Part shown: positions 1 through 64,000 of the stretch, piece by piece
Layout: each line of letters starts with the position of its first letter
Numbering within the stretch: position 1 is the first letter of the stretch
Source: an uncultured Ruminococcus sp.
GTDB lineage: Bacteria; Bacillota; Clostridia; Oscillospirales; Ruminococcaceae
Direction of reading: 5' to 3'
DNA: 64,000 bases
Assembly: GCA_900543145.1 (NCBI GenBank)
Contig: UQPZ01000002.1
Location: forward strand, 111,497-175,496
Translations under genes and position numbers: made by a program
Notes under the pieces: model-generated
What the model saw: the letters and a program-made list of their open reading frames with translations, nothing else
What the model was told of the DNA's origin: nothing
Databases searched by the model: none

Positions 1-972
1 GAATTCTCCGATAATTACAGGAATACCCTTGTTTACAAAGTTGTCAGTCATGTTTTTGATCTTGCTTTCCATTACTCTGACTTCCTGAGAGCTTCCCCAT
101 TCGTTGTTGATATTGGTGGTGCAGAATTCCCAGGGCGTGTAGTAGTGAACCGAAACTATGCATTTTCCTGCCGGATCCTCAGGCATCTTGTACCTTTGGT
201 CACAGGTCATCTCAACGTCAGTCCAGTAGCCTGCAATAAGCAGATGCCTCTGCGGATTGTTTCCTCCGCTCGCCCTTACCAGATCAACAAACTCCTGATT
301 AAGCTTGTTAAGCGTTTCATAAGCGCCGTCCTTGTCCATGTCGTCAAAGCCAACCTCGTTCATTGATTCAAATATGAGTTTTTCGTCGTAATTTTCAAAT
401 CTGTCGCATATTTGATTCCAAATAGTCTTGTATTTTGAAAGCACACCGTCGTAGTCGGTGGAAGCGTTTCTTATCCAGGCTCCGAATTGAGGATCGCCGC
501 CTCCGTCGTGATGTAGGTTTATAATTACATACATATCCAGTTCGTAAGCGTAGTCTACGACCTCCTGTACCCTGTCCATCCAGTCAGCGTCAATAGTGTA
601 ATCGTCGCTGAGATGATCTCTCCAGGTAATAGGAATACGGACTGAGTTGAAACCGTCCTCTTTAAGCGCTTCAAACATCTCCTTGGTAGTCTTTATATTT
701 CCCCAAAGCGTTTCGTCGACTTTTTCAGCGCTTTCGTTGACCTGCCCGTCACCGTCACGGTCTGCATTGCATACGTCTAAACTGTTTCCCAGGTTCCAGC
801 CTAAGGTCATTTCCTTAACAAGCTCCATTGAGGATATGTCCCTCATTTTTTCAGCAGCAGAACCGCTGTCTGTTCCGCTTGATGATGAGCCGTCTTTGCC
901 GCAGCCGCTTAGTGAAGTGCAGAATACCGCTGCGCAAAGTAGAAAAGCCGCCGCTTTTGATCTTCTTATCAT
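1..972 (-). CDS. Glycoside hydrolase family 5 (endoglucanase-like) lipoprotein, partial; C-terminus runs off the window start
   Basis: Reverse-strand translation starts MIRRSKAAAFLLCAAVFCTSLSGCGK (lipobox). It contains GWNLGNSLD, a NEV acid/base-like motif and the GH5 nucleophile motif IGEF at the window edge. RBS AAAGGAGC lies upstream of the ATG at 970-972. The plus-strand ORFs 145..366 and 647..1105 are antisense artefacts of this gene. Confidence 0.6.
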   Translation of the reverse strand, partial: MIRRSKAAAFLLCAAVFCTSLSGCGKDGSSSSGTDSGSAAEKMRDISSMELVKEMTLGWNLGNSLDVCNADRDGDGQVNESAEKVDETLWGNIKTTKEMFEALKEDGFNSVRIPITWRDHLSDDYTIDADWMDRVQEVVDYAYELDMYVIINLHHDGGGDPQFGAWIRNASTDYDGVLSKYKTIWNQICDRFENYDEKLIFESMNEVGFDDMDKDGAYETLNKLNQEFVDLVRASGGNNPQRHLLIAGYWTDVEMTCDQRYKMPEDPAGKCIVSVHYYTPWEFCTTNINNEWGSSQEVRVMESKIKNMTDNFVNKGIPVIIGEF

Positions 973-1398
973 AATTAAAGCTCCTTTTTATCAGTGTTTT
1001 TACAATTTAATTATGATACTATTCAAGGCTTATGTCAATATAATTTTTTTGTATTATTATAAATATCTGAAACCTGTTCAGGAATATATTTACCTAAGAT
1101 ATTAAAATAAAATTTGAATATTTATAAGAATATTATATTTACAGTATAACCGCTCCAATATAACGGCTATTAATAAAATATTTTGATTTTATCGGAAAAA
1201 CAGCGTGTTTACGTTAACGAAAACCTTTGAGATGCCTTAGTAAAACAAATATCTGTAGATAAGCGATCTTTCAGCGGCTATAAAAATATGAATATAAAGA
1301 TATGAAACAGGTAACAGTTTGCCATGCGTCGTCTGCCGAAAGTAAGGCAAAAAAACTTTTACCTTTTAAACAAATTCCGCACGGCTAATTTGTGTATT

Positions 1399-2256
1399 TT
1401 ATCCTAATTTCTTATTTTCAGCTTCTTCGGGAACTCTTATCGTATACTCTATAAACCCGTCTTTTTTTGATTTTTTTACCTTTGCGTCTACTCCTGCAAG
1501 CTTTATTACCTGAACTGCTCTGTCTACAGTGTTGAAAAAAAGCCGCAGATCTCCCAGTACAGCAGATCTTTTTCGATAGCTCTGCCTTATCCGTTCGCTT
1601 TTTTCAAGCGTTTTTATGTATTTTTCAGCAGCGTCAACAGTAAGTCCGTCCTTAATGATTTTAAGCAGTACGTCCTCCCTTATGCTTTCGTCCGCTTTAA
1701 GCAATGCTCTTGCGTGACGCTCGGACAGTCCGTTTGAAATGATGATCTTCCGAAGGGATGGTGAAAGCTTTAATATCCTCAGCTTGTTTGCAATAGTCGA
1801 CTGCGCTGTTCCAAGCCGTATAGCCGCTTCTTCCTGGGTCATTCCGTGCTTATTTATAAGAGCCGCAATAGCCTCCGCTTCCTCAAAAAAATTCAGGTCT
1901 GCTCTCTGTATGTTCTCGATCAAAGCAATGACTGCAGATCTGGTGTCAGAAATGTCAACAAGTACGCAGGGAACGCTTTTAAAGCCGGCCATCTTTGCCG
2001 CCCTGAGCCGTCTTTCGCCTGAAATAAGCTCAAAGCCTCCCTCTCTCTTCCGTATAGTAAGAGGCTGAATTATCCCGTCCTGAGAAATGCTCTTTGCAAG
2101 CTTTGTAAGCTCCTCGGTGCTGAAATATTTTCTTGGCTGGTCGGGATTGGGAACGATCGAGCCTATAGGAACTTCAATTACCTTTCCAAGCTCCTTTGCG
2201 GCAGGAGCGGCAGTCTTTTCACGGGTTCTTGTCATAATGCTCATAATTTCGCTCAT
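1399..2256 (-). CDS. ParB/Noc-family DNA-binding protein; paralog of the parB at 7978, oriented divergently from parA
   Basis: 285 aa with a ParB N-terminal box GERRLRAAKMAG and an HTH region TQEEAAIRLGTAQSTIANKLRIL. The Lys-rich C-terminus resembles Noc. Confidence 0.8.
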   Translation of the reverse strand: MSEIMSIMTRTREKTAAPAAKELGKVIEVPIGSIVPNPDQPRKYFSTEELTKLAKSISQDGIIQPLTIRKREGGFELISGERRLRAAKMAGFKSVPCVLVDISDTRSAVIALIENIQRADLNFFEEAEAIAALINKHGMTQEEAAIRLGTAQSTIANKLRILKLSPSLRKIIISNGLSERHARALLKADESIREDVLLKIIKDGLTVDAAEKYIKTLEKSERIRQSYRKRSAVLGDLRLFFNTVDRAVQVIKLAGVDAKVKKSKKDGFIEYTIRVPEEAENKKLG

Positions 2257-2692
2257 GCGGATAAAGTTCCGTATGAACTTCCTCCTTTTTAATAAAAGTT
2301 ATCGGTATAAGCAGATTATAGCACTTTCAAAGACAGGATTCTATAAAATATTCAAAGAAAAATACCAAAAATTACGCTTAAAAATCACTTTTTTCCGTAG
2401 AATTTTCCCTTAACCGCTGTATTTCGCTCCGTCTTTTGTCGAATAAGGAAAAGCCCCGCCGCATTAAGAATTTCATATAAAAAACCGTTTCCTCCGCTCT
2501 CTGTATATAAATCGCATAAAAATGAGAAAGATCTGACGCTTTTATGTTTTTTAAGAGTCAGCTTAAATTATAGGTGTCAATAATTAATTTGTCAATGCAT
2601 TTTTAAACAATAAGAAATAATTCGCCGCTCTTGATTTATCCATAAGCTGACTTCATTAATTCAATAATTTAATTATTCACAAATTATTTATA

Positions 2693-2708
2693 TGTTCCAC
2701 GTGGAACA
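2693..2708. promoter_or_regulatory. parS: parS site 1: perfect 16-bp palindrome TGTTCCACGTGGAACA
   Basis: Exact palindrome one base off the B. subtilis parS consensus TGTTCCACGTGAAACA. It sits in the 560-bp AT-rich spacer upstream of the ParB-like gene. Confidence 0.8.
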
Positions 2709-2818
2709 TTTTTTTAAAACGCTGAGAATAAAAACAGACGCCGCCGCTCCTGCAATACCAGCATAATGCCGTTGTATTTGCAGCAGCTCAGCAGCGTCCG
2801 TATTTTAGATTCTTCCAT

Positions 2819-4081
2819 TCAGCTTATTTCGGAAAACTCAAGCTCGTAATTTTTAAAATAATAAAGCCTGTGATCAGTTTCCTCGCCGCTTTTGGTATAT
2901 TCGTTAGCCAGATCCGCAAGCACATCTCCCGTTGAATTGCACATTGCATATGTAAAGCCGTACCTTTTATCGTCAGTACATAAGCTTGCTTTTTTTATAC
3001 TTCCGTCTGCTTCAATTGAGTAAATAATATTTTCGCTTTCCTTTTTGGCTTTGTCCCTATTTACGTCGGAGATAAAATTAAACCTTCCTTCGGAGCAATT
3101 GGTTATCCATTTAAAACGTGGAGATTTAAGAAGAGAAATATATTCCCCGTCCTTGAGCTTCTGTAAGCATTGAAGCATTCCCCTGTTTTCGTAATAGGCG
3201 TAGCCGCCGATAATTCTGAAGTAGTAAACAACAGCGAAACGCTCCTGCATAAGGAGGTTAAAATCCTGCGGCAGCTCAAATTCGTAGCCGAGATCAGGGA
3301 AAAATTCTTTTGAACCGATAAAATTAAAGGTCTTATCATAAGTATCAATGTAAATATCGACCGTCATGTCTGACGCACGTTTGACCCGCAAAAGATAAAT
3401 ATTTTCCCCGTCAGAGGTAATATACCTTATTGTTTCGCCTGTTTTTAAGTTCGGATCATATTTAAAAGACGGCGGTAGGATCTGCTGTTCCTTGGTTTTT
3501 AAATCAAAAGCTTCTATAACCGAGGTACCTATATCGTCGCATACTCCTATATAGGCTTTTCCTCCGCTGACCGTCATAATATTGTAAATAGAAGAATTTG
3601 AAACCGAGTAGATCTTTTCTATAGACTTTCCGTTTATATCAATATCGAAAATACTCTGTTCGCTTTTATCTTCAGAAAGGTATTCGCCCGTTGTAGCAAG
3701 AATATATAAATGACCGTCCGTATACTCGGAATTGTTTGTGTTTAAAAATGACCAGTTTTCGATAGTTCCAAGCTTTTCAGATTCTCCGCTTTCTATATTA
3801 TATGAATAAATATCAATGTTTTTACGGTCTTTTACTCTTACTGTTTTATAGTAAATAATATTGCTGTCTATAAGATAAAGCAGTGATGAATATTCTATCT
3901 CCCCTATCTTCTCATTATCAGCATTGTATATAGGGTCAACGGTGTATATCGGATCCGGTTCTGTTACTTTTAAGCCGCTATCACCAATGTAACCAGGGTC
4001 GCCCGGCTTTGCATTTCCAAAAGAGCAGCCCGAAAGCGCTAATGCGGCTAAAGCAAATAGAGCCATAATTCGGTTCTTCAT
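2819..4081 (-). CDS. Hypothetical lipoprotein (about 420 aa), likely a beta-rich or propeller-like extracytoplasmic domain
   Basis: Start chosen at MKNRIMALFALAALALSGCS (lipobox) with RBS GGGTGAG. Stop is 18 bp after the upstream gene, which indicates an operon. No catalytic motif recognised. Confidence 0.5.
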   Translation of the reverse strand: MKNRIMALFALAALALSGCSFGNAKPGDPGYIGDSGLKVTEPDPIYTVDPIYNADNEKIGEIEYSSLLYLIDSNIIYYKTVRVKDRKNIDIYSYNIESGESEKLGTIENWSFLNTNNSEYTDGHLYILATTGEYLSEDKSEQSIFDIDINGKSIEKIYSVSNSSIYNIMTVSGGKAYIGVCDDIGTSVIEAFDLKTKEQQILPPSFKYDPNLKTGETIRYITSDGENIYLLRVKRASDMTVDIYIDTYDKTFNFIGSKEFFPDLGYEFELPQDFNLLMQERFAVVYYFRIIGGYAYYENRGMLQCLQKLKDGEYISLLKSPRFKWITNCSEGRFNFISDVNRDKAKKESENIIYSIEADGSIKKASLCTDDKRYGFTYAMCNSTGDVLADLANEYTKSGEETDHRLYYFKNYELEFSEIS

Positions 4082-4098
4082 ATTGCTCACCCCTGTTC

Positions 4099-4821
4099 TT
4101 AATAAACTATACTTCTGCAAACTCTGTCAACAACCGATGAAGCGATTGTATAAAAGCAGTCCACATTTGCATCTTTTCCGCCCCAAGGGTCCGCAATTTC
4201 TATATAACTGCCTGCATTTGATGTAATTACGCCTTTTGCCAGAATACAATGCCCCGGGGTTGCATATTTCCAGTTACTTTCATTTGATACGATTCTTAAA
4301 AACGCAGGAACAGAATCATTGACTACGTCCATTTTTATGCAGTTGACCAGATCAGTTTCAGTAGGCGAGCTTTTATAAATATAAAGACATCGATTCTGCT
4401 TTCCGTTCATATAATTGGGTACCTTTGTAAAATCCTGATGTATACTGAGGTTAATTACAGTCTGAGAGGGAGAAGAACCGTTTATATACATAAGGGCGCT
4501 TTTAACACAAGCAGGACCGCAGTATGTATCCGTTTCCTGCTGATACATAGTAAAAGAACCGGGAAGAGAGTACCCGATGAGTTCTCTGGTTTTAGGATTT
4601 TCTTCAGTCATGTGGGAAAGAAGATATTCCTTTTCTTCTGCAATTTTTTTCTGTTCATCGCTTAAACTGCTGTAGTACTCATAGTATTCTGCTTCGTTGA
4701 CCTGAGCATTATCTCCGGGTATTACCGAAGGCTCACCTACCGCATATACCTGTGTGCAGACAGTCATAAAAGCAGCCGCAGCAGCCGTAAATAAAACCAT
4801 AACTCTTACTATTTTCCTCAT
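4099..4821 (-). CDS. Secreted papain-fold (peptidase C39-like) cysteine peptidase domain protein
   Basis: Signal peptide MRKIVRVMVLFTAAAAAFMTVCTQVYA. A Cys motif DTYCGPACVKSALMY is followed by GHCILAKGV (His) and IADPWGG (Asp), which fits a Cys-His-Asp papain-like triad. Start chosen at the internal MRK with RBS AAAGGA. Confidence 0.4.
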   Translation of the reverse strand: MRKIVRVMVLFTAAAAAFMTVCTQVYAVGEPSVIPGDNAQVNEAEYYEYYSSLSDEQKKIAEEKEYLLSHMTEENPKTRELIGYSLPGSFTMYQQETDTYCGPACVKSALMYINGSSPSQTVINLSIHQDFTKVPNYMNGKQNRCLYIYKSSPTETDLVNCIKMDVVNDSVPAFLRIVSNESNWKYATPGHCILAKGVITSNAGSYIEIADPWGGKDANVDCFYTIASSVVDRVCRSIVY

Positions 4822-5008
4822 ATAGATCAGTCCTTTCATTTTGTTTAATTTAACCAATATCCTCCTTTTAAAATATACCATAATTATACTTGTTTGTCAA
4901 TACATATTTTAATAAAATATAAATTGTTTATTGTTTTCAAATCATAATGCATAGTGGTTGTGTCAATTATAATGGTTCAATAATTTAATTATTCATAAAT
5001 TATCTATA

Positions 5009-5024
5009 TGTTCCACGTGGAACA
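5009..5024. promoter_or_regulatory. parS: parS site 2: TGTTCCACGTGGAACA, 180 bp upstream of parA
   Basis: Identical perfect palindrome. It lies inside a 53-bp block duplicated from 2660-2712. Confidence 0.8.
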
Positions 5025-5104
5025 TTTTACTCTTACGAATTTAATTTATAAAAAACTATTTAAAATAAAAGTTTGAGTATTTACGGACTCAATAGCTTAT
5101 TAAA

Positions 5105-5120
5105 TGTTCTACGCAGAACT
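5105..5120. promoter_or_regulatory. Degenerate parS-like near-palindrome TGTTCTACGCAGAACT
   Basis: 12 of 16 positions match the local parS sequence and the half-sites GTTCTAC / GCAGAAC are near-symmetric. It lies in the parA promoter region. Confidence 0.25.
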
Positions 5121-5204
5121 TTTTTTAATTCTAAAAAAAGCCCTTTTCAAAACGCAAAAAATATAGTATAATAAAAGTAAAAGTAAAACTTAAGGAGAAT
5201 AGCT

Positions 5205-5969
5205 ATGGGAAAAATAATAGCCGTATCGAATCAGAAAGGCGGAGTAGGAAAATCAACTACGGTAGTAAATCTGGCCGCAGTTTTCGGAAATAGAGGAAAA
5301 AAGGTGCTTATAGTTGATTTCGATCCTCAGGGCAATACTACTACCAGCTACGGAATAAAAAAGAAAAGTATACGGAATACCGTATATGAAGTGCTAATGG
5401 ACGATTGCTCGGTTTTTGAAGCGGCAGTAGCCACCGAATTTCGAGGGGTCTCCGTTGTCCCCACGACTCAGAAGCTTTCCGGAGCTTCCGTAGAGCTGGT
5501 TTCTGTAAAGGACAGGGCAAGACGTTTGCGCTCAAAGCTGCTTGAAGCAAAGGATTTCTATGATTTTATACTTATAGACTGCCCTCCTACACTGGATATG
5601 CTGACCATAAATGCACTTGTGGCGGCGGATACAGTGCTTATTCCGCTCCAGTGTGAATTTCTTTCACTTGAGGGATTAGTTGAGCTTAACCAGACTATAG
5701 AACGTGTTAAGAAAACCTGGAATCCCGATTTAAAAATAGAGGGGATACTATTTACAATGTTCGTTGAGCGTTACAAGGTAACAGGACAGATTGTTGCGGA
5801 GGTTAAAAAATATTTTTCAAACCACGTTTTCAAAACGGTTATCCCACGGAATATAGCGCTTTCGGAAGCTCCAAGCTTCGGACAGCCTGCACTTTATTAC
5901 GACAAAAAGTCCAAAGGCTCAAAGGCGTATGAGTCGCTTGCAAAAGAAATAATAAAAAATAATATTTAG
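5205..5969 (+). CDS. parA: Chromosome partitioning ATPase ParA/Soj
   Basis: Deviant Walker A KGGVGKST, a MinD/ParA-type fold, RBS AAGGAGA. The -10-like element TATAAT lies upstream. Confidence 0.9.
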   Translation: MGKIIAVSNQKGGVGKSTTVVNLAAVFGNRGKKVLIVDFDPQGNTTTSYGIKKKSIRNTVYEVLMDDCSVFEAAVATEFRGVSVVPTTQKLSGASVELVSVKDRARRLRSKLLEAKDFYDFILIDCPPTLDMLTINALVAADTVLIPLQCEFLSLEGLVELNQTIERVKKTWNPDLKIEGILFTMFVERYKVTGQIVAEVKKYFSNHVFKTVIPRNIALSEAPSFGQPALYYDKKSKGSKAYESLAKEIIKNNI

Positions 5970-5993
5970 ATTAATACATAACGGTACAGTAAA

Positions 5994-6009
5994 TGTTCCA
6001 CGTGGAACA
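5994..6009. promoter_or_regulatory. parS: parS site 3: TGTTCCACGTGGAACA (22-bp extended palindrome AAATGTTCCACGTGGAACATTT)
   Basis: Perfect palindrome 25 bp after the parA stop. Confidence 0.8.
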
Positions 6010-6098
6010 TTTTAATAAGGACAGTGTTTCGTCTTAGCAAACAACTGAAAAAAGCAAGAGAAAATGCCGGATAAGGCATGGAAAAGGAGAAATACATA

Positions 6099-6584
6099 AT
6101 GAACATTTCAATATGCGGCTTAGACTGCGGAAATTGTGAACTGAAGGATTCCTGCAAAGGCTGTTCTGAAACGAACGGAAGGCCGTTCGGCGGCAAGTGT
6201 ATTATTGCCCAATGCTGTAAAAACGGAGAAAGTGAGCATTGCCGCGGAAAATGCTTTGCCGGTAAATGCAGGCTTAAAAAGCAGCTGATCGAGGAATTTA
6301 ACTCGCTTGGGATAGAGGATATGGAAGAGGTTACAGATCTTAATGCGCTGAAAGGCTCATATATAAATCTTGAATACACGCTTCTAGGAGGACAGGCAGT
6401 CAAATTATGGGACGACAGCAGAGTTTATTTAGGTAATCAGATCTGCAAGAAAAACAGCAGCAGGTGCTACGGACTGACCGCAGACGAAAGCTATCTTTTG
6501 GTATGCGAATACGGCGACGGCGGCTGTGACGCGGAAATTATAGTATATAAAAAGCGTAAAAATAACGGCTCGGAAAGACAATAG
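6099..6584 (+). CDS. DUF3795-family cysteine-rich (putative metal-binding) protein
   Basis: N-terminus MNISICGLDCGNCELKDSCKGC matches the CGLxCxxC signature of DUF3795. 14 Cys in total. RBS AAAGGAGA 8 nt upstream of the chosen ATG. Confidence 0.55.
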   Translation: MNISICGLDCGNCELKDSCKGCSETNGRPFGGKCIIAQCCKNGESEHCRGKCFAGKCRLKKQLIEEFNSLGIEDMEEVTDLNALKGSYINLEYTLLGGQAVKLWDDSRVYLGNQICKKNSSRCYGLTADESYLLVCEYGDGGCDAEIIVYKKRKNNGSERQ

Positions 6585-6650
6585 TTACACAAAAGAGTTA
6601 GTATTGCAGAAAATACGCTTATCTGCATGGAAATCAAGCATGAATTAAAA

Positions 6651-6666
6651 TGTTCCACGTGGAACA
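6651..6666. promoter_or_regulatory. parS: parS site 4: TGTTCCACGTGGAACA (22-bp extended palindrome)
   Basis: Perfect palindrome immediately upstream of the RBS of the methyltransferase gene. Confidence 0.8.
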
Positions 6667-6689
6667 TTTCAGAAAAAGGGGAAATGAAA

Positions 6690-7256
6690 ATGGCAAGCAC
6701 ATTCGGAGCGGTTCAGCTTGCTCACGAATTTTTAGCAGCACAGGTCAAACCCGGAGATATTTGTATAGACTGCACAGCGGGGAGGGGAAACGACACGGCA
6801 TTTCTCTGCTCGCTTGTAGGAGAAAGCGGGAAGGTTTACAGCTTTGATATTCAGCAGGAAGCTGTTGAAAGCACAAGAATGCTTCTTGAAGAAAGGGGAT
6901 TCACGGACATTGCCTGTGTAATTCACGGCAGTCATGAATTTGCAGACCGATATATAGGCGAGGGAGAAGCAGCTGCTGCGGTATTTAATCTCGGCTGGCT
7001 TCCCGGCGGAGATCACTCAGTTCACACTCAGACGGCTTCGACGATAACGGCAATAGAAAAATGCCTGAAGCTTCTGAAATCGGGAGGGGTTATTAGCCTT
7101 TCAATATATTACGGCAGGGACACAGGCTTTGAAGAAAAGGACGCAGTGCTCAACTATATTTCAAAGCTTCCTGTAGGAGAATTTACGGTAATAGTCAGTG
7201 AGTTTACAAACCGCCCCAACTGCCCTCCAATAAGCGTAAGGATATACAAGTCCTAG
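6690..7256 (+). CDS. Class I SAM-dependent methyltransferase, putative rRNA methylase family (YtqB-like)
   Basis: DCTAGRGNDTAFL is SAM-binding motif I, and the overall length and architecture fit the rRNA_methylase family. Start set at MASTFG, 8 nt after AAAAAGGGG. The last codons and the stop (AAG TCC TAG) are contributed by the downstream repeat element. Confidence 0.6.
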   Translation: MASTFGAVQLAHEFLAAQVKPGDICIDCTAGRGNDTAFLCSLVGESGKVYSFDIQQEAVESTRMLLEERGFTDIACVIHGSHEFADRYIGEGEAAAAVFNLGWLPGGDHSVHTQTASTITAIEKCLKLLKSGGVISLSIYYGRDTGFEEKDAVLNYISKLPVGEFTVIVSEFTNRPNCPPISVRIYKS

Positions 7257-7790
7257 CGCAGACGGCGGTCCTAGCGCGGACGGCGCAAGCCGCGTGATCG
7301 CTCCTGGTGTCGCTCGTTTGTGTGGAGGAAAATTTTGTGCCGCGGCAATGGTTTGTAAAAAATTAAAAATAAAAAGTCCTAGGTCTTAGCGCGGACGGGG
7401 CAAGTTGCGTGATCGCTCCTGGCGTCGCTCGTTTCTGCGGGCGGGAAATTTTGTACCGCGGCTATGGCAAGTCAAAGATACTTTCTAAGAATGTTCTGGT
7501 GCAGACGGGGCAAGTCGCGTGATCGCTCCCGGGGTCGCTCGTTTGTGTGGAGGGAAATTTTGTGCCGCGGCAATGGCAAGTCAAAGATACTTTCTAAAAA
7601 TGTTCTGGCGCGGACGGGGCAAGTTGCGTGATCGCTCCTGGTGTCGTTCTTTTCTGCGGGCGGGAAATTTTGTACCGCGGCAATGGTTTGTAAAAAATTA
7701 AAAATAAAAAGTCCTAGGTCTTAGCGCAGACGGGGCAAGTCGTGTGATTGCTATTGGCGTCGCTCGAAGGTGAGGAAGGTCGATTTTATG
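7251..7790. repeat. Tandem array of a novel intergenic repeat of about 112 bp: about 4 full units plus a partial first unit and a distinct terminal unit
   Basis: Units start at about 7272, 7387, 7499, 7609 and 7722, a period of 110-115 bp. The core is TAGCGCRGACGGGGCAAGTYGCGTGATCGCTCCTGGYGTCGCTCGTTTSTGYGG...AAATTTTGTRCCGCGGCAATGG. There are two tail types, one A-rich ending GTCCTAGGTCTTAGCGC and one CAAGTCAAAGATACTTTCTAARAATGTTCTGG. The last unit diverges to CGCTCGAAGGTGAGG. ORF 7519..7701 inside it is spurious. Confidence 0.85.
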
Positions 7791-7977
7791 GCGCAGAGGC
7801 GGGAAGATATAAATAATGGGGTAAAGAATGTTAGACGGGTTTATTCAGGGATGTCGAATGAGCGCAGTTCGTCCTTGTGATTATATGTGCAAAGTTCGGT
7901 TTTTTCCTAAGCGGCGCAGTAAACATTAATTAATGTAAAAAATTAGCATACATGAAAGAATACGGAGGTTAATAAAA

Positions 7978-8910
7978 ATGGCAAAAAAGGAAAGGTTGAA
8001 AAACGGCTTGGATTCGTTATTTGAGGACAATTTCAGCGAAAGCGGAGAAGCTTCCGAGGAAGGAAAAAATTCCGACGTAAGGGAAATACGAATTTCGCTT
8101 ATAGAGCCTGACAGGAATCAGCCGAGATCGGATTTTGACGAGGAGAGGCTTAACGAGCTGGCGGAAAATATCAGACAGCACGGAGTTTTACAGCCGATAC
8201 TGGTGCGTCCTTTTGGCGAGGACAGGTACATGATAGTTGCCGGAGAACGGCGTTGGAGGGCGGCTAGAATAGCCGGACTGAGCGAGATACCCGCGCTTAT
8301 AAGGGAGCTTACGGAGCTGGAGGCGGCTCAGATAGCTTTGATCGAGAATATTCAGAGGGAGGATCTGAATCCTATTGAGGAGGCCAAGGCTTACAGGCGG
8401 CTTTCTGATGAATTCGGAATGAAGCAGGAGGATATTGCCCGTATAGTGGGGAAATCGAGGGCGGCGGTTTCTAACTCAATGAGGCTTCTTAATCTTATTC
8501 CTGAGGTTCAGGAGGCGGTTTCAAGCAAGCAGATCTCCGCAGGTCACGCAAAGGTTCTGTGCGGAGTTGAGAATCCTGAGCAGCAGAGGATATTAATGCT
8601 TCAGGCGCAGAACGACAATATGTCAGTAAGGGATTTTACGCAGCACGTTGAAAAGGTACTGGGCGGCGGCTACAAGCGTGAGGCTGAGGAAAGAAATTCA
8701 CGCAAGGCTTCAGGCGGCAGGATAAAGAAGGTAGTATTCGGCGACCCTGACGAAAAAATGCTTTTAGAGGCAAGGACGGCAATTTACAGCGAATACGGTA
8801 TAGCTCCCGATTTCAAGCGAACAAAGACGGGAGTAATTATAATGGATATGGAATTCGGCAGCGACGAAATGTTTGCAGACTTTTTAAAAAGAATATCTCA
8901 CAAGTCCTAG
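7978..8910 (+). CDS. parB: Chromosome partitioning protein ParB/Spo0J
   Basis: N-terminal GLDSLF, ParB box GERRWRAARIAG, HTH QEDIARIVGKSRAAVSNSMRLL. RBS GGAGG. The final codons and stop (AAG TCC TAG) lie within the first repeat unit. Confidence 0.9.
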   Translation: MAKKERLKNGLDSLFEDNFSESGEASEEGKNSDVREIRISLIEPDRNQPRSDFDEERLNELAENIRQHGVLQPILVRPFGEDRYMIVAGERRWRAARIAGLSEIPALIRELTELEAAQIALIENIQREDLNPIEEAKAYRRLSDEFGMKQEDIARIVGKSRAAVSNSMRLLNLIPEVQEAVSSKQISAGHAKVLCGVENPEQQRILMLQAQNDNMSVRDFTQHVEKVLGGGYKREAEERNSRKASGGRIKKVVFGDPDEKMLLEARTAIYSEYGIAPDFKRTKTGVIIMDMEFGSDEMFADFLKRISHKS

Positions 8911-9110
8911 GTCTTAGCGCATTCGGCGCAATTCGCATAATCGCTCCTGACGTCGCTCGTTTGTGCTGGTGGGTACTTATATGCTGCGGCAATAGATTGC
9001 AAAAAACTAAGCATAAAAAGGTCTTGGCGCAGACAGTGCAATTCGCGTGATCGCTCTTGGGGTCGCTCCAAGGTGCGGGATGTCGATTTACTGCCGCGGT
9101 AAAAGAGAGT
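8901..9110. repeat. Second array of the same repeat family: 2 units, the second being the terminal variant
   Basis: CAAGTCCTAGGTCTTAGCGCATTCGGCGCAATTCGCATAATCGCTCCTGACGTCGCTCGTTTGTGCTGG ..., then GGTCTTGGCGCAGACAGTGCAATTCGCGTGATCGCTCTTGGGGTCGCTCCAAGGTGCGGG. Same polarity and same terminal-unit signature as the array at 7251. Confidence 0.8.
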
Positions 9111-9226
9111 GTCAGGCAAGGCAAACAAGTTTCAGTGATCATGTTTAAGGTATGTTTTCAGAATGTTATTAAATCTCAATAGGTATATTAATAATAATTT
9201 TTATAACTATATTAGGTGGAGGTATT

Positions 9227-9889
9227 ATGAAAAGAAAACTTGTATTATTTATGGCGGCTGCCTTTTTGGTTTCTAATTTAACAGCCTGCAAAAATTCTGA
9301 AAACACATTATCGTCTGAAGATGATAAAAGCCGAAGCACACAAAGCAGTATTTCCGAATCGGTTTCGGAAAGTACGGAAAGCGATACTGTTTCGATTGCA
9401 GAGGCAAAGGGCGAGTTTGACTGGGATACGGCAATGGATAACTTCTATATTAAGGGAATTAAGATAGAGTATCCTTTTTCTGAACGTACATTAGGTAATG
9501 ATTTTATTTTTGAGGAGAATCCATTTTATAATACAGCCGGAGATTACCTTGAATTTAAGGTGGATCATACTCAAAGCCAGGATTTATGGCTGTTTTCAGC
9601 AAAATTTAAAAAGGTTAATGTTAAAACATATAATAATGATTGTATAGTAAGTGCTGTTACATCATTAACAGAACCAAATATCCAGGGAATAACCGAAGGA
9701 ATTTCAATGGATAAAGTATATTTGATTTGGGGAAAACCTGATGAGATTGAACAAAAGCATAGTGAAAGTAATTATGATACTGCAATTTATTATGGAAATG
9801 AAGAAGGCCAAAAGATATATCTATGGTACGATAATATTTCTAATGAGCTTCTTACTATAAGTATTGATTTTGAGAATATGAAAGGATAA
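9227..9889 (+). CDS. Hypothetical lipoprotein (220 aa), AT-rich gene
   Basis: Lipobox MKRKLVLFMAAAFLVSNLTACKNS, then a Ser/Glu-rich linker and a globular domain. RBS GGTGGAGG. Local GC is far below the window average. Confidence 0.55.
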   Translation: MKRKLVLFMAAAFLVSNLTACKNSENTLSSEDDKSRSTQSSISESVSESTESDTVSIAEAKGEFDWDTAMDNFYIKGIKIEYPFSERTLGNDFIFEENPFYNTAGDYLEFKVDHTQSQDLWLFSAKFKKVNVKTYNNDCIVSAVTSLTEPNIQGITEGISMDKVYLIWGKPDEIEQKHSESNYDTAIYYGNEEGQKIYLWYDNISNELLTISIDFENMKG

Positions 9890-9901
9890 TAGGTGGTAAA
9901 A

Positions 9902-10066
9902 ATGGCTGATGAACAACAATTCATGAAAGATTTGTACAAAACTATTATTAAAGGATCTGATTTATATAATCAAGATGAACCATTTAGCGATATAACAACT
10001 GCTGATCCAGAAAAGATATATAAATGTGTTGATGGTAAAATTGATAATTTAAGTCTATGGATTTAA
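9902..10066 (+). CDS. Small hypothetical protein (54 aa), not in the supplied ORF track
   Basis: ATG 4 nt... rather 8 nt after GGTGG gives MADEQQFMKDLYKTIIKGSDLYNQDEPFSDITTADPEKIYKCVDGKIDNLSLWI. AT-rich and immediately downstream of the lipoprotein gene. Confidence 0.3.
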   Translation: MADEQQFMKDLYKTIIKGSDLYNQDEPFSDITTADPEKIYKCVDGKIDNLSLWI

Positions 10067-10121
10067 ATAAACCAAGTTATTTTATAAATCTAAATGATAT
10101 AATATATTAGATGGAGGTTCT

Positions 10122-10256
10122 ATGAAAAGACAACTTGTATTATTTATGGCGGCTGCCTTTTTGGCTTCTAATTTAACAGCCTGCAAAAATTCTGAAAACA
10201 CACTATCGTCCGATAATGATAAAAGCCGAAGCACACAAAGCCGTATTTCCGATTAG
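10122..10256 (+). pseudogene. Truncated duplicate of the 5' end of the lipoprotein gene at 9227 (signal peptide plus linker, then a stop)
   Basis: About 90% nucleotide identity to 9227-9360, including ATGAAAAGAMAACTTGTATTATTTATGGCGGCTGCCTTTTTGG and the RBS. The reading frame ends at TAG after 44 codons. Confidence 0.6.
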
Positions 10257-10337
10257 GTTTAGGAAAGTATGGAAAGCGGCAAGGATAATTAGGTAGTTAA
10301 AGGCAGAACATAGTAAAATAACATAAACAAAAAACCG

Positions 10338-10374
10338 CCAGTTCAATTCTGTATTGAACTGGCAGTTTTTTGTG
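10338..10374. terminator. Bidirectional Rho-independent terminator
   Basis: CCAGTTCAA-ttctgta-TTGAACTGG is a perfect 9-bp stem. It is flanked by AAAAAA upstream and TTTTTTGTG downstream, between convergent genes. Confidence 0.7.
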
Positions 10375-10443
10375 TTTACTACTATTGACTACTTCGACCT
10401 AAATCGATCCGCCCTTGTTTTTTATATTCGGTTAAGTTTAAAT

Positions 10444-12264
10444 TTATGCCTTTCTTTTCAGTACAGCCGCTACTGCGCCGACAAGGAGAACAGCCGCCGC
10501 TCCTGCCGCAGCCGCTCCTGTGGAGGGGTTACTGTCGGAAGAGTCAGCCTTTGATAAATCCTTTGCTTCGGTATTGCTGTCCGATACTGAGGAAACGCTG
10601 TCTTCATCGGACAGGCTGGTATCGGAATTGCTGTTCTGATCTGCTTCAGAGCTTTCGTAAGATGATAGGTCTGAGGTCGTATCAGAACTTTCGTCTGACG
10701 ATATGTCAGAACTTTCATTTGATGATATGTCTGAGCTTTCATCGGAGCTTTCGTCAGGAATCTCAGTATAAATCGCTTTTACTGTACAGCTTCCGGAAAC
10801 AGCGCTGAGATCGGTGTCCCATTCTCCTGTAAAGCCTTCCTTTTCGGGAATTTCAGGAGCGGCTTCCGAGTTGAAGCTGTCACCTTTGGCTACATAAACT
10901 ACGCCGAGAACATTGTCATTTTCATCAACAAAGGTTACGGCATAAGAAGCGAAGGACAGGCTTCCGTCTGATTTTATCGCCCATTTGGAAAGCTCAGCTT
11001 CATTTATTTCATATTTATAGCTGTTAAGAGTATCCAAAATAGATCTAAGCTTTTCGTAATCGGTAAAATCAGATATACAGTCAATCTCTGTTCCGGTTAC
11101 CGCAGTCAGGGCTTCATTGTTTACGGTTTTGAATGATGAATTGCTGTCGCAGAAAGCGTTTTCGATCAGATAAGTACCGATGTCGGTGTTTATCGTTCCC
11201 GCAAGCAGGCCTGAGCAGCTTGAACCGCCGCTGTTTTCAGCTGATTCTATAGCCGCCGTAGAAATACAGTTTGAAATTCTGAACACATTGGAGCCGTTTG
11301 CAAAGCCGCTGCCTTCGCCTTCCTTGCCGGACATACTTCCGACGATACCGCCCAGATTAAAGGTTCCATTGACAGTAGCACCAGAATAACAGTTTATTAT
11401 TTCGCTTACCAAAGCGCCTCCCGCTATTCCTCCGCTGTGGTGAGTAGACGTGATATTTGCTTCGGAGCCGCAGTTTATAAGCCGGCAGGCTCTGAGGTAG
11501 CCTGTTAAGCCTCCGACCGCACAGCTGCCCTGAACGTCGGCATTGCTGTAGCAGTCAATAAACTCGGTGGAATACGCTCCGCCGACAAGACCGCCGATTT
11601 GTCCGACATAATCGTTTGTGTCAATGCTGCCTTTTACTGTCGTATCCGTTACAGAGCAGTTTTTGATAGTATGTGTGGGAGTAGCAGAACCGGCATACGG
11701 AATATCTCCGATCTCACCGATCAGGCCGCCTACAAACCAAGAGTTTACTGAAACCTCGCAGTTGGTGACATGACAGTTTTCAAGGGTAACGCTTTCGGTT
11801 TCGTCCCGTCCGGCGATAATTCCGACAAAGCCGTTGCTGGTGTTTTCAGATTCAATTACGGTGCAGTGGTCAAAGGTAATGTTTCTGACTGTTCCGCCGG
11901 CTATGGTATTGAAAAATCCCAGGTTTGCGGTTTTACTGTAGTCCGGATCTTGAATGTCGGAGCTTGTGATGGACATATTTGAGATAGTATAGCCATTGCC
12001 GTCAAAGATGCCTTTGAATTTGTACATGCCTGTCCATTCAATGCCGGTCATATCAATATTGTCGGTCAGCTCTACCGTCAGGCTGTCGGCAGCGTAATCG
12101 CCGTTATCCCAAGCGGTTTTAAATTGCACGAGGTCTTCTGCCGATCCCAGCTTAACGGTAACGTCCGAACCCTCAGCGGCGGAAGCGTTCAGCAGGCAAG
12201 CCGGAGTTACAGCCAGAGCCGCAGCTGAAAGAACAGAAAGCAAGCGTTTTTTGATATTTAACAT
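10444..12264 (-). CDS. Cell-wall-anchored surface protein with GLUG-motif repeats and a Ser/Asp-rich stalk
   Basis: Signal peptide MLNIKKRLLSVLSAAALAVTPACLLNASA. Repeated GGLxG / GGIAG / GGIVG (GLUG-like) beta-helical repeats. SDESSDISSNESSDISSDESSD stalk. C-terminal NPSTG, then a hydrophobic stretch and KRKA, which is a sortase-type sorting signal. Confidence 0.6.
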   Translation of the reverse strand: MLNIKKRLLSVLSAAALAVTPACLLNASAAEGSDVTVKLGSAEDLVQFKTAWDNGDYAADSLTVELTDNIDMTGIEWTGMYKFKGIFDGNGYTISNMSITSSDIQDPDYSKTANLGFFNTIAGGTVRNITFDHCTVIESENTSNGFVGIIAGRDETESVTLENCHVTNCEVSVNSWFVGGLIGEIGDIPYAGSATPTHTIKNCSVTDTTVKGSIDTNDYVGQIGGLVGGAYSTEFIDCYSNADVQGSCAVGGLTGYLRACRLINCGSEANITSTHHSGGIAGGALVSEIINCYSGATVNGTFNLGGIVGSMSGKEGEGSGFANGSNVFRISNCISTAAIESAENSGGSSCSGLLAGTINTDIGTYLIENAFCDSNSSFKTVNNEALTAVTGTEIDCISDFTDYEKLRSILDTLNSYKYEINEAELSKWAIKSDGSLSFASYAVTFVDENDNVLGVVYVAKGDSFNSEAAPEIPEKEGFTGEWDTDLSAVSGSCTVKAIYTEIPDESSDESSDISSNESSDISSDESSDTTSDLSSYESSEADQNSNSDTSLSDEDSVSSVSDSNTEAKDLSKADSSDSNPSTGAAAAGAAAVLLVGAVAAVLKRKA

Positions 12265-12381
12265 ATTAATTCTCCTTTAACTAAGTTTTATCTAAGTTTA
12301 TCATAAAGTTGTCTTGTTGTCAACAAATTATTTATATAAAATTCAAATTTCAATCGTCAGGCTTCACATAGTCGGCAATAC

Positions 12382-12410
12382 TTGACTATTGCAGGGAAAT
12401 GTAATATAAT
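12382..12410 (+). promoter_or_regulatory. Sigma-A-type promoter for serS: TTGACT-17 nt-TATAAT
   Basis: TTGACT at 12382-12387 and TATAAT at 12405-12410, 37 bp upstream of serS. No T-box leader is present. Confidence 0.55.
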
Positions 12411-12446
12411 TAAAAAGATATTTAAATATTTAAGGAGTAGATCAAA

Positions 12447-13733
12447 ATGCTGGATATGAAACTTTTAAGAACCGATCCCGAATTGGTTAAGGAGAATATC
12501 AAGAAGAAATTTCAGGACGATAAGCTTGTGCTGGTTGACGAGGTTGTTGAAATGGATAAGGAATATCGTTCAACAAAGACCCGCTGTGATGAATTGAGAT
12601 CAAAAAGAAATACCATGAGCAAGCAGATCGGAGGTCTGATGGCTAAGGGTCAGAGGGACGAGGCTGAAAAGGTCAAGGCTGAGGTAAAGGCTATCGGCGA
12701 CGAGCTTGCGGCGCTTGAGGTAAAGGAAGCTGAGCTTGAGGGCGAAATCAGAAAGAGAATGCTGGTCATTCCGAATATTATAGACCCGTCTGTTCCTATC
12801 GGAAAGGACGACAGCGAAAACGTTGAGCTGGAAAGATTCGGAGAGCCGTTTGTTCCGGACTTTGAGGTGCCGTATCATGTAGACATTATGGAGAGGCTCA
12901 GCGGAATTGATCTTGATTCCGCAAGAAAGACCAGCGGAAACGGCTTTTATTATCTCTGCGGCGATATTGCAAGACTTCACTCTGCAATTCTGTCCTACGC
13001 CAGAGATTTCATGATCGACAGGGGATTTACCTATTACATTCCTCCGTTTATGATCCGCTCCGACGTTGTTACGGGCGTAATGAGCTTTGCGGAGATGGAA
13101 AATATGATGTACAAGATAGAGGGGGAGGACCTTTATCTTATCGGTACTTCCGAGCATTCAATGATAGGCAAGTTCATTGACACTATTACACCTGAAAGCG
13201 AGCTGCCCAAAACGCTTACAAGCTACAGCCCCTGCTTCAGAAAAGAAGTAGGCGCTCACGGTATTGAGGAGAGAGGCGTTTACAGGATACATCAGTTTGA
13301 AAAGCAGGAAATGATAGTAGTATGCAAGCCGGAGGAAAGCAAGGAATGGTACGACAGGCTTTGGAAAAACAGTGTTGATTTCTTCCGTTCGCTGGATATT
13401 CCAGTAAGGACGCTGGAATGCTGTTCGGGGGATCTTGCGGATCTGAAGGTAAAGAGCTGCGACGTTGAAGCATGGAGTCCTCGTCAGAAGAAGTATTTTG
13501 AGGTCGGCTCATGCTCCAATCTGGGCGACGCTCAGGCAAGACGGCTCGGCATAAGGATAAAGGCAGAGGACGGTTCAAAGTATTTTGCTCACACGCTTAA
13601 CAATACAGTTGTTGCGCCGCCGAGAATGCTTATCGCATTTCTTGAGAACAATCTCAATGAGGACGGCTCGGTAAGGATACCGGAAGCTCTCAGAATGTAC
13701 ATGGGCGGAAAAGACCTGATAGCTGTCGATTAA
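12447..13733 (+). CDS. serS: Seryl-tRNA synthetase
   Basis: 428 aa with an N-terminal coiled-coil arm and class II aaRS motifs such as FRKEVGAHGIEERGVYRIHQFEKQE. RBS AAGGAG. Confidence 0.9.
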   Translation: MLDMKLLRTDPELVKENIKKKFQDDKLVLVDEVVEMDKEYRSTKTRCDELRSKRNTMSKQIGGLMAKGQRDEAEKVKAEVKAIGDELAALEVKEAELEGEIRKRMLVIPNIIDPSVPIGKDDSENVELERFGEPFVPDFEVPYHVDIMERLSGIDLDSARKTSGNGFYYLCGDIARLHSAILSYARDFMIDRGFTYYIPPFMIRSDVVTGVMSFAEMENMMYKIEGEDLYLIGTSEHSMIGKFIDTITPESELPKTLTSYSPCFRKEVGAHGIEERGVYRIHQFEKQEMIVVCKPEESKEWYDRLWKNSVDFFRSLDIPVRTLECCSGDLADLKVKSCDVEAWSPRQKKYFEVGSCSNLGDAQARRLGIRIKAEDGSKYFAHTLNNTVVAPPRMLIAFLENNLNEDGSVRIPEALRMYMGGKDLIAVD

Positions 13734-13835
13734 GACGGGTTTAGATCCGGGGCGGCGGAAAGTACGGCGGCAAAAGCTGACGGCGGTAACTATACGCTTT
13801 GTTCGTAAATATAAATGTAAAGATAAGGAGCTTTT

Positions 13836-14900
13836 ATGGGCAGAAGTGAAAGAAAGAGAAGCATTAAGAAAACGGTTATTATTTCGGCTGCGGCAGGTTT
13901 GCTTGTCCTGTGCCTTGCGGTAATGATAACGGTTCACGTTCTGCTTAAACAGAATTTTTCCAGAGGCGAATATTCGGAATATTCAGTTTCCTACCGTTAC
14001 AGTCATTATGAGGACGGATATCCGAGAACTCCGGTAAGCTTCAGGTCGGGGAAAAACACTCTCAGAGGCTATATATACGGAGGGGACAACGACAAGGGAC
14101 TTATTGTTGTTTCTCACGGTATTGGCGGAGGTCACGAGGGGTATATAAACGAAATAGTCTGGTTTACAGAGCATGGCTGGAGGGTATTTGCTTACGACTG
14201 CACCGGAAGCTGTGAGAGCGAGGGAGAGGGAACTAAGGGACTGCCGCAGTCGGCGCTTGATCTTGACGCTGCGCTGACGTATATTGAGCAGGATAATAGC
14301 CTTTCGGGTATGAAAAAATATCTTTACGGTCACAGCTGGGGAGGATATGCGGTTACGGCAGGTCTTAATTTTGACCACGACGTCACAGCTTCAGCAAGTA
14401 TAGCGGGATATGCCTATCCGATGGAGATGATAATGGAGTTTACAGACGGTATGATAGGAGGAGCTTCAAAGCTTTTGTATCCGTTTATCTGGCTTGACTG
14501 CAAGGCGGCGTTCGGAGAATACTCGAATCTTTCGGCAATTGACGGAATAAACAAAAGCGGGATACCTGTACTTATCGTTCACGGAGAGGACGATGAGCTC
14601 ATAGGCTACGGCAGGTCGTCGATCATTTCCAAGAAGGCGGAGATAACCAATCCCAACGTTGAATATTACACGGTAAGCGGAGCAAACGACGGACACAATT
14701 CAATTTTCCAGTCACCTGAGGCCGCGGAATACAAGAATGAGCTTGAAAAGGACTATGAGAAGCTGAAGGAAAGGTACGGAAAAAAGATCCCCGGTGAGGT
14801 TCAGCAGGAGTTTTATGACGGTGCAGACAAGGAAAAAGCCAACGAATGCAACACTGAGCTGCTTGAGAAGATAAACACTTTCTTTGAAAAGGCGTCTTAG
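13836..14900 (+). CDS. Alpha/beta-hydrolase fold serine hydrolase, membrane-anchored
   Basis: N-terminal TM helix, a GHSWGG nucleophile elbow (GxSxG), and downstream Asp/His candidates. The last codon and stop (TCT TAG) are part of a repeat unit. Confidence 0.6.
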   Translation: MGRSERKRSIKKTVIISAAAGLLVLCLAVMITVHVLLKQNFSRGEYSEYSVSYRYSHYEDGYPRTPVSFRSGKNTLRGYIYGGDNDKGLIVVSHGIGGGHEGYINEIVWFTEHGWRVFAYDCTGSCESEGEGTKGLPQSALDLDAALTYIEQDNSLSGMKKYLYGHSWGGYAVTAGLNFDHDVTASASIAGYAYPMEMIMEFTDGMIGGASKLLYPFIWLDCKAAFGEYSNLSAIDGINKSGIPVLIVHGEDDELIGYGRSSIISKKAEITNPNVEYYTVSGANDGHNSIFQSPEAAEYKNELEKDYEKLKERYGKKIPGEVQQEFYDGADKEKANECNTELLEKINTFFEKAS

Positions 14901-15095
14901 CGCAGACGGCGCAATTCGCGCAGTCGCTCCTAACGTCGCTCGTTTCTGCGGGCGGACACTAATAAGCCGCAGCTAAGTTTTGAAAAAGCTTAAACTTTCC
15001 CTTCTTGGAGGGCGGTCTTAGCGCAGACGGCGCAATTCGCGCAGTCGCTCCTGACGTCGCTCGAATAGGGGGAGATTATGCCGCGGCGGCTTTTT
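14891..15095. repeat. Third array of the same repeat family: 2 units, the second being the terminal variant
   Basis: GTCTTAGCGCAGACGGCGCAATTCGCGCAGTCGCTCCTAACGTCGCTCGTTTCTGCGGGCGG ..., then GGTCTTAGCGCAGACGGCGCAATTCGCGCAGTCGCTCCTGACGTCGCTCGAATAGGGGGAG ... CCGCGG. Confidence 0.8.
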
Positions 15096-15186
15096 GGGTG
15101 ATCTATTCTGATACGGTTATAATGGGTAAGCTAATAAAGCTTGTCCTGTGATATTAAAAATGAATGTAAAATTATAAGGTGGTTTT

Positions 15187-16563
15187 ATGTCGACGGTATG
15201 TGCAGTTTCGACTCCCTTGGCGGAGGGCGGGATCTCGGTCATAAGAATAAGCGGCGAAAAGGCTCTTGAGGTTGCAGAGAGGGTCTTTGCGCCTTTTTCG
15301 GCTTTCGGCAGTGTAAGGGAAATGAAGGGCTATACCTGCGCATACGGCAGAATTATTGATCCTTCGACGGGAGAAACTGCTGACGACGCGCTGCTGACGG
15401 TATTCCGTTCGCCTAAGTCTTACACAGGTGAGGATACGGCTGAAATTTCCTGTCACGGGGGAATATATATCACCAAAAAAGTAATGCGTTTATGTCTTGA
15501 AAACGGGTGTGAGCCTGCTGAAAGGGGCGAATTTACCAAAAGGGCATTTCTCAACGGAAAGCTTTCGCTTACTCAGGCGGAATCGGTTATGGACATGATC
15601 TCGGCTCAGGGGGAATATACTCTGCGGTCGGCAAGGCTTACAAGGGAGGGCAGGCTTTTCAGGGATATTTCAGGAGTAAAAGACAGGCTTGTAAAGATAC
15701 TGGGAGAGCTTGCGGCATGGGTCGATTATCCGGAGGAGGAGCTGCCGGAAATAGAAGAGAACGCTCTTAGGGCAGACCTTGAAAATTCTATAGGGGTACT
15801 TGAAAAGATACTCAGAGATTACGACTGCGGAATGATACTGCGAAACGGAATTGACACGGTCATTGCAGGAAAGCCCAATGTAGGCAAGTCAACGCTAATG
15901 AATCTTCTTCTCGGGTACGACCGCTCGATAGTAACAGACATTGCAGGAACGACGAGAGATGTTATTGAAGAAACCGCACGGCTGGGAGAATTTATGCTGA
16001 AGCTTTCGGACACTGCCGGTATAAGGGAGACCGACGATACTGTTGAGAAAATGGGCGTAGGTCTTGCAAGAAAGCGGATCGACGAATGCGCTTTGGTAAT
16101 TGCGGTCTTTGACACGTCGGAGCCTCTTGACGGAGAGGATATAGAGCTTCTCGATTACGTTCACAGCCGCGGCAAGCGTCTGGTTGCCGCGCTTAACAAA
16201 AGCGATTTAGGCACGGCGGCTGACAAGTCGGTTTTTGAAAAATACACCGAATATATATTTGAAATTTCCGCGAAGCAGGGCGAGGGGACGGAAAAAATAA
16301 AAAAAGCCTGTGAGGATATCTTCTCGCTCGGCGGCTACGACCCGGATTCAACGGTTTTTGCAAATGAGCGGCAGAAAAACTGTGCGGAGAAGGCGCTTAA
16401 AAATCTCAGGCTTGCGCTTGACAGCCTTAACATAGGTGATACTCTTGACGCTGTTACGGTAATGATAGATTACGCTGCTCAGTCGCTTATGGAGCTGACA
16501 GGAGAAAAAGCTACAGAGGCTGTTGTAGACGAAGTATTCTCAAAATTCTGCGTAGGCAAATAG
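15187..16563 (+). CDS. mnmE: tRNA modification GTPase MnmE
   Basis: G-domain motifs GKPNVGKST and DTAG, C-terminal CVGK. 458 aa. Confidence 0.9.
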   Translation: MSTVCAVSTPLAEGGISVIRISGEKALEVAERVFAPFSAFGSVREMKGYTCAYGRIIDPSTGETADDALLTVFRSPKSYTGEDTAEISCHGGIYITKKVMRLCLENGCEPAERGEFTKRAFLNGKLSLTQAESVMDMISAQGEYTLRSARLTREGRLFRDISGVKDRLVKILGELAAWVDYPEEELPEIEENALRADLENSIGVLEKILRDYDCGMILRNGIDTVIAGKPNVGKSTLMNLLLGYDRSIVTDIAGTTRDVIEETARLGEFMLKLSDTAGIRETDDTVEKMGVGLARKRIDECALVIAVFDTSEPLDGEDIELLDYVHSRGKRLVAALNKSDLGTAADKSVFEKYTEYIFEISAKQGEGTEKIKKACEDIFSLGGYDPDSTVFANERQKNCAEKALKNLRLALDSLNIGDTLDAVTVMIDYAAQSLMELTGEKATEAVVDEVFSKFCVGK

Positions 16564-16831
16564 TCCTGACGCCGAACGGACGGATATCCCTTCCCGCTGT
16601 GCTTTGCGGGTCAAGAAGGTTCGTGTTTCTCCCCGTGAGGGGAGGTTTATTATAATTATATAGTTAGTAAGTGTTACGATATTGCACTGAAAGTCCTTTC
16701 TAATAGGGAAAGATAAGACCGCAGGAAATCATATTGATTCTGCACGTAAGGGTGTATGATCGGGTGAACGAAGATCATCAAAAACTCTTGTCCTAAGGTA
16801 ATTGCGCATATATGAAAAGAGGTTTCTGAAT

Positions 16832-18700
16832 TTGATTACTGAAAATTTTGAAATTATAATAGTCGGAGCAGGTCATGCGGGCTGTGAGGCGGCGCTGGCG
16901 GCGGCGCGTCTTGGTCTTAAAACTGCGGTTTTTACCATTACGCTTGACGGTATCGCGAATATGCCCTGCAATCCGTCTATCGGCGGTACTGCAAAGGGTC
17001 ATCTTGTTCGGGAGATCGACGCCCTCGGAGGAGAAATGGGAAGAGCCGCCGACGCTACGTTTTTGCAGAGCAGAATGCTCAACAGGGGGAAAGGCCCGGC
17101 AGTACACAGTCTGAGGGTTCAGGCGGACAGGGTAAAATATCACACCTATATGAAGCAAGCTCTGGAGCAATGTGAAAACCTGAGGATAAAGCAGGACGAA
17201 ATATGCGTAATAACCGCTGAAAACGGCAGGGTAACCGGCGTTGTAACCAGACTTGGCACGGAATACGGCGCAAAGGCGGTAATTATCGCCAGCGGCACAT
17301 ATCTTAACGGAGAGATACACGTCGGGGCGGTATCCTACCCCAGCGGGCCTGATTCGGTTCTTCCGGCTCAGTTTCTTTCGGATTCCTTAAAGGAGCTTGG
17401 TATAAGCCTGAGAAGATTCAAAACCGGCACTCCTGCAAGAGTACATAAGAGATCAATTGATTTTGACGCTCTCGAAAGGCAGGACGGCGATGAGGAAATA
17501 GTTCCGTTTGCCTTTGACAGCTGCGGCAGGCTTGAAAACAAGGTCGCCTGCTATGTAGCCTATACCAATGATGAAACTCACCGTATAATCAGGGAGAATA
17601 TTCATTTATCACCTATTTATTCAGGCAGGATAAACGCAGTAGGCCCTAGATACTGCCCGTCTATCGAGGACAAGATAATGAGGTTCCCCGACAAGCTCCG
17701 CCATCAGCTTTTTATTGAGCCGATGGGACTTGATACGGACGAATATTATCTCCAGGGAATGAGCTCCTCCCTGCCCGAGTGGGTACAGCTTAAATTCCTG
17801 AGAACGATAAAAGGACTTGAAAATGTTGAGATAATGAGGAACGCATATGCAATAGAATACGACTGCTGCGATCCTACCCAGCTGCTCCCTACCCTTGAAT
17901 TCAAAAACGTTTCGGGACTTTACGGAGCGGGGCAGTTCAACGGTACATCAGGCTATGAGGAGGCGGCGGCGCAGGGACTTATCGCAGGAATAAACGCCGC
18001 TTTGAAGATTAAGGGGGAAGAGCCGCTTATTTTAGACAGGGCGTCCTCCTATACCGGAACACTTATAGACGATCTTGTAACAAAGGGCTGTTCCGATCCT
18101 TACCGCATGATGACCTCCAGAAGCGAATACAGACTGCTTCTGCGGCAGGATAATGCAGACATAAGGCTTACTCCGATCGGTCATAGAACAGGACTTATTT
18201 CTGACGAAAGATATAACGCTCTGCTAGAAAAGGAACGTCAGATCGACCGAGAAATAAAGCGTATTTCACACGTTAATCTTGCGCCCTCCGCCGAGCTTAA
18301 CGCTTATCTTGAAGCCGCAGGGACCGAGCCGCTTTCAACAGGAATCAAGCTTTCACAGCTTTTGAGGCGTCCGCAGGTCTGCTATAAAAGGCTTGCGCCG
18401 TTTGATCCTGAGCGTCCTCAGCTTGACGGGCAGGTACAGGAGCAGGTCGAGCTTCAGATCAAGTATGACGGCTACATAAAAATTCAGCTCGAGCAGGTCG
18501 AGGCTATGCGAAAGCTTGAATCAAAGGCGTTGCCTGCCGACGCAGATTATTCCCAGATAAGGGGGCTGAGGCTTGAGGCGGCGGAAAAGCTCAATAGGAT
18601 AAAGCCCCTAAGCGTAGGACAGGCAAGCAGAATTTCGGGAGTAAATCCCGCCGACGTAAACGTTCTGCTGATCTGGCTGTCGCAGAGAGGACAGAGGTAA
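16832..18700 (+). CDS. mnmG: tRNA uridine 5-carboxymethylaminomethyl modification enzyme MnmG (GidA)
   Basis: FAD-binding [23 protein letters not shown] start chosen 9 nt after AAGAGG. The track ORF begins at 16802, also a TTG. Confidence 0.9.
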
Positions 18701-18826
18701 TCAATATTTAAGCCGCCCGAGTTTTATGCGGCTATATTTGCGGAATATTATAGGACGTCTTGAAAAAAGCAGGATTATTCTGTAATGAGCGATTTTCTGC
18801 AATGAACTTAAAGAGGAGAAACTTAA

Positions 18827-19540
18827 ATGCTTATATCAAAACCGGAGCTTGACAGGCTTTTCGGAGAATACCACATCGGAGTAAGCGATGAGCAGTATAA
18901 AAAGCTATCGGTATATTCAGCCATGCTGACCGAGTGGAATGAAAAAATCAACCTCACTGCTATAACCGATCCTGAGGGGATCGCACTAAAGCACTTTTTC
19001 GACAGCGTTTATCCGTTTACGCTTTTTGACGTTCCGTCAGGGGCGGAGGTAATAGACGTAGGAACGGGAGCAGGATTTCCCTCCTGTCCGCTGAAGATCT
19101 TCAGGGAGGATATAAAGCTTACGCTGCTTGACAGTCTGAATAAGCGAATTAAATTTCTCTCTGAACTTTCAGATAAGCTTGAATTGTCCGCCGAATGCAT
19201 ACACGGAAGAGCGGAGGAGCTTGGAAGAAAGCCTGAATACCGTGAAAAATTCGATATTGCAACTGCCAGAGCGGTAGCTGATCTTTCTTTGCTCTGTGAA
19301 TACTGTATGCCGTTTGTTAAGACAGGAGGAGTTTTTGCGGCGCTGAAGGGCGCTGACGGAAGGAAGGAGCTTGAAGCTTCTGAAAACGCCGTAAGGATAC
19401 TTGGAGGAAAGACCGAACTTTGCAGGGAATATTCGCTTCCCAACGGTGATAAGAGATGTCTTATCATAATCAGAAAAGTAAAGGCGTCTCCAGAGAAATA
19501 TCCGCGGAACAAAGGTCAGATGACAAAAAAGCCGCTTTAA
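18827..19540 (+). CDS. rsmG: 16S rRNA (guanine527-N7)-methyltransferase RsmG
   Basis: GidB-family architecture with SAM motif DVGTGAGFP. RBS AAGAGGAG. Confidence 0.85.
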   Translation: MLISKPELDRLFGEYHIGVSDEQYKKLSVYSAMLTEWNEKINLTAITDPEGIALKHFFDSVYPFTLFDVPSGAEVIDVGTGAGFPSCPLKIFREDIKLTLLDSLNKRIKFLSELSDKLELSAECIHGRAEELGRKPEYREKFDIATARAVADLSLLCEYCMPFVKTGGVFAALKGADGRKELEASENAVRILGGKTELCREYSLPNGDKRCLIIIRKVKASPEKYPRNKGQMTKKPL

Positions 19541-19707
19541 GAGCCTGTATTTTTATGTGATATAACTAAATAAAAATCATGGAATTTGTTAATATTTATA
19601 TAGCTTTTTATTGAAAAAACTATTGACAAAAACATTAAATTAGGGTACTATTATAATATTAGAATGTATTTTAGTCAATATGAAAAATTAACGGGAGGAA
19701 ACGTTTT

Positions 19708-20460
19708 ATGTCAAAATTCTGTACTACCTGCGGCGCTCAGCTTGACGACAGCGCAACATTCTGCACAAGCTGCGGAGCGGCACAGCAGGAGCAGCCGAAG
19801 CAGGCTGAAAATACGGCAGCTGCCGGAGAGGCGGGTAAAAACTCTTTCAGCGGTATTATGGATAAGGTCAATGTAGACGCTGTAAAGGATTCGCTTTCAA
19901 TGGAGAATATCAAGGGACTGAAAACAAATCCGAATAAGGGTACGCTTATCGCGTTAGGCTGTATTGCGGTCGTTGCTATTCTTATAATCGTTCTTATCTG
20001 CAATCTGCTGTTCGGAGGCGCATACAAAAAGCCGATCACAAATATGCTGAAGGGAATGGAAAAGGCTGACGGTTCGCTGATAGTAAAGGCTCTGCCAAAA
20101 TGCGAGGTCGATTACTATGAGGAAGAGTACATAGATAAATCAGACAAATACGACAACGTTGAGGAATATTTTGAGGATACTATCGACACGACACTTAAGT
20201 TTTTTGAGGAAGAATACGGTGACGATATAAAGCTTTCATACAGCGTTGAAAAGAAAACAAAGCTTTCCGACGGCAAGCTCAAGGATATAAGAAAAGACCT
20301 TGAGGATAAATACGATGCCGACGTTGAGGTAACAAAGGGTTATAAGGTAAAGGTCGAAATGAAGATCAAGGGCGACGACGATGAAGATGAAAATAAAACA
20401 ACGTTTACAGTCGCTAAGGTAGACGGAGACTGGGTAATTGTAGACGGCGGTTTTATCTGA
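19708..20460 (+). CDS. Zinc-ribbon domain membrane protein
   Basis: N-terminal CTTCG...CTSCG zinc ribbon, one TM helix, and an acidic extracellular domain. Confidence 0.5.
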   Translation: MSKFCTTCGAQLDDSATFCTSCGAAQQEQPKQAENTAAAGEAGKNSFSGIMDKVNVDAVKDSLSMENIKGLKTNPNKGTLIALGCIAVVAILIIVLICNLLFGGAYKKPITNMLKGMEKADGSLIVKALPKCEVDYYEEEYIDKSDKYDNVEEYFEDTIDTTLKFFEEEYGDDIKLSYSVEKKTKLSDGKLKDIRKDLEDKYDADVEVTKGYKVKVEMKIKGDDDEDENKTTFTVAKVDGDWVIVDGGFI

Positions 20461-20480
20461 TCATATAATATCAGCTGACA

Positions 20481-20510
20481 GGGACGGACAGAAGAGTCCG
20501 TCCTTTTTTA
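20481..20510 (+). terminator. Rho-independent terminator
   Basis: GGGACGGA-cagaagag-TCCGTCC followed by TTTTTT. Confidence 0.65.
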
Positions 20511-20549
20511 GAGAATAGGCTATCGGCGGGTTTTGCAAAGGGGGTCATT

Positions 20550-21092
20550 ATGCATAGTAATAGTAAAAGGCGCGGCGTTTTTTTTATTTCAGCGCTTGTT
20601 ATAATGCTGATCATCTCCGGCTGCGGGGATAAAAGTCAAACTGCAAAATCTGTGCTTAATTACGAGCAGCCTGCGGTAACGATGATAAGAGCGGTAAAGC
20701 TTCTCGATACGAAGTCTTACCTGAACTGTTTTACGCCGGGGGCAAGGGAGAAATACGAAAAGAGCGAGAATTATAATTCAAGGCTTGCCGAGGTACTGCT
20801 GCCGCGGCAGGAAACCGTAGCTGCACCGGTAAAAATAAAAACGCTGTCGGCCGAAGAGCTTGAAGGCGACGCTGTATCGCAGCTTGAAGCGGATTACAGG
20901 GAAATGTACAGCAGGAGAATAAGCATAAGCAAGGCATATAAGCTTTCCGTCGAAATAAGCACTTTCCAGAACGGAAAGGGAGCATCCGATATAAGGGATA
21001 TTACCGTTATCAATAACGGAGGAGGCTGGCTTATCTACGGGGATATTATCGAAGAATTTAATTTCAATGAAAAGCAGGCAAAAATAAATTAA
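20550..21092 (+). CDS. Hypothetical lipoprotein
   Basis: Lipobox LIISGCGD. 180 aa. Confidence 0.5.
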   Translation: MHSNSKRRGVFFISALVIMLIISGCGDKSQTAKSVLNYEQPAVTMIRAVKLLDTKSYLNCFTPGAREKYEKSENYNSRLAEVLLPRQETVAAPVKIKTLSAEELEGDAVSQLEADYREMYSRRISISKAYKLSVEISTFQNGKGASDIRDITVINNGGGWLIYGDIIEEFNFNEKQAKIN

Positions 21093-21108
21093 GAAAGGAA
21101 ATGGTCTA

Positions 21109-21948
21109 ATGTCAGTAATTTGTCAGAAATGCGGAACTGAGCTGCCTGATAATGCAAAATTCTGCGGCTCATGCGGAAACAATATTGCGGCGGCTAAAAG
21201 AAATGCCTCTGATATATGCCCCAACTGCGGAAGTCAACTGAAGGGAGGAGCTAAGTTCTGCAGTGTATGCGGAGCAAAGATATTTGCGGCGCAGGAAGCT
21301 CCTGCTCCCAAGGCGAAACCCGAGAAGCCGACTATGGACGAGCTTGTCCCGCCTGAAATTACCGATGAGATGTTTGCCGGTCAGGGGCAGACTACGGTCA
21401 GACACGCGGGCGACCCTGATTTTGATCCGATTCTTCCTCCCGGGGCAGAGCCTGCGGAAAAAGCCGCTGCGGTCCAGCCGTCGGAGGAGGAGTTAAGGGC
21501 GGCGGCTCAGGAGGACAGCTTTGTTGCTGAAACTCCGTCGGTTGCTGAAACTCCGATTATAAACGACAGCTATTATGCAGGGGTGACTGATACACAGCCT
21601 CAGGCAGATCAGACGGCATATCAGGAGTCGGCGTATCAGTCCTCATCGGTACAGAACGCAGCTTCTGCTCAGACCTATTCGGCGGCAAACAATATTTCCT
21701 CCGGCAACACACAGCCTTTAAATTACGGAAATATGCCTGATCAGCAGTATACTGCTCCTGTTCAGCAGAACGTTACGCCGGGAAAGAACCCCAGTGTACT
21801 TTTGCCGATAATACTTATTGTACTGATACTTGCAGTGATTGCGGTAGATATTTTTGTGCTGTTCCCGGACAGGATATTCGGTGAAAAGGACTCTGCGGCG
21901 GAAAAGGAAGCGGCGGCAGTATTCTATATTGACGAAGCAGAATATTGA
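21109..21948 (+). CDS. Double zinc-ribbon, Pro/Gln-rich membrane protein
   Basis: Two CxxC...CxxC ribbons (CQKCG...CGSCG; CPNCG...CSVCG), a low-complexity linker and a C-terminal TM helix. Confidence 0.5.
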   Translation: MSVICQKCGTELPDNAKFCGSCGNNIAAAKRNASDICPNCGSQLKGGAKFCSVCGAKIFAAQEAPAPKAKPEKPTMDELVPPEITDEMFAGQGQTTVRHAGDPDFDPILPPGAEPAEKAAAVQPSEEELRAAAQEDSFVAETPSVAETPIINDSYYAGVTDTQPQADQTAYQESAYQSSSVQNAASAQTYSAANNISSGNTQPLNYGNMPDQQYTAPVQQNVTPGKNPSVLLPIILIVLILAVIAVDIFVLFPDRIFGEKDSAAEKEAAAVFYIDEAEY

Positions 21949-21960
21949 AAATAAAGAATA

Positions 21961-22003
21961 ACGGACGGACGCAGTTTTTTCCCTGCGTCCGTCCGTTTTA
22001 TTA
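21961..22003. terminator. Bidirectional Rho-independent terminator
   Basis: CGGACGGACGCAG-ttttttcc-CTGCGTCCGTCCG followed by TTTTATT, between convergent genes. Confidence 0.7.
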
Positions 22004-22032
22004 TGTGAAACAGCCGAATATTTGCTGTATAG

Positions 22033-23196
22033 CTACGGGGTATATACGCCCAGCTGTTTTCCGTTTTCGTAGATAACTCTCGGAACACGGGCGGAGATCT
22101 GACAAACGATCTCGTAGCCGATAGTTCCGGTTAGATCGGCTATATCGTCGGCGGTAATGGTTTCATTTCCGTCTGTTCCTATAAGAGTTGCGGTATCTCC
22201 GGGTCTGACGTTTTCTATTTCGGTAACGTCGCACATAAACTGGTCCATACAAACCCGTCCTGTGATCGGAGCGCGTTTTCCGTGAATAATTACATAGCCC
22301 TTTCCTGACAGCGCTCTGGGGTAGCCGTCCGCATAGCCGCAGGTTATAGTGGCGAGGACTGTGGTTTTTTCGGTTATATATGTTCTGCCGTAGCTTACGC
22401 ATACTCCCGGCTCTACTGTTTTGACCTGAGATACCGCCGCTTTAAGATCCATTACCGGGGAAAGTCTGAACGGGAGCGGATTTGAGGTGCTGGGCATCAG
22501 TCCGTAGAGAATTATTCCCAGCCTGGCAAGAGTACTGCGCGGCTCTTTATAATAGATACCTCCCGCAGAATTAAGGCAGTGAGCCTGAGAAGGTCTGAAA
22601 CCTCGTTTACAGAGTTCGTCGTAAACCTGAAAGAACTTATCTGTCTGAGCCTTGGTATAGGCGGTATCCTCTGGGGTCTGACTGTCTGCGGCGGCATAGT
22701 GAGTAAAAATACCTTCGGCGGAAATTCCGGGCAGAGAGGATATTTTCTCAAATTCGCCGCATATCTCGGAAACCGTTCCTCTAAGTCCTATCCTTGTCAT
22801 ACCTGTATCTACAGCGGCGTGACAGCGCAGCGTTCTGCCTTTTAAATTTTCTGACAGGCGTTGGGCATAGGAATATTCCGTAACCGCCTGAATAATATTA
22901 TTTTCCGCAAGCTCGGTCGCCGCTTCGGGGGGAGTGTAGCCGAGAATAAGTATCTCGCCCTTTATGCCTAATTTTCTTAGGCGCAGAGCTTCGACCTCGT
23001 TTGAAACGGCAAACCATTTTACATTCAGCTTATTTTCCAGGAAGGGACAGACTGCCTCATCGCTGTGTCCGTAGCAGTACGCCTTTACGACGCACATAAG
23101 CTCGTTATCGGGACAGAGCCGCTGTTTATAGTTCATCAGGTTTTTTTCAAGACGGTCGAGATGAATTTCCGCCCAGGTTCTTTTAAGATAGTCCAT
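22033..23196 (-). CDS. alr: Alanine racemase
   Basis: PLP-lysine motif VVKAYCYGHS, 387 aa, typical fold-III N-terminal barrel plus C-terminal beta domain. Confidence 0.85.
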   Translation of the reverse strand: MDYLKRTWAEIHLDRLEKNLMNYKQRLCPDNELMCVVKAYCYGHSDEAVCPFLENKLNVKWFAVSNEVEALRLRKLGIKGEILILGYTPPEAATELAENNIIQAVTEYSYAQRLSENLKGRTLRCHAAVDTGMTRIGLRGTVSEICGEFEKISSLPGISAEGIFTHYAAADSQTPEDTAYTKAQTDKFFQVYDELCKRGFRPSQAHCLNSAGGIYYKEPRSTLARLGIILYGLMPSTSNPLPFRLSPVMDLKAAVSQVKTVEPGVCVSYGRTYITEKTTVLATITCGYADGYPRALSGKGYVIIHGKRAPITGRVCMDQFMCDVTEIENVRPGDTATLIGTDGNETITADDIADLTGTIGYEIVCQISARVPRVIYENGKQLGVYTP

Positions 23197-23397
23197 TTAT
23201 AACTGCCCGCTGAAAAATACCGCGCAGCAGGGAACAGCGGGTCTGCCTCCGTTTCGTAAAATTTCTGCGCGTAAATTTATATTCTTTTTTTGGCATATGC
23301 TATTGAAAAATGCCGCGTTCTGTGTTATAATATATTTTGATTAAGCCGACGGCAGGAGAATACGCTCCGCCGTTTCATGAAAGAGTGTGTCTTTTTT

Positions 23398-23970
23398 ATG
23401 ACTGAAAATTACGGAATAGAAAAAGCCTCCTGCTGCTGCTTTACCGGTCACAGAAGCCGGGATCTGCCCTTTTTTGGGGACAGGGATAAGCAGGGCATGA
23501 AATGTCTTATCAGCAATATTCAGCTTGCCGTTGAAAACGCAGTTGACGACGGGTATAAGACCTTTATTTCCGGAATGGCGGAGGGAACGGATCTTATCTG
23601 CGCCGAGATTGTTCATAATCTTATCCACAGAAAGGGCTTTGATATAAAGCTTATATGCGCTCTACCCTATAAGAATCAGGGACTGAGGGAGCTTTCAGAG
23701 CCCCTTGATCGATATATCTACAGCATGATAATCGAAAGCTGCGACAATATCGTTTATGTATGCGACAGCTACAGAAAGGACTGCTACAGACTGAGAAACC
23801 AGTTTATGGTAGACAATTCCTCGAGGATCATAGGAGTTTTCAAGCGCAAGCTGAGAGGCTCGGGAACGTTGCAAACTATAAATATGGCAAAGGCCGCCGG
23901 ACTGGAGCTTAATATAATCGACCTTGACAGCAATCCGGTATTCTATATAGATTCAGTCAGAAAGCTTTAG
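23398..23970 (+). CDS. DUF1273 / YpsA-like SLOG-family protein
   Basis: Signature CCFTGHR near the N-terminus in a Rossmann-like SLOG fold. Start set at MTENYG. The track ORF starts at 23377. Confidence 0.5.
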   Translation: MTENYGIEKASCCCFTGHRSRDLPFFGDRDKQGMKCLISNIQLAVENAVDDGYKTFISGMAEGTDLICAEIVHNLIHRKGFDIKLICALPYKNQGLRELSEPLDRYIYSMIIESCDNIVYVCDSYRKDCYRLRNQFMVDNSSRIIGVFKRKLRGSGTLQTINMAKAAGLELNIIDLDSNPVFYIDSVRKL

Positions 23971-24060
23971 CGTACTATAATAGTTTACACCTAAATTGTG
24001 AAATGTTCAAGTATTTTTTTATACATATGATAAGTATTCAGTAAGGAGCGTTTAAATTAT

Positions 24061-24999
24061 ATGTCCGAAACAGCAAAGAAGAAAAACAGAAAGAGATCCC
24101 AGGCGCCGGTCGCTCTGGTTTATTTTGCGACAATGCTGCTTTTTCTTGCGGTATTTGCGTTTTTCGCAACTCTTCTGCTCGAAAAGGTTGAGTCATGGAA
24201 CAAGCCCAAGGAGGAGGAGCCGATCGCTCCGCCTCAGTCATACAATACTATGTATGCAAGGGTAAACAGCAAAAACGTTCTTGTAGACGTTTCTATAGTA
24301 AGAGTTTCGCCGGAAAAGAAGCAGATAATCGTAACGCCCTGCTCGTCGTTTACGGTAAGCGCTTCGGACGGAGGAGCTACTCTCAGGGAGGTTTATGCCG
24401 ACGGAGGAATAAGAAGGCTTGTAAAGGCTGTTGAGGATACCTTCGGAATTACAGCCGATTACTATCTATCTCTTGACAACGATTCATTTGAGAGCGCAGC
24501 CGATATTCTGGGAGGTATCGTATATACGCCGGAGGAAGACCTTTATTATCTTTCTAAGGACAACGATTCAAACGATGTATCCTACCGCATCGGACAGACG
24601 GTATCGCTTACCGGCAGGGAGATAAGGCTTATATGTCAGTATCCTGTATTTTCCGAGGGTAGGGGCGGCAACATGAAGTTTCTCGGAGAAGTTCTTTATC
24701 AGCTCGTCAACGGAGCGTTCCAGCAGAAAAACATCACAAAAAACAATATTGATAATTTATATGATATAATGACGTCAAATTCGGATACTAATATAACTAA
24801 GAACGATCATAAGCTGCATAAATCCTACATATCCGAGATGCTGAGCGAAAACCTTGAACCGGCAGTAAAGCTTGTGCCTGAGGGAACGTGGACTGACGAA
24901 AAGCATTTTACGGTGTCTGACAGTTTTAAGGCTGAGCTTTCCGACGCATATAGTAAAACCGAGCCGAACGGAGAAGGAATAAGCTCGGATAAGGACTGA
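24061..24999 (+). CDS. LytR-CpsA-Psr (LCP)-like cell-envelope protein
   Basis: N-terminal TM anchor and an extracellular domain with the LCP-like motif SFESAADILGGIVYT. Confidence 0.4.
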   Translation: MSETAKKKNRKRSQAPVALVYFATMLLFLAVFAFFATLLLEKVESWNKPKEEEPIAPPQSYNTMYARVNSKNVLVDVSIVRVSPEKKQIIVTPCSSFTVSASDGGATLREVYADGGIRRLVKAVEDTFGITADYYLSLDNDSFESAADILGGIVYTPEEDLYYLSKDNDSNDVSYRIGQTVSLTGREIRLICQYPVFSEGRGGNMKFLGEVLYQLVNGAFQQKNITKNNIDNLYDIMTSNSDTNITKNDHKLHKSYISEMLSENLEPAVKLVPEGTWTDEKHFTVSDSFKAELSDAYSKTEPNGEGISSDKD

Positions 25000-25022
25000 A
25001 TTTTAATGAAGGGACTGCTGTA

Positions 25023-25391
25023 ATGAAGCTGATGGTAATAATTCTGAATAAGATCGACGCTCTTGACTATCTTCTCGAGGGACTTTCAGCCGCAGGGATA
25101 GGAGGAGCTACGATAATCGAGTCGTCGGGTCTGGCGATGACTCTGTCAAAACTGGACAGTTCGTTTGTCAGCGCTTCTATAAGGGCGCTGTTCAGCGGCG
25201 ACGAGGATAACAGAACGATACTTTCGGTTATCAGGAACGATCAGCTTGAAATTGCAAGAAAGGTCGTATATAATACGGTAGGAGATCTTTCGCTTCCGAA
25301 TACCGGGATACTTTTTACGGTTCCCATTGATTTTGCGGAGGGAATAAGCAAGAACCGAAATAAGGCTGTAAAACCGGCAGAAAAGACTTGA
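25023..25391 (+). CDS. P-II-like small signalling protein (DarA/PstA-like fold)
   Basis: 122 aa. MKLMVIILNK ... GGATIIESSGL matches the PII-like ferredoxin-fold pattern. Confidence 0.4.
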   Translation: MKLMVIILNKIDALDYLLEGLSAAGIGGATIIESSGLAMTLSKLDSSFVSASIRALFSGDEDNRTILSVIRNDQLEIARKVVYNTVGDLSLPNTGILFTVPIDFAEGISKNRNKAVKPAEKT

Positions 25392-25458
25392 CGTAAAAAA
25401 GCTTTACAAAGTGTTAATATCAAATTCATTTTGTGGCTGATAAAAGTCTTTTAGGGTA

Positions 25459-25487
25459 TTGCAAATGCCGATTTTCTGTGGTATAAT
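25459..25487 (+). promoter_or_regulatory. Sigma-A-type promoter of the rimP-nusA-infB operon: TTGCAA-17 nt-TATAAT
   Basis: TTGCAA at 25459-25464 and TATAAT at 25482-25487. A 100-nt structured leader follows. Confidence 0.55.
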
Positions 25488-25588
25488 ATATGTAATACGT
25501 TTAATGAAAGGCTGGAAATCAATTTCCGGTCTTTTGATTTTGTATAGGACGAAGTGCGGATATATCCGCTTAAAATGAGGAGGTATAT

Positions 25589-26077
25589 ATGGAAAAAAAA
25601 AATACCGCCGAGAAGGTAAGGGAGCTTGCGCTTCCGCTCTGCGAAGAGCTTGGACTTTTCCTCTGGGACGTAAGATTTGAAAAGGAGGGAGCGACCTGGT
25701 ACCTGAGGGTATTTATAGACAAGGACGGCGGAGTTGATATGGACGACTGCGAAGCGTTCACAAGACCCTTCAATAAGATCCTTGACGAAGCCGACCCCAT
25801 AGCTCAGAGCTATGTGCTGGAGGTAGGCAGTCCGGGACTGGGCAGGGAGCTGAAACGTCCCGAACATTATGAGGCTTGTATCGGGGATATAATTAAAATA
25901 CGGCTTATCCGTCCCAGGGACGGAATGAAGGAGTTTATTGCAGGACTTGACGGATACGATAAAGAAAAGCTATACTGCCATCTTACTGACGATGACGGAA
26001 ACGCTATTGAGCCTGCGGAGTTTATCATAAAAGAGTGTGCGTCGGTAAAGCTTTATGACGACGCTGATCTGTTTTAA
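25589..26077 (+). CDS. rimP: Ribosome maturation factor RimP
   Basis: Conserved operon position and RimP-length protein. RBS GAGGAGG. Confidence 0.85.
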   Translation: MEKKNTAEKVRELALPLCEELGLFLWDVRFEKEGATWYLRVFIDKDGGVDMDDCEAFTRPFNKILDEADPIAQSYVLEVGSPGLGRELKRPEHYEACIGDIIKIRLIRPRDGMKEFIAGLDGYDKEKLYCHLTDDDGNAIEPAEFIIKECASVKLYDDADLF

Positions 26078-26140
26078 AAACAATGAGCGCACTTCTGCGC
26101 ATTTAAATAGATTTAAGCAAAATAATAATTATCGGAAGGA

Positions 26141-27241
26141 TTGATAGAAAAAATGAACAACGATTTTTTTGAGGCGCTCAGTCTGCTTGAAAAGGAAAAC
26201 AACATTGACGCCGAGGCGCTTATTGAAACCGTAAGACAGGGTATAATGAAAGCTATTAAGAAGGATTACCCTTACTGCGAAAATATTGCGGTCGAGATAG
26301 ACCCGGAAACCAGCAAATTTGAGATGAAGATACTGAAGGAAATTGTAGACGGAGAGCCGTACGACCCTGACAACGAGATAAGCCTTGACGAAGCGCTTAC
26401 GCTTTCAAAGGACGCAAGGGTCGGAGGAACTGCTGAGATACTGCTCAATCCTGCAAAGTTCGGAAGAGTTGCAGCACAGAACGCAAAGCAGTCGATAAAG
26501 CATGAGATCAAGGATTTTGAGCGTGAAAGACTTATAGAGCAGTATAAGGATAAGGTTTACGAATGCGTTTCGGCTACCGTTCAGAAGGTAGAGCCGGCTA
26601 CGCTCAACGCTGTACTTACGATCGACAAAAACGAGGTATACCTTGTAAGAAACGAGCAGATACCGGGAGAGGTCCTCAAGGCAGGAGATATTATAAAGGT
26701 TTATGTTGTCGGCATTGCCAATCCAGAGAAAAAGCCCTCGATAAAGATCTCAAGAACTCACAGGGAGCTTGTAAAAAGGCTGTTTGAAAGAGAAATTCCG
26801 GAGATAGCCGACGGAACGGTAGAAGTAAAGGCTATTTCCAGAGTTGCGGGAGCAAGGTCAAAGATAGCCGTATGCAGCAAGGACCCCAACGTTGACGCAG
26901 TAGGCGCCTGCATAGGACCTAAGAAGTCGAGGATCTCGTCCATAGTGAACGAGCTGAAGGGCGAGAAGATAGACGTAATTCTTTGGAGCGAGGATCAGGC
27001 GGACTTTATCGCCAAGGCTCTAGCACCTGCAGAGGTAAAGCAGGTCATTCTCTCCGAGGAGGAGGGCGTAAGGGAATGCAAGGTTATCGTTCCCAACAAT
27101 CAGCTTTCTTTGGCTATTGGAAACAAGGGGCAGAACGCTAAGCTTGCCGCAGGACTTACGGGCTATAAGATAGATATTCTTCCCGAGATCCCGGCAGAGG
27201 AAGTAATGCCTGAAAACGAAAATATTACAATAGAGGAATAA
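26141..27241 (+). CDS. nusA: Transcription termination/antitermination factor NusA
   Basis: N-terminal domain, S1 and two KH domains, including GxxG IGNKGQNAKLAAGLTG. Confidence 0.9.
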   Translation: MIEKMNNDFFEALSLLEKENNIDAEALIETVRQGIMKAIKKDYPYCENIAVEIDPETSKFEMKILKEIVDGEPYDPDNEISLDEALTLSKDARVGGTAEILLNPAKFGRVAAQNAKQSIKHEIKDFERERLIEQYKDKVYECVSATVQKVEPATLNAVLTIDKNEVYLVRNEQIPGEVLKAGDIIKVYVVGIANPEKKPSIKISRTHRELVKRLFEREIPEIADGTVEVKAISRVAGARSKIAVCSKDPNVDAVGACIGPKKSRISSIVNELKGEKIDVILWSEDQADFIAKALAPAEVKQVILSEEEGVRECKVIVPNNQLSLAIGNKGQNAKLAAGLTGYKIDILPEIPAEEVMPENENITIEE

Positions 27242-27244
27242 GCC

Positions 27245-27514
27245 ATGAAAAGCAAGAGGATCCCTATGAGAATGTGTCTTGGCTGCAATGAAATGAAGCC
27301 GAAAAAAGAGCTTATAAGACTTGTAAAGTCAAAGGACGGAGATATATCGCTTGACCTTACCGGAAAAAAGACCGGAAGAGGAGCTTATATATGCAGAAAC
27401 GTCGAATGCTTTAGAAAGGCAAGGAACGCTCATCGTTTTGAGAGGGCATTCGGTTGCAGGATAAGCGAGGAGCTGTTCGACGGCATGGAGGCGGAGCTTG
27501 AAAATGAACAGTAA
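27245..27514 (+). CDS. ylxR: YlxR-family RNA-binding protein (DUF448)
   Basis: MRMCLGCNEMKPKKELIRLV ... GRGAYIC signature. Confidence 0.8.
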   Translation: MKSKRIPMRMCLGCNEMKPKKELIRLVKSKDGDISLDLTGKKTGRGAYICRNVECFRKARNAHRFERAFGCRISEELFDGMEAELENEQ

Positions 27515-27839
27515 GATGGGACTATTAACAATGTGCCGAAAAGCGGGAAAGCTTCAGCTGGGTATGGATATGGTAAAGGATTCCTGCCGAAACGGCTCTG
27601 CTTTCGGAGTTTTTACAGCAAACGACCTTTCACCTAAATCGATGAAGGAGGTTAAGTTCGTCTGCTCCAAATACGATATTAAGCTGTATGAGCTGGGACT
27701 CAGCATGGACGAAATATGGGCTGATCTGGGAAAAAGAGCGGGAGTTATGGCGGTAACCGACAGCGGCTTCTGCAAATCCTGCGCAAAGGGACTGGAGATC
27801 GTGCCTTTAAACGAAAACGATTATAAGAGCCAGAATTAA
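27498..27839 (+). CDS. ylxQ: L7Ae-family ribosomal-protein-like protein YlxQ
   Basis: Operon position and L7Ae-like size and pattern. Confidence 0.65.
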   Translation: MKMNSKMGLLTMCRKAGKLQLGMDMVKDSCRNGSAFGVFTANDLSPKSMKEVKFVCSKYDIKLYELGLSMDEIWADLGKRAGVMAVTDSGFCKSCAKGLEIVPLNENDYKSQN

Positions 27840-27851
27840 GGAGGGTATTTT

Positions 27852-30380
27852 TTGCCTATGAATATGAATAAAAAGTATAAACTGAACGAGCTTGCAAAGG
27901 ATCTGGGGCTAACAAATGCGGAGGTTGCAGAATGTCTTGAAAAGCTGACGGGGGAAGCTAAGAAAACCGTCGCTTCTCTTACTCCCCAGGAGGTAGGGTA
28001 TGTTCTGGAGTATTTTACGCAGAATAATCAGGTGGAAAGCTTCAACGAATATTTTGCAGCTAATGTAAAGCCTGTTTCTGAGAAAAAGAAAGAGAAAAAG
28101 CCGGCGGTGCAAAAGGCTGAGAAGAAGCCTGAAGCAAAGGCTGAAACAAGACCGGAAGCAAAACCGGAAAAGAAGCCGGAGCCTGCAAAGCCGGAGCGCA
28201 CGGCGTCAGATGCTGAAAAGGCGGCAGCACAGAAGAGTGCGGTAAAATTCAGCAAGCCTGAGCAGAAGCAGGAGAAACCTGCTCCAAAGAAAGAGCAGCC
28301 TAAGCCTGTTAGGAAGAAGGAACACGGCGTAAAGCAGATAATCGGCGGAACTGCCGTAAAGGACGAGGGCTATACGGTTTCCGAAAAGTCAGACAGCTTC
28401 TCAAAGGGAAGAATGGTCGATACAAGAGGAAGCTATGTAGAGCTTGACAAATACAACGAAAAATATGATAAGCTGGCTAATACAAAGCAGAATAAGAACA
28501 AGGATAACTTCACAAAGAAGCAGAAGCTTACGCAGAAATCGCAGCAGTATAAAAAGCAGCAGCATTCGCATAAGAGGGAAACTGAGGCTGAAAAGCTGCG
28601 CCGTCTGGAGCTTGAGAGGGCGAGAAAGCAGCAGCTGAAGGTGCTTATTCCAGAAGAGATAGCAGTTTCCGAGCTTGCTTCAAGACTTAAGGTGACCGCT
28701 ACCGAGGTTATAAAGAAGCTTATGGGTCTGGGAGTAATGGCGTCTATAAACGAGATCATAGACTTTGATACCGCTTCGCTTGTAGCGGAGGAGCTTGGCG
28801 CTAAGGTAGAGAAGGAGGTCATCGTTACTATTGAGGAGCGTCTTATTGCCGACGAGGAGGACCCTGAGGAAAGCCTTGAGGAAAGATGTCCGGTAGTAGT
28901 AGTTATGGGTCACGTTGACCACGGTAAGACCTCTATTCTTGACAGGATAAGAAACGCAAACGTTGCCGAGGGCGAAGCCGGAGGAATAACTCAGCATATA
29001 GGCGCTTATCAGGTATATTATAATGATAAGAAAATAACCTTCCTGGATACTCCGGGCCACGAGGCGTTTACTTCGATGAGAGCCAGAGGAGCAAATATAA
29101 CCGATATTGCAATTCTCGTTGTAGCCGCAGACGACGGAATAATGCCGCAGACGGTAGAGTCTATAAATCACGCAAAGGCGGCGGGGGTTTCGATCATTGT
29201 AGCTATCAACAAGATGGATAAGGAAGGCGCTAACGCCGATAAGGTAAAGCAGGAGCTTACCGAGCACGGTCTTGTAGTCGAGGAATGGGGCGGCGACGTT
29301 ATTGCGGTTCCCGTTTCGGCAAAAACAGGAATGGGTATTGACGAGCTGCTTGAAAATATCCTGCTGGTATCCGAGGTAAGGGAACTTAAAGCCAATCCGA
29401 ATAAGCTTGCAAAGGGTACGGTCATAGAAGCAAGGCTCGACAAGGGCAAGGGTCCGACAGCTACCGTTCTGGTTCAGGGCGGAACACTCAATTCCGGCGA
29501 CGTTATAATTGCAGGAACGGCAGTCGGAAGAGTAAGAACAATGACCAACGACAAGGGAAGAAAGATCGAAAAAGCCGGTCCGTCTACGCCTGTTGAGATA
29601 ACGGGTCTGGGCGATGTCCCCAGCGCAGGAGATATATTCAATGCCGTTGCTGACGAAAAGCTTGCGAGAGAGCTTGTAGAGCAGAGAAAGCATGAGGCTA
29701 AGGAAGAGGTATTCAAGCAATATCAGAAAGTTACTCTTGACAATCTGTTTGCACAGATCTCGGAGGGCGAAATGAAGGAGCTGCCGCTTATAGTAAAGGC
29801 AGACGTTCAGGGCTCGGTGGAAGCTGTAAAGCAGTCGCTTGAAAAGCTTTCAAACGAAGAGGTAAGAGTAAAGGTAATTCACGGAGCGGTAGGAGCAGTT
29901 TCGGAAAGCGACGTTATGCTCGCCAACGCTTCAAACGCCATTATTGTCGGCTTCAACGTGCGTCCCGACCCGGTTGCCAAGGATTCAGCGGAGCGTGACG
30001 GAGTTGATATACGTCTTTACAGAGTAATTTACGACGCTATAGAGGAAATATCCACGGCTATGAAGGGAATGCTTGCGCCTAAGTTCAGAGAGGTCGAAAC
30101 GGCAAGAGTAGAGGTAAGACAGGTTTACAAGATCACCAATGTCGGTATTGTTGCAGGTTCTTATGTTCTCAGCGGCAAGGTCGGAAGAAACAATGAGATA
30201 AGAGTAGTTCGTGACGGTATTGTTATCGCCGAGGATAAGATGTCCTCCCTCAAGAGATTCAAGGACGACGTCAAGGAGGTCGCAGAGGGCTACGAATGCG
30301 GAATAACCCTTGAAAAGTTCTCGGATATTAAGGAAGGCGATATTTTTGAAGCGTTCTTTATGGAGGAATATCAGCCGTAA
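27852..30380 (+). CDS. infB: Translation initiation factor IF-2
   Basis: Lys/Glu-rich N-terminal region and GTPase motifs [14 protein letters not shown] and NKMD. The 346-aa antisense ORF 28680..29720 inside it is rejected. Confidence 0.95.
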
Positions 30381-30602
30381 CAGCGATACTCATATTTACA
30401 GCAGGATTTTGACAGCAGCGGGCCTTAGTCTGTCTGCTGCAAAGCCGTTTGCCTGAAGCAGCGGCGTCAGCAATAAATATATTATAAAAAGAAGCTGCGG
30501 TTTCAGACCTGTTTGTCAGGTTGGATCGCAGATGAAAACATTGGAAGGAGGATATGTCCGCTGAAGCGGCTGAGGCTTGCGCAGGCGTGCATAGAAACAG
30601 AG

Positions 30603-30986
30603 ATGGCAGGATTTAAAGCCGGTCGTATGTCGGAGGATATACGCAGGATAATTTCCGGCAAGATGAGGGATCTGAAGGATCCGAGAATAGGCGGAGGCGA
30701 TATGCTTACCGTAGTAAGGTGTGACGTTTCGGGCGACGGATCTTTTTGCAGGGTCTATATCTCCAGCCTTGAGGGAATAGAAAGGGCAAAGGACGCAGTT
30801 AAAGGCTTTGAAAGCGCTTCGGGTTTTCTTAAGAGAGAGATCTCGAACGTACTGAAGCTGAGAAAGTGTCCCGAGCTTAAATTTATTGCCGATGATTCGG
30901 CTGAATATTCAATGAGAATATCAGATAAGCTTAAAAACATCATAGGAGAAGAACCGGAGGAAAATAACGGGAATGAGCTGCCTTAA
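30603..30986 (+). CDS. rbfA: Ribosome-binding factor A
   Basis: MAGFKAGRMSEDIRRIISGKMRDLKDPRIG aligns with B. subtilis RbfA residues 1-30. The track ORF extends upstream from a TTG with no RBS. Confidence 0.8.
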   Translation: MAGFKAGRMSEDIRRIISGKMRDLKDPRIGGGDMLTVVRCDVSGDGSFCRVYISSLEGIERAKDAVKGFESASGFLKREISNVLKLRKCPELKFIADDSAEYSMRISDKLKNIIGEEPEENNGNELP

Positions 30987-31034
30987 GGCAAAAATACTTT
31001 TAAGGTTTAATTTTACGGAAGGGAGAATTGTTTT

Positions 31035-31985
31035 ATGGATTTCGGCGGACTGAAGGAATATCTTGAGACCCATGACAACTATCTGATCTTGACCCATAAG
31101 AGTCCCGACGGCGATACGCTCGGGGCGGGCTTCGGTCTGTGCGGCTATCTGCGTGACATGGGGAAAAGGGCCAACGTTCTTAACAGCGAGAATTTCCCTG
31201 TAAGATATAACTTCCTTTACGACGGTTATTATGTTCAGGAGTTTGAGCCGCAGAGCGTTATTGCCGTGGATATTGCCGACACTCAGCTTTTAGGCAGTCA
31301 TCTTGCCGGATTTGCCGAGGAGGGCGCTATTGATATTTGTATTGATCATCATATTTCCAATAAGCATTATGCGCGGGAAAGCTTTGTTGACGGAAACGCT
31401 TCGGCTACCTGTCTAATTCTTTACCGGCTTTTCAAATTTATCGGCAGACCTATAAGCGATCAGGCCGCTAAGTGTCTTTATACCGGGATCGCTACCGATA
31501 CGGGCTGCTTCAAATATGAGAATACCATTCCCGAAGCGCATATCGCGGCGGCGGAGCTTATGCAGTATAATATTGACTTTTCGATAATCAACCGCAGAAT
31601 GTTCGACGTAAAAAGCAAGGGAAGGCTTGTCGCTGAACAGAAGGCGGTAGAGGGAATGGAGTATTTCTTCGAGGACAGGTGCGCAATAATCGTGCTTACA
31701 ACTGAAATGATGAATTCCTGCGGAGTTGAGCCGGCGGAGTTTGAGGGTATGGCTTCTATTCCTCTTTCAACGGAGGGCGTTCAGATAGGTATTACTATAA
31801 AGCAGCGTCACGAGGACGTTTATAAGCTTTCTGTCAGAACTACCGAGGAGATCGACGCTTCTGCCTTTTGCAGAAGATTCAACGGCGGGGGACATATCCG
31901 CGCCGCCGGCTGTGAGATACAGGGAACTCTTGAGCAGGTAAAGGCAAGAGTACTCGACGGTGTAAGAGAGGTTCTGGGCTGCTGA
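31035..31985 (+). CDS. nrnA: DHH-family phosphoesterase (NrnA-like oligoribonuclease / pAp phosphatase)
   Basis: DHH motif ICIDHH and a DHHA1 C-terminal domain ending GGGH. Confidence 0.75.
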   Translation: MDFGGLKEYLETHDNYLILTHKSPDGDTLGAGFGLCGYLRDMGKRANVLNSENFPVRYNFLYDGYYVQEFEPQSVIAVDIADTQLLGSHLAGFAEEGAIDICIDHHISNKHYARESFVDGNASATCLILYRLFKFIGRPISDQAAKCLYTGIATDTGCFKYENTIPEAHIAAAELMQYNIDFSIINRRMFDVKSKGRLVAEQKAVEGMEYFFEDRCAIIVLTTEMMNSCGVEPAEFEGMASIPLSTEGVQIGITIKQRHEDVYKLSVRTTEEIDASAFCRRFNGGGHIRAAGCEIQGTLEQVKARVLDGVREVLGC

Positions 31986-31986
31986 T

Positions 31987-32910
31987 ATGGAAAAAGACGC
32001 TGAATTGTGCGGAGTAATTCCCGTAAATAAGCCGATCGGCTGGACTTCCTTCGACGTTGTTGCAAAGCTGCGGGGAATATTGAAAATAAAGCGGCTGGGG
32101 CATGCGGGAACTCTGGATCCTATGGCGGAGGGAGTTCTTCCCGTGTTTGTGGGAAAGGCAACAAAAGCGTGTGATATACTTCCTGAGACGGCAAAGGTCT
32201 ACCTTGCAGGCTTCAGGCTGGGTATCACTACCGACACTCAGGATATTACGGGAACGGTACTTTCCGAGAACAGAGCAAGAGCGAGCCTTGAACAGCTGGA
32301 GGCAGCAAAGAGCAAGTTTATCGGAGATATTATGCAGCTTCCGCCTATGTACTCGGCGGTAAAGGTAGGCGGAAAAAAGCTTTACGAACTGGCAAGACAG
32401 GGAAAGACAATAGAGCGTGAAGCAAAGCCCAGGCATATTGATAATATAGATATAACAGAATATGACTCTGAAAAACGAGAAGGGAAAATGTGCGTTTCGG
32501 TAAGCAGGGGAACGTACATAAGAACGCTTATAAACGATATTGGAGAATATCTCGGCTGCGGCGGGGTTATGACATCGCTGACAAGAACTGATGCCGCGGG
32601 CTTTTCGCTTGAGCAGTGCCGTTCGTTGGAGGAAATTCAGCAGGCTGCGGAGGAAAACAGGCTCGGCGGTATTATAAAGCCGATCGAAAGCTGTTTCCTG
32701 GGCGAGTATGCAAAGCTTAGGCTTGGAGAGAAAAGCACGGCGCTTTATAAAAACGGCGTAAAGCTTAGGCTAGAACAAGTAGGTATCAAGGATACGGAAA
32801 GTGCGCATAGCAGGATATTCTGCGTTTTCGGATTTGCCGGAGAATTTCTCGGTCTGGGAAAAGCGGACAGCCGAAGGAACGAATTCAGAAGCGTAAAGAA
32901 TTTTTACTAG
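31987..32910 (+). CDS. truB: tRNA pseudouridine(55) synthase TruB
   Basis: Catalytic Asp motif GHAGTLDP. PUA-like C-terminus. Confidence 0.9.
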   Translation: MEKDAELCGVIPVNKPIGWTSFDVVAKLRGILKIKRLGHAGTLDPMAEGVLPVFVGKATKACDILPETAKVYLAGFRLGITTDTQDITGTVLSENRARASLEQLEAAKSKFIGDIMQLPPMYSAVKVGGKKLYELARQGKTIEREAKPRHIDNIDITEYDSEKREGKMCVSVSRGTYIRTLINDIGEYLGCGGVMTSLTRTDAAGFSLEQCRSLEEIQQAAEENRLGGIIKPIESCFLGEYAKLRLGEKSTALYKNGVKLRLEQVGIKDTESAHSRIFCVFGFAGEFLGLGKADSRRNEFRSVKNFY

Positions 32911-32923
32911 GACTGGTGAATAA

Positions 32924-33745
32924 ATGTTTCAGGATATTGCTGAGGATCTTTGTATTGAATACGACGATTCCGATAGAGATGATAACGATATTGTCTTAGC
33001 TTACGGAAAGGGAACTGTTCTTTGTTCCGTCAGTAACGGAGAGCTTCGTCTGCCCCGCTTCTGTGAGCTTACGGGTCGGGTCAGAGCGGTTCATGCTTTC
33101 AGGACGGGAGGGAAAAGGTTTTTTCTTTCACTGGGCGAAGCTCCCGAGGCAGAGGGTTTTCAATATGCGGACATAAACAGTATAAAGACCTTAAGTCCTT
33201 GTATCGGTCAGTATGCGGCGGTAACGGGCTATCATTACCATTGCTTTCATGAGGAAAACAGGTTCTGCGGAAAATGCGGAGGAAAAACAGTTCATAAGCC
33301 TGAGAAAAGGTGTATGATATGCTTACAGTGCGGAAACGAGATATTCCCCAAAATATCGCCGGCGGTAATAGTCGGAGTTATTGACGACAGTACCGATTCA
33401 ATAATCCTTACCAAATACGCAGGGGGAAGCTACAGGAAATACGCTCTTGTAGCAGGCTTTGCGGAAATGGGCGAAACCGCAGAGCAGGCGGCAAGGCGGG
33501 AGGTAATGGAGGAAACGGGACTGGAAATAACCGAGCTGAAATATTACGGAAGCCAGCCGTGGGGCTTTTCTCAGAATATGCTTATAGGATTTTTTGCAAA
33601 GGTCAGAGGCTCGCGCAGGATAATAATGGATAAGGAAGAGCTTTCAGAGGCTAAATGGGTCCGCAGGGAGGACGTATGCGCTGCGGAAAACAGCGTAAGC
33701 CTTACTAACGAAATGATGTGGGCCTTCAGAAACGGCAGGGTCTGA
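32924..33745 (+). CDS. nudC: NAD+ diphosphatase (NudC-type Nudix hydrolase)
   Basis: Zinc ribbon CGKCGG...CLQCG and Nudix box GFAEMGETAEQAARREVMEETGL. Confidence 0.75.
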   Translation: MFQDIAEDLCIEYDDSDRDDNDIVLAYGKGTVLCSVSNGELRLPRFCELTGRVRAVHAFRTGGKRFFLSLGEAPEAEGFQYADINSIKTLSPCIGQYAAVTGYHYHCFHEENRFCGKCGGKTVHKPEKRCMICLQCGNEIFPKISPAVIVGVIDDSTDSIILTKYAGGSYRKYALVAGFAEMGETAEQAARREVMEETGLEITELKYYGSQPWGFSQNMLIGFFAKVRGSRRIIMDKEELSEAKWVRREDVCAAENSVSLTNEMMWAFRNGRV

Positions 33746-33777
33746 AAATAAAAGAAATAAAAAGGCGGAGGGATAGT

Positions 33778-34707
33778 TTGATCTGCATTACTCAAAACAG
33801 CGTTTGCAGCAACGATACTGCCTGCGCTCTGGGACTTTTTGACGGAGTTCACAAGGGTCACCGCATGATAATAGAAAACGCCGTAAAAACAGCGGTGCAA
33901 ATGGGTATCGGTTCTGCGGTATTTACCTTTCAGACTGACAGCGTAACATCAAAGGGTCATGACGGCAGGCTTGAAATGCTGCTGACCGACGAGGAAAAGC
34001 GGAGGCATTTTGAAAAGCTTGGGGCGGATTATCTGTATTCTCCCGTATTTGAGGAGTACAAGTCAATGCCGCCCGAGGCTTTTGTAAGGGACGTGCTGAA
34101 GGCAAGACTTAACTGCGTATACGCAGTATGCGGAACGGATTATACATTTGGAAGAGGGGCGTCGGGAAAAGCTGCGGATCTGGTCAGTATAGGCAAAAGG
34201 TACGGCATAGAGGTAAGGGTAATGGAGCAGCTCCGGCAGAACGGCGGAGTTATAAGCTCTACAGAAATACGGCGGCTTATACGGAGCGGAGAGATAGCCG
34301 AAGCCAACGAAATGCTAGGCTACCGCTACGGCTATTCTCTTACGGTAGAGCATGGCTGTGAGAGGGGAAGAACCTGGAACTTTCCTACTATAAACCAGAG
34401 GATACCGAAGGGACTTGTTCTGCCCAGATTCGGAGTTTACTGCTCAAGAGTGCTTATAGACGGAAAGTGGTATAACGGCGTTACAAACATAGGAGTAAAG
34501 CCCAGCGTTCATATTGAAACCGAGCCGCTTGCAGAAACCTATATAATAGGCTATGAGGGAGATCTGTACGGCAGGGAGCTTGAGCTGAGATTGTACGAAT
34601 TTGTCCGTCCCGAAAGGCTTTTTGATTCCTTTGAAGAATTAAAGGCTGAGATAGCAGGAAATACGGAATTTACAATAAAGTATTTTTCGGATAAGGGTTA
34701 CGATTGA
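33778..34707 (+). CDS. ribF: Bifunctional riboflavin kinase / FMN adenylyltransferase
   Basis: [12 protein letters not shown] nucleotidyltransferase motif and a C-terminal riboflavin-kinase domain. TTG start chosen after GGAGGG. The track ORF starts at 33718 and overlaps nudC. Confidence 0.8.
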
Positions 34708-34814
34708 CCGATAACAGAGCTTTCTCCGACAGTTTAGTTGAATATCTTAGGCAGTATACGGAAACTAACGGTTACTGCTGTATAACTGAAATAAAAATGA
34801 AAGGACAGATAAAA

Positions 34815-36269
34815 ATGAAGAAAGTAAGAACCAGATTTGCACCGTCGCCGACGGGTTATATGCATATAGGAAATCTGAGAACGGCGCTGTTTACTTACCT
34901 TATAGCCAAGCAGAACGGCGGCGACTTTATTCTGCGTATTGAGGATACCGACAGGGAAAGATACGTCGAGGGCGCAACTGAGATAATTTATTCAACGCTT
35001 AGAAAGTGCGGTCTTAACTGGGACGAGGGCCCGGATATAGGCGGTCCCGTAGGACCTTATATTCAGTCTGAGAGAATGGGAATGTTCAAGAAATACGCCG
35101 AGGAGCTGGTTGAAAAGGGCGAGGCTTATTACTGCTTCTGCGACAAGGAGCGTCTTGATGAGGTAAAGGCGATACAGGAGGCAAGCGGAATAATGCCTAT
35201 GTACGACCGTCACTGCCGCAATCTTTCCAAGGAAGAGGTTAAGGAAAAGCTTGACGCCGGAACGCCTTATGTAATAAGGCAGAAGGTTCCGCTTGACGGC
35301 GAGGTTACTTTTCACGACGAGCTTTACGGTGATATTACCGTTCCCTGCTCTACTCTCGATGATCAGATCCTTATAAAAACTGACGGAATGCCGACATATA
35401 ACTTTGCCAATGTTGTAGACGATCATCTTATGGGTATAACTCATGTTGTTAGAGGCAACGAATATCTTGCATCTGCGCCTAAGTATAATTTGCTTTACAA
35501 GGCGTTCGGCTGGGAAGTTCCGACTTATATTCACGTTGAGCATATTATGAAGGACAAGCAGCACAAGCTTTCAAAGCGCGACGGCGACGCTTCCTTTGAA
35601 GATCTGATCGCAAAGGGCTATCTTACAGAGGCTGTTGTAAACTATATCGCTCTGCTGGGCTGGGCTCCTAAGGGAGAGGAGGAAATATTCTCTCTTGAAG
35701 AGCTTATAAAGGAGTTCGATATTCATGGGCTTTCCAAATCGCCTGCTATTTTCGACCCGCTGAAATTAAAGGCTATCAACGCCAAGTATATAAAGAAGCT
35801 GACCCCTGAGAAATTTGAGGAGTATGCCGCTCCGTATATCAGACAGACGGTCAAGCGTGAGGATATAGATATTTCAAGGATCTGCTCGCTTTTGCAGGAC
35901 AGAACGGAGGTCTTTACAGACATTCCAGAAACGGTAGATTTTCTTGACAGTCTGCCTGAATATGACACAGCTCTTTACTGCCACAAGAAGATGAAAACAA
36001 ACGAGGAAAATTCTCTGGAATCGCTGAAGGCTGTGCTGCCTGTGCTGGAGGCTGTAGATGAAGCGGACTGGAACGAGGAAACGCTTCATGATAAGCTGTT
36101 TGCGCTTATCGGTGAATTGGGCGTTAAAAACGGTATTATTCTCTGGCCTTTAAGAGTAGCGGTTTCCGGAAAGGCGTTTACTCCTGGCGGAGGAATAGAG
36201 ATATGTGCGCTTATCGGAAAGACGGATTCTGTAGCGAGAGTTAAAAAGGGTATCGAAAAGCTTTCCTGA
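34815..36269 (+). CDS. gltX: Glutamyl-tRNA synthetase
   Basis: Class I aaRS with HIGN ([18 protein letters not shown]) and KLSKR (KMSKS-type) motifs. Start at MKKVRT after AAAGGACAG. Confidence 0.9.
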
Positions 36270-36353
36270 TTTTATCACTGTGCTGTCACACAGCGCTGAT
36301 ACAATATTATAGGCTTATTGCGGAAAAGTATCCTTAAAAGGGAGGAAAATTTA

Positions 36354-37328
36354 ATGATTGAGGTGCAGAACCTGTCTAAGCACTACGGAGATAAAAAGGC
36401 GGTCGACAATATATCCTTCAAGGCGGAGGACGGCGAGATACTGGGATTCCTTGGACCTAACGGAGCCGGAAAGTCAACTACTATGAATATTCTTACCGGA
36501 TATATTTCGTGTACCGAGGGAAAGGCGCTTATAGACGGAATAGATATTCTTGAAGATCCTATAAAGGCAAAGGCAAAGATCGGCTATCTTCCGGAGCTTC
36601 CGCCGCTGTATCTGGATATGACGGTAAAGGAATATCTGAATTTTATATACGATCTTAAAAAATGCAAGCTCCCGAGAAATTCTCATTTGAAAGACATATG
36701 CAGCCTTGTGAAAATAGAACACGTTTATAAGAGGATAATAAAGAATCTTTCAAAAGGTTACAAGCAGAGAGTAGGGCTTGCTCAGGCGCTTGTGGGAAAT
36801 CCGAATGTTCTTATACTGGACGAGCCTACGGTAGGCCTTGACCCGAAGCAGATCATAGAGATACGTTCTCTTATCAAGAAACTCGGCAAGAATCACACGG
36901 TCATACTTTCCTCTCATATTCTGTCGGAGGTTCAGGCGGTCTGCGATAAAATTATAGTTATTAATGAGGGAAGGATCGTTGCGGACGATACGGAGGACAA
37001 TCTTTCAAAGAAGCTTTCGGCGGATCATAAGCTGTCGGCGCGTATCGAAGGTCCGAAGAACGAGGTTTTAAAGCTTATAAAGGGTATTGAAGGAGTAGTT
37101 TCATGCGATATAGGCGCCGAGCATATCGGAGGAGCTTGGGATTACCGAATAGAAGCAATAGAGGGCGCTGATATAAGACGCGAGCTTTTCAGAAGAATTG
37201 CTGAAAGAAACTGGTACATACTTGAGCTCAGATCCTCAGAGCTTTCACTTGAGGATATATTCCTTAAGCTAACTATGGGAGAAAGCGTTGCTCCGCTCGG
37301 CGGACGATCAAACGGAGGTGAGGAGTAA
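36354..37328 (+). CDS. ABC transporter ATP-binding protein (GldA-like)
   Basis: Walker A GPNGAGKST, signature LSKGYKQRVGLA, Walker B ILILDEP. RBS GGGAGG. Confidence 0.85.
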   Translation: MIEVQNLSKHYGDKKAVDNISFKAEDGEILGFLGPNGAGKSTTMNILTGYISCTEGKALIDGIDILEDPIKAKAKIGYLPELPPLYLDMTVKEYLNFIYDLKKCKLPRNSHLKDICSLVKIEHVYKRIIKNLSKGYKQRVGLAQALVGNPNVLILDEPTVGLDPKQIIEIRSLIKKLGKNHTVILSSHILSEVQAVCDKIIVINEGRIVADDTEDNLSKKLSADHKLSARIEGPKNEVLKLIKGIEGVVSCDIGAEHIGGAWDYRIEAIEGADIRRELFRRIAERNWYILELRSSELSLEDIFLKLTMGESVAPLGGRSNGGEE

Positions 37329-38206
37329 TGGGAGCTATTTTCAGACGCGAGGTGCTTTCGTATTTTACCTCGCCTATAGGCTATATTTTTCTTGCGGCGT
37401 TTTATGCCTGTTCAGCGGTAAGCTTTTCAAGCCAGGCGCTTAATTACGGAACGACGCAGCTTGACGCAGTATTCGGTCAGATGATGATAATACTTATCGT
37501 TCTTATCCCTATACTTACAATGAGGACTCTTTCAGAGGAAAAGAAGAATAAAACAGATCAGTGCCTGCTTACCGCTCCGGTAAGTCTTTGGGGCATAGTT
37601 TTCGGAAAATTTCTGGCGGCGTTTCTGATATATATTCTGGGCGTAGCGATCACTGTTGTTTACGCAGTTGTAGTTTCTGCCTATGCCGCTCCCGACTGGA
37701 CTGTAATCATCGGCAATGTAACGGGACTTACGCTGCTTGGAGCCGCCTTTATAGCGGTAGGAATGTTTTGCTCGTCTTTTACGGAGAATCAGGTAGTTTC
37801 GGCGGTAATAAGCTTTATCGTTATGGTCGGACTCTATATGTTTACCACTATAGGCGACGTTATACCGGTCGATTTTATAGAAAATATGATGTCTAGCCTT
37901 TCAAACGGGGCAAGAGCCGCTGTTGTAGCTCTGGCCGTAGCTGCTGTAGGTGCGGTAATATACTTTATAGCCGGCAGAAAGGCGAATACGATAGTAATAT
38001 CTTTTATTATTATGCTTGTGTTAGGTCTGTTTACCTACGCCGGCGACAGGCTTCCGGAGGTATTTTCAAAGCTTTCCTTCTGGGAGAGATATTACGGCTT
38101 TACATACGGATTATTCGATTTGTCAAATGTTCTGTTTTTCATAAGTGCGGCTGCGGTATTCCTGTTCCTTTCGGTCAGGGTGCTTGAAAAACGCCGCTGG
38201 TCATAA
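37328..38206 (+). CDS. ABC-2 type transporter permease (GldF-like)
   Basis: Six predicted TM helices. Start overlaps the ATPase stop. Confidence 0.7.
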   Translation: MGAIFRREVLSYFTSPIGYIFLAAFYACSAVSFSSQALNYGTTQLDAVFGQMMIILIVLIPILTMRTLSEEKKNKTDQCLLTAPVSLWGIVFGKFLAAFLIYILGVAITVVYAVVVSAYAAPDWTVIIGNVTGLTLLGAAFIAVGMFCSSFTENQVVSAVISFIVMVGLYMFTTIGDVIPVDFIENMMSSLSNGARAAVVALAVAAVGAVIYFIAGRKANTIVISFIIMLVLGLFTYAGDRLPEVFSKLSFWERYYGFTYGLFDLSNVLFFISAAAVFLFLSVRVLEKRRWS

Positions 38207-38219
38207 GGAGGGATACAGT

Positions 38220-39902
38220 ATGAGTGAAAAGAAAATACCTGAAAACGACAGCTTTTCTGAGGAAACCGTATCCGCTCCCGTAGGAGATCTCCTTAAATAC
38301 GTTATATCGGCTGAAGGAGAGCCTGGCGATATTGATTGGAAGGATAATGGCGGTGAAAAGAATAAAAAGCTGAGCAAAAAGACAGAGGGTAAAAAGCTGA
38401 AGCACGGTCTTATGTCAACTATCCTGACGATCGTTTTTGTTGCGGTGGTAGTTCTTGTAAATATTGTTGCAACAGTTCTCTTTGACAGATATCCTATAAC
38501 AATAGACTTAACTGACGAAAAAATATACTCTATTTCTGAGGAGTCGGAGGAGTATGTCAAGAATATAGACGTAGATACGCTTATCACGGTATTTTCCGAT
38601 GAAGAAGCTTTTACCGGATTAAGCACCTATACAAAGCAGGCTGCTGAGGTTATGAAAAAATATACCCAGTACAACAGCAGAATAACCTACAGATATGTCG
38701 ATATTGATTCCAATCCGGATATTATGGCAGATTATCAGGCTAATTCTGTTTCTCAGTTCGATATTATCGTTGAAACAAATCCGACTGAAGACGTAAAGAG
38801 AACGAGAAAGATAACGCTTATGGATCTTGTGGACTTCAAGGACGAATTTGTTGAGCAAATGAGCAATACATACGGAACAACACTTGAGGCTATGGCTGAG
38901 CAGTACGGCGACCTTACGGTACTGAGCTATTACGGCGGATATGTAGAGGCTTCTACTGCGGATCAGGCGTTTGTATCGGCGTTTATGACGGTTACAGATC
39001 CGAATCCGGTAACGGTAACAATGCTTACCGGAAGAAACGAAAGCTCAAAGCTTGCGTATTTTCAGAAGCTGCTTGAGGCTAACGGCTATACTGTTAAAAC
39101 GGTCGATATAACCAAGGAGGAAATTCCTCAGGAAACGACGGTAGCGGTTATTCCCGCACCTCAGACTGATTATCTTGACGCTGAAATAGAAAAGGTAGAC
39201 AAGTTCCTTGACAACGAAGGAGAGCTTGGAAAGGAGCTGCTGTATCTTGCTTCGGCATCTCAGGGAAAAACTCCTAATCTGGACGAGTTTCTTAAAGAGT
39301 ACGGCATAGGGATAGGAGAAGGCGTCATTTGTGAAACGAGCAGCGATTATTATTATCAGATCCCTGCGATGACAGTAACAAATGAAATATCCGATAATTT
39401 CAATCAGGATATGACAACATCGGAGCCGGTCATTCTCAATTACTATTCCCGCCCTGTAAAGCTGCTGTTTGACGAAGAGGGGCAGATAGCGACAGAGGCA
39501 TATATAAAATCTACGGTAAACGGTTATACCATTGATATGGAATCCGGAGAAATTCTTGAAAAGGGACAGCAGGTTTATGCAGCTGTTGCTTCAAAGGCGC
39601 TGTTTCTTACTGACGGAGGAACAAATTACAGCAACGTTATCGTATTCGGTTCGGCGGACGCACTTTCCGACGTTTATTTAAGCTATTCCCAGTTCCAGAA
39701 CAGAGAGTATATTATCAGTCTGCTTAACGGAATTACTCATAAAACGGACGGTATCTATATTGAGCCGAAGGTTATTGAGGGAAATGTGTTCGATATTACC
39801 GACAAGCAGAAGAGCGTGCTTAAATGGACGTTTATACTTGTCATTCCCGCGGCAGTTCTTATTACGGGACTGATCATCTGGGTCAGAAGAAAGAACAGAT
39901 AA
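38220..39902 (+). CDS. GldG-like ABC-transporter-associated auxiliary protein
   Basis: N- and C-terminal TM anchors around a large extracytoplasmic domain, genetically linked to the ABC-2 permease. Start at MSEKKIP after AAGGAGGG. Confidence 0.6.
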   Translation: MSEKKIPENDSFSEETVSAPVGDLLKYVISAEGEPGDIDWKDNGGEKNKKLSKKTEGKKLKHGLMSTILTIVFVAVVVLVNIVATVLFDRYPITIDLTDEKIYSISEESEEYVKNIDVDTLITVFSDEEAFTGLSTYTKQAAEVMKKYTQYNSRITYRYVDIDSNPDIMADYQANSVSQFDIIVETNPTEDVKRTRKITLMDLVDFKDEFVEQMSNTYGTTLEAMAEQYGDLTVLSYYGGYVEASTADQAFVSAFMTVTDPNPVTVTMLTGRNESSKLAYFQKLLEANGYTVKTVDITKEEIPQETTVAVIPAPQTDYLDAEIEKVDKFLDNEGELGKELLYLASASQGKTPNLDEFLKEYGIGIGEGVICETSSDYYYQIPAMTVTNEISDNFNQDMTTSEPVILNYYSRPVKLLFDEEGQIATEAYIKSTVNGYTIDMESGEILEKGQQVYAAVASKALFLTDGGTNYSNVIVFGSADALSDVYLSYSQFQNREYIISLLNGITHKTDGIYIEPKVIEGNVFDITDKQKSVLKWTFILVIPAAVLITGLIIWVRRKNR

Positions 39903-39953
39903 GCTAAAACTGCGAAAGGAGAAACGCTCTGTTACGGGAGAGCGGAAACGTAT

Positions 39954-41426
39954 ATGAACGGAAAAGTACAAGGAATTATTGTATGCGGAGTTATAATCGC
40001 CTGCCTGGGAGGAACGCTGGCGTTTCTCAATGCGACTGGCTCAGAAGATCCAACAAAGGCGGACAGCTCTTCGCAGACAGTAAAGGAGGAGTCTGAGGAT
40101 ACATCGGTGCTTCTGATAGATTCCTCTTCGGATAAGATAAAGAGTATTTCGGCAGAGAACGAATACGGAAGCTTTACAATGAGCAGACCGGCTTCGGGAA
40201 AGACAGCATGGAGTATAGAAGAGCTTAACGGTATAAATCAGTCGTCAACTCTTCTGTCGGGCATGGCTGAAAATGTCGCTCAGTTTACAGCGTATAAGAC
40301 CGTAGAGGAAAACGCCTCCGACCTGAGCAAGTACGGTTTTGAGAAGCCTTCCGGGGAATTTACCGTTGAGTTTTCCGACGGAACATCAAGGACCTTTTCG
40401 GTAGGCGACGTTTCAACAAAGGCACGCTACCGCTATATCTGTGAAAAAGGGAAAAGCGATGTCTACATGATCCTCAATTCAAAGGTTTCGTATTTTATAG
40501 AACCGAAGGAGAATTTTGTAAACACTTCTCTTATTGAAAAGCCGAGCGACAGTGATATGCCTGATTACGGAACGCTTACGATCCATAGGTCAGATCTTGA
40601 TTACGATATGGTTTTTGAAAACGATCCGTACGATAAGACCGATATGGTTTCGTCGCAGGTTATGACCGAGCCTATCTTTTCGTATCTTAATGTTTCGGTA
40701 TCGTCTGGAATTACTCATGGAATGTGGGGACTTTCAGCTGAAGCCTGTGAAAAGATATTTCCCGGGGAAGAGGATTTTAAGGAATACGGAATCGACAAGC
40801 CTGCTGCGGAGGTAAGCTTCAAGGGCAACGGCTATGATTATAAGCTGAAGATAGGAAACGCAGTTTACAAGGTCAACGACGAGGGCGAGGATACCGACGA
40901 GATAGAAGCCTATTACTGCTATCTTACTGGTTCGGACGGAATAGACTGTATATGGAAGATCTCTGCGTCCAGTCTTCCGTGGACAACAGTGCTTCCCGGG
41001 GACGTTGTAACATCTCTTATGACTACCAACAATATTATGGACGTTTCCGAGGTAACGGTCAAGTCAAAGGATAAGGATATAAAATATGCCATTGACAGTG
41101 ACGGCGAAAGCACTGTAAAATCCGTTAAGATGAACGGAGAGGACGTTGACGTAAGCTTGTTCCAGGATCTTTATAAGTTCCTGCTGACCTGTCCGACAAG
41201 TGAGATCTATTTTGACGAGCCTCAGGGTGAAAGTTATCTTACGATTGAAATATCCTGTAAGGACGGCTACAACGACGTTATGGAATTCTATACCGACAGT
41301 TCAAGACGCACGGTCGTAGTGCTTAACGGCAGACCTTCGTTCAGGATACAAACCAAATGGACAGACAGGTTCATTGAAAATATAGATAATGTAAAAAACG
41401 GTGAAAAGGTAATTGACACCTACTGA
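39954..41426 (+). CDS. DUF4340-domain protein (usual partner of GldG-like proteins)
   Basis: N-terminal TM helix, 490 aa, conserved gene order after the GldG-like gene. Confidence 0.5.
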   Translation: MNGKVQGIIVCGVIIACLGGTLAFLNATGSEDPTKADSSSQTVKEESEDTSVLLIDSSSDKIKSISAENEYGSFTMSRPASGKTAWSIEELNGINQSSTLLSGMAENVAQFTAYKTVEENASDLSKYGFEKPSGEFTVEFSDGTSRTFSVGDVSTKARYRYICEKGKSDVYMILNSKVSYFIEPKENFVNTSLIEKPSDSDMPDYGTLTIHRSDLDYDMVFENDPYDKTDMVSSQVMTEPIFSYLNVSVSSGITHGMWGLSAEACEKIFPGEEDFKEYGIDKPAAEVSFKGNGYDYKLKIGNAVYKVNDEGEDTDEIEAYYCYLTGSDGIDCIWKISASSLPWTTVLPGDVVTSLMTTNNIMDVSEVTVKSKDKDIKYAIDSDGESTVKSVKMNGEDVDVSLFQDLYKFLLTCPTSEIYFDEPQGESYLTIEISCKDGYNDVMEFYTDSSRRTVVVLNGRPSFRIQTKWTDRFIENIDNVKNGEKVIDTY

Positions 41427-41636
41427 TTCTGACAGATTATGCGGTTGTACCGGAGTATAATAATAAACGCCGCGGTTTCAGCAGATAGGAAAAAATATTT
41501 TAAAAGCTCTTCACAAAAGAGAAAAAATATGTTATAATAGCTTTGAAGCAGGTGTAAAGCCGCAGAAATGACAAAGCTTAATGACAGTGATAACAGACAG
41601 AATAAATATAATCATCATTGGTAAGGAGGAGATATA

Positions 41637-41918
41637 ATGGCAGAAACAAAAAAAGCGTTTTTCACCTACAAGGGCGTTCCGCTGGTGAGAAAGGGAAATA
41701 CAATTTATTTCGGAAATATGTATGACGACTATGTTGTCATGATTGAAATTCTCGGAACTGAAAAGCAGGGACAAATAGATGTTGCCAATAAAGTAAGGCT
41801 GAGGAAAATGGCTACCGACATAACGCTTCCGCCTAACGAGCAGATAGTAAAAAAAGCAGAGAAGTCCAGCCTATACGAGGCGCTGGATATGGCGTGTGCG
41901 TGGCTTAAAATTTCGTAA
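41637..41918 (+). CDS. Hypothetical protein (93 aa)
   Basis: RBS AAGGAGGAG. Followed by an intrinsic terminator. Confidence 0.45.
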   Translation: MAETKKAFFTYKGVPLVRKGNTIYFGNMYDDYVVMIEILGTEKQGQIDVANKVRLRKMATDITLPPNEQIVKKAEKSSLYEALDMACAWLKIS

Positions 41919-41926
41919 TAAAAATG

Positions 41927-41963
41927 CAGTCCGGTTCATAATACGAATCGGACTGATTTTTTT
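41927..41963. terminator. Bidirectional Rho-independent terminator
   Basis: CAGTCCG-gttcataatacgaat-CGGACTG followed by ATTTTTTTAT. Confidence 0.6.
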
Positions 41964-41973
41964 ATGATCAGGT

Positions 41974-42495
41974 TCAATATTCAATTCCCCGTCTTGCCGG
42001 AATTCCTTTATCGAACGGGTGCTTTACCGCTTTTATTTCACTTATATAATCAGCATTATCGGTAAACAGCGGAGCGGGATCTCTGCCTGTTACAACAAGC
42101 TCAAGAGGCTCGGGCTTATGTATAATAAGCTCCTCTATGAGTTTTTTGTCTATCAGATCCATGTCGTAAGCGTAGGTCAGCTCGTCCAGAATAAGCATTC
42201 CGCACTGCCCGGAACGAACCGAAGCAAGCGCCTTGTTGAGATTTTCATTGTGCATTTTTCTGCATTGCTCTTTCTGCTCCTCTGTCATCTGAAAAACAAA
42301 GCCAAGATCCCTCTCGTTTCTCAGCACCGTTATGCCGTCAAGCTGATCAAGAATATTCAGCTCGCCGCTTTCTGCACCTTTCAGAAACTGGACTATATAT
42401 ACCTTTCCTCCGGCTCCCGCAAAGCGTAGTGCAAGACCCAATGCCGAGGTAGTTTTACCTTTTCCGTCGCCGCAGCAGCAATGAATAAGTCCCAT
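41974..42495 (-). CDS. cobO: Cob(I)yrinic acid a,c-diamide adenosyltransferase (CobO/BtuR type)
   Basis: MGLIHCCCGDGKGKTTSALGLALRFAG is the P-loop of CobA/CobO-family corrinoid adenosyltransferases. Confidence 0.75.
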   Translation of the reverse strand: MGLIHCCCGDGKGKTTSALGLALRFAGAGGKVYIVQFLKGAESGELNILDQLDGITVLRNERDLGFVFQMTEEQKEQCRKMHNENLNKALASVRSGQCGMLILDELTYAYDMDLIDKKLIEELIIHKPEPLELVVTGRDPAPLFTDNADYISEIKAVKHPFDKGIPARRGIEY

Positions 42496-42512
42496 AACTA
42501 AACCGCCTTGTT

Positions 42513-43490
42513 TTAAATAATAAGCAGGAAAGCCGTTCTTATCAGAGCAAACAGTATGAAGCTTGCGAATACCGTTCCGTACATAAGCTGATTTGCCCAG
42601 TAAATATCGTTGGGCTGACAGGGCTTGAGCTGTTCTCCGATAAAACGATTCCGTAAAGTTTTTCCGCTGTAGTATTCCTCTTTTATAAGCTGAATATCCA
42701 ACGCTCCCGCCATTATGCTGCGGGCAGTTCCAAGATTCGGTTTTGACAGCTTTTTGCGGTCGCGCTTATAAATACGTCGGCAGTTTTCGTGATCGAGCTT
42801 CAGGAATTTAACGTCAAGCTTCAGCAGCAGACCACAGATCTTAGAAGGTATATAATTAAGTATGCTCCAAAGACTGCGTGACGGTCTGCCGAAATCTATG
42901 TATTCATCGGTAAATACTCCTATTTTCCTGTTGAGAACGCTAAGACAGCGGTAGAACATTCCGCCGAAGCCTCCGCCCAGCGCAATGAAAAACAGCGTGC
43001 CTGCTCCGTTATCCGCAGAACAGTCCGCGGCGCATTCCACAGCTTTTTTGATTATCTGGTCTCCGTCAAGGTCTGAACAGTCCGTGCCGGTAAGCTTTTC
43101 AAGGCTTTTCTGAGCGCGCTCGGAATTTCCTGAGCGTACCGCTCTGAATATCCTGCTTAGTTCAAGTCTGGTATCTCTAACGGAAAATGCGAGCCAGCAG
43201 AAAAAGCAGTCCAGGATCAGTCCGATAACCGGAAAGAACAGGTAACCTAAGATCATCAGCGCAAGGGGTATTCCGGCGAAGATCAGCAGGACAAAAAAGA
43301 TAAGCACCGCGCCTGCCATACGCTTAGCTTCGGGGGTATCCTCGTAAAATTTTCTCAGGGTCTTTTCAAGTCTCAACGCAAAGGCGCAAACAAAATTTTC
43401 AGGATCAAGAAAGCCCTTGGGAGCGCCGAACATAAGGTTGATCACAAAGCCTGCGCTCATAGCGGCAACGGTATTTAATATCATGCGCAA
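42513..43490 (-). CDS. cbiB: Adenosylcobinamide-phosphate synthase CbiB/CobD
   Basis: Multi-TM protein with a CobD/CbiB-family N-terminus MRMILNTVAAMSAGFVINLMFGAPKG. Confidence 0.75.
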   Translation of the reverse strand: MRMILNTVAAMSAGFVINLMFGAPKGFLDPENFVCAFALRLEKTLRKFYEDTPEAKRMAGAVLIFFVLLIFAGIPLALMILGYLFFPVIGLILDCFFCWLAFSVRDTRLELSRIFRAVRSGNSERAQKSLEKLTGTDCSDLDGDQIIKKAVECAADCSADNGAGTLFFIALGGGFGGMFYRCLSVLNRKIGVFTDEYIDFGRPSRSLWSILNYIPSKICGLLLKLDVKFLKLDHENCRRIYKRDRKKLSKPNLGTARSIMAGALDIQLIKEEYYSGKTLRNRFIGEQLKPCQPNDIYWANQLMYGTVFASFILFALIRTAFLLII

Positions 43491-43523
43491 AAATCCTTTC
43501 CGATATATAATTGTATTAGAATA

Positions 43524-43552
43524 ATTATAACACAGGCACGGCTATTATTCAA
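43524..43552 (-). promoter_or_regulatory. Sigma-A-type promoter for cbiB-cobO (minus strand): TTGAAT-17 nt-TATAAT
   Basis: The reverse complement reads TTGAATaatagccgtgcctgtgtTATAAT. The leader of only about 27 nt is too short for a cobalamin riboswitch. Confidence 0.45.
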
Positions 43553-43758
43553 GTAAAAACCTGCACATTTTCTTATTTTTCTTTATATTCTGCGGCAGGG
43601 CCGGCGGGAGTTTTTCGTTGTTTTATTGATAAAAGGAAGCCTTGCGCAGGGTTTTTTACAGCAAAACAACAAAGTTTTATCCCTGCCCTTTACATTTCAG
43701 AGACAGTGTGATATTATACTATTATGCTAAAGCAATAGTACGGAAAGGATGTATATTA

Positions 43759-44601
43759 ATGAAAAAGTATATTTTATCGGCAGTATGCGCCGCGGTTCTT
43801 ATGCTGGCTGGCTGCGGTTCGTCGGATTCCTCGTCGCAGGCAGATAATGCTTCAAAGGCTGGCGGTTCAAGCACGGCCGATGGCAGCGATCAGTCGCTTC
43901 AGAAGGTTCTTGACAACGGGAAGCTTGTCCTTGGTCTTGACGCTACGTTCAAGCCTATGGGTTATACAGATGAGAACGATCAGGTAGTAGGCTTCGATAT
44001 CGACGTTGCGGCGGAGGTATGCTCCCGTCTTGGGGTTACTCTTGAAACCTACGGCGTAAACTGGGATACTAAGGAGGTAGACCTTGACGCAGGAACGATA
44101 GACTGTGTCTGGAACGGTCTTTCGGTAAGTGAGGAAAGACAGAAGGTAATGCTGATGTCAGAGCCTTATATGAAAAATAAGATGGTGTTTGTTGTTAACT
44201 CAGACAGCGATATTTCATCACTTGACGACCTAAAGGGCAAAACGGTAACTGTTCAGAACGGATCTACCGCTCAGGAAACTCTGGCAGCAGCGGATATAGC
44301 TTCGGATATAACCGTTTCCGAGCTTGCCACTAACGTTGAGGCTCTGAACCAGCTTGAGCTTGGAATGTGCGACGCGGCTTTTCTCGATTCGGTAGTTGCG
44401 GATTATGAGATCAATTCCGGAAGAGCGTTCAAGGTCCTTGACGAGGGGCTTTATGAGGAAGATTACGCTATCGGCTTCAGGCTCGGCGATAAGGCTCTGT
44501 GCGATAAGGTAAACGAGATACTCAGGGAAATGAAAGCAGACGGAAAGCTTGCCGAGATCTCAACAAAGTGGTTCGGAAGCGACGTTACAACTATAGGATA
44601 A
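43759..44601 (+). CDS. Amino-acid ABC transporter substrate-binding lipoprotein
   Basis: Lipobox LMLAGCGS and an SBP_bac_3-like pattern. Start at MKKYIL after AAAGGATG. Confidence 0.75.
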   Translation: MKKYILSAVCAAVLMLAGCGSSDSSSQADNASKAGGSSTADGSDQSLQKVLDNGKLVLGLDATFKPMGYTDENDQVVGFDIDVAAEVCSRLGVTLETYGVNWDTKEVDLDAGTIDCVWNGLSVSEERQKVMLMSEPYMKNKMVFVVNSDSDISSLDDLKGKTVTVQNGSTAQETLAAADIASDITVSELATNVEALNQLELGMCDAAFLDSVVADYEINSGRAFKVLDEGLYEEDYAIGFRLGDKALCDKVNEILREMKADGKLAEISTKWFGSDVTTIG

Positions 44602-44623
44602 TTTGATCCCGCATTGAAAGATC

Positions 44624-44664
44624 GGGCGGATACAGTACAGTCTGTATCCGCCCGTTATTTTTTT
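44624..44664. terminator. Bidirectional Rho-independent terminator
   Basis: GGGCGGATACAG-tacagt-CTGTATCCGCCC followed by GTTATTTTTTTA. Confidence 0.75.
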
Positions 44665-44675
44665 ATCGGAAATCA

Positions 44676-45974
44676 TTATTTGTATTTTGAAGTTATGCCC
44701 AGATATTCCTCAAGACACTTTCCGCTTTTTTCTACTGCCTTCGCGGTTTTAACGCCAAGGTAACGGATGTGCCAAGGCTCGTATTTATAGCCGGTCACGC
44801 TTTCCTTATTTTTAGGATAGCGTATTATGAAGCCGTAATCGGAGCAGTTGGCGGCAAGCCACTTTGCTTCCTTTGTTCCCTCAAAAGACGAGCTAGCGTT
44901 GTTTACGTCCATAGCCAGTCCCGTTTGATGCTCGCTGTGCCCTGGTCTTGCCGAATATCTGTCTGCCGCGGCTTTTCCGTCCCGTGCAGCATAGCTTGAA
45001 TACAAATATTTCTGATAAGAATATGAACGGAAGCCGGAGCATATCCAAAGGTTTATTCCGTCTTTCCAAGCCGCTTGCTGCATTTTATAAAAAGCGTTTA
45101 AAACGGCTTTGTTCATATCCGGATTATATTTTGACGGAAGGGCATAGGTCTTATTTGCGATAAGTATTCCCTCCACATATGTAACGCCGTTTTTCTTTAT
45201 GATCTCCGGCTTAGTGGTAACGCTGAAGCTGTTTCCGAACGACCCAAAGTGATTCTTTCTGTCAGCGTCGCATTTATAGGCGCGTATTCTGAATTTGTAC
45301 TGAGTTCCCCGTTTCAGTCCCGAAATGCGGCATTGGTCAGCTGACGGATCCTTTACCGTAGTAATATGCTGCCACTTTTTTGCGTCGGGACTGTACATAT
45401 AGATCTGATATCCGTTACAGGTCACCGGCTTCCAGAATAGCCTTACTGCATCGTAGGTGCGGTTGGCTTTTGTTATATTTAACTTCTGCGGCTTTACAGC
45501 AGTACATATCGTATTTGAATATTCGCTCCAGTAATTTACTCCGTCGGCCTTGACATAGCTTTTTACCTTGTACTTATAGGCTGTTCCCGGGGAAACCTTT
45601 TTGTCGGTCCACGAAAAGGTATTATTGTTTTTTACAGACGTTTGGCTGATAAAGCTGCCTGTTTTAAAGTCATAGCGGTAAATGCGGTAGCCTGTTGCTC
45701 CTTTTACCTTTGACCAGTTCACAGTTACTGATCTGTCAGAAGAGCTAAGGGAAATAAGCTCGGGGGCGTTGGGAGCAGCTGTTTTCAGAGCTGACAAAAG
45801 ACAGTCCGAGGCAGCTTCGGATATTGAATACACAGCCGCACAGCTTTTCTTATACAAACTGTTTTCTTCGTTCGCAGCAGCTGCCGCAGGGAAAACAGTC
45901 TGCGTTCCGACAGAAGCAGCGGCGATAAGCGAGGCTGAAAGCGAAATTATATACTTCAGGATCATAACAATCAC
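44676..45974 (-). CDS. VanY-type D-alanyl-D-alanine carboxypeptidase with two fibronectin type III domains
   Basis: Signal peptide, two FN3-like repeats (each with WSEYS or a similar motif), and VanY motifs SGFRSY, GHSEHQTGLAMD and EPWHIRY. Confidence 0.8.
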   Translation of the reverse strand: MIVMILKYIISLSASLIAAASVGTQTVFPAAAAANEENSLYKKSCAAVYSISEAASDCLLSALKTAAPNAPELISLSSSDRSVTVNWSKVKGATGYRIYRYDFKTGSFISQTSVKNNNTFSWTDKKVSPGTAYKYKVKSYVKADGVNYWSEYSNTICTAVKPQKLNITKANRTYDAVRLFWKPVTCNGYQIYMYSPDAKKWQHITTVKDPSADQCRISGLKRGTQYKFRIRAYKCDADRKNHFGSFGNSFSVTTKPEIIKKNGVTYVEGILIANKTYALPSKYNPDMNKAVLNAFYKMQQAAWKDGINLWICSGFRSYSYQKYLYSSYAARDGKAAADRYSARPGHSEHQTGLAMDVNNASSSFEGTKEAKWLAANCSDYGFIIRYPKNKESVTGYKYEPWHIRYLGVKTAKAVEKSGKCLEEYLGITSKYK

Positions 45975-46233
45975 CTGTCCTTTCAGGGTAGAATAAACGG
46001 CTTATTTATTTAATTTAATTATAGCATAAGAGAGGTTTTTTTCAATATCCCGCCGCAATATTAAGAAATATAAGTATAGGATCGGTGAATTGAATAAAAA
46101 GCTGCGGTATAAAAGGTAAAAATGCCGAAATAAGAGTTAATTTTATTAAAAGCTCTTTTCAAACGGTGAAAAATGTTGTATAATAAAATTAATAATACCA
46201 ACTTGATTTTTTCGGAAAGGAACGGGTTTCACT

Positions 46234-46686
46234 ATGAAAAATGAAATTACCGTAAAGATTTTCAGCAGAGAATTTCATCTTCTGACTGATGAAACAAAGG
46301 AGTATACTGACAGGCTTGCGGCGGAGCTTAATAAGAAAATGTCTGAGCTTTTAAAAGCAAAGCCTACGCTGTCGCTTCAGGACGCTTCTGCACTCGTTTG
46401 TCTTGATCTCTGCGACGAGCTTGTAAAGGCAAGACAGAATATCGAAAATATCCGCTCTCAGATAAAGGACTATGTAGATGACGCAGGAGAAGCGCGCAGT
46501 GCGGCGGACGAGGCTCAGAAGGAGCTTAGAACGCTCAGGGAGAGAGTTTCTCAGCTTGAAAAGGAGGTCAGCCTGAGAAAATCGCTGTCGGCGGAGAGCG
46601 AAAAGCTATCGGCAAAGGATATGATCTCTCAGGATATAAACAAGGCGCTTGAGAATAAGTATCCGTATAATTACGGCAAAAAGTAA
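46234..46686 (+). CDS. zapA: Cell division protein ZapA
   Basis: ZapA-like N-terminal domain ITVKIFSREFHLLTDETKEYTDRLAAELNKKM and a C-terminal coiled coil. Confidence 0.6.
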   Translation: MKNEITVKIFSREFHLLTDETKEYTDRLAAELNKKMSELLKAKPTLSLQDASALVCLDLCDELVKARQNIENIRSQIKDYVDDAGEARSAADEAQKELRTLRERVSQLEKEVSLRKSLSAESEKLSAKDMISQDINKALENKYPYNYGKK

Positions 46687-48749
46687 TGGCGGAAATATTA
46701 GCGCCCTGCGGAAGCCGAGAGGCTCTTGACGCCGCACTCAGAACAGGATGTACCGCCGTTTATCTGGGGGGAGAGGCTTTTTCCGCAAGGCAGAACGCAG
46801 CAAACTTTGATAAAGACGGGCTGAAAAATGCGGTTTACGGCTGCCATGTACGGGGAGTAAAGGTTTATCAGGCTATAAATACTATAGTTACCGACGGACA
46901 GCTAGAAGCGCTGGCGGACGAAGTAAAAGCTGCCTGTGAAATTGGAGTAGACGGACTTATTACGCAGGATCTGGCGCTGGTTCGTATTGTAAGGGAATGT
47001 TGTCCCGATATGGAGATTCACGCTTCGACTCAGATGACCCTGCACACCGAGAGAGGCGTCCTTCTGGCAAAGGAAACGGGCTTTTCAAGAGCCGTTGTTT
47101 CAAGAGAGCTTAATGCGGATATTATAAAACAGCTTTGCACGCTTCCTGTAGAAACAGAGGTTTTCGTGCATGGCGCGCTTTGTATGTCCGTTTCAGGACA
47201 ATGCTATATGAGCGCAGTCATAGGCTCGAGAAGCGCAAACAGGGGTCTTTGCGCCCAGGCCTGCCGGCTTCCTGCTTCTGCGGCGGAAAATCAGACGGAC
47301 AGGTACGATCTGTCGCTTAAGGATATGTCTTATATGGGTCATATCCGTGAGCTTGAGGAGTTCGGCGCCGCTTCTTTTAAAATCGAGGGAAGAATGAAGC
47401 GTCCCGAATATGTAGCCTGTGCTGTGGATTCGCTCAGAAAAGCGCTGAACGGAGAGAAATACGACATAAAAAGGCTTGAAAACGTATTTTCCCGCAGCGG
47501 ATTCACCGACGGCTACTATACCGGCAGGACAGGCAGAAAAATGTTCGGCTACAGACAGAAGGAGGACGTAATATCTTCGGCTGAGGTCATACCGCAGATA
47601 CATGAGCTTTACAGGCAGGAATACAAAAGAAGCGGTATATACTTTTATATCTGTATCAGGATAAATGAAAGGGTATATCTTTCAGCGTCCGACGATAACG
47701 GGATAACGGCGGAGGTATGCGGTGAAAAGACTGAAGCGGCTGTAAACCGTCCTGCCGACGAGGAGTTTATACAAAAACAGCTTTCAAAGCTTGGAGGTAC
47801 TATTTACCGTTTCGGAGGACTGACTGCTGAAATTCAGGAGGGGGCAGCCTGTACCGCTTCTCAGCTTAATTCTCTCAGGCGTGAGGTCTGCGCCGCTCTG
47901 GATAAGAAGAGATATGGATTTTTCACCAAAAAGCCTGCATTTACGCATAAGAAGTTTGATATAATTAAAGCTGAAAAAAGTGCGGCTCCCGAACTGAGAG
48001 TTTCGGTCCGTGATATAGCTCAGCTTTCAGAAACGGATTGGGATAGGATAAGCCTTGCAGTGTGTCCTTTAAGAGCGCTTGAAAGGGCGTTTGAAGGCGG
48101 CCTGCCCGGGTATGCTGATTCGGAGAAGCTTGCGGCTGAAATGCCCAGATTTACCTTTGACGAGAAGAAGGATTTTGAAAAGCTGAAAAGACTGAAGGAA
48201 CAGGGGATAGCTCATATCGTCTGCACCAACTACGCTCATATTTCCATGGGCAGGGAGCTTGGAATGACAATGCACGGCGGTTTCGGACTGAACGCTGCTA
48301 ATTCCCTTGCGCTGGAAGAGCTTAAAAGGCTCGGTTTAAGTGACTGTATAGTTTCCTTTGAGCTTAAAGCAGGTCAGATAAACGAGCTGGGCGGAGGACT
48401 TGACTTCGGAATAATAGGCTACGGCAGGCTCCCGCTAATGCTTGCGGTAAACTGTCCTGTTAAGCAGTCGCAGGGCTGTAAGAACTGTACGCACGGAATA
48501 TGGGACAGAACTAAGAGATTTTTTCCGATCAGATGTTCAAAGGAGCAGGGATACGTTGAGGTGCTTAATTCGGACGTCTTATATATCGGCGACAAACTTG
48601 ACGATTTCAGGACGGCGAAGTTTATTCAGCTTGATTTCTTTGACGAAGCGCCGGAGCAGACTGCGAGGATAACGGAAACGTTTATGGCTGGCGAGAAGCC
48701 TGAGGATATGCGGCTTACCAGAGGACTTTACTACAGAGGGATATTGTAA
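46686..48749 (+). CDS. Peptidase U32 family protein (collagenase-like)
   Basis: U32 signature EVFVHGALCMSVSGQCYMS. Confidence 0.8.
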   Translation: MAEILAPCGSREALDAALRTGCTAVYLGGEAFSARQNAANFDKDGLKNAVYGCHVRGVKVYQAINTIVTDGQLEALADEVKAACEIGVDGLITQDLALVRIVRECCPDMEIHASTQMTLHTERGVLLAKETGFSRAVVSRELNADIIKQLCTLPVETEVFVHGALCMSVSGQCYMSAVIGSRSANRGLCAQACRLPASAAENQTDRYDLSLKDMSYMGHIRELEEFGAASFKIEGRMKRPEYVACAVDSLRKALNGEKYDIKRLENVFSRSGFTDGYYTGRTGRKMFGYRQKEDVISSAEVIPQIHELYRQEYKRSGIYFYICIRINERVYLSASDDNGITAEVCGEKTEAAVNRPADEEFIQKQLSKLGGTIYRFGGLTAEIQEGAACTASQLNSLRREVCAALDKKRYGFFTKKPAFTHKKFDIIKAEKSAAPELRVSVRDIAQLSETDWDRISLAVCPLRALERAFEGGLPGYADSEKLAAEMPRFTFDEKKDFEKLKRLKEQGIAHIVCTNYAHISMGRELGMTMHGGFGLNAANSLALEELKRLGLSDCIVSFELKAGQINELGGGLDFGIIGYGRLPLMLAVNCPVKQSQGCKNCTHGIWDRTKRFFPIRCSKEQGYVEVLNSDVLYIGDKLDDFRTAKFIQLDFFDEAPEQTARITETFMAGEKPEDMRLTRGLYYRGIL

Positions 48750-48801
48750 AATTGAAACCGAAAAAGGAGAAGCTTCTTACAGTAATGAAGCGTGATAATA
48801 T

Positions 48802-49239
48802 ATGAAACTGCTGATAAAAAGATTAAAGGAAAACGCTGTGCTGCCAAGGAGGGCAACAGAAGAGAGCGCAGGCTACGATCTGTCAGCCTGTATTGACGCT
48901 CCTCTGACTGTCAAGGCAGGGGAAACGGCTATGATTCCAACGGGACTCTCGGCACAGCTTTGCGGAGAGGAAAAATGCGTTCTGCTTATATACGCAAGAT
49001 CGTCGCTGGCGGCTAAGTTCGGACTTGCCCCTGCAAATTGTGTCGGAGTTGTAGATACCGACTACAGGGGGGAAATAATGATACCTCTGCATAATCATTC
49101 AAGCAAAGATTATACCGTTTCGCCCGGCGAAAGGACTGCACAGCTTGTGATTACGCCTATTTATACGCCTGAGGTCGAGGAAGCCGCAGAGCTTTCCGAT
49201 ACTGTTAGGGGAGTGGGCGGATTTGGCTCAACTAACTGA
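48802..49239 (+). CDS. dut: dUTP diphosphatase
   Basis: dUTPase motifs AGYDL and GVVDTDYRGEI, and a C-terminal RGVGGFGSTN motif V. Confidence 0.85.
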   Translation: MKLLIKRLKENAVLPRRATEESAGYDLSACIDAPLTVKAGETAMIPTGLSAQLCGEEKCVLLIYARSSLAAKFGLAPANCVGVVDTDYRGEIMIPLHNHSSKDYTVSPGERTAQLVITPIYTPEVEEAAELSDTVRGVGGFGSTN

Positions 49240-49261
49240 TTTACATTTGGAGGATAAGATA

Positions 49262-50443
49262 ATGAACGTTAAAAAGCTTGAGGAAGTCGGCGGAATTTTA
49301 GACGGACAGGTCGAGCGGGGCGATGTTGCAGGCGGCTCGGTTCTGGTCTTGCAGGACGGAAAGGAGATCTATCGTCATAACAGCGGAATGGCAGATATTG
49401 CGAGAAATATCCCTGTTGAAAGCGATACTATTTTTAGGATATATTCAATGACAAAACCTATAACGGCGGCGGCGCTTATGATTTTACACGACAGAGGTAT
49501 GTTTGATTTTGAGGACAGTATTGCGCAATATCTGCCGTTTTTCAAGAATATGACCGTTCTTGCCGAGGACGGAAAAATCGTTCCTGCAAAGCGTGAAATA
49601 ACTGTTCGTGAGGTCGTGAATATGACCTCGGGATTGGTTTATCCCGATATGTCTTATCCGGCAGGAATTAAAATGGAAGAAGTTTACCACAAATATTATG
49701 AGGAATGTGAAGCAGGCGCACGAATTTCAACCCGTGAACTTATGGAACGTGCGGCAAGATCTCCTCTTGCATTTCAGCCGGGCGAAAAGTGGCTTTACGG
49801 CATAGGCGCAGACGTGGCAGGTCTGCTTATTGAGGAGCTGAGCGGAAGGAGCTTTCGTGAATTCCTTAAAAAAGAGCTTTTCGAGCCGCTTGGAATGACT
49901 GATACGGATTTTTATGTGCCAAAGGAAAAGCTGTACAGATTTTCGGAAATGTATCTCTGGAACGATAATGAAAACCGCCTTGAGGTAATTCCATGGCAGC
50001 ATTTGGGCTTGAGAGGATTTTTCAAAGAACCTCCTGCATTTGAATCAGGCGGAGCGGGGCTTGTTTCAACCGCGGACGATTATGCAAAATTCGCATCAAT
50101 GCTTATTCACGGCGGAGTACATAACGGCACAAGGCTTCTGAGCGAAAATGCGGTAAAAATCATGACTACCGATCACCTTACCTTCGAGCAGAGAAAAACT
50201 CTTGACTGGGATCAGTGCAGGGGCTGCGGCTACAGCTGTCTGAACAGAGTTCTTACCGACCCGTCGGAGTGCGAGGGCGTAGGAAATATCGGCGAATACG
50301 GCTGGGACGGCTGGCTCGGAACATATTACTGCAACGATCCGGTTGATAAGATAACGCTTATCTATATGATCCAGCGCTGCGGCGGCTTCGGCTCGTATCC
50401 GTCAAGACAGATGAAGAAGATCATATATGAGGCATTGAAATAA
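49262..50443 (+). CDS. Beta-lactamase-family serine hydrolase (class C / DD-peptidase-like)
   Basis: SxxK motif YSMTKPI, a YxN-like region and an overall AmpC/EstB-like pattern. Start at MNVKKL after GGAGGA. Confidence 0.65.
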   Translation: MNVKKLEEVGGILDGQVERGDVAGGSVLVLQDGKEIYRHNSGMADIARNIPVESDTIFRIYSMTKPITAAALMILHDRGMFDFEDSIAQYLPFFKNMTVLAEDGKIVPAKREITVREVVNMTSGLVYPDMSYPAGIKMEEVYHKYYEECEAGARISTRELMERAARSPLAFQPGEKWLYGIGADVAGLLIEELSGRSFREFLKKELFEPLGMTDTDFYVPKEKLYRFSEMYLWNDNENRLEVIPWQHLGLRGFFKEPPAFESGGAGLVSTADDYAKFASMLIHGGVHNGTRLLSENAVKIMTTDHLTFEQRKTLDWDQCRGCGYSCLNRVLTDPSECEGVGNIGEYGWDGWLGTYYCNDPVDKITLIYMIQRCGGFGSYPSRQMKKIIYEALK

Positions 50444-50463
50444 AGACAAGAAAGTGAAGGATT

Positions 50464-50949
50464 ATGATAACTCAGTCAATACTTGAAGGTTATATAAAAC
50501 AGGCTGCTTCAGAGCTGTATTCAAAAGACAGCTATCTTATAGAATGTCAAGTCTGTGAGAGAAGCATTATGTATAAATTTGCTCATTATTTAGATAATTT
50601 GATAAGTAAAGATCCGGCTTTCTCTGGATATAACCTTGATTGCGAATACAACAGGGATATTTTGGATGTGAAGTGCATTGGTTATTGTTTAAACAGGGTT
50701 TATCCTGATATAATTATACATAAGCGAGGAACTAATAACGATAATTTACTGGTAATTGAATGTAAGACATGGTGGAATTCAAATACTGAAGATGATATAA
50801 AGAAAATAAACGCTTTTTTATCACCGAATGAGCAATATAATTATCAGTTTGGACTATGTCTCATATTTGAGGAATACAAAGAAAACATCAAATGGATAAC
50901 CTATGATAAAAAACTATATTACCGCGCATTAAAGGAGCTGTATAAATGA
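50464..50949 (+). CDS. Hypothetical protein with a PD-(D/E)xK nuclease-like motif, AT-rich
   Basis: YPDIIIHKRGTNNDNLLVIECK fits PD-x(n)-ExK. GC is far below that of its neighbours. The stop overlaps the next start (ATGA). Confidence 0.4.
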   Translation: MITQSILEGYIKQAASELYSKDSYLIECQVCERSIMYKFAHYLDNLISKDPAFSGYNLDCEYNRDILDVKCIGYCLNRVYPDIIIHKRGTNNDNLLVIECKTWWNSNTEDDIKKINAFLSPNEQYNYQFGLCLIFEEYKENIKWITYDKKLYYRALKELYK

Positions 50950-52097
50950 CAATATACAACGTAAAAATATACACCCAGAATAAAAACAGAGATATAATTG
51001 AAATTGGTTATGTAACCTTTGAAAACGGAGTTATTACGAAAATCGGTGCAGGAGCATATAACGAAATATCTGACGGTGATCTTGACGGAGAGGGAAAGAC
51101 CATTTATCCGGGCTTTATCGACGCTCACACCCATCTCGGACTGACTACAAACGGCGTGGGAGCGGAAAGCGAGGATTTTAATGAGGAAAGCGAGCCTGTT
51201 TCCCCTCAGCTCAGAATATGCGACGGAATAAATCCCTTTGATATAAGCTTTTCTGAGGCTGTCAAAGCAGGAATTACCGCTGCGGTTATTTCGCCCGGTT
51301 CTATGAATCCGATCGCAGGGGATATTGCGGCGGTTTCGACTGTGGGCAGACGTATCGACAAAATGCTTTTAAAAACCGTCGGAATGAAATTCGCACTGGG
51401 CGAAAACCCCAAGATGACATATATGAATCGTGACGAAACGCCGTGTACAAGAATGGCAATTGCGGCGATGATAAGAGAAACGCTTGCAAAGGCGAAACGA
51501 TATATGGAGGACAAGGAAGCGGCGGAGGAAAACGGTGATGATCCGCCCGATCTCGATATAAAGTCAGAAGCTTTGATCCCGCTGCTTAAACGTAAGGTCA
51601 AAGCGCATTTTCACTGTCACCGTGCGGACGATATTTTTACAGCTGTCAGAATTGCAAAGGAATTTAAGCTTGACTATGTGCTTGTCCACTGCACCGACGG
51701 TCATCTTATCGCAGACGAGCTTGCACAGGAAAACGCCTGTGCGGTCGTAGGTCCTGTAATGTGCGACGCCTGCAAGCCGGAGCTTGCTAATATTACTCCA
51801 AAAAACGCAGGAGTTTTGGCGCAAAGCGGAGTTAAAACTGCAGTATGTACCGATCATTCAGAAACTCCGATCCAGTATCTTACGCTGACCGTCGGGATAT
51901 GCATAAAACACGGTTTGGATCTTCAGAGTGCAGTTGACAGCATAACGATAAACGCTGCTGAAATTGCAGGAATTGACGATCTCTGCGGTTCGGTCGAGGT
52001 GGGAAAGCGCGCTGATTTGGTTATGTTCAGTGGTAATCCCTTTGAGGTAATGACAAGTCCGGAAGCGGTTTTCGTTGGCGGTATAAGGCAGCTTTAA
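50946..52097 (+). CDS. Amidohydrolase-family metal-dependent hydrolase
   Basis: HxH metal-binding motif GFIDAHTHLG, internal His residues in HCHRADD and LVHCTDGH, and Asp-containing VCTDHS. Confidence 0.65.
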   Translation: MTIYNVKIYTQNKNRDIIEIGYVTFENGVITKIGAGAYNEISDGDLDGEGKTIYPGFIDAHTHLGLTTNGVGAESEDFNEESEPVSPQLRICDGINPFDISFSEAVKAGITAAVISPGSMNPIAGDIAAVSTVGRRIDKMLLKTVGMKFALGENPKMTYMNRDETPCTRMAIAAMIRETLAKAKRYMEDKEAAEENGDDPPDLDIKSEALIPLLKRKVKAHFHCHRADDIFTAVRIAKEFKLDYVLVHCTDGHLIADELAQENACAVVGPVMCDACKPELANITPKNAGVLAQSGVKTAVCTDHSETPIQYLTLTVGICIKHGLDLQSAVDSITINAAEIAGIDDLCGSVEVGKRADLVMFSGNPFEVMTSPEAVFVGGIRQL

Positions 52098-52109
52098 TAG
52101 GAGAGAGAA

Positions 52110-52643
52110 ATGCATACGGGAATTATTATTTATCAATCAAAATACGGGGCAACTGAAAAATATGCGAAGTGGCTTGCTCAGGCAACGGGATATGAATATA
52201 TAGAAACGCCTAAAGCCTCAATAAGCGAGATCGTTAAGTATGAAGAAATAATATTATGCGGCGGAATATATGCTTCGGGAATAGCAGGATTGGGCTTTTT
52301 GAAAAAGAATTACAGCAGGCTCAGCAATAAAAGAACTGCCGTTTTCTGCGTAGGCGCATCTCCGTTTGACCAAAAGGCATTTGAAGAATTAAGGGCGTTT
52401 AATTTAAAGGGTGAATTAAAGAATATTCCGTTGTTCTACGGCAGAGGGGCGTGGAATGAAGAGAAAATGAGTTTTAAAGACCGTACATTATGCAGGCTGC
52501 TGCAAAAAGCGGTTGCTAAAAAAGCTCCAAACGAGCTTGAACCGTGGATGAAAGCCTTAATGTGTGCCGCCGGTCAGAAATGCGACTGGACTGATAAAGC
52601 TTATTTAACCCCCTTGATCGAGTATATTTATGCGAAAAATTAA
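52110..52643 (+). CDS. Flavodoxin-like domain protein
   Basis: Flavodoxin-fold N-terminus MHTGIIIYQSKYGATEKYAKWLA. Confidence 0.5.
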   Translation: MHTGIIIYQSKYGATEKYAKWLAQATGYEYIETPKASISEIVKYEEIILCGGIYASGIAGLGFLKKNYSRLSNKRTAVFCVGASPFDQKAFEELRAFNLKGELKNIPLFYGRGAWNEEKMSFKDRTLCRLLQKAVAKKAPNELEPWMKALMCAAGQKCDWTDKAYLTPLIEYIYAKN

Positions 52644-52660
52644 TATAAAAGGTGATATTA

Positions 52661-53503
52661 ATGAGAGAAATTAACGTATCGGAAGTTGAAAATGCGGTAA
52701 GAGATCTGTGCATTAAGGCTAATCTCTATCTTCCCAAGGATATGGAAGAGTGCATAAGGTGCGGCGCGGCGGCTGAAAAATCTCCCGTAGGAAAAAATGT
52801 TTTTGACGATATTATCGACAATATAAATGTTGCAAGAAATGAAACTATTCCGATTTGTCAGGACTGCGGAATGGCAGTCGTATTTATGGAGATCGGTCAG
52901 GACGTTCACTTCGTCGGCGGCTCGCTTAACGAGGCGATAAACAAGGGCGTTGCAAGAGGCTACACAGAGGGCAGGCTGCGCTGTTCTGTAGTTTCCGATC
53001 CGCTTGAGCGTGTAAACACAGGAGATAACACTCCTGCCGTTGTTCATCTGAAAATAACCGAAGGTGAAAGCGTTAAGATCATGGTCGCACCTAAGGGCTT
53101 CGGAAGCGAGAATATGTCGCAGCTTAAAATGATGACGCCGTCGGTCACAGCTGACGAGATCGTCGATTGGGTAGTCGGCGTTTGCGCAGCGGCAGGTTCT
53201 AACCCCTGTCCTCCGATTGTAATTGGTGTGGGCATTGGCGGAGATTTTGAAAAGTGCGCTTATCTTGCAAAAAAAGCGCTTTGCAGAAGCGTAAGCATAA
53301 GAAATCCCAAGCCGCTTTATGCAGAGCTTGAGAAAAAAATGCTTGAAGGGATAAATAAGCTTGGAATAGGCCCTCAGGGCTTCGGCGGAACTCAGACCTG
53401 TCTTGCGGTAAATATAGAAGAAGCCCCAACGCATATCGCAGGACTTCCCGTTTCGGTAAATGTCGGCTGTCATGTTACAAGACACGCTCATACCGTATTA
53501 TAG
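52661..53503 (+). CDS. Fe-S hydro-lyase, tartrate/fumarate family alpha subunit (class I fumarate hydratase alpha domain)
   Basis: About 280 aa with Cys ligand candidates in ICQDCG and the PxCPPIVIGVGIGG region typical of FumA/TtdA catalytic subunits. No beta-subunit gene is adjacent. The 277-aa antisense ORF 52658..53491 is rejected. Confidence 0.6.
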   Translation: MREINVSEVENAVRDLCIKANLYLPKDMEECIRCGAAAEKSPVGKNVFDDIIDNINVARNETIPICQDCGMAVVFMEIGQDVHFVGGSLNEAINKGVARGYTEGRLRCSVVSDPLERVNTGDNTPAVVHLKITEGESVKIMVAPKGFGSENMSQLKMMTPSVTADEIVDWVVGVCAAAGSNPCPPIVIGVGIGGDFEKCAYLAKKALCRSVSIRNPKPLYAELEKKMLEGINKLGIGPQGFGGTQTCLAVNIEEAPTHIAGLPVSVNVGCHVTRHAHTVL

Positions 53504-54823
53504 CCGTCGTTTTTTATGCTCGGCAACGGCTTCGTTTGAAAGCAGCAGCAGAGCGGTAATGTTAGGTATGGCCATAAGACCGTTGAAAATATCGGATATT
53601 TCCCAAACTATCGAAATAGAGGTAACAGCGCCGGCGTAAGCACAGGCAAGAAAAATCAGCTTATAAAGACTGCTGCGCCGTGGAAGCAGGTATTCCCATG
53701 CTTTAAGTCCGATGAAAAACCAGCCGATTATTGTTGCAAAAGCGAAAAGCACTATAGATACGCCTATAAAGGCTTCCCCGAAGCTTCCAAGCCCTGTGCC
53801 GAAGGCCTTGCAGATAACCTCCGCCGAGCCGTCCTTTATATCGGTTCCGCTTGTAAAAAGCACCAGCGCAGTCAGGGTGCAGATTATCATGGTATCTATA
53901 AAGACCTCTGCCATTCCCCAAGTACCCTGAGTTTTCGGATCCTTTATCTCGCAGGAGCTGTGAACAGCGACGGTCGAGCCAAGACCCGCTTCGTTTGAGA
54001 ACGCACCTCTCTTCAGTCCGATAACAATTGCGGAATTTACCAGAAAACCTGAAAATCCGCCGGCTGCCGAGCGAAAATTAAAAGCTTCCTTGAAAATATC
54101 GGAAACGGCAGAGGGAAGAAATTCGTAATTTCTGCATATAACTATTAGTGAGCCTCCGATATAAAAAACCGACATCAGAGGAACCAGCCGCTCGGTAACC
54201 TTACCAAGCCGCTTTCCTCCGGATACCGTAAAGGCTGTAAGCAGAACTGTCGCTCCGGCGGCGGCATATGCCGGAAGAGCAAAACTTCCGCTGCATACTG
54301 ATACGATAGAGTTGCTCTGCGCCATACAGCCCATTCCAAGTGAGGCAAGAGTGCAGAAAACTGCGAAAATTACGGCGAGCCATCTTGAATCCAGACCGTT
54401 TTCCATATAGCTCATTGCGCCCTTGACCTTTGAGTTTTTGCAGTATTTTACGCCGAGGATATTTTCGGTATAGGAAAGCGCCATTCCGAAGAAGGCTGAT
54501 ATCCAGAGCCAGAAAACAGCTCCCCGTCCTCCTGCTGCAACTGCGGTTCCGACTCCGGCTATGCTTCCTGTTCCGACGGTTGCGGCAAGAGCCGTTGAAA
54601 AGCCCTGGAGCTGCGAAAAAGCGCCCTTTGAACCGGCGGAAGCAGGATCGGGATTCTTTTTGAAAAGTGTTCCGATCGTGTTTCTGAAGATTTTTATTAT
54701 ATGTATCTGGGGGAAACCCATTCTGACGGAGAGATATATTCCCGACGCCAGCATTAATATAAGCACGGGGTAGCCCCAGATCAAAGAGGAAAGCTTCTGA
54801 CAAATCAGGCTTATTCTGTCCAT
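53498..54823 (-). CDS. Alanine/glycine:cation symporter (AGCS) family transporter
   Basis: Multi-TM protein with the AGCS-typical segment GGRGAVFWLWISAFFGMAL. Confidence 0.8.
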   Translation of the reverse strand: MDRISLICQKLSSLIWGYPVLILMLASGIYLSVRMGFPQIHIIKIFRNTIGTLFKKNPDPASAGSKGAFSQLQGFSTALAATVGTGSIAGVGTAVAAGGRGAVFWLWISAFFGMALSYTENILGVKYCKNSKVKGAMSYMENGLDSRWLAVIFAVFCTLASLGMGCMAQSNSIVSVCSGSFALPAYAAAGATVLLTAFTVSGGKRLGKVTERLVPLMSVFYIGGSLIVICRNYEFLPSAVSDIFKEAFNFRSAAGGFSGFLVNSAIVIGLKRGAFSNEAGLGSTVAVHSSCEIKDPKTQGTWGMAEVFIDTMIICTLTALVLFTSGTDIKDGSAEVICKAFGTGLGSFGEAFIGVSIVLFAFATIIGWFFIGLKAWEYLLPRRSSLYKLIFLACAYAGAVTSISIVWEISDIFNGLMAIPNITALLLLSNEAVAEHKKRRL

Positions 54824-54958
54824 TGAAAAAGTTCCTTTCTGTTTGAAAGACTGTCAGTAAATGATATGCCTGTCTTAATAAATTTATACCCTTGTCTGTT
54901 TGTGCTTTTGGTCAGACTGCTTGAGGCCGGAGGTTTCGGCTGAGAAAGGACGGATATT

Positions 54959-55408
54959 ATGTATAAATACAAGCCTGCGAAAAGAGCCGCGGCGTCTATA
55001 TATATTCTGCTGACCCTTGTTCTCGTTGCGGTAACAGCGGCGATATTCCTGCTTATTCCGCTTATCGGCGAATATGATATATATGCGGCGGCAGCTTACT
55101 GGGCAGTTCATGCATTTTTTTCCTGCGTGCTTATTCCTATGTATTTCAGGCATTCGAGAATAAGCATTACTCATGACGAGATCGTACAGTACAGCGGAAT
55201 GCTGACTCTTACCAGTGAGTTTATGCCTATGGAATCGGTAAAATCCGTAACTACTGTAATAACTCCGCTGAGCAGGTTTACCGGATTGAATTTTATTATC
55301 ATAAACGCTCTCGGCTCAAAGATATTGCTGCCTTTTATGAGAAAGGACGACTGTTTGGAGGCTACGAGGTATATAAATGATATTATAAGAAGCAGAAAAC
55401 CTCAGTAA
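54959..55408 (+). CDS. Bacterial PH-domain (bPH_2) membrane protein, YdbS-like
   Basis: Two N-terminal TM helices followed by a PH-like domain, paired with a YdbT-like gene. Confidence 0.5.
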   Translation: MYKYKPAKRAAASIYILLTLVLVAVTAAIFLLIPLIGEYDIYAAAAYWAVHAFFSCVLIPMYFRHSRISITHDEIVQYSGMLTLTSEFMPMESVKSVTTVITPLSRFTGLNFIIINALGSKILLPFMRKDDCLEATRYINDIIRSRKPQ

Positions 55409-55455
55409 AGCCTGCCGCTGATAATAAGCCGGCGGATAAAAAGGACGGTGTTTAT

Positions 55456-56997
55456 TTGAACAGACCTCAGGCGGCTCTGGCTGCCGCAAAGGAGAAAAGA
55501 AGCTGGCTGAAGTCGTTTTTCAGACACAGACAGCATCCGATAAAAATAATAAACTATACTTCAAAGAATATATGGCTGCTGCTTATCCCCGTTACGAAGT
55601 ATCTGGCAGCGGCTCAGTTTGATTTTCAAAGCTGGATAAGAACCAACTGGCTGGATATTCTGACTATTGCCGCGATATTTGCGTTTGCGGTGCTGCGTTG
55701 GATTTTTGTTTACTATGAGATAGAAGAGGACGGGATCATTGCTCATACCGGACTTTTCGGCATTCTTACGACGAAGGTCTATTTCAGCGAGATAACTACG
55801 TTTTCATGTACCCAGAGTTATATATACAATGCTGTTAATGCCTGTACTATGTTTATCGAAACCAACGCCGATTCCCTTCCTAAAACAGATATTAAGCTAG
55901 TGCTTTCGGAACGGTGCGTCAATGAGATATACGAGGCGGTCACGGCTCAGGGAAGAAAGCTTCCAAAGTTTTCAGTATCGCCCAAAAAGACCTATCTGCT
56001 TATTTTTTCCCTGCTGTTTTCATCAACTCTTTCAGGAATGATACTTTTCGGAACGTTTATGTTTGAGGTATACAGGCTTGTGGGAAAAGAGCTGGGCATA
56101 AAAATGGAGGAGCAGTTTATCCGTAAGGTAAACGGCGAGATAATAAGGATCGACAATCAGCTGCTTAGGCTTTCAAGCACTATTCCTAAAGCGGTGCTTG
56201 TTCTGGCAGGAATAGTAATGGGAGGCTGGATACTGTCGTTTACGGCAAATCTTATGAGACACTGGAGCTTTACAGCTACCCGGTGCGGCTCTCAGCTTAT
56301 AATACAAAGCGGTATAGCAACTAAAAGAAAGCACGTTATAAACCGTGAAAAGGTAAATTTTCTTGACTTTCAGCAGACCTTGCTCATGAGGATCTTCAGA
56401 ATATGCTCGGTAACGCTTTACTGTACAGGCTACGGAAAGAAAAGGCGTGAGATATCGGCGCTTATACCGATAACTACAGACAGCGAAATGTGGGCGTCGC
56501 TCAAAATTCTCGAGCCGAACGTACCTAAGCCCAAAACCGAAATATCCACGGGCAGGCATGATCTTATGCGTTTTATGCTTATACCTGCGCTGTTCTGCTT
56601 TATACCTCCGGCTGCGGGTACGGCTGCAAAGCTTATTTTTGAAAAATGGCATACAGAGATAAATATAATTATGGCGCTTGCGGTCATTCCGTTTATATGG
56701 CTGCTGATAGTTCAGATAAACGCGGCGTTTTCTACAGAGCTTGGCTTCAAAAACGGTTATTGTACGCTGGTTTACTGTCCGTGGTATCAGTTTCATAAGA
56801 TCGTGCTGCCTAAAAAGAATATAAGCAAGATCTCGGTTTCCAGGAATATTTTTCAGAGAAGAAACGGAACCTGTACCTTGAAGGTATATACCAATGCGGA
56901 AAAAACCAAATATCATAAGGTAAAAAGTCTGCCGTACGACAGGGTCATGGATATATGTATCCGCGAAGGCTATCTTATGGAAACACAGAAACTATAA
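55456..56997 (+). CDS. YdbT-like membrane protein with repeated bPH_2 domains
   Basis: 513 aa with alternating TM pairs and PH-like modules. The 247-aa antisense ORF 56173..56916 is rejected. Confidence 0.5.
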   Translation: MNRPQAALAAAKEKRSWLKSFFRHRQHPIKIINYTSKNIWLLLIPVTKYLAAAQFDFQSWIRTNWLDILTIAAIFAFAVLRWIFVYYEIEEDGIIAHTGLFGILTTKVYFSEITTFSCTQSYIYNAVNACTMFIETNADSLPKTDIKLVLSERCVNEIYEAVTAQGRKLPKFSVSPKKTYLLIFSLLFSSTLSGMILFGTFMFEVYRLVGKELGIKMEEQFIRKVNGEIIRIDNQLLRLSSTIPKAVLVLAGIVMGGWILSFTANLMRHWSFTATRCGSQLIIQSGIATKRKHVINREKVNFLDFQQTLLMRIFRICSVTLYCTGYGKKRREISALIPITTDSEMWASLKILEPNVPKPKTEISTGRHDLMRFMLIPALFCFIPPAAGTAAKLIFEKWHTEINIIMALAVIPFIWLLIVQINAAFSTELGFKNGYCTLVYCPWYQFHKIVLPKKNISKISVSRNIFQRRNGTCTLKVYTNAEKTKYHKVKSLPYDRVMDICIREGYLMETQKL

Positions 56998-57021
56998 TTC
57001 AAGAAGAAGGGAGGGAACGGT

Positions 57022-59049
57022 ATGGCAAAATTTGACGCCGGCATGCAGCCGCTGCTGGATACGTTTATTTTTGAAACGGACGAGCTTCTGGAAGGTCTGG
57101 ACGAAATACTGATGCGGACTGAAAAGGGGGAGCTTAGCGGCGAGGATATCGGGGAAATATTCCGTATAATGCATACCGTCAAAGGCTCGGCGGCGATGAT
57201 GGGACTTAATAATATGTCCGTTCTCGCTCATGCAGTAGAGGATCTGTTTTCGGTTATACGGGAGGATCCTTCGGTAAGTTATGATAAAACAAGGCTTTAC
57301 GAGCTTTTATTTGAAAGCTCCGACTGTCTTAAAAATGAAATGAGCACGATAAGCGACGAGGCCTGTGAGCCAACGGATTTTTCCAGGCTGGCGGCTGTTA
57401 TACGGTCGTTTGCTGATGAAATGAAAGGCGGCGCAAGCTTACAGACCTCTGCGGCTTTAACCGCTAATGAGCTTTTTCCTGAGGAAGAAAACGAAAATAT
57501 GAGAACCTTTAAGGTCGTATACGAGGACGGCTGTCTTATGCAGGCCGTAAGGGCAATGGTTCTGATAAAGGCGCTGGGCGGCTGTTCCGAGGTATGCTCA
57601 ACTGTGCCGGCAGATCTTGACAGCGACTCGGCAGGGGATATAATAGCGGCGAACGGACTTTACATAAAGCTTATTACCGACGATACCGAAAAGGTTATGG
57701 AAGTTCTCAAAAACGGAATGAGCGTAGCTTCGGCAGAGGAAATAAAGCGTCCCGTGGTAAGCAAGCCACAGGAAAAACAGCAGGCTGATAAACCGGCGGT
57801 TTTGCCGCAGAATGAAAAGAAGAATTCACAGAGCAGCATTATCTCGGTTCGTCTTGAAAAGCTGGACAGGCTGCTTGACCTGGTAAGTGAGATAGTTATA
57901 GCTGAGTCGTCGGTTACCTCAAGTCCCGATCTCAAAAATATAAACGCTAAGCTTGATCGGTTCAGAAAGGCATCTAGAGAGCTTAAAAAACTGACAGACG
58001 AGCTTCAGGACGTTGTAATGTCTATAAGAATGGTCCCTGTATCAACGGTTTTTACTAAGATGAGCAGAATAGTCAGGGATATGAACAAAAAGCTTGGAAA
58101 GAATGCAGAGCTTGTTTTTAAGGGAGAGGAAACCGAGGTCGATAAGTCGGTAGCCGATATTCTTGGCGATCCGCTTATGCATATAATCAGGAATGCTATA
58201 GACCACGGAATAGAAACCGACAGCGAACGTGCGGCTGCGGGAAAGACCGAACCCGCCAGGGTAGTTCTTTCGGCAGGCTATGAAAGCTCCGAGGTAGTAA
58301 TAAAATGCTCGGACAACGGAGCGGGAATGGATCCAAAAAAGCTTTTGGCGAAGGCAAGGAAAAACGGAATCTTAACTAAGCCGGAAAGCGAATACACTGA
58401 AAGCGAATGCTATAATTTTATTATGAAGGCAGGCTTTTCGACCAATGAGCAGGTAACGGAGTTTTCCGGAAGGGGTGTGGGAATGGACGTTGTACGCCGG
58501 AATATAGAAAAGGTCGGCGGAAAAATAAACGTCAGCTCCGAATACGGCTCAGGTTCGGAGTTTGTTATAAGAATACCCCTGTCGCTTTCCATCATAGACG
58601 TACTCGGCGTTTCAGCGGGAGGCGGCAGCTTCTCAGTTCCGGCTTCCTCGGTTAGAGAGGTTTTCAGGGCGCGTGATGAGCAGCTTATAAATGATCCCGG
58701 CGGAACTGAGCTTGTAATGCTGAGAGGAAAATGCCTGAGGGTAATAAGGCTTTCGGAGGCTTTCGGTTTTGGATCTCAGCGCCCTGAGCTTACGGGCGGA
58801 ATAATGCTTTATTGTTCGGAAGAGGGAAGAGAAGCGGTGATTTTTGCGGACGAGCTAACCGCTGATCAGCAGGTCGTAGTAAAGCCTTTTTCGCCGCTGC
58901 TGTCCGGATTTAACCTTAAGGAGAACGGACTTACCGGCTGTTCAGTACTTGCAGACGGAAGTATAACGCTTATAACCGATGTAAATGAAATATTTAAGAC
59001 GCAGGGTATTCAGGGTACGGACACAGATGACAGGCAGGGAGGTTTTTAG
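57022..59049 (+). CDS. cheA: Chemotaxis histidine kinase CheA
   Basis: Hpt motif HTVKGSAAMMG, HATPase motifs DHGIE, SDNGAGMD and GRGVGMDVV, and a C-terminal CheW-like domain. Confidence 0.9.
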   Translation: MAKFDAGMQPLLDTFIFETDELLEGLDEILMRTEKGELSGEDIGEIFRIMHTVKGSAAMMGLNNMSVLAHAVEDLFSVIREDPSVSYDKTRLYELLFESSDCLKNEMSTISDEACEPTDFSRLAAVIRSFADEMKGGASLQTSAALTANELFPEEENENMRTFKVVYEDGCLMQAVRAMVLIKALGGCSEVCSTVPADLDSDSAGDIIAANGLYIKLITDDTEKVMEVLKNGMSVASAEEIKRPVVSKPQEKQQADKPAVLPQNEKKNSQSSIISVRLEKLDRLLDLVSEIVIAESSVTSSPDLKNINAKLDRFRKASRELKKLTDELQDVVMSIRMVPVSTVFTKMSRIVRDMNKKLGKNAELVFKGEETEVDKSVADILGDPLMHIIRNAIDHGIETDSERAAAGKTEPARVVLSAGYESSEVVIKCSDNGAGMDPKKLLAKARKNGILTKPESEYTESECYNFIMKAGFSTNEQVTEFSGRGVGMDVVRRNIEKVGGKINVSSEYGSGSEFVIRIPLSLSIIDVLGVSAGGGSFSVPASSVREVFRARDEQLINDPGGTELVMLRGKCLRVIRLSEAFGFGSQRPELTGGIMLYCSEEGREAVIFADELTADQQVVVKPFSPLLSGFNLKENGLTGCSVLADGSITLITDVNEIFKTQGIQGTDTDDRQGGF

Positions 59050-59051
59050 GA

Positions 59052-59489
59052 ATGGATAATATAACGGACGGCTCTGAGATCGAGCAAAAACATATTCTGA
59101 CCTTTTACTGCGGCGGCGGTAAATACGCTTTTGATATAATGTCGGTAAGGGATATTATAGAAATACCGCCTATTACCCGTCTGCCTTTAACGGCAGATTA
59201 TATCGAAGGCGTTATCAACCTTAGGGGAAAGGTTATTCCGGTAATGAATTTTAACAAGCGGCTGGGACTTTCGGAGGGCGTCTATACAGATAAGAGCTGT
59301 GTTATCGTGGTTGAGTCAAACGGCTCTCCCTACGGAGTTATAGTTGAAAGGACCGGAGATGCGTCGGTATACAGTTCCGTACAGTTTGCTCCGTCACCTG
59401 TGGAAAATTCCTTTATATCAGGTTATATCGTTCAGGACGCAGAGCGTACTCCGCTGATAGATTCTGTGCGTCTTGCGGAAAATGAATAG
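59052..59489 (+). CDS. cheW: Chemotaxis coupling protein CheW
   Basis: 145-aa CheW-like domain, 3 bp after cheA. Confidence 0.8.
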   Translation: MDNITDGSEIEQKHILTFYCGGGKYAFDIMSVRDIIEIPPITRLPLTADYIEGVINLRGKVIPVMNFNKRLGLSEGVYTDKSCVIVVESNGSPYGVIVERTGDASVYSSVQFAPSPVENSFISGYIVQDAERTPLIDSVRLAENE

Positions 59490-59507
59490 AAAAAGGAGGG
59501 CGGCTAT

Positions 59508-60347
59508 ATGCCTATGAAGCTTAGCGACGGCGATTTTAAACGGCTTGCGGGGATCATAAAAGCAAAATATGGGCTTAATTTATTTGAAAAGAAATTTCTT
59601 GTTGAAAGCCGTCTTACAAACTATGTGCTAGACAGCGGCTTCAATGACTTTTCAGAATATCTTGAAGCTGTTTACTGTGACCGTTCTGGAAACGAAATGG
59701 CAAATATTATAAACCGTCTTACTACAAATTACACATATTTTATGCGGGAAACCGACCATTTCAGGCATTTCTGTGATGTCTTTCTGAAAAGTGCCGCTGA
59801 GTCACGCAGCAGCGGAGAGCTTTCGATCTGGAGCGCAGGCTGCTCTTTCGGGAACGAGCCGTATAATTTCGCTATGTGCGCCGATGATTTCTTCGGAAGC
59901 TCAAAGTATTTATGGGATACGAGAATACTGGCAACGGATATTTCCTTTAATGCCTTGAGGTCGGCTAAGAACGGGGTTTATCCGGAGCAGTCGCTGAAAG
60001 CCGTACCGGAAATATGGGCCGAAAGGTATTTTACCCGACTGAGCAACGGAACGTATCAGGTAAAGGACAGTATTCGCCGTGACGTTGTATTTAAATACCA
60101 CAATCTTATGGACGAGATCAATTTTAAGAGAAAATTCGATCTTATTATCTGCCGTAACGTAATGATATATTTTGACGAGCCTACAAAATCACAGCTTTTA
60201 AGGCGTTTTTATGACGCAACAAACGACGGCGGCTATCTTTATATCGGCCATGCCGAGGTATGTACCGAACGGGATCTTTATATAAGGGAAGAGCCTGCGG
60301 TATACAGAAAGGTTTCATCCGGGAGGGAGGCGGACAGAAATGGCTGA
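59508..60347 (+). CDS. cheR: Chemotaxis protein methyltransferase CheR
   Basis: N-terminal all-alpha domain and a SAM-dependent MTase domain IWSAGCSFGNEPY. Confidence 0.85.
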   Translation: MPMKLSDGDFKRLAGIIKAKYGLNLFEKKFLVESRLTNYVLDSGFNDFSEYLEAVYCDRSGNEMANIINRLTTNYTYFMRETDHFRHFCDVFLKSAAESRSSGELSIWSAGCSFGNEPYNFAMCADDFFGSSKYLWDTRILATDISFNALRSAKNGVYPEQSLKAVPEIWAERYFTRLSNGTYQVKDSIRRDVVFKYHNLMDEINFKRKFDLIICRNVMIYFDEPTKSQLLRRFYDATNDGGYLYIGHAEVCTERDLYIREEPAVYRKVSSGREADRNG

Positions 60348-61362
60348 TAAAAAGGTACTGATCGTTGACGATTCACCGCTGTTCTGCCGTTTTGCAGAGA
60401 ATGTAGTGAATTCGGCGGAGGGTTTCTGTACCTGTTCGTCGGCAGGCAGCGCTTATGAGGCAAGGGATGAGATAGAGAAACTGAAGCCCGATCTTATAAT
60501 CCTTGATATAGAAATGCCGCGAATGAACGGACTTAGGTTTTTGGAGCAGCTTATGCCGCAGTATACAGTTCCGGTAATCGTCTGTTCCTGCAATAGGACC
60601 TACGCTTCAAGGGCTAATGAAGCAGGGGCGGCGGCTTTTTTATCAAAGCCTGACGAGGGCGGCTCGTATGAAAGCTTTAAGGAACAGCTTATTCAGAGTA
60701 TGAAGCTCGCTTCAAACCTGAAGCGAATAAAATGCAGAGGAAAATATTATCCTGTCAAGACAGGCGAACAGTACAGACAGGACAGCAGAATAATTGCCGT
60801 TGCCGGGTCAACGGGAAGTACAGAGGCTCTGCCGGAGATATTAAAGGCGTTTACGCCCTCAGTTCCTCCTGTTGCGGTAGTTCTTCATATGCCGGAGGGT
60901 TATACAAAGCTTTATGCCAGAAGACTTAATAATGAAACAAAGCTGTTTGTTACCGAAGCGCGTCATGGGCTTTATCTTGAAAAGGGAATGGCGGTAATTG
61001 CCCGTGGTGACAGTCATATGAAAATATTCAAAGACGAAAAGGGATATTTTGTTTCCTGCGATAAGGGAGCAAAGGTCTCGGGGCATTGTCCGTCGGCAGA
61101 CGTATTGTTTGAATCTGTGGCGCAGTGTGCCGGAAAGGACGCTGTAGGAGTTATTCTTACCGGAATGGGCGGCGACGGCGCAAAGGGTCTAAAGCTTATG
61201 AAGGAAGCCGGAGCATATAATATCGGTCAGAACGAACAGTCCTGTGTTGTTTACGGAATGCCCAAGGCGGCGTTTGAGATTGGCGCGCTCCATAAGCAGG
61301 CTCCGCTTGAGGATATTGCGGCTGAAATATATCTCAGGCTCAGAGAGCAGATCATCGTTTAG
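60340..61362 (+). CDS. cheB: Chemotaxis response regulator protein-glutamate methylesterase CheB
   Basis: Receiver domain VLIVDDSPLF...DIEMP plus a methylesterase domain with GSTGSTEA and GMGGDGAKG. Overlaps cheR by 8 bp. Confidence 0.9.
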   Translation: MADKKVLIVDDSPLFCRFAENVVNSAEGFCTCSSAGSAYEARDEIEKLKPDLIILDIEMPRMNGLRFLEQLMPQYTVPVIVCSCNRTYASRANEAGAAAFLSKPDEGGSYESFKEQLIQSMKLASNLKRIKCRGKYYPVKTGEQYRQDSRIIAVAGSTGSTEALPEILKAFTPSVPPVAVVLHMPEGYTKLYARRLNNETKLFVTEARHGLYLEKGMAVIARGDSHMKIFKDEKGYFVSCDKGAKVSGHCPSADVLFESVAQCAGKDAVGVILTGMGGDGAKGLKLMKEAGAYNIGQNEQSCVVYGMPKAAFEIGALHKQAPLEDIAAEIYLRLREQIIV

Positions 61363-61378
61363 AAGGGCAGGTGTTATT

Positions 61379-61867
61379 ATGGAAAATGAAAGAATCGGAA
61401 AATATCTGATGTTCCTTTCAGGCGGAAAAAAGTTTGCGCTGGCGTTTGAGGATATAAAGTCTATAATAGTTGCTGAGAAAATGCATGAGATCCCCGAATT
61501 TCCTTACTACTTTGCCGGGGTATGCACTGCGGACGGAAAAGCTGTTCCGGTTATAGATTCGCGGCTCAGATTCGGTTTTCCGAAGGGGGAGATAACGGAC
61601 AGGAGCTGTATAATTATTTCATATGCTCACAGGGAAAGCGGAGGACAGTTTGAAATAGGGATACTTACCGACACGATCTCCGTAATGACAGATGTTCCCG
61701 ATAAAAACGTAGAGCCGTGCTTTAAAATTTCCGAGGAGGCTTATACAAGGTATCTCAAGGGTGTATTTGTACAGGACGGTGAACCTTGTTATATAGTAAG
61801 TCCCGATCTGATGATAAACGAAAGCGACAGGGCGATGGCGGCGGAAAAAGCGGATAATGGCAGATGA
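61379..61867 (+). CDS. Second CheW-like coupling protein
   Basis: CheW-domain pattern starting MENERIGKYLMFLSGGKKFALAFEDI. The track ORF starts at 61244 inside cheB. Confidence 0.7.
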   Translation: MENERIGKYLMFLSGGKKFALAFEDIKSIIVAEKMHEIPEFPYYFAGVCTADGKAVPVIDSRLRFGFPKGEITDRSCIIISYAHRESGGQFEIGILTDTISVMTDVPDKNVEPCFKISEEAYTRYLKGVFVQDGEPCYIVSPDLMINESDRAMAAEKADNGR

Positions 61868-61873
61868 TATGAA

Positions 61874-61920
61874 CAGGGCGGCTTTACATTTTGCAAAGCC
61901 GCCCTGTTTTAAGTTCGATC
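61874..61920. terminator. Bidirectional Rho-independent terminator
   Basis: CAGGGCGGCTTT-acattttgc-AAAGCCGCCCTG followed by TTTTAAGTT. Confidence 0.75.
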
Positions 61921-61926
61921 TCGGAT

Positions 61927-62220
61927 TCAGTCGTTATACATTATCGCAGCTGAAATACCGTTTATAAATCCTACTATTAGTCCTGACACAGTATAGAATA
62001 TTTCCTTGGGGATTCCGGCAAGTACGGATATAATTCCGAAAATAAGAACAAACCCCGCCATTCCGCCAATTTGAATAAGAAACTTATGCTTTTCGATAAA
62101 AGGAAAGCGCTGGGTCAGCTTTTTTGCCTTTTCTCCGCTTCGGTCGATAATTCTGTAAATAGCGTAGGACAGACACATAGGTATACCTATAAACACTATT
62201 GCGGATATGATTTCGATCAT
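61927..62220 (-). CDS. Small integral membrane protein (97 aa, 3 TM helices)
   Basis: Hydrophobic ORF with flanking terminators. Confidence 0.4.
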   Translation of the reverse strand: MIEIISAIVFIGIPMCLSYAIYRIIDRSGEKAKKLTQRFPFIEKHKFLIQIGGMAGFVLIFGIISVLAGIPKEIFYTVSGLIVGFINGISAAIMYND

Positions 62221-62313
62221 AAATATACTATCTCCCGTTTATCCTGAAAAAAGCTGTTCCGCAGAAGCTATTGACCTGCGGAACAGCTTTACTGCTGTTA
62301 TTTTTATTGTATA

Positions 62314-63468
62314 TTAAAGAATCCTTACGTTAACAACACCGTCTACAGCCTTTATAGCCTCGATGTCAACATCGCCGTTTACGTCCAGCATTGTATAAGC
62401 CCAATCCTTCTTTGACTTGTTTACAAGGTTTTCAATATTTGCGCCCTTATCGGAAACAGCGGCGGTTACCTGAGTTATAATAGCCGGAGTATTCTTATGC
62501 AGTACGCATACCAAAGCGTCGCCTGTCTTTGCAAGCTCTGCGTTAGGGAAGTTTACGGAATTCTTTATTGTTCCGTATTCAATGTAATTTATAAGCTCGT
62601 TTGCCGCCATAACTGCGCAGTTGTCCTCAGATTCTTCAGTAGAAGCGCCGAGATGAGGGATAGCGACGATATTCTCAACGCCGAGGACCTCATCACAGGG
62701 GAAGTCAACGATATATCTTGCAACCTTGCCGCTGTTTACAGCTTCAACGATTGCTTCAGAATTTACAAGCTCTCCTCTTGCAAAGTTCATAAGTCTTACG
62801 CCGTCTTTGCAGAGTGCGATAGTATCCTTATTGATCGTATCCTTAGTTTCGGAGTTATAGGGAAGATGAAGCGAGATATAATCAGCGTTAGCGTAGATAT
62901 CGTTTATATTGGCAGTAACCTTTACCTGAGGCTTCAGGCTGAGAGCTGCGCCTACCGAAAGGAACGGGTCGTAGCCGATTACGTCCATGCCAAGTGAAAT
63001 TGCGATATTTGCGATCTTTCCGCCTATAGCGCCCAGACCGATAAGACCGAGAGTTTTGCCCATTATCTCGCAGCCTGCAAAATTGCTCTTTCCTTTTTCA
63101 ACCATTTTGCCGACCTCTGCTCCGTTTCCTTTAAGTCCCTGAGCCCACTGCATAGCCTCGGGAATCTTTCTTGAAGCCATAAGCAGACCGCAGATAGCAA
63201 GCTCCTTTACAGCGTTTGCGTTAGCTCCGGGAGTATTGAAAACAACGATTCCCTGCTCTGCACACTTGTCAACAGGAATATTGTTTACGCCTGCGCCTGC
63301 TCTTGCAATTGCAAGAAGATTAGAACCGAATTCCATATCATGCATTTTAGCGGAACGAACCATGATAGCGTCAGGAGCTGTGCAGCTGTCGCTGACTGAA
63401 TATTTTGCCGTATCAAACTTATCTGTGCCTACTGCGGCTATCTTATTAAGCGTCATAATATTATACAT
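62314..63468 (-). CDS. serA: D-3-phosphoglycerate dehydrogenase
   Basis: NAD-binding GLIGLGAIGG, a 2-hydroxyacid dehydrogenase catalytic region and a C-terminal ACT domain. Confidence 0.85.
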   Translation of the reverse strand: MYNIMTLNKIAAVGTDKFDTAKYSVSDSCTAPDAIMVRSAKMHDMEFGSNLLAIARAGAGVNNIPVDKCAEQGIVVFNTPGANANAVKELAICGLLMASRKIPEAMQWAQGLKGNGAEVGKMVEKGKSNFAGCEIMGKTLGLIGLGAIGGKIANIAISLGMDVIGYDPFLSVGAALSLKPQVKVTANINDIYANADYISLHLPYNSETKDTINKDTIALCKDGVRLMNFARGELVNSEAIVEAVNSGKVARYIVDFPCDEVLGVENIVAIPHLGASTEESEDNCAVMAANELINYIEYGTIKNSVNFPNAELAKTGDALVCVLHKNTPAIITQVTAAVSDKGANIENLVNKSKKDWAYTMLDVNGDVDIEAIKAVDGVVNVRIL

Positions 63469-63617
63469 ATTGATCTACCTCATTTCATTAAATAAACGAC
63501 GGGTGACGAAAAGCCACCCATCTGTTTTTATCAGGTTATTATCCTATCACAGCCAGAACAAAGCATATGGAAATAATTCCGATCCCGTTCAATGCTTTGC
63601 GCCCGATCTGATTGAAG

Positions 63618-64000
63618 CTATGCGTTTTCAGCCTCAAATTTTTTCATGAATTCAACAAGCTTTTCCACGCCCTCGATAGGCATAGCGTTATAAATAGAAG
63701 CTCTCATTCCGCCGACTGTTCTATGACCCTTGAGGTTTTCTAAACCTGCTGCCTTTGCTTCCTTGACAAATTTAGCGTCAAGTTCAGCGTTTCCTGTAAC
63801 GAACGGTACATTCATAAGCGATCTGTCCTTAGGCTCAACAGTGCCCTTGAACATTTTGCTCTGGTCGAGGAAATCGTAAAGGATTTTTGCTTTCTTTTCA
63901 TTGTGAGCCTTCATAGCTTCAAGACCGCCCATTTTCTTGATCCACTTGAAAACCTTGCCGCAGATATATATACCATAGCACGGAGGAGTGTTATAAAGAG
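63618..64000 (-). CDS. serC: Phosphoserine aminotransferase, C-terminal part; the gene continues beyond the window end
   Basis: C-terminus ...[35 protein letters not shown] is typical of SerC. The frame stays open to position 64000. Confidence 0.8.

What the first reader, a model, noticed from the sequence alone, without database searches (positions are those of the whole stretch)
7251..7790. Previously undescribed tandem repeat family of about 112 bp: main array between parA and parB
Four to five head-to-tail units with a period of 110-115 bp share a GC-rich core: TAGCGCRGACGGGGCAAGTYGCGTGATCGCTCCTGGYGTCGCTCGTTTSTGYGG ... TTTTGTRCCGCGGCAATGG. The core contains an internal direct sub-repeat, TCGCTC ... 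TCGCTC spaced about one helical turn apart, and a conserved CCGCGG. Units carry one of two alternative tails, and the array ends with a recognisably different terminal unit (CGCTCGAAGGTGAGG...GTCGATTTTATGGCGCAGAGG). The array therefore has polarity, as a leader-less CRISPR-like or iteron-like structure would. It is not a CRISPR array: there are no unique spacers and the units are 110 bp. It matches no element family I recognise (REP, BOX, RUP, Correia). Lying between parA and parB, next to four parS sites, it could be a protein-binding iteron or centromere-like array, a structured small-RNA array, or a MITE/REPIN-like selfish element.
Basis: seen in the sequence. Interest (0 to 1): 0.8.

Follow-up and report, generated by a model that had tools for sequence, protein, structure and literature searches.

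The report
Gene-end repeat element, tandemly amplified
The 110-bp tandem array upstream of parB is real, but it is one site of a small dispersed repeat family that sits at the ends of unrelated genes in a few gut Ruminococcus species and one phage; it is most likely a selfish, locally amplified element and not a chromosome-partition or small-RNA device.

Summary
Positions 7250-7800 carry a partial 18-nt motif and five head-to-tail units of 109-116 bp. Cores are of two types, tails of two types, and the last unit is a distinct subtype.

The array is not specific to the par locus. Two-unit arrays follow parB (8904-9108) and a hydrolase gene (14894-15096), and a truncated copy follows a cellulase gene just left of the window. 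Related units follow a histidine kinase, an ABC transporter and a GH5 gene in other gut metagenome contigs. The 21-nt 5' motif recurs at least 8 times in one phage contig.

Every gene-adjacent array starts inside the upstream gene's last codons and supplies its stop codon: 7 of 8 use Ser-TAG.

Relatives with 65-78% ParB identity have no units at the same sites. A sister lineage (94% nucleotide identity) has 1 or 2 units instead of 5. Units diverge faster than the flanking genes.

No Rfam match, no stable fold, no covariation beyond a 4-bp hairpin, no coding signal, no terminal inverted repeats.

Best reading: a new family of interspersed intergenic repeats, closest to MIRU, REP or BOX elements, amplified locally into a variable-number array. 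Its mobilising enzyme and any function are unknown.

The parts
6627..7256 (+). Upstream gene, rRNA-methylase-like (PF06962). Its last codons, AAG TCC TAG (7248-7256), run into the first repeat motif. It is 5 aa shorter than the homologue in relative L036 (...RIYKSEDGKL*).
7250..7267 (+). Partial 5' motif GTCCTAGCGCAGACGGCG (the 18-nt 'stutter'). It contains the methylase stop codon TAG at 7254-7256.
7268..7382 (+). Unit U1: 5' motif, core type 1, A-rich tail A ending in the 7-mer GTCCTAG (7376-7382).
7383..7492 (+). Unit U2: core type 2 plus tail B. Tail B is also found in locus L006 of another species.
7493..7601 (+). Unit U3: core type 1 plus tail B. The TAG of the motif is mutated to TGG.
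7602..7717 (+). Unit U4: core type 2 plus tail A with the 7-mer at 7711-7717. TAG is mutated to TGG.
7718..7800 (+). Unit U5, the terminal 'T-type' unit. Its 3' half (CGAAGGTG..GTCGATTTTATGGCGC) resembles V2 and the L005 units and differs from U1-U4. The single unit kept in sister lineage L028 occupies this position.
7978..8910 (+). parB. It ends ...KRISHK-S*. Relatives end ...KRIS[GSE]K*, so the final Ser-TAG comes from the repeat.
8904..9108 (+). Second array: 7-mer GTCCTAG (8904-8910, containing the parB stop), internal-type unit V1 (8911-9020) and terminal-type unit V2 (9021-about 9108).
13836..14900 (+). Alpha/beta-hydrolase gene whose stop codon (14898-14900) lies inside the motif GTCTTAG at 14894-14900.
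14894..15096 (+). Third array: W1 (14894-15014) and W2 (15015-about 15096), upstream of mnmE (15187-16563). The 5' halves are 92-94% identical to units in other species (L5a, L6a).

Best explanation
The array is a locally amplified copy of a small, non-coding, non-autonomous interspersed repeat element found in a few human-gut Ruminococcus lineages and at least one of their phages.

Anatomy. A full unit is about 110 nt. It begins with one to three copies of an 18-nt motif, GTCYTRGCGCRGACGGCG, which contains a 4-bp hairpin or inverted repeat (GTCY/RGAC). A strongly conserved core follows, with two TCGCTC boxes 12 nt apart. Then comes a variable stretch, a TTTTRTGCCGCGGCAA box, and an A-rich tail of type A or B.

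Shown. The element lands at or within a few codons of the 3' end of a gene, in the gene's orientation. Its 5' end carries stop codons in two reading frames: TAG at nt 5-7 and usually TGA/TAA/TAG at nt 28-30. The interrupted gene therefore ends with at most a few changed residues, and the insertion is tolerated. Unit number differs between lineages (1, 2 or 5 between the methylase gene and parB). Units are mosaics of each other.

Inferred. Arrays grow and shrink by unequal recombination or slippage. Units exchange segments by gene conversion. The invariant 5' motif is the recognition site of a trans-acting mobilising protein that has not been identified. Phages help carry the element between hosts.

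The position next to parB and the parS sites is incidental. The only effect I can infer is a longer spacer between the methylase gene and parB.
For: Dispersal.
- The window holds 9 units at 3 loci, and a fourth locus lies about 200 nt left of the window. All abut different genes.
- Related units follow a histidine kinase, an ABC transporter and a GH5 gene in other gut metagenome contigs. Between these contigs, only the repeats are alignable at DNA level.
- 5' halves are up to 94% identical across species, which is more than between loci of the same genome.

Patchiness.
- There are no units within 10 kb of parB in Ruminococcus relatives.
- Compact 'empty' sites exist in L036 (intergenic regions of 45 and 24 nt), and L033 has none.

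Variable number.
- L028 has 1 unit, L029 and L030 have 2, and the window, L009 and L010 have 5. The number of 18-mer copies also varies.

Fast, mosaic evolution.
- Units are 81-91% identical between lineages whose coding sequences are 94% identical and whose adjacent intergenic region is 98% identical.
- 3' halves pair as U1=U3 and U2=U4 (97%), while tails pair as U1=U4 and U2=U3.

Gene-end rule.
- All 8 gene-adjacent arrays supply the stop codon. The 7 Ser-TAG cases are the methylase gene, parB, the hydrolase gene, the cellulase gene, L006, L007 and phage TerL. The one TGA case is the L005 kinase.
- Homologues show ParB at +1 aa, the methylase at -5 aa, and TerL aligned to within 0-1 residues of its end.

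Phage link.
- The 21-nt motif occurs at least 8 times, in both orientations, in phage contig L041. There, inverted doublets fold into a 431-nt hairpin with z = -12.
- One L005 unit lies beside a prophage small-terminase gene.

Not RNA, not coding.
Against: - No transposase, recombinase or RAYT-like partner was found, and the genomes could not be searched as wholes.
- Window units lack terminal inverted repeats. I saw no target-site duplications, though this was judged only by eye at the junctions.
- No locus was seen in both filled and empty state within one species. Mobility is therefore inferred from distribution, not observed.
- All chromosomal copies are co-oriented with the upstream gene and abut its stop codon. 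This could instead reflect a function in the mRNA.
- The 50-nt 5' core is highly conserved across hosts of 40-53% GC, which could reflect a host or phage function instead of a mobility signal.
- The 1- and 2-unit alleles come from short-read Logan assemblies, which can collapse repeats.
- A strict pattern scan of 185,579 species-representative genomes found nothing. Genome-wide copy number is therefore unknown.
Confidence: 0.55

Rival explanations
1. The units are a cis-acting mRNA element in the 3' untranslated or intercistronic region. They are transcribed with the upstream gene. The short hairpin that holds the UAG in its loop, together with the conserved single-stranded core, would bind a protein or RNase. 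This would set mRNA processing or stability, or modulate termination and re-initiation of translation between cistrons. Known analogies are REP stabilisers, T7 RNase III sites and the small ORFs proposed to act in translational coupling in MIRUs.
For: - All 7 chromosomal arrays are co-oriented with the abutting upstream gene and overlap its stop codon. This includes the minus-strand cellulase locus and two convergent loci.
- In L007 and the cellulase locus the unit lies between the stop codon and an intrinsic terminator.
- The hairpin is 96% paired with one covarying pair: UA 13, CG 6, UG 1.
- The G-U combinations are compatible only with the sense strand.
- RTGA stop/start overlaps occur at nt 27-30 in 14 of 21 units.
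- In phage L041 the motifs sit at the start of the late region and directly after the TerL stop codon.
Against: - There is no stable or conserved structure beyond 4 bp.
- Units diverge faster than neighbouring coding and regulatory DNA.
- Relatives do without them at the same operon junctions.
- Most L041 copies are antisense to the phage genes.
- Start codons in the 3' box are present in only about half of the units, and no frame shows coding constraint.
- The arrays end 95-180 nt before the next start codon, so there is no stop-start coupling with the downstream gene.
Confidence: 0.2
2. The units form a DNA protein-binding array: an iteron or centromere-like element, or an accessory site for a ParB/Noc-family or other DNA-binding protein. 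Binding would be through the tandem 18-mers, the two TCGCTC boxes one helical turn apart, or the palindromic TGCCGCGGCA box.
For: - The array lies between four identical parS sites and parB, about 1.3 kb downstream of parA. A second ParB-like gene lies at 1399-2256.
- The 18-nt direct repeats are iteron-sized.
- The strongest conservation is primary sequence, not structure.
Against: - The same units follow cellulase, hydrolase, kinase, transporter and phage terminase genes.
- They are absent from the par loci of all relatives examined.
- Copy number varies from 1 to 5 in near-identical par loci.
- Units evolve fast.
- The 18-nt spacing is not in helical phase.
Confidence: 0.07
3. The units are translated mini-ORFs in the strict MIRU sense. 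A relay of small overlapping ORFs would carry ribosomes from the upstream gene across the array to the downstream gene.
For: - Frame 3 is open through most units. GTGA or ATGA stop/start overlaps exist, and ORFs of 55 and 60 aa span units (7464-7631 and 7519-7701).
- MIRUs are described as inserting so that an internal ORF is coupled to the neighbouring gene (PMC12548453, citing Supply et al. 1997).
Against: - No frame shows an excess of synonymous changes: 0.33 observed against 0.27 under the null in the best frame.
- The chain of ORFs is broken in several units.
- Nothing overlaps the downstream start codons.
- A protein search with the unit-encoded peptides found one spurious ORF among 5.8 billion proteins.
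Confidence: 0.05

Closest known systems
MIRUs (mycobacterial interspersed repetitive units; Supply et al. 1997, as summarised in PMC12548453; further details are from my own knowledge)
   Same: Both are direct head-to-tail repeats of about 50-110 bp, in intergenic regions between co-directional genes, oriented like those genes. Both are dispersed at many loci. Copy number varies between strains. The ends overlap the terminal codons of flanking genes, so insertion does little harm. No transposase is known for either.
   Different: - There is no sequence relationship, and the host phylum differs (Firmicutes, not Actinobacteria).
- These units overlap only the upstream stop codon, not the downstream start codon.
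- There is no consistent internal ORF.
- These units have an 18-nt 5' stutter, two alternative tails and a distinct terminal unit.
- The 5' motif is shared with a phage.
REP / BIME / REPIN elements of proteobacteria
   Same: Both are short GC-rich extragenic repeats in 3' untranslated and intercistronic regions. Both form mosaic clusters built from a few core and linker types. In phage L041 the related elements occur as inverted doublets that fold into long hairpins, like REPINs. REPs close to stop codons are known to affect the upstream gene (from my own knowledge).
   Different: - REPs are 20-40-nt palindromes in alternating orientation, mobilised by RAYT transposases.
- The window units are about 110 nt, all direct, essentially unstructured (z about 0), and no RAYT was seen.
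BOX elements of Streptococcus pneumoniae
   Same: Both have a modular build in which a middle module is repeated a variable number of times. Both are intergenic and have no known mobility gene.
   Different: BOX elements fold stably and have defined A, B and C modules. There is no sequence similarity, no stable fold here, and BOX elements show no stop-codon overlap rule.
MITEs
   Same: Both are small, non-coding, multi-copy and patchily distributed between close relatives. Both are also found in phage DNA.
   Different: Terminal inverted repeats were tested and not found in the window units. I saw no target-site duplications (by eye only). Tandem direct arrays are not typical of MITEs.
Integron attC sites
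   Same: Both sit directly after a gene, often containing its stop codon, and both are about 60-140 bp.
   Different: There is no imperfect-palindrome fold on either strand. There is no R' core GTTRRRY. No gene cassettes lie between units, and no intI was found. Integrons are not known in Firmicutes (from my own knowledge).

Membership tests
CRISPR array | Short (about 23-55 nt) identical repeats separated by unique spacers of similar length | tested here: not met
   Units of 109-116 nt abut directly. Tails are of two recurring types, not unique spacers.
Structured non-coding RNA (any Rfam family) | Match to a covariance model, or a conserved secondary structure with covariation | tested here: not met
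   No Rfam match at gathering score. The only match at E<=10 is a chance miRNA match at 19 bits. Folding z-scores run from -1.2 to +1.0. RNAalifold gives -5.7 kcal/mol with only a 4-bp hairpin.
Iteron / centromere-like par site | Repeats specific to, and conserved with, a replication or partition locus | tested here: not met
   The same units occur at unrelated genes and the 5' motif occurs in a phage. They are absent from the par loci of relatives.
Iteron / centromere-like par site | Specific binding by a Rep or ParB-type protein | not testable with these tools
   This needs ChIP-seq or EMSA.
MITE | Terminal inverted repeats | tested here: not met
   The 5' 30 nt were aligned against the reverse complement of the 3' part in 19 units; mean z = 0.5 against shuffles. 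Related phage elements do form inverted doublets.
MITE | Target-site duplication flanking each copy | tested here: inconclusive
   No consistent flanking direct repeat is visible at 8 junctions. The variable 6-18-nt 5' stutter obscures the boundary, and no within-species empty site was available. This was judged by eye only.
REP / REPIN | 20-40-nt imperfect palindrome, usually as inverted doublets | tested here: not met
   The only structure is a 4-bp inverted repeat (GTCY N6 RGAC). All window copies are direct.
REP / REPIN | Associated RAYT (Y1 transposase) gene in the genome | not testable with these tools
None was seen among the roughly 20 proteins scanned with Pfam near the units in the window, L037 and L041. 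The other flanking ORFs were only compared with each other.
MIRU-like minisatellite | Direct tandem repeats of about 50-100 bp in intergenic regions, co-oriented with the flanking genes, at several loci | tested here: met
MIRU-like minisatellite | Copy-number polymorphism between strains | tested here: met
   1, 2 and 5 units between the methylase gene and parB; 1 against at least 2 units in L007 and L001. Caveat: these are short-read assemblies.
MIRU-like minisatellite | Unit ends overlap the stop codon of the upstream gene AND the start codon of the downstream gene, through an internal ORF | tested here: not met
   The upstream stop codon is overlapped in 8 of 8 cases. The downstream start codon lies 95-180 nt beyond the array. 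There is no conserved ORF and no coding signal.
MIRU-like minisatellite | Sequence homology to mycobacterial MIRUs | not tested
   No MIRU sequences were compared. The claim is analogy only.
Integron attC | R''-L''...L'-R' imperfect palindrome folding as single-stranded DNA, with R' = GTTRRRY | tested here: not met
   There is no significant fold on either strand. No GTTRRRY lies at unit ends.
Protein-coding repeat | Open frame with an excess of synonymous substitutions | tested here: not met
   Across the six frames the synonymous fraction is 0.21-0.35, against a null of 0.20-0.32.

The most novel reading that the evidence does not exclude
The element may represent a new kind of target choice for a bacterial mobile element. 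It would home to the extreme 3' end of genes and install its own stop codon. It would be driven by an unidentified enzyme, possibly phage-borne, that recognises the 18-nt hairpin motif. The variable 5' stutter (6, 7, 12 or 18 nt, then a restart at nt 1) would be the scar of that mechanism, for example re-initiated copying from a defined start.

A related version: the motif is a cis-signal of the late operon of Ruminococcaceae phages, for processing or antitermination, and the host copies tie host gene ends to phage regulators.
Probability: 0.15. Interest if true: 0.7.

Novelty: new member of a known kind. Interest (0 to 1): 0.38.

Why it matters
The result removes a tempting but unsupported link between this array and chromosome partition.

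It adds a Firmicute counterpart to the mycobacterial MIRU type of element. The family is small, appears undescribed, is shared between gut Ruminococcus chromosomes and a phage, and donates stop codons to the genes it abuts.

Practical consequences:
- The arrays are variable-number loci that could serve for strain typing of a common gut species.
- They probably explain why metagenome assemblies break on both sides of parB: 91 of 219 collection blocks have only contigs under 2 kb that carry this ParB.

If the gene-end association turns out to be mechanistic and not the result of selection, it would point to an unknown insertion mechanism.

Tried and rejected
- **Known RNA family.** Rfam at gathering score on the whole window, at E<=10 on 7100-8000, and on phage L041 gave nothing relevant.
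- **Structured RNA.** Per-unit and whole-array folds on both strands, RNAalifold, and my own scan of all column pairs for compatible helices found only a 4-bp hairpin.
- **Coding repeat.** Third-position-like variation seen by eye did not survive a six-frame synonymous/non-synonymous count.
- **Terminal inverted repeats in the units.** The apparent similarity of the 3' box to the reverse complement of the 5' motif was not significant.
- **Decayed relic units downstream of the terminal units.** Nothing was found with nhmmer --max at E<=1000.
- **Harvesting more copies through spurious ORFs.** One hit only, and it is the already known L005 locus. A second attempt with the frame-1 tag failed because max_evalue is capped at 10.
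- **Plasmid and phage BLAST, and literature search by sequence strings.** No match.
- **A conserved partner gene next to units in different species.** None. Only a distant GH5 pair at 33-37% aa identity precedes units in two species.
- **Origin from tRNA.** There are no tRNAs in the window, and the tRNA-Ser genes of L041 show no meaningful similarity.
- **Looser core pattern in viral contigs.** Only chance hits.
- **L002, L004 and L008 from the first pattern scans.** These are chance matches; nhmmer does not support them.
- **Intrinsic terminators.** A stem plus T-run appears only in U2 and U4 and is not conserved.
- **ECF-type promoter reading of the core (GCAAT-18-CGTC).** Considered, but the invariant AAC of the -35 element is missing. 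Not pursued.
Full report
**1.

Tandem Repeats Finder reports an array at 7274-7686 (period 109, 3.7 copies, score 506). It also reports a 225-nt super-period over 7271-7766 and an 18-nt duplication at 7250-7285. The two conserved boxes each occur four times in the window against about zero expected.

The sequence resolves into these parts:
- a partial 18-mer, GTCCTAGCGCAGACGGCG (7250-7267)
- U1 (7268-7382, tail A)
- U2 (7383-7492, tail B)
- U3 (7493-7601, tail B)
- U4 (7602-7717, tail A)
- U5 (7718-about 7800), whose 3' half is different

The array is 52% G+C in a 45% window.

The flanking genes need one correction. parA is at 5205-5969, followed by an unknown ORF (6078-6584) and an rRNA-methylase-like gene (6627-7256, PF06962). 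The array comes next, then parB (7978-8910). The four parS sites are real.

**2. The array is one member of a dispersed family.**

BLASTN and an nhmmer profile of the units find exactly nine units in the window, all on the + strand. Five are in the main array, two directly follow parB (8911-9108), and two follow a hydrolase gene (14894-15096, upstream of mnmE). Contigs of the same species (L009, L010) show a fourth, truncated copy about 200 nt left of the window. It lies on the minus strand, directly after a minus-strand cellulase gene.

A pattern scan of metagenome contigs found related units in human-gut contigs from two other organisms. These follow a histidine kinase (L005/L031), an ABC transporter (L006) and a GH5 glycosidase (L001/L003/L007). 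Between these organisms only the repeats are alignable at DNA level. The 5' halves of units are up to 94% identical across species. That is more than between loci within the window genome.

**3. Anatomy.**

An alignment of 21 non-redundant units shows an almost invariant 5' half: GTCYTRGCGCRGACGGCGCAAKTCGCGYRRTCGCTCCTGRNGTCGCTCG. Its most conserved blocks are the two TCGCTC boxes, 12 nt apart. A variable stretch of about 20 nt follows, then a TTTTRTGCCGCGGCAA box and an A-rich tail.

Both tail types recur at other loci. Tail B occurs in L006, and an A-like tail occurs after V1 and in L029.

The first 18 nt are themselves reiterated. Zero to two extra copies, or truncated copies of 6, 7 or 12 nt, precede the full unit. 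Their number differs between strains.

Every array in the window ends in a 'T-type' unit (U5, V2, W2; similar to the L005 units). The preceding units are 'I-type'.

Within the main array the units are mosaics. The 3' halves pair as U1=U3 and U2=U4 (97%), while the tails pair as U1=U4 and U2=U3.

**4. The gene-end rule.**

In all seven chromosomal loci where an array follows a gene, it has the gene's orientation and starts inside its last codons.
- Six genes end in G-TCY-TAG (Ser-stop) provided by the motif.
- The L005 kinase reads into the unit in another frame and stops at the TGA at nt 28-30.
- The same holds for the large terminase of a phage (see section 7).

Homologues show how close the junction is to the native end. 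ParB relatives end ...KRIS[GSE]K*, so the window ParB (...KRISHKS*) has gained one residue. The methylase of relative L036 ends ...RIYKSEDGKL*, so the window protein (...RIYKS*) has lost five residues.

The unit carries stop codons in two of three frames. TAG at nt 5-7 is kept whenever it is in use and is often TGG elsewhere. A stop codon is present at nt 28-30 in 16 of 21 units.

**5. Distribution in relatives and between strains.**

The organism is a Ruminococcus. Its ParB is 76-78% identical to that of Ruminococcus sp. Marseille-P6503 and related MAGs. None of the relatives at 51-78% ParB identity has a unit within 10 kb of parB. L036 (65%) has compact 'empty' junctions, 45 nt between the methylase gene and parB and 24 nt after parB. 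L033 (74%) has a parS site but no units.

A sister lineage (coding sequences 94% identical) has all the loci occupied, but with one unit (L028) or two units (L029, L030) between the methylase gene and parB instead of five. It also has a different number of 18-mers after parB.

Between the two lineages, units are 81-91% identical. Coding sequences are 94% identical, and the intergenic region just after V2 is 98% identical. The units therefore evolve faster than their surroundings, which argues against tight constraint on each unit.

Caveat: the short alleles come from short-read Logan assemblies.

**6. What it is not.**

- *Known RNA family.* There is no Rfam match.
- *Structured RNA.* Single units fold no better than shuffles on either strand (z from -1.2 to +1.0). 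The whole array has z = +0.56. The RNAalifold consensus is -5.7 kcal/mol and consists of one 4-bp hairpin, GUCY-N6-RGAC. This hairpin is 96% paired with one covarying pair (UA 13, CG 6, UG 1, CA 1). An exhaustive scan for compatible helices found nothing longer than 5 bp.
- *Coding.* No reading frame shows coding constraint.
- *MITE.* The window units have no significant terminal inverted repeats.
- *Other databases.* There is no match in PLSDB plasmids or INPHARED phages, and none in the literature by sequence string.
- *Weak promoter and terminator signals.* A minus-strand promoter-like site recurs once per unit, and two units have a terminator-like stem. Neither is conserved.

**7. The phage connection.**

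A scan of viral contigs with the 21-nt 5' motif found five related phage contigs with a single solo motif. It also found one 12.3-kb phage contig, L041 (53% G+C), which encodes an integrase, a sigma factor, a large terminase and a capsid protein. L041 carries at least eight motifs in both orientations in its unusually long intergenic regions.

In L041 the terminase gene ends AGG TCC TAG inside a + oriented motif, followed by the 18-mer stutter. Homologous terminases align to residue 457-458 of its 458 residues. One L041 copy is a diverged window-type unit. The others share the motif but continue differently. These form inverted doublets that fold into a 431-nt hairpin (-226 kcal/mol, z = -12), which is REPIN- or MITE-like.

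One L005 unit lies next to a prophage small-terminase gene, and it shares upstream sequence with L041.

The motif is therefore a conserved end module of a wider family that also lives in phages. This offers a route for spread between hosts.

**8. Interpretation.**

The evidence best fits a non-autonomous, selfish or near-neutral interspersed element. Five properties point that way:
- dispersal to unrelated gene ends
- a patchy distribution with cross-species similarity
- presence in a phage
- rapid, mosaic evolution
- copy-number variation

Such an element is tolerated at gene ends because it brings its own stop codons. It is amplified in place by unequal recombination or slippage.

What mobilises it is unknown. 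I saw neither a transposase nor filled and empty sites within one species, so mobility is inferred.

The strict co-orientation and the stop-codon overlap keep alive a rival reading in which the unit acts in the mRNA, in processing, stability, or termination and re-initiation of translation. Part of the gene-end rule may also be selection alone. In tight operons, with native spacers of 24-45 nt, the only harmless insertion point lies just after the stop codon. This does not explain the two loci with free space before a terminator.

A partition or iteron role is unlikely, for the reasons given in sections 2 and 5.

**9. Comparison and novelty.**

The closest known analogue is the mycobacterial MIRU. 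MIRUs are direct tandem intergenic repeats, co-oriented with operon genes, overlapping terminal codons, and variable in number (PMC12548453, citing Supply et al. 1997). The present units do not reach the downstream start codon and have no conserved internal ORF, so this is an analogy and not membership. REP/BIME/REPIN, BOX, MITE and attC were each tested on their defining features and are not met by the window units.

I rate the finding as a new, apparently undescribed member of the known kind 'small interspersed intergenic repeats'. It has some unusual traits: stop-codon donation, the 18-nt stutter, and a motif shared between phage and host. These are worth a follow-up but do not amount to a new type of system.

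Noticed in passing
window 1399-2256 (-), with parS sites at 2693, 5009, 5994 and 6651: A second ParB-family gene (285 aa, ParB_N + HTH_ParB, possibly Noc-like) lies divergently upstream of parA. All four parS sites are the identical palindrome TGTTCCACGTGGAACA, and one of them lies inside the methylase gene (6651).
   Followed up: partly
L041 4280-5370, 7141-8156, 9286-9838 and 10847-11355: The phage contig has intergenic regions of 0.5-1.1 kb before four consecutive late genes. Each is built from the same repeated blocks (265-, 145- and 157-nt families, 3-5 copies each). Each ends in the same 29-nt stretch, CGTCTCGGAGATAAAAAAGGAG..., just before the start codon. There is no Rfam match. This may be a repeated leader, promoter or processing cassette, or nested mobile elements.
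   Followed up: partly
L010 12100-20933, against L009 and window about 10100-18900: One strain of the same species carries a prophage-like segment where the window has the 606-aa GLUG-motif protein, serS and the hydrolase locus. The segment encodes an HTH regulator, a D12 methyltransferase, a GH25 lysin and a pectate-lyase-like tail protein.
   Followed up: no
collection statistics for the ParB of window 7978-8910: In 91 of the 219 collection blocks, the longest contig carrying this exact ParB is shorter than 2 kb. This is consistent with assemblies breaking in the repeat arrays on both sides of parB.
   Followed up: no
window 7332-7359, 7448-7475, 7557-7584 and 7667-7694 (-): There is one sigma-70-like site per unit on the minus strand (TTGACT or TTTACA, 16 nt, CAAAAT; 9 of 12 matches). 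If active, each unit would drive antisense transcription towards the methylase gene.
   Followed up: no
window 1-5000: GC skew is negative in the first 4 kb and positive from 4 kb to the end. Several one-mismatch DnaA-box-like sites cluster at 2256-2681, in the 560-nt AT-rich spacer that also holds a parS site and a small tandem repeat (2652-2679). DnaA boxes are not enriched in the window as a whole.
   Followed up: partly
window 10669-10743 and 28112-28180: Short in-gene tandem repeats with a 24-nt period lie inside the 606-aa GLUG-motif ORF and the 842-aa ORF. They are probably repeated peptide motifs.
   Followed up: no
L009 1820-3010 (-) and L007 7223-8422 (-): In two different species a GH5 cellulase (only 33-37% identical in protein) is followed by the same unit subtype, GTCCTGGCGCGGACGGCGCAATTCGCGT... 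The units are 88% identical. This may be coincidence or co-transfer of the unit.
   Followed up: partly
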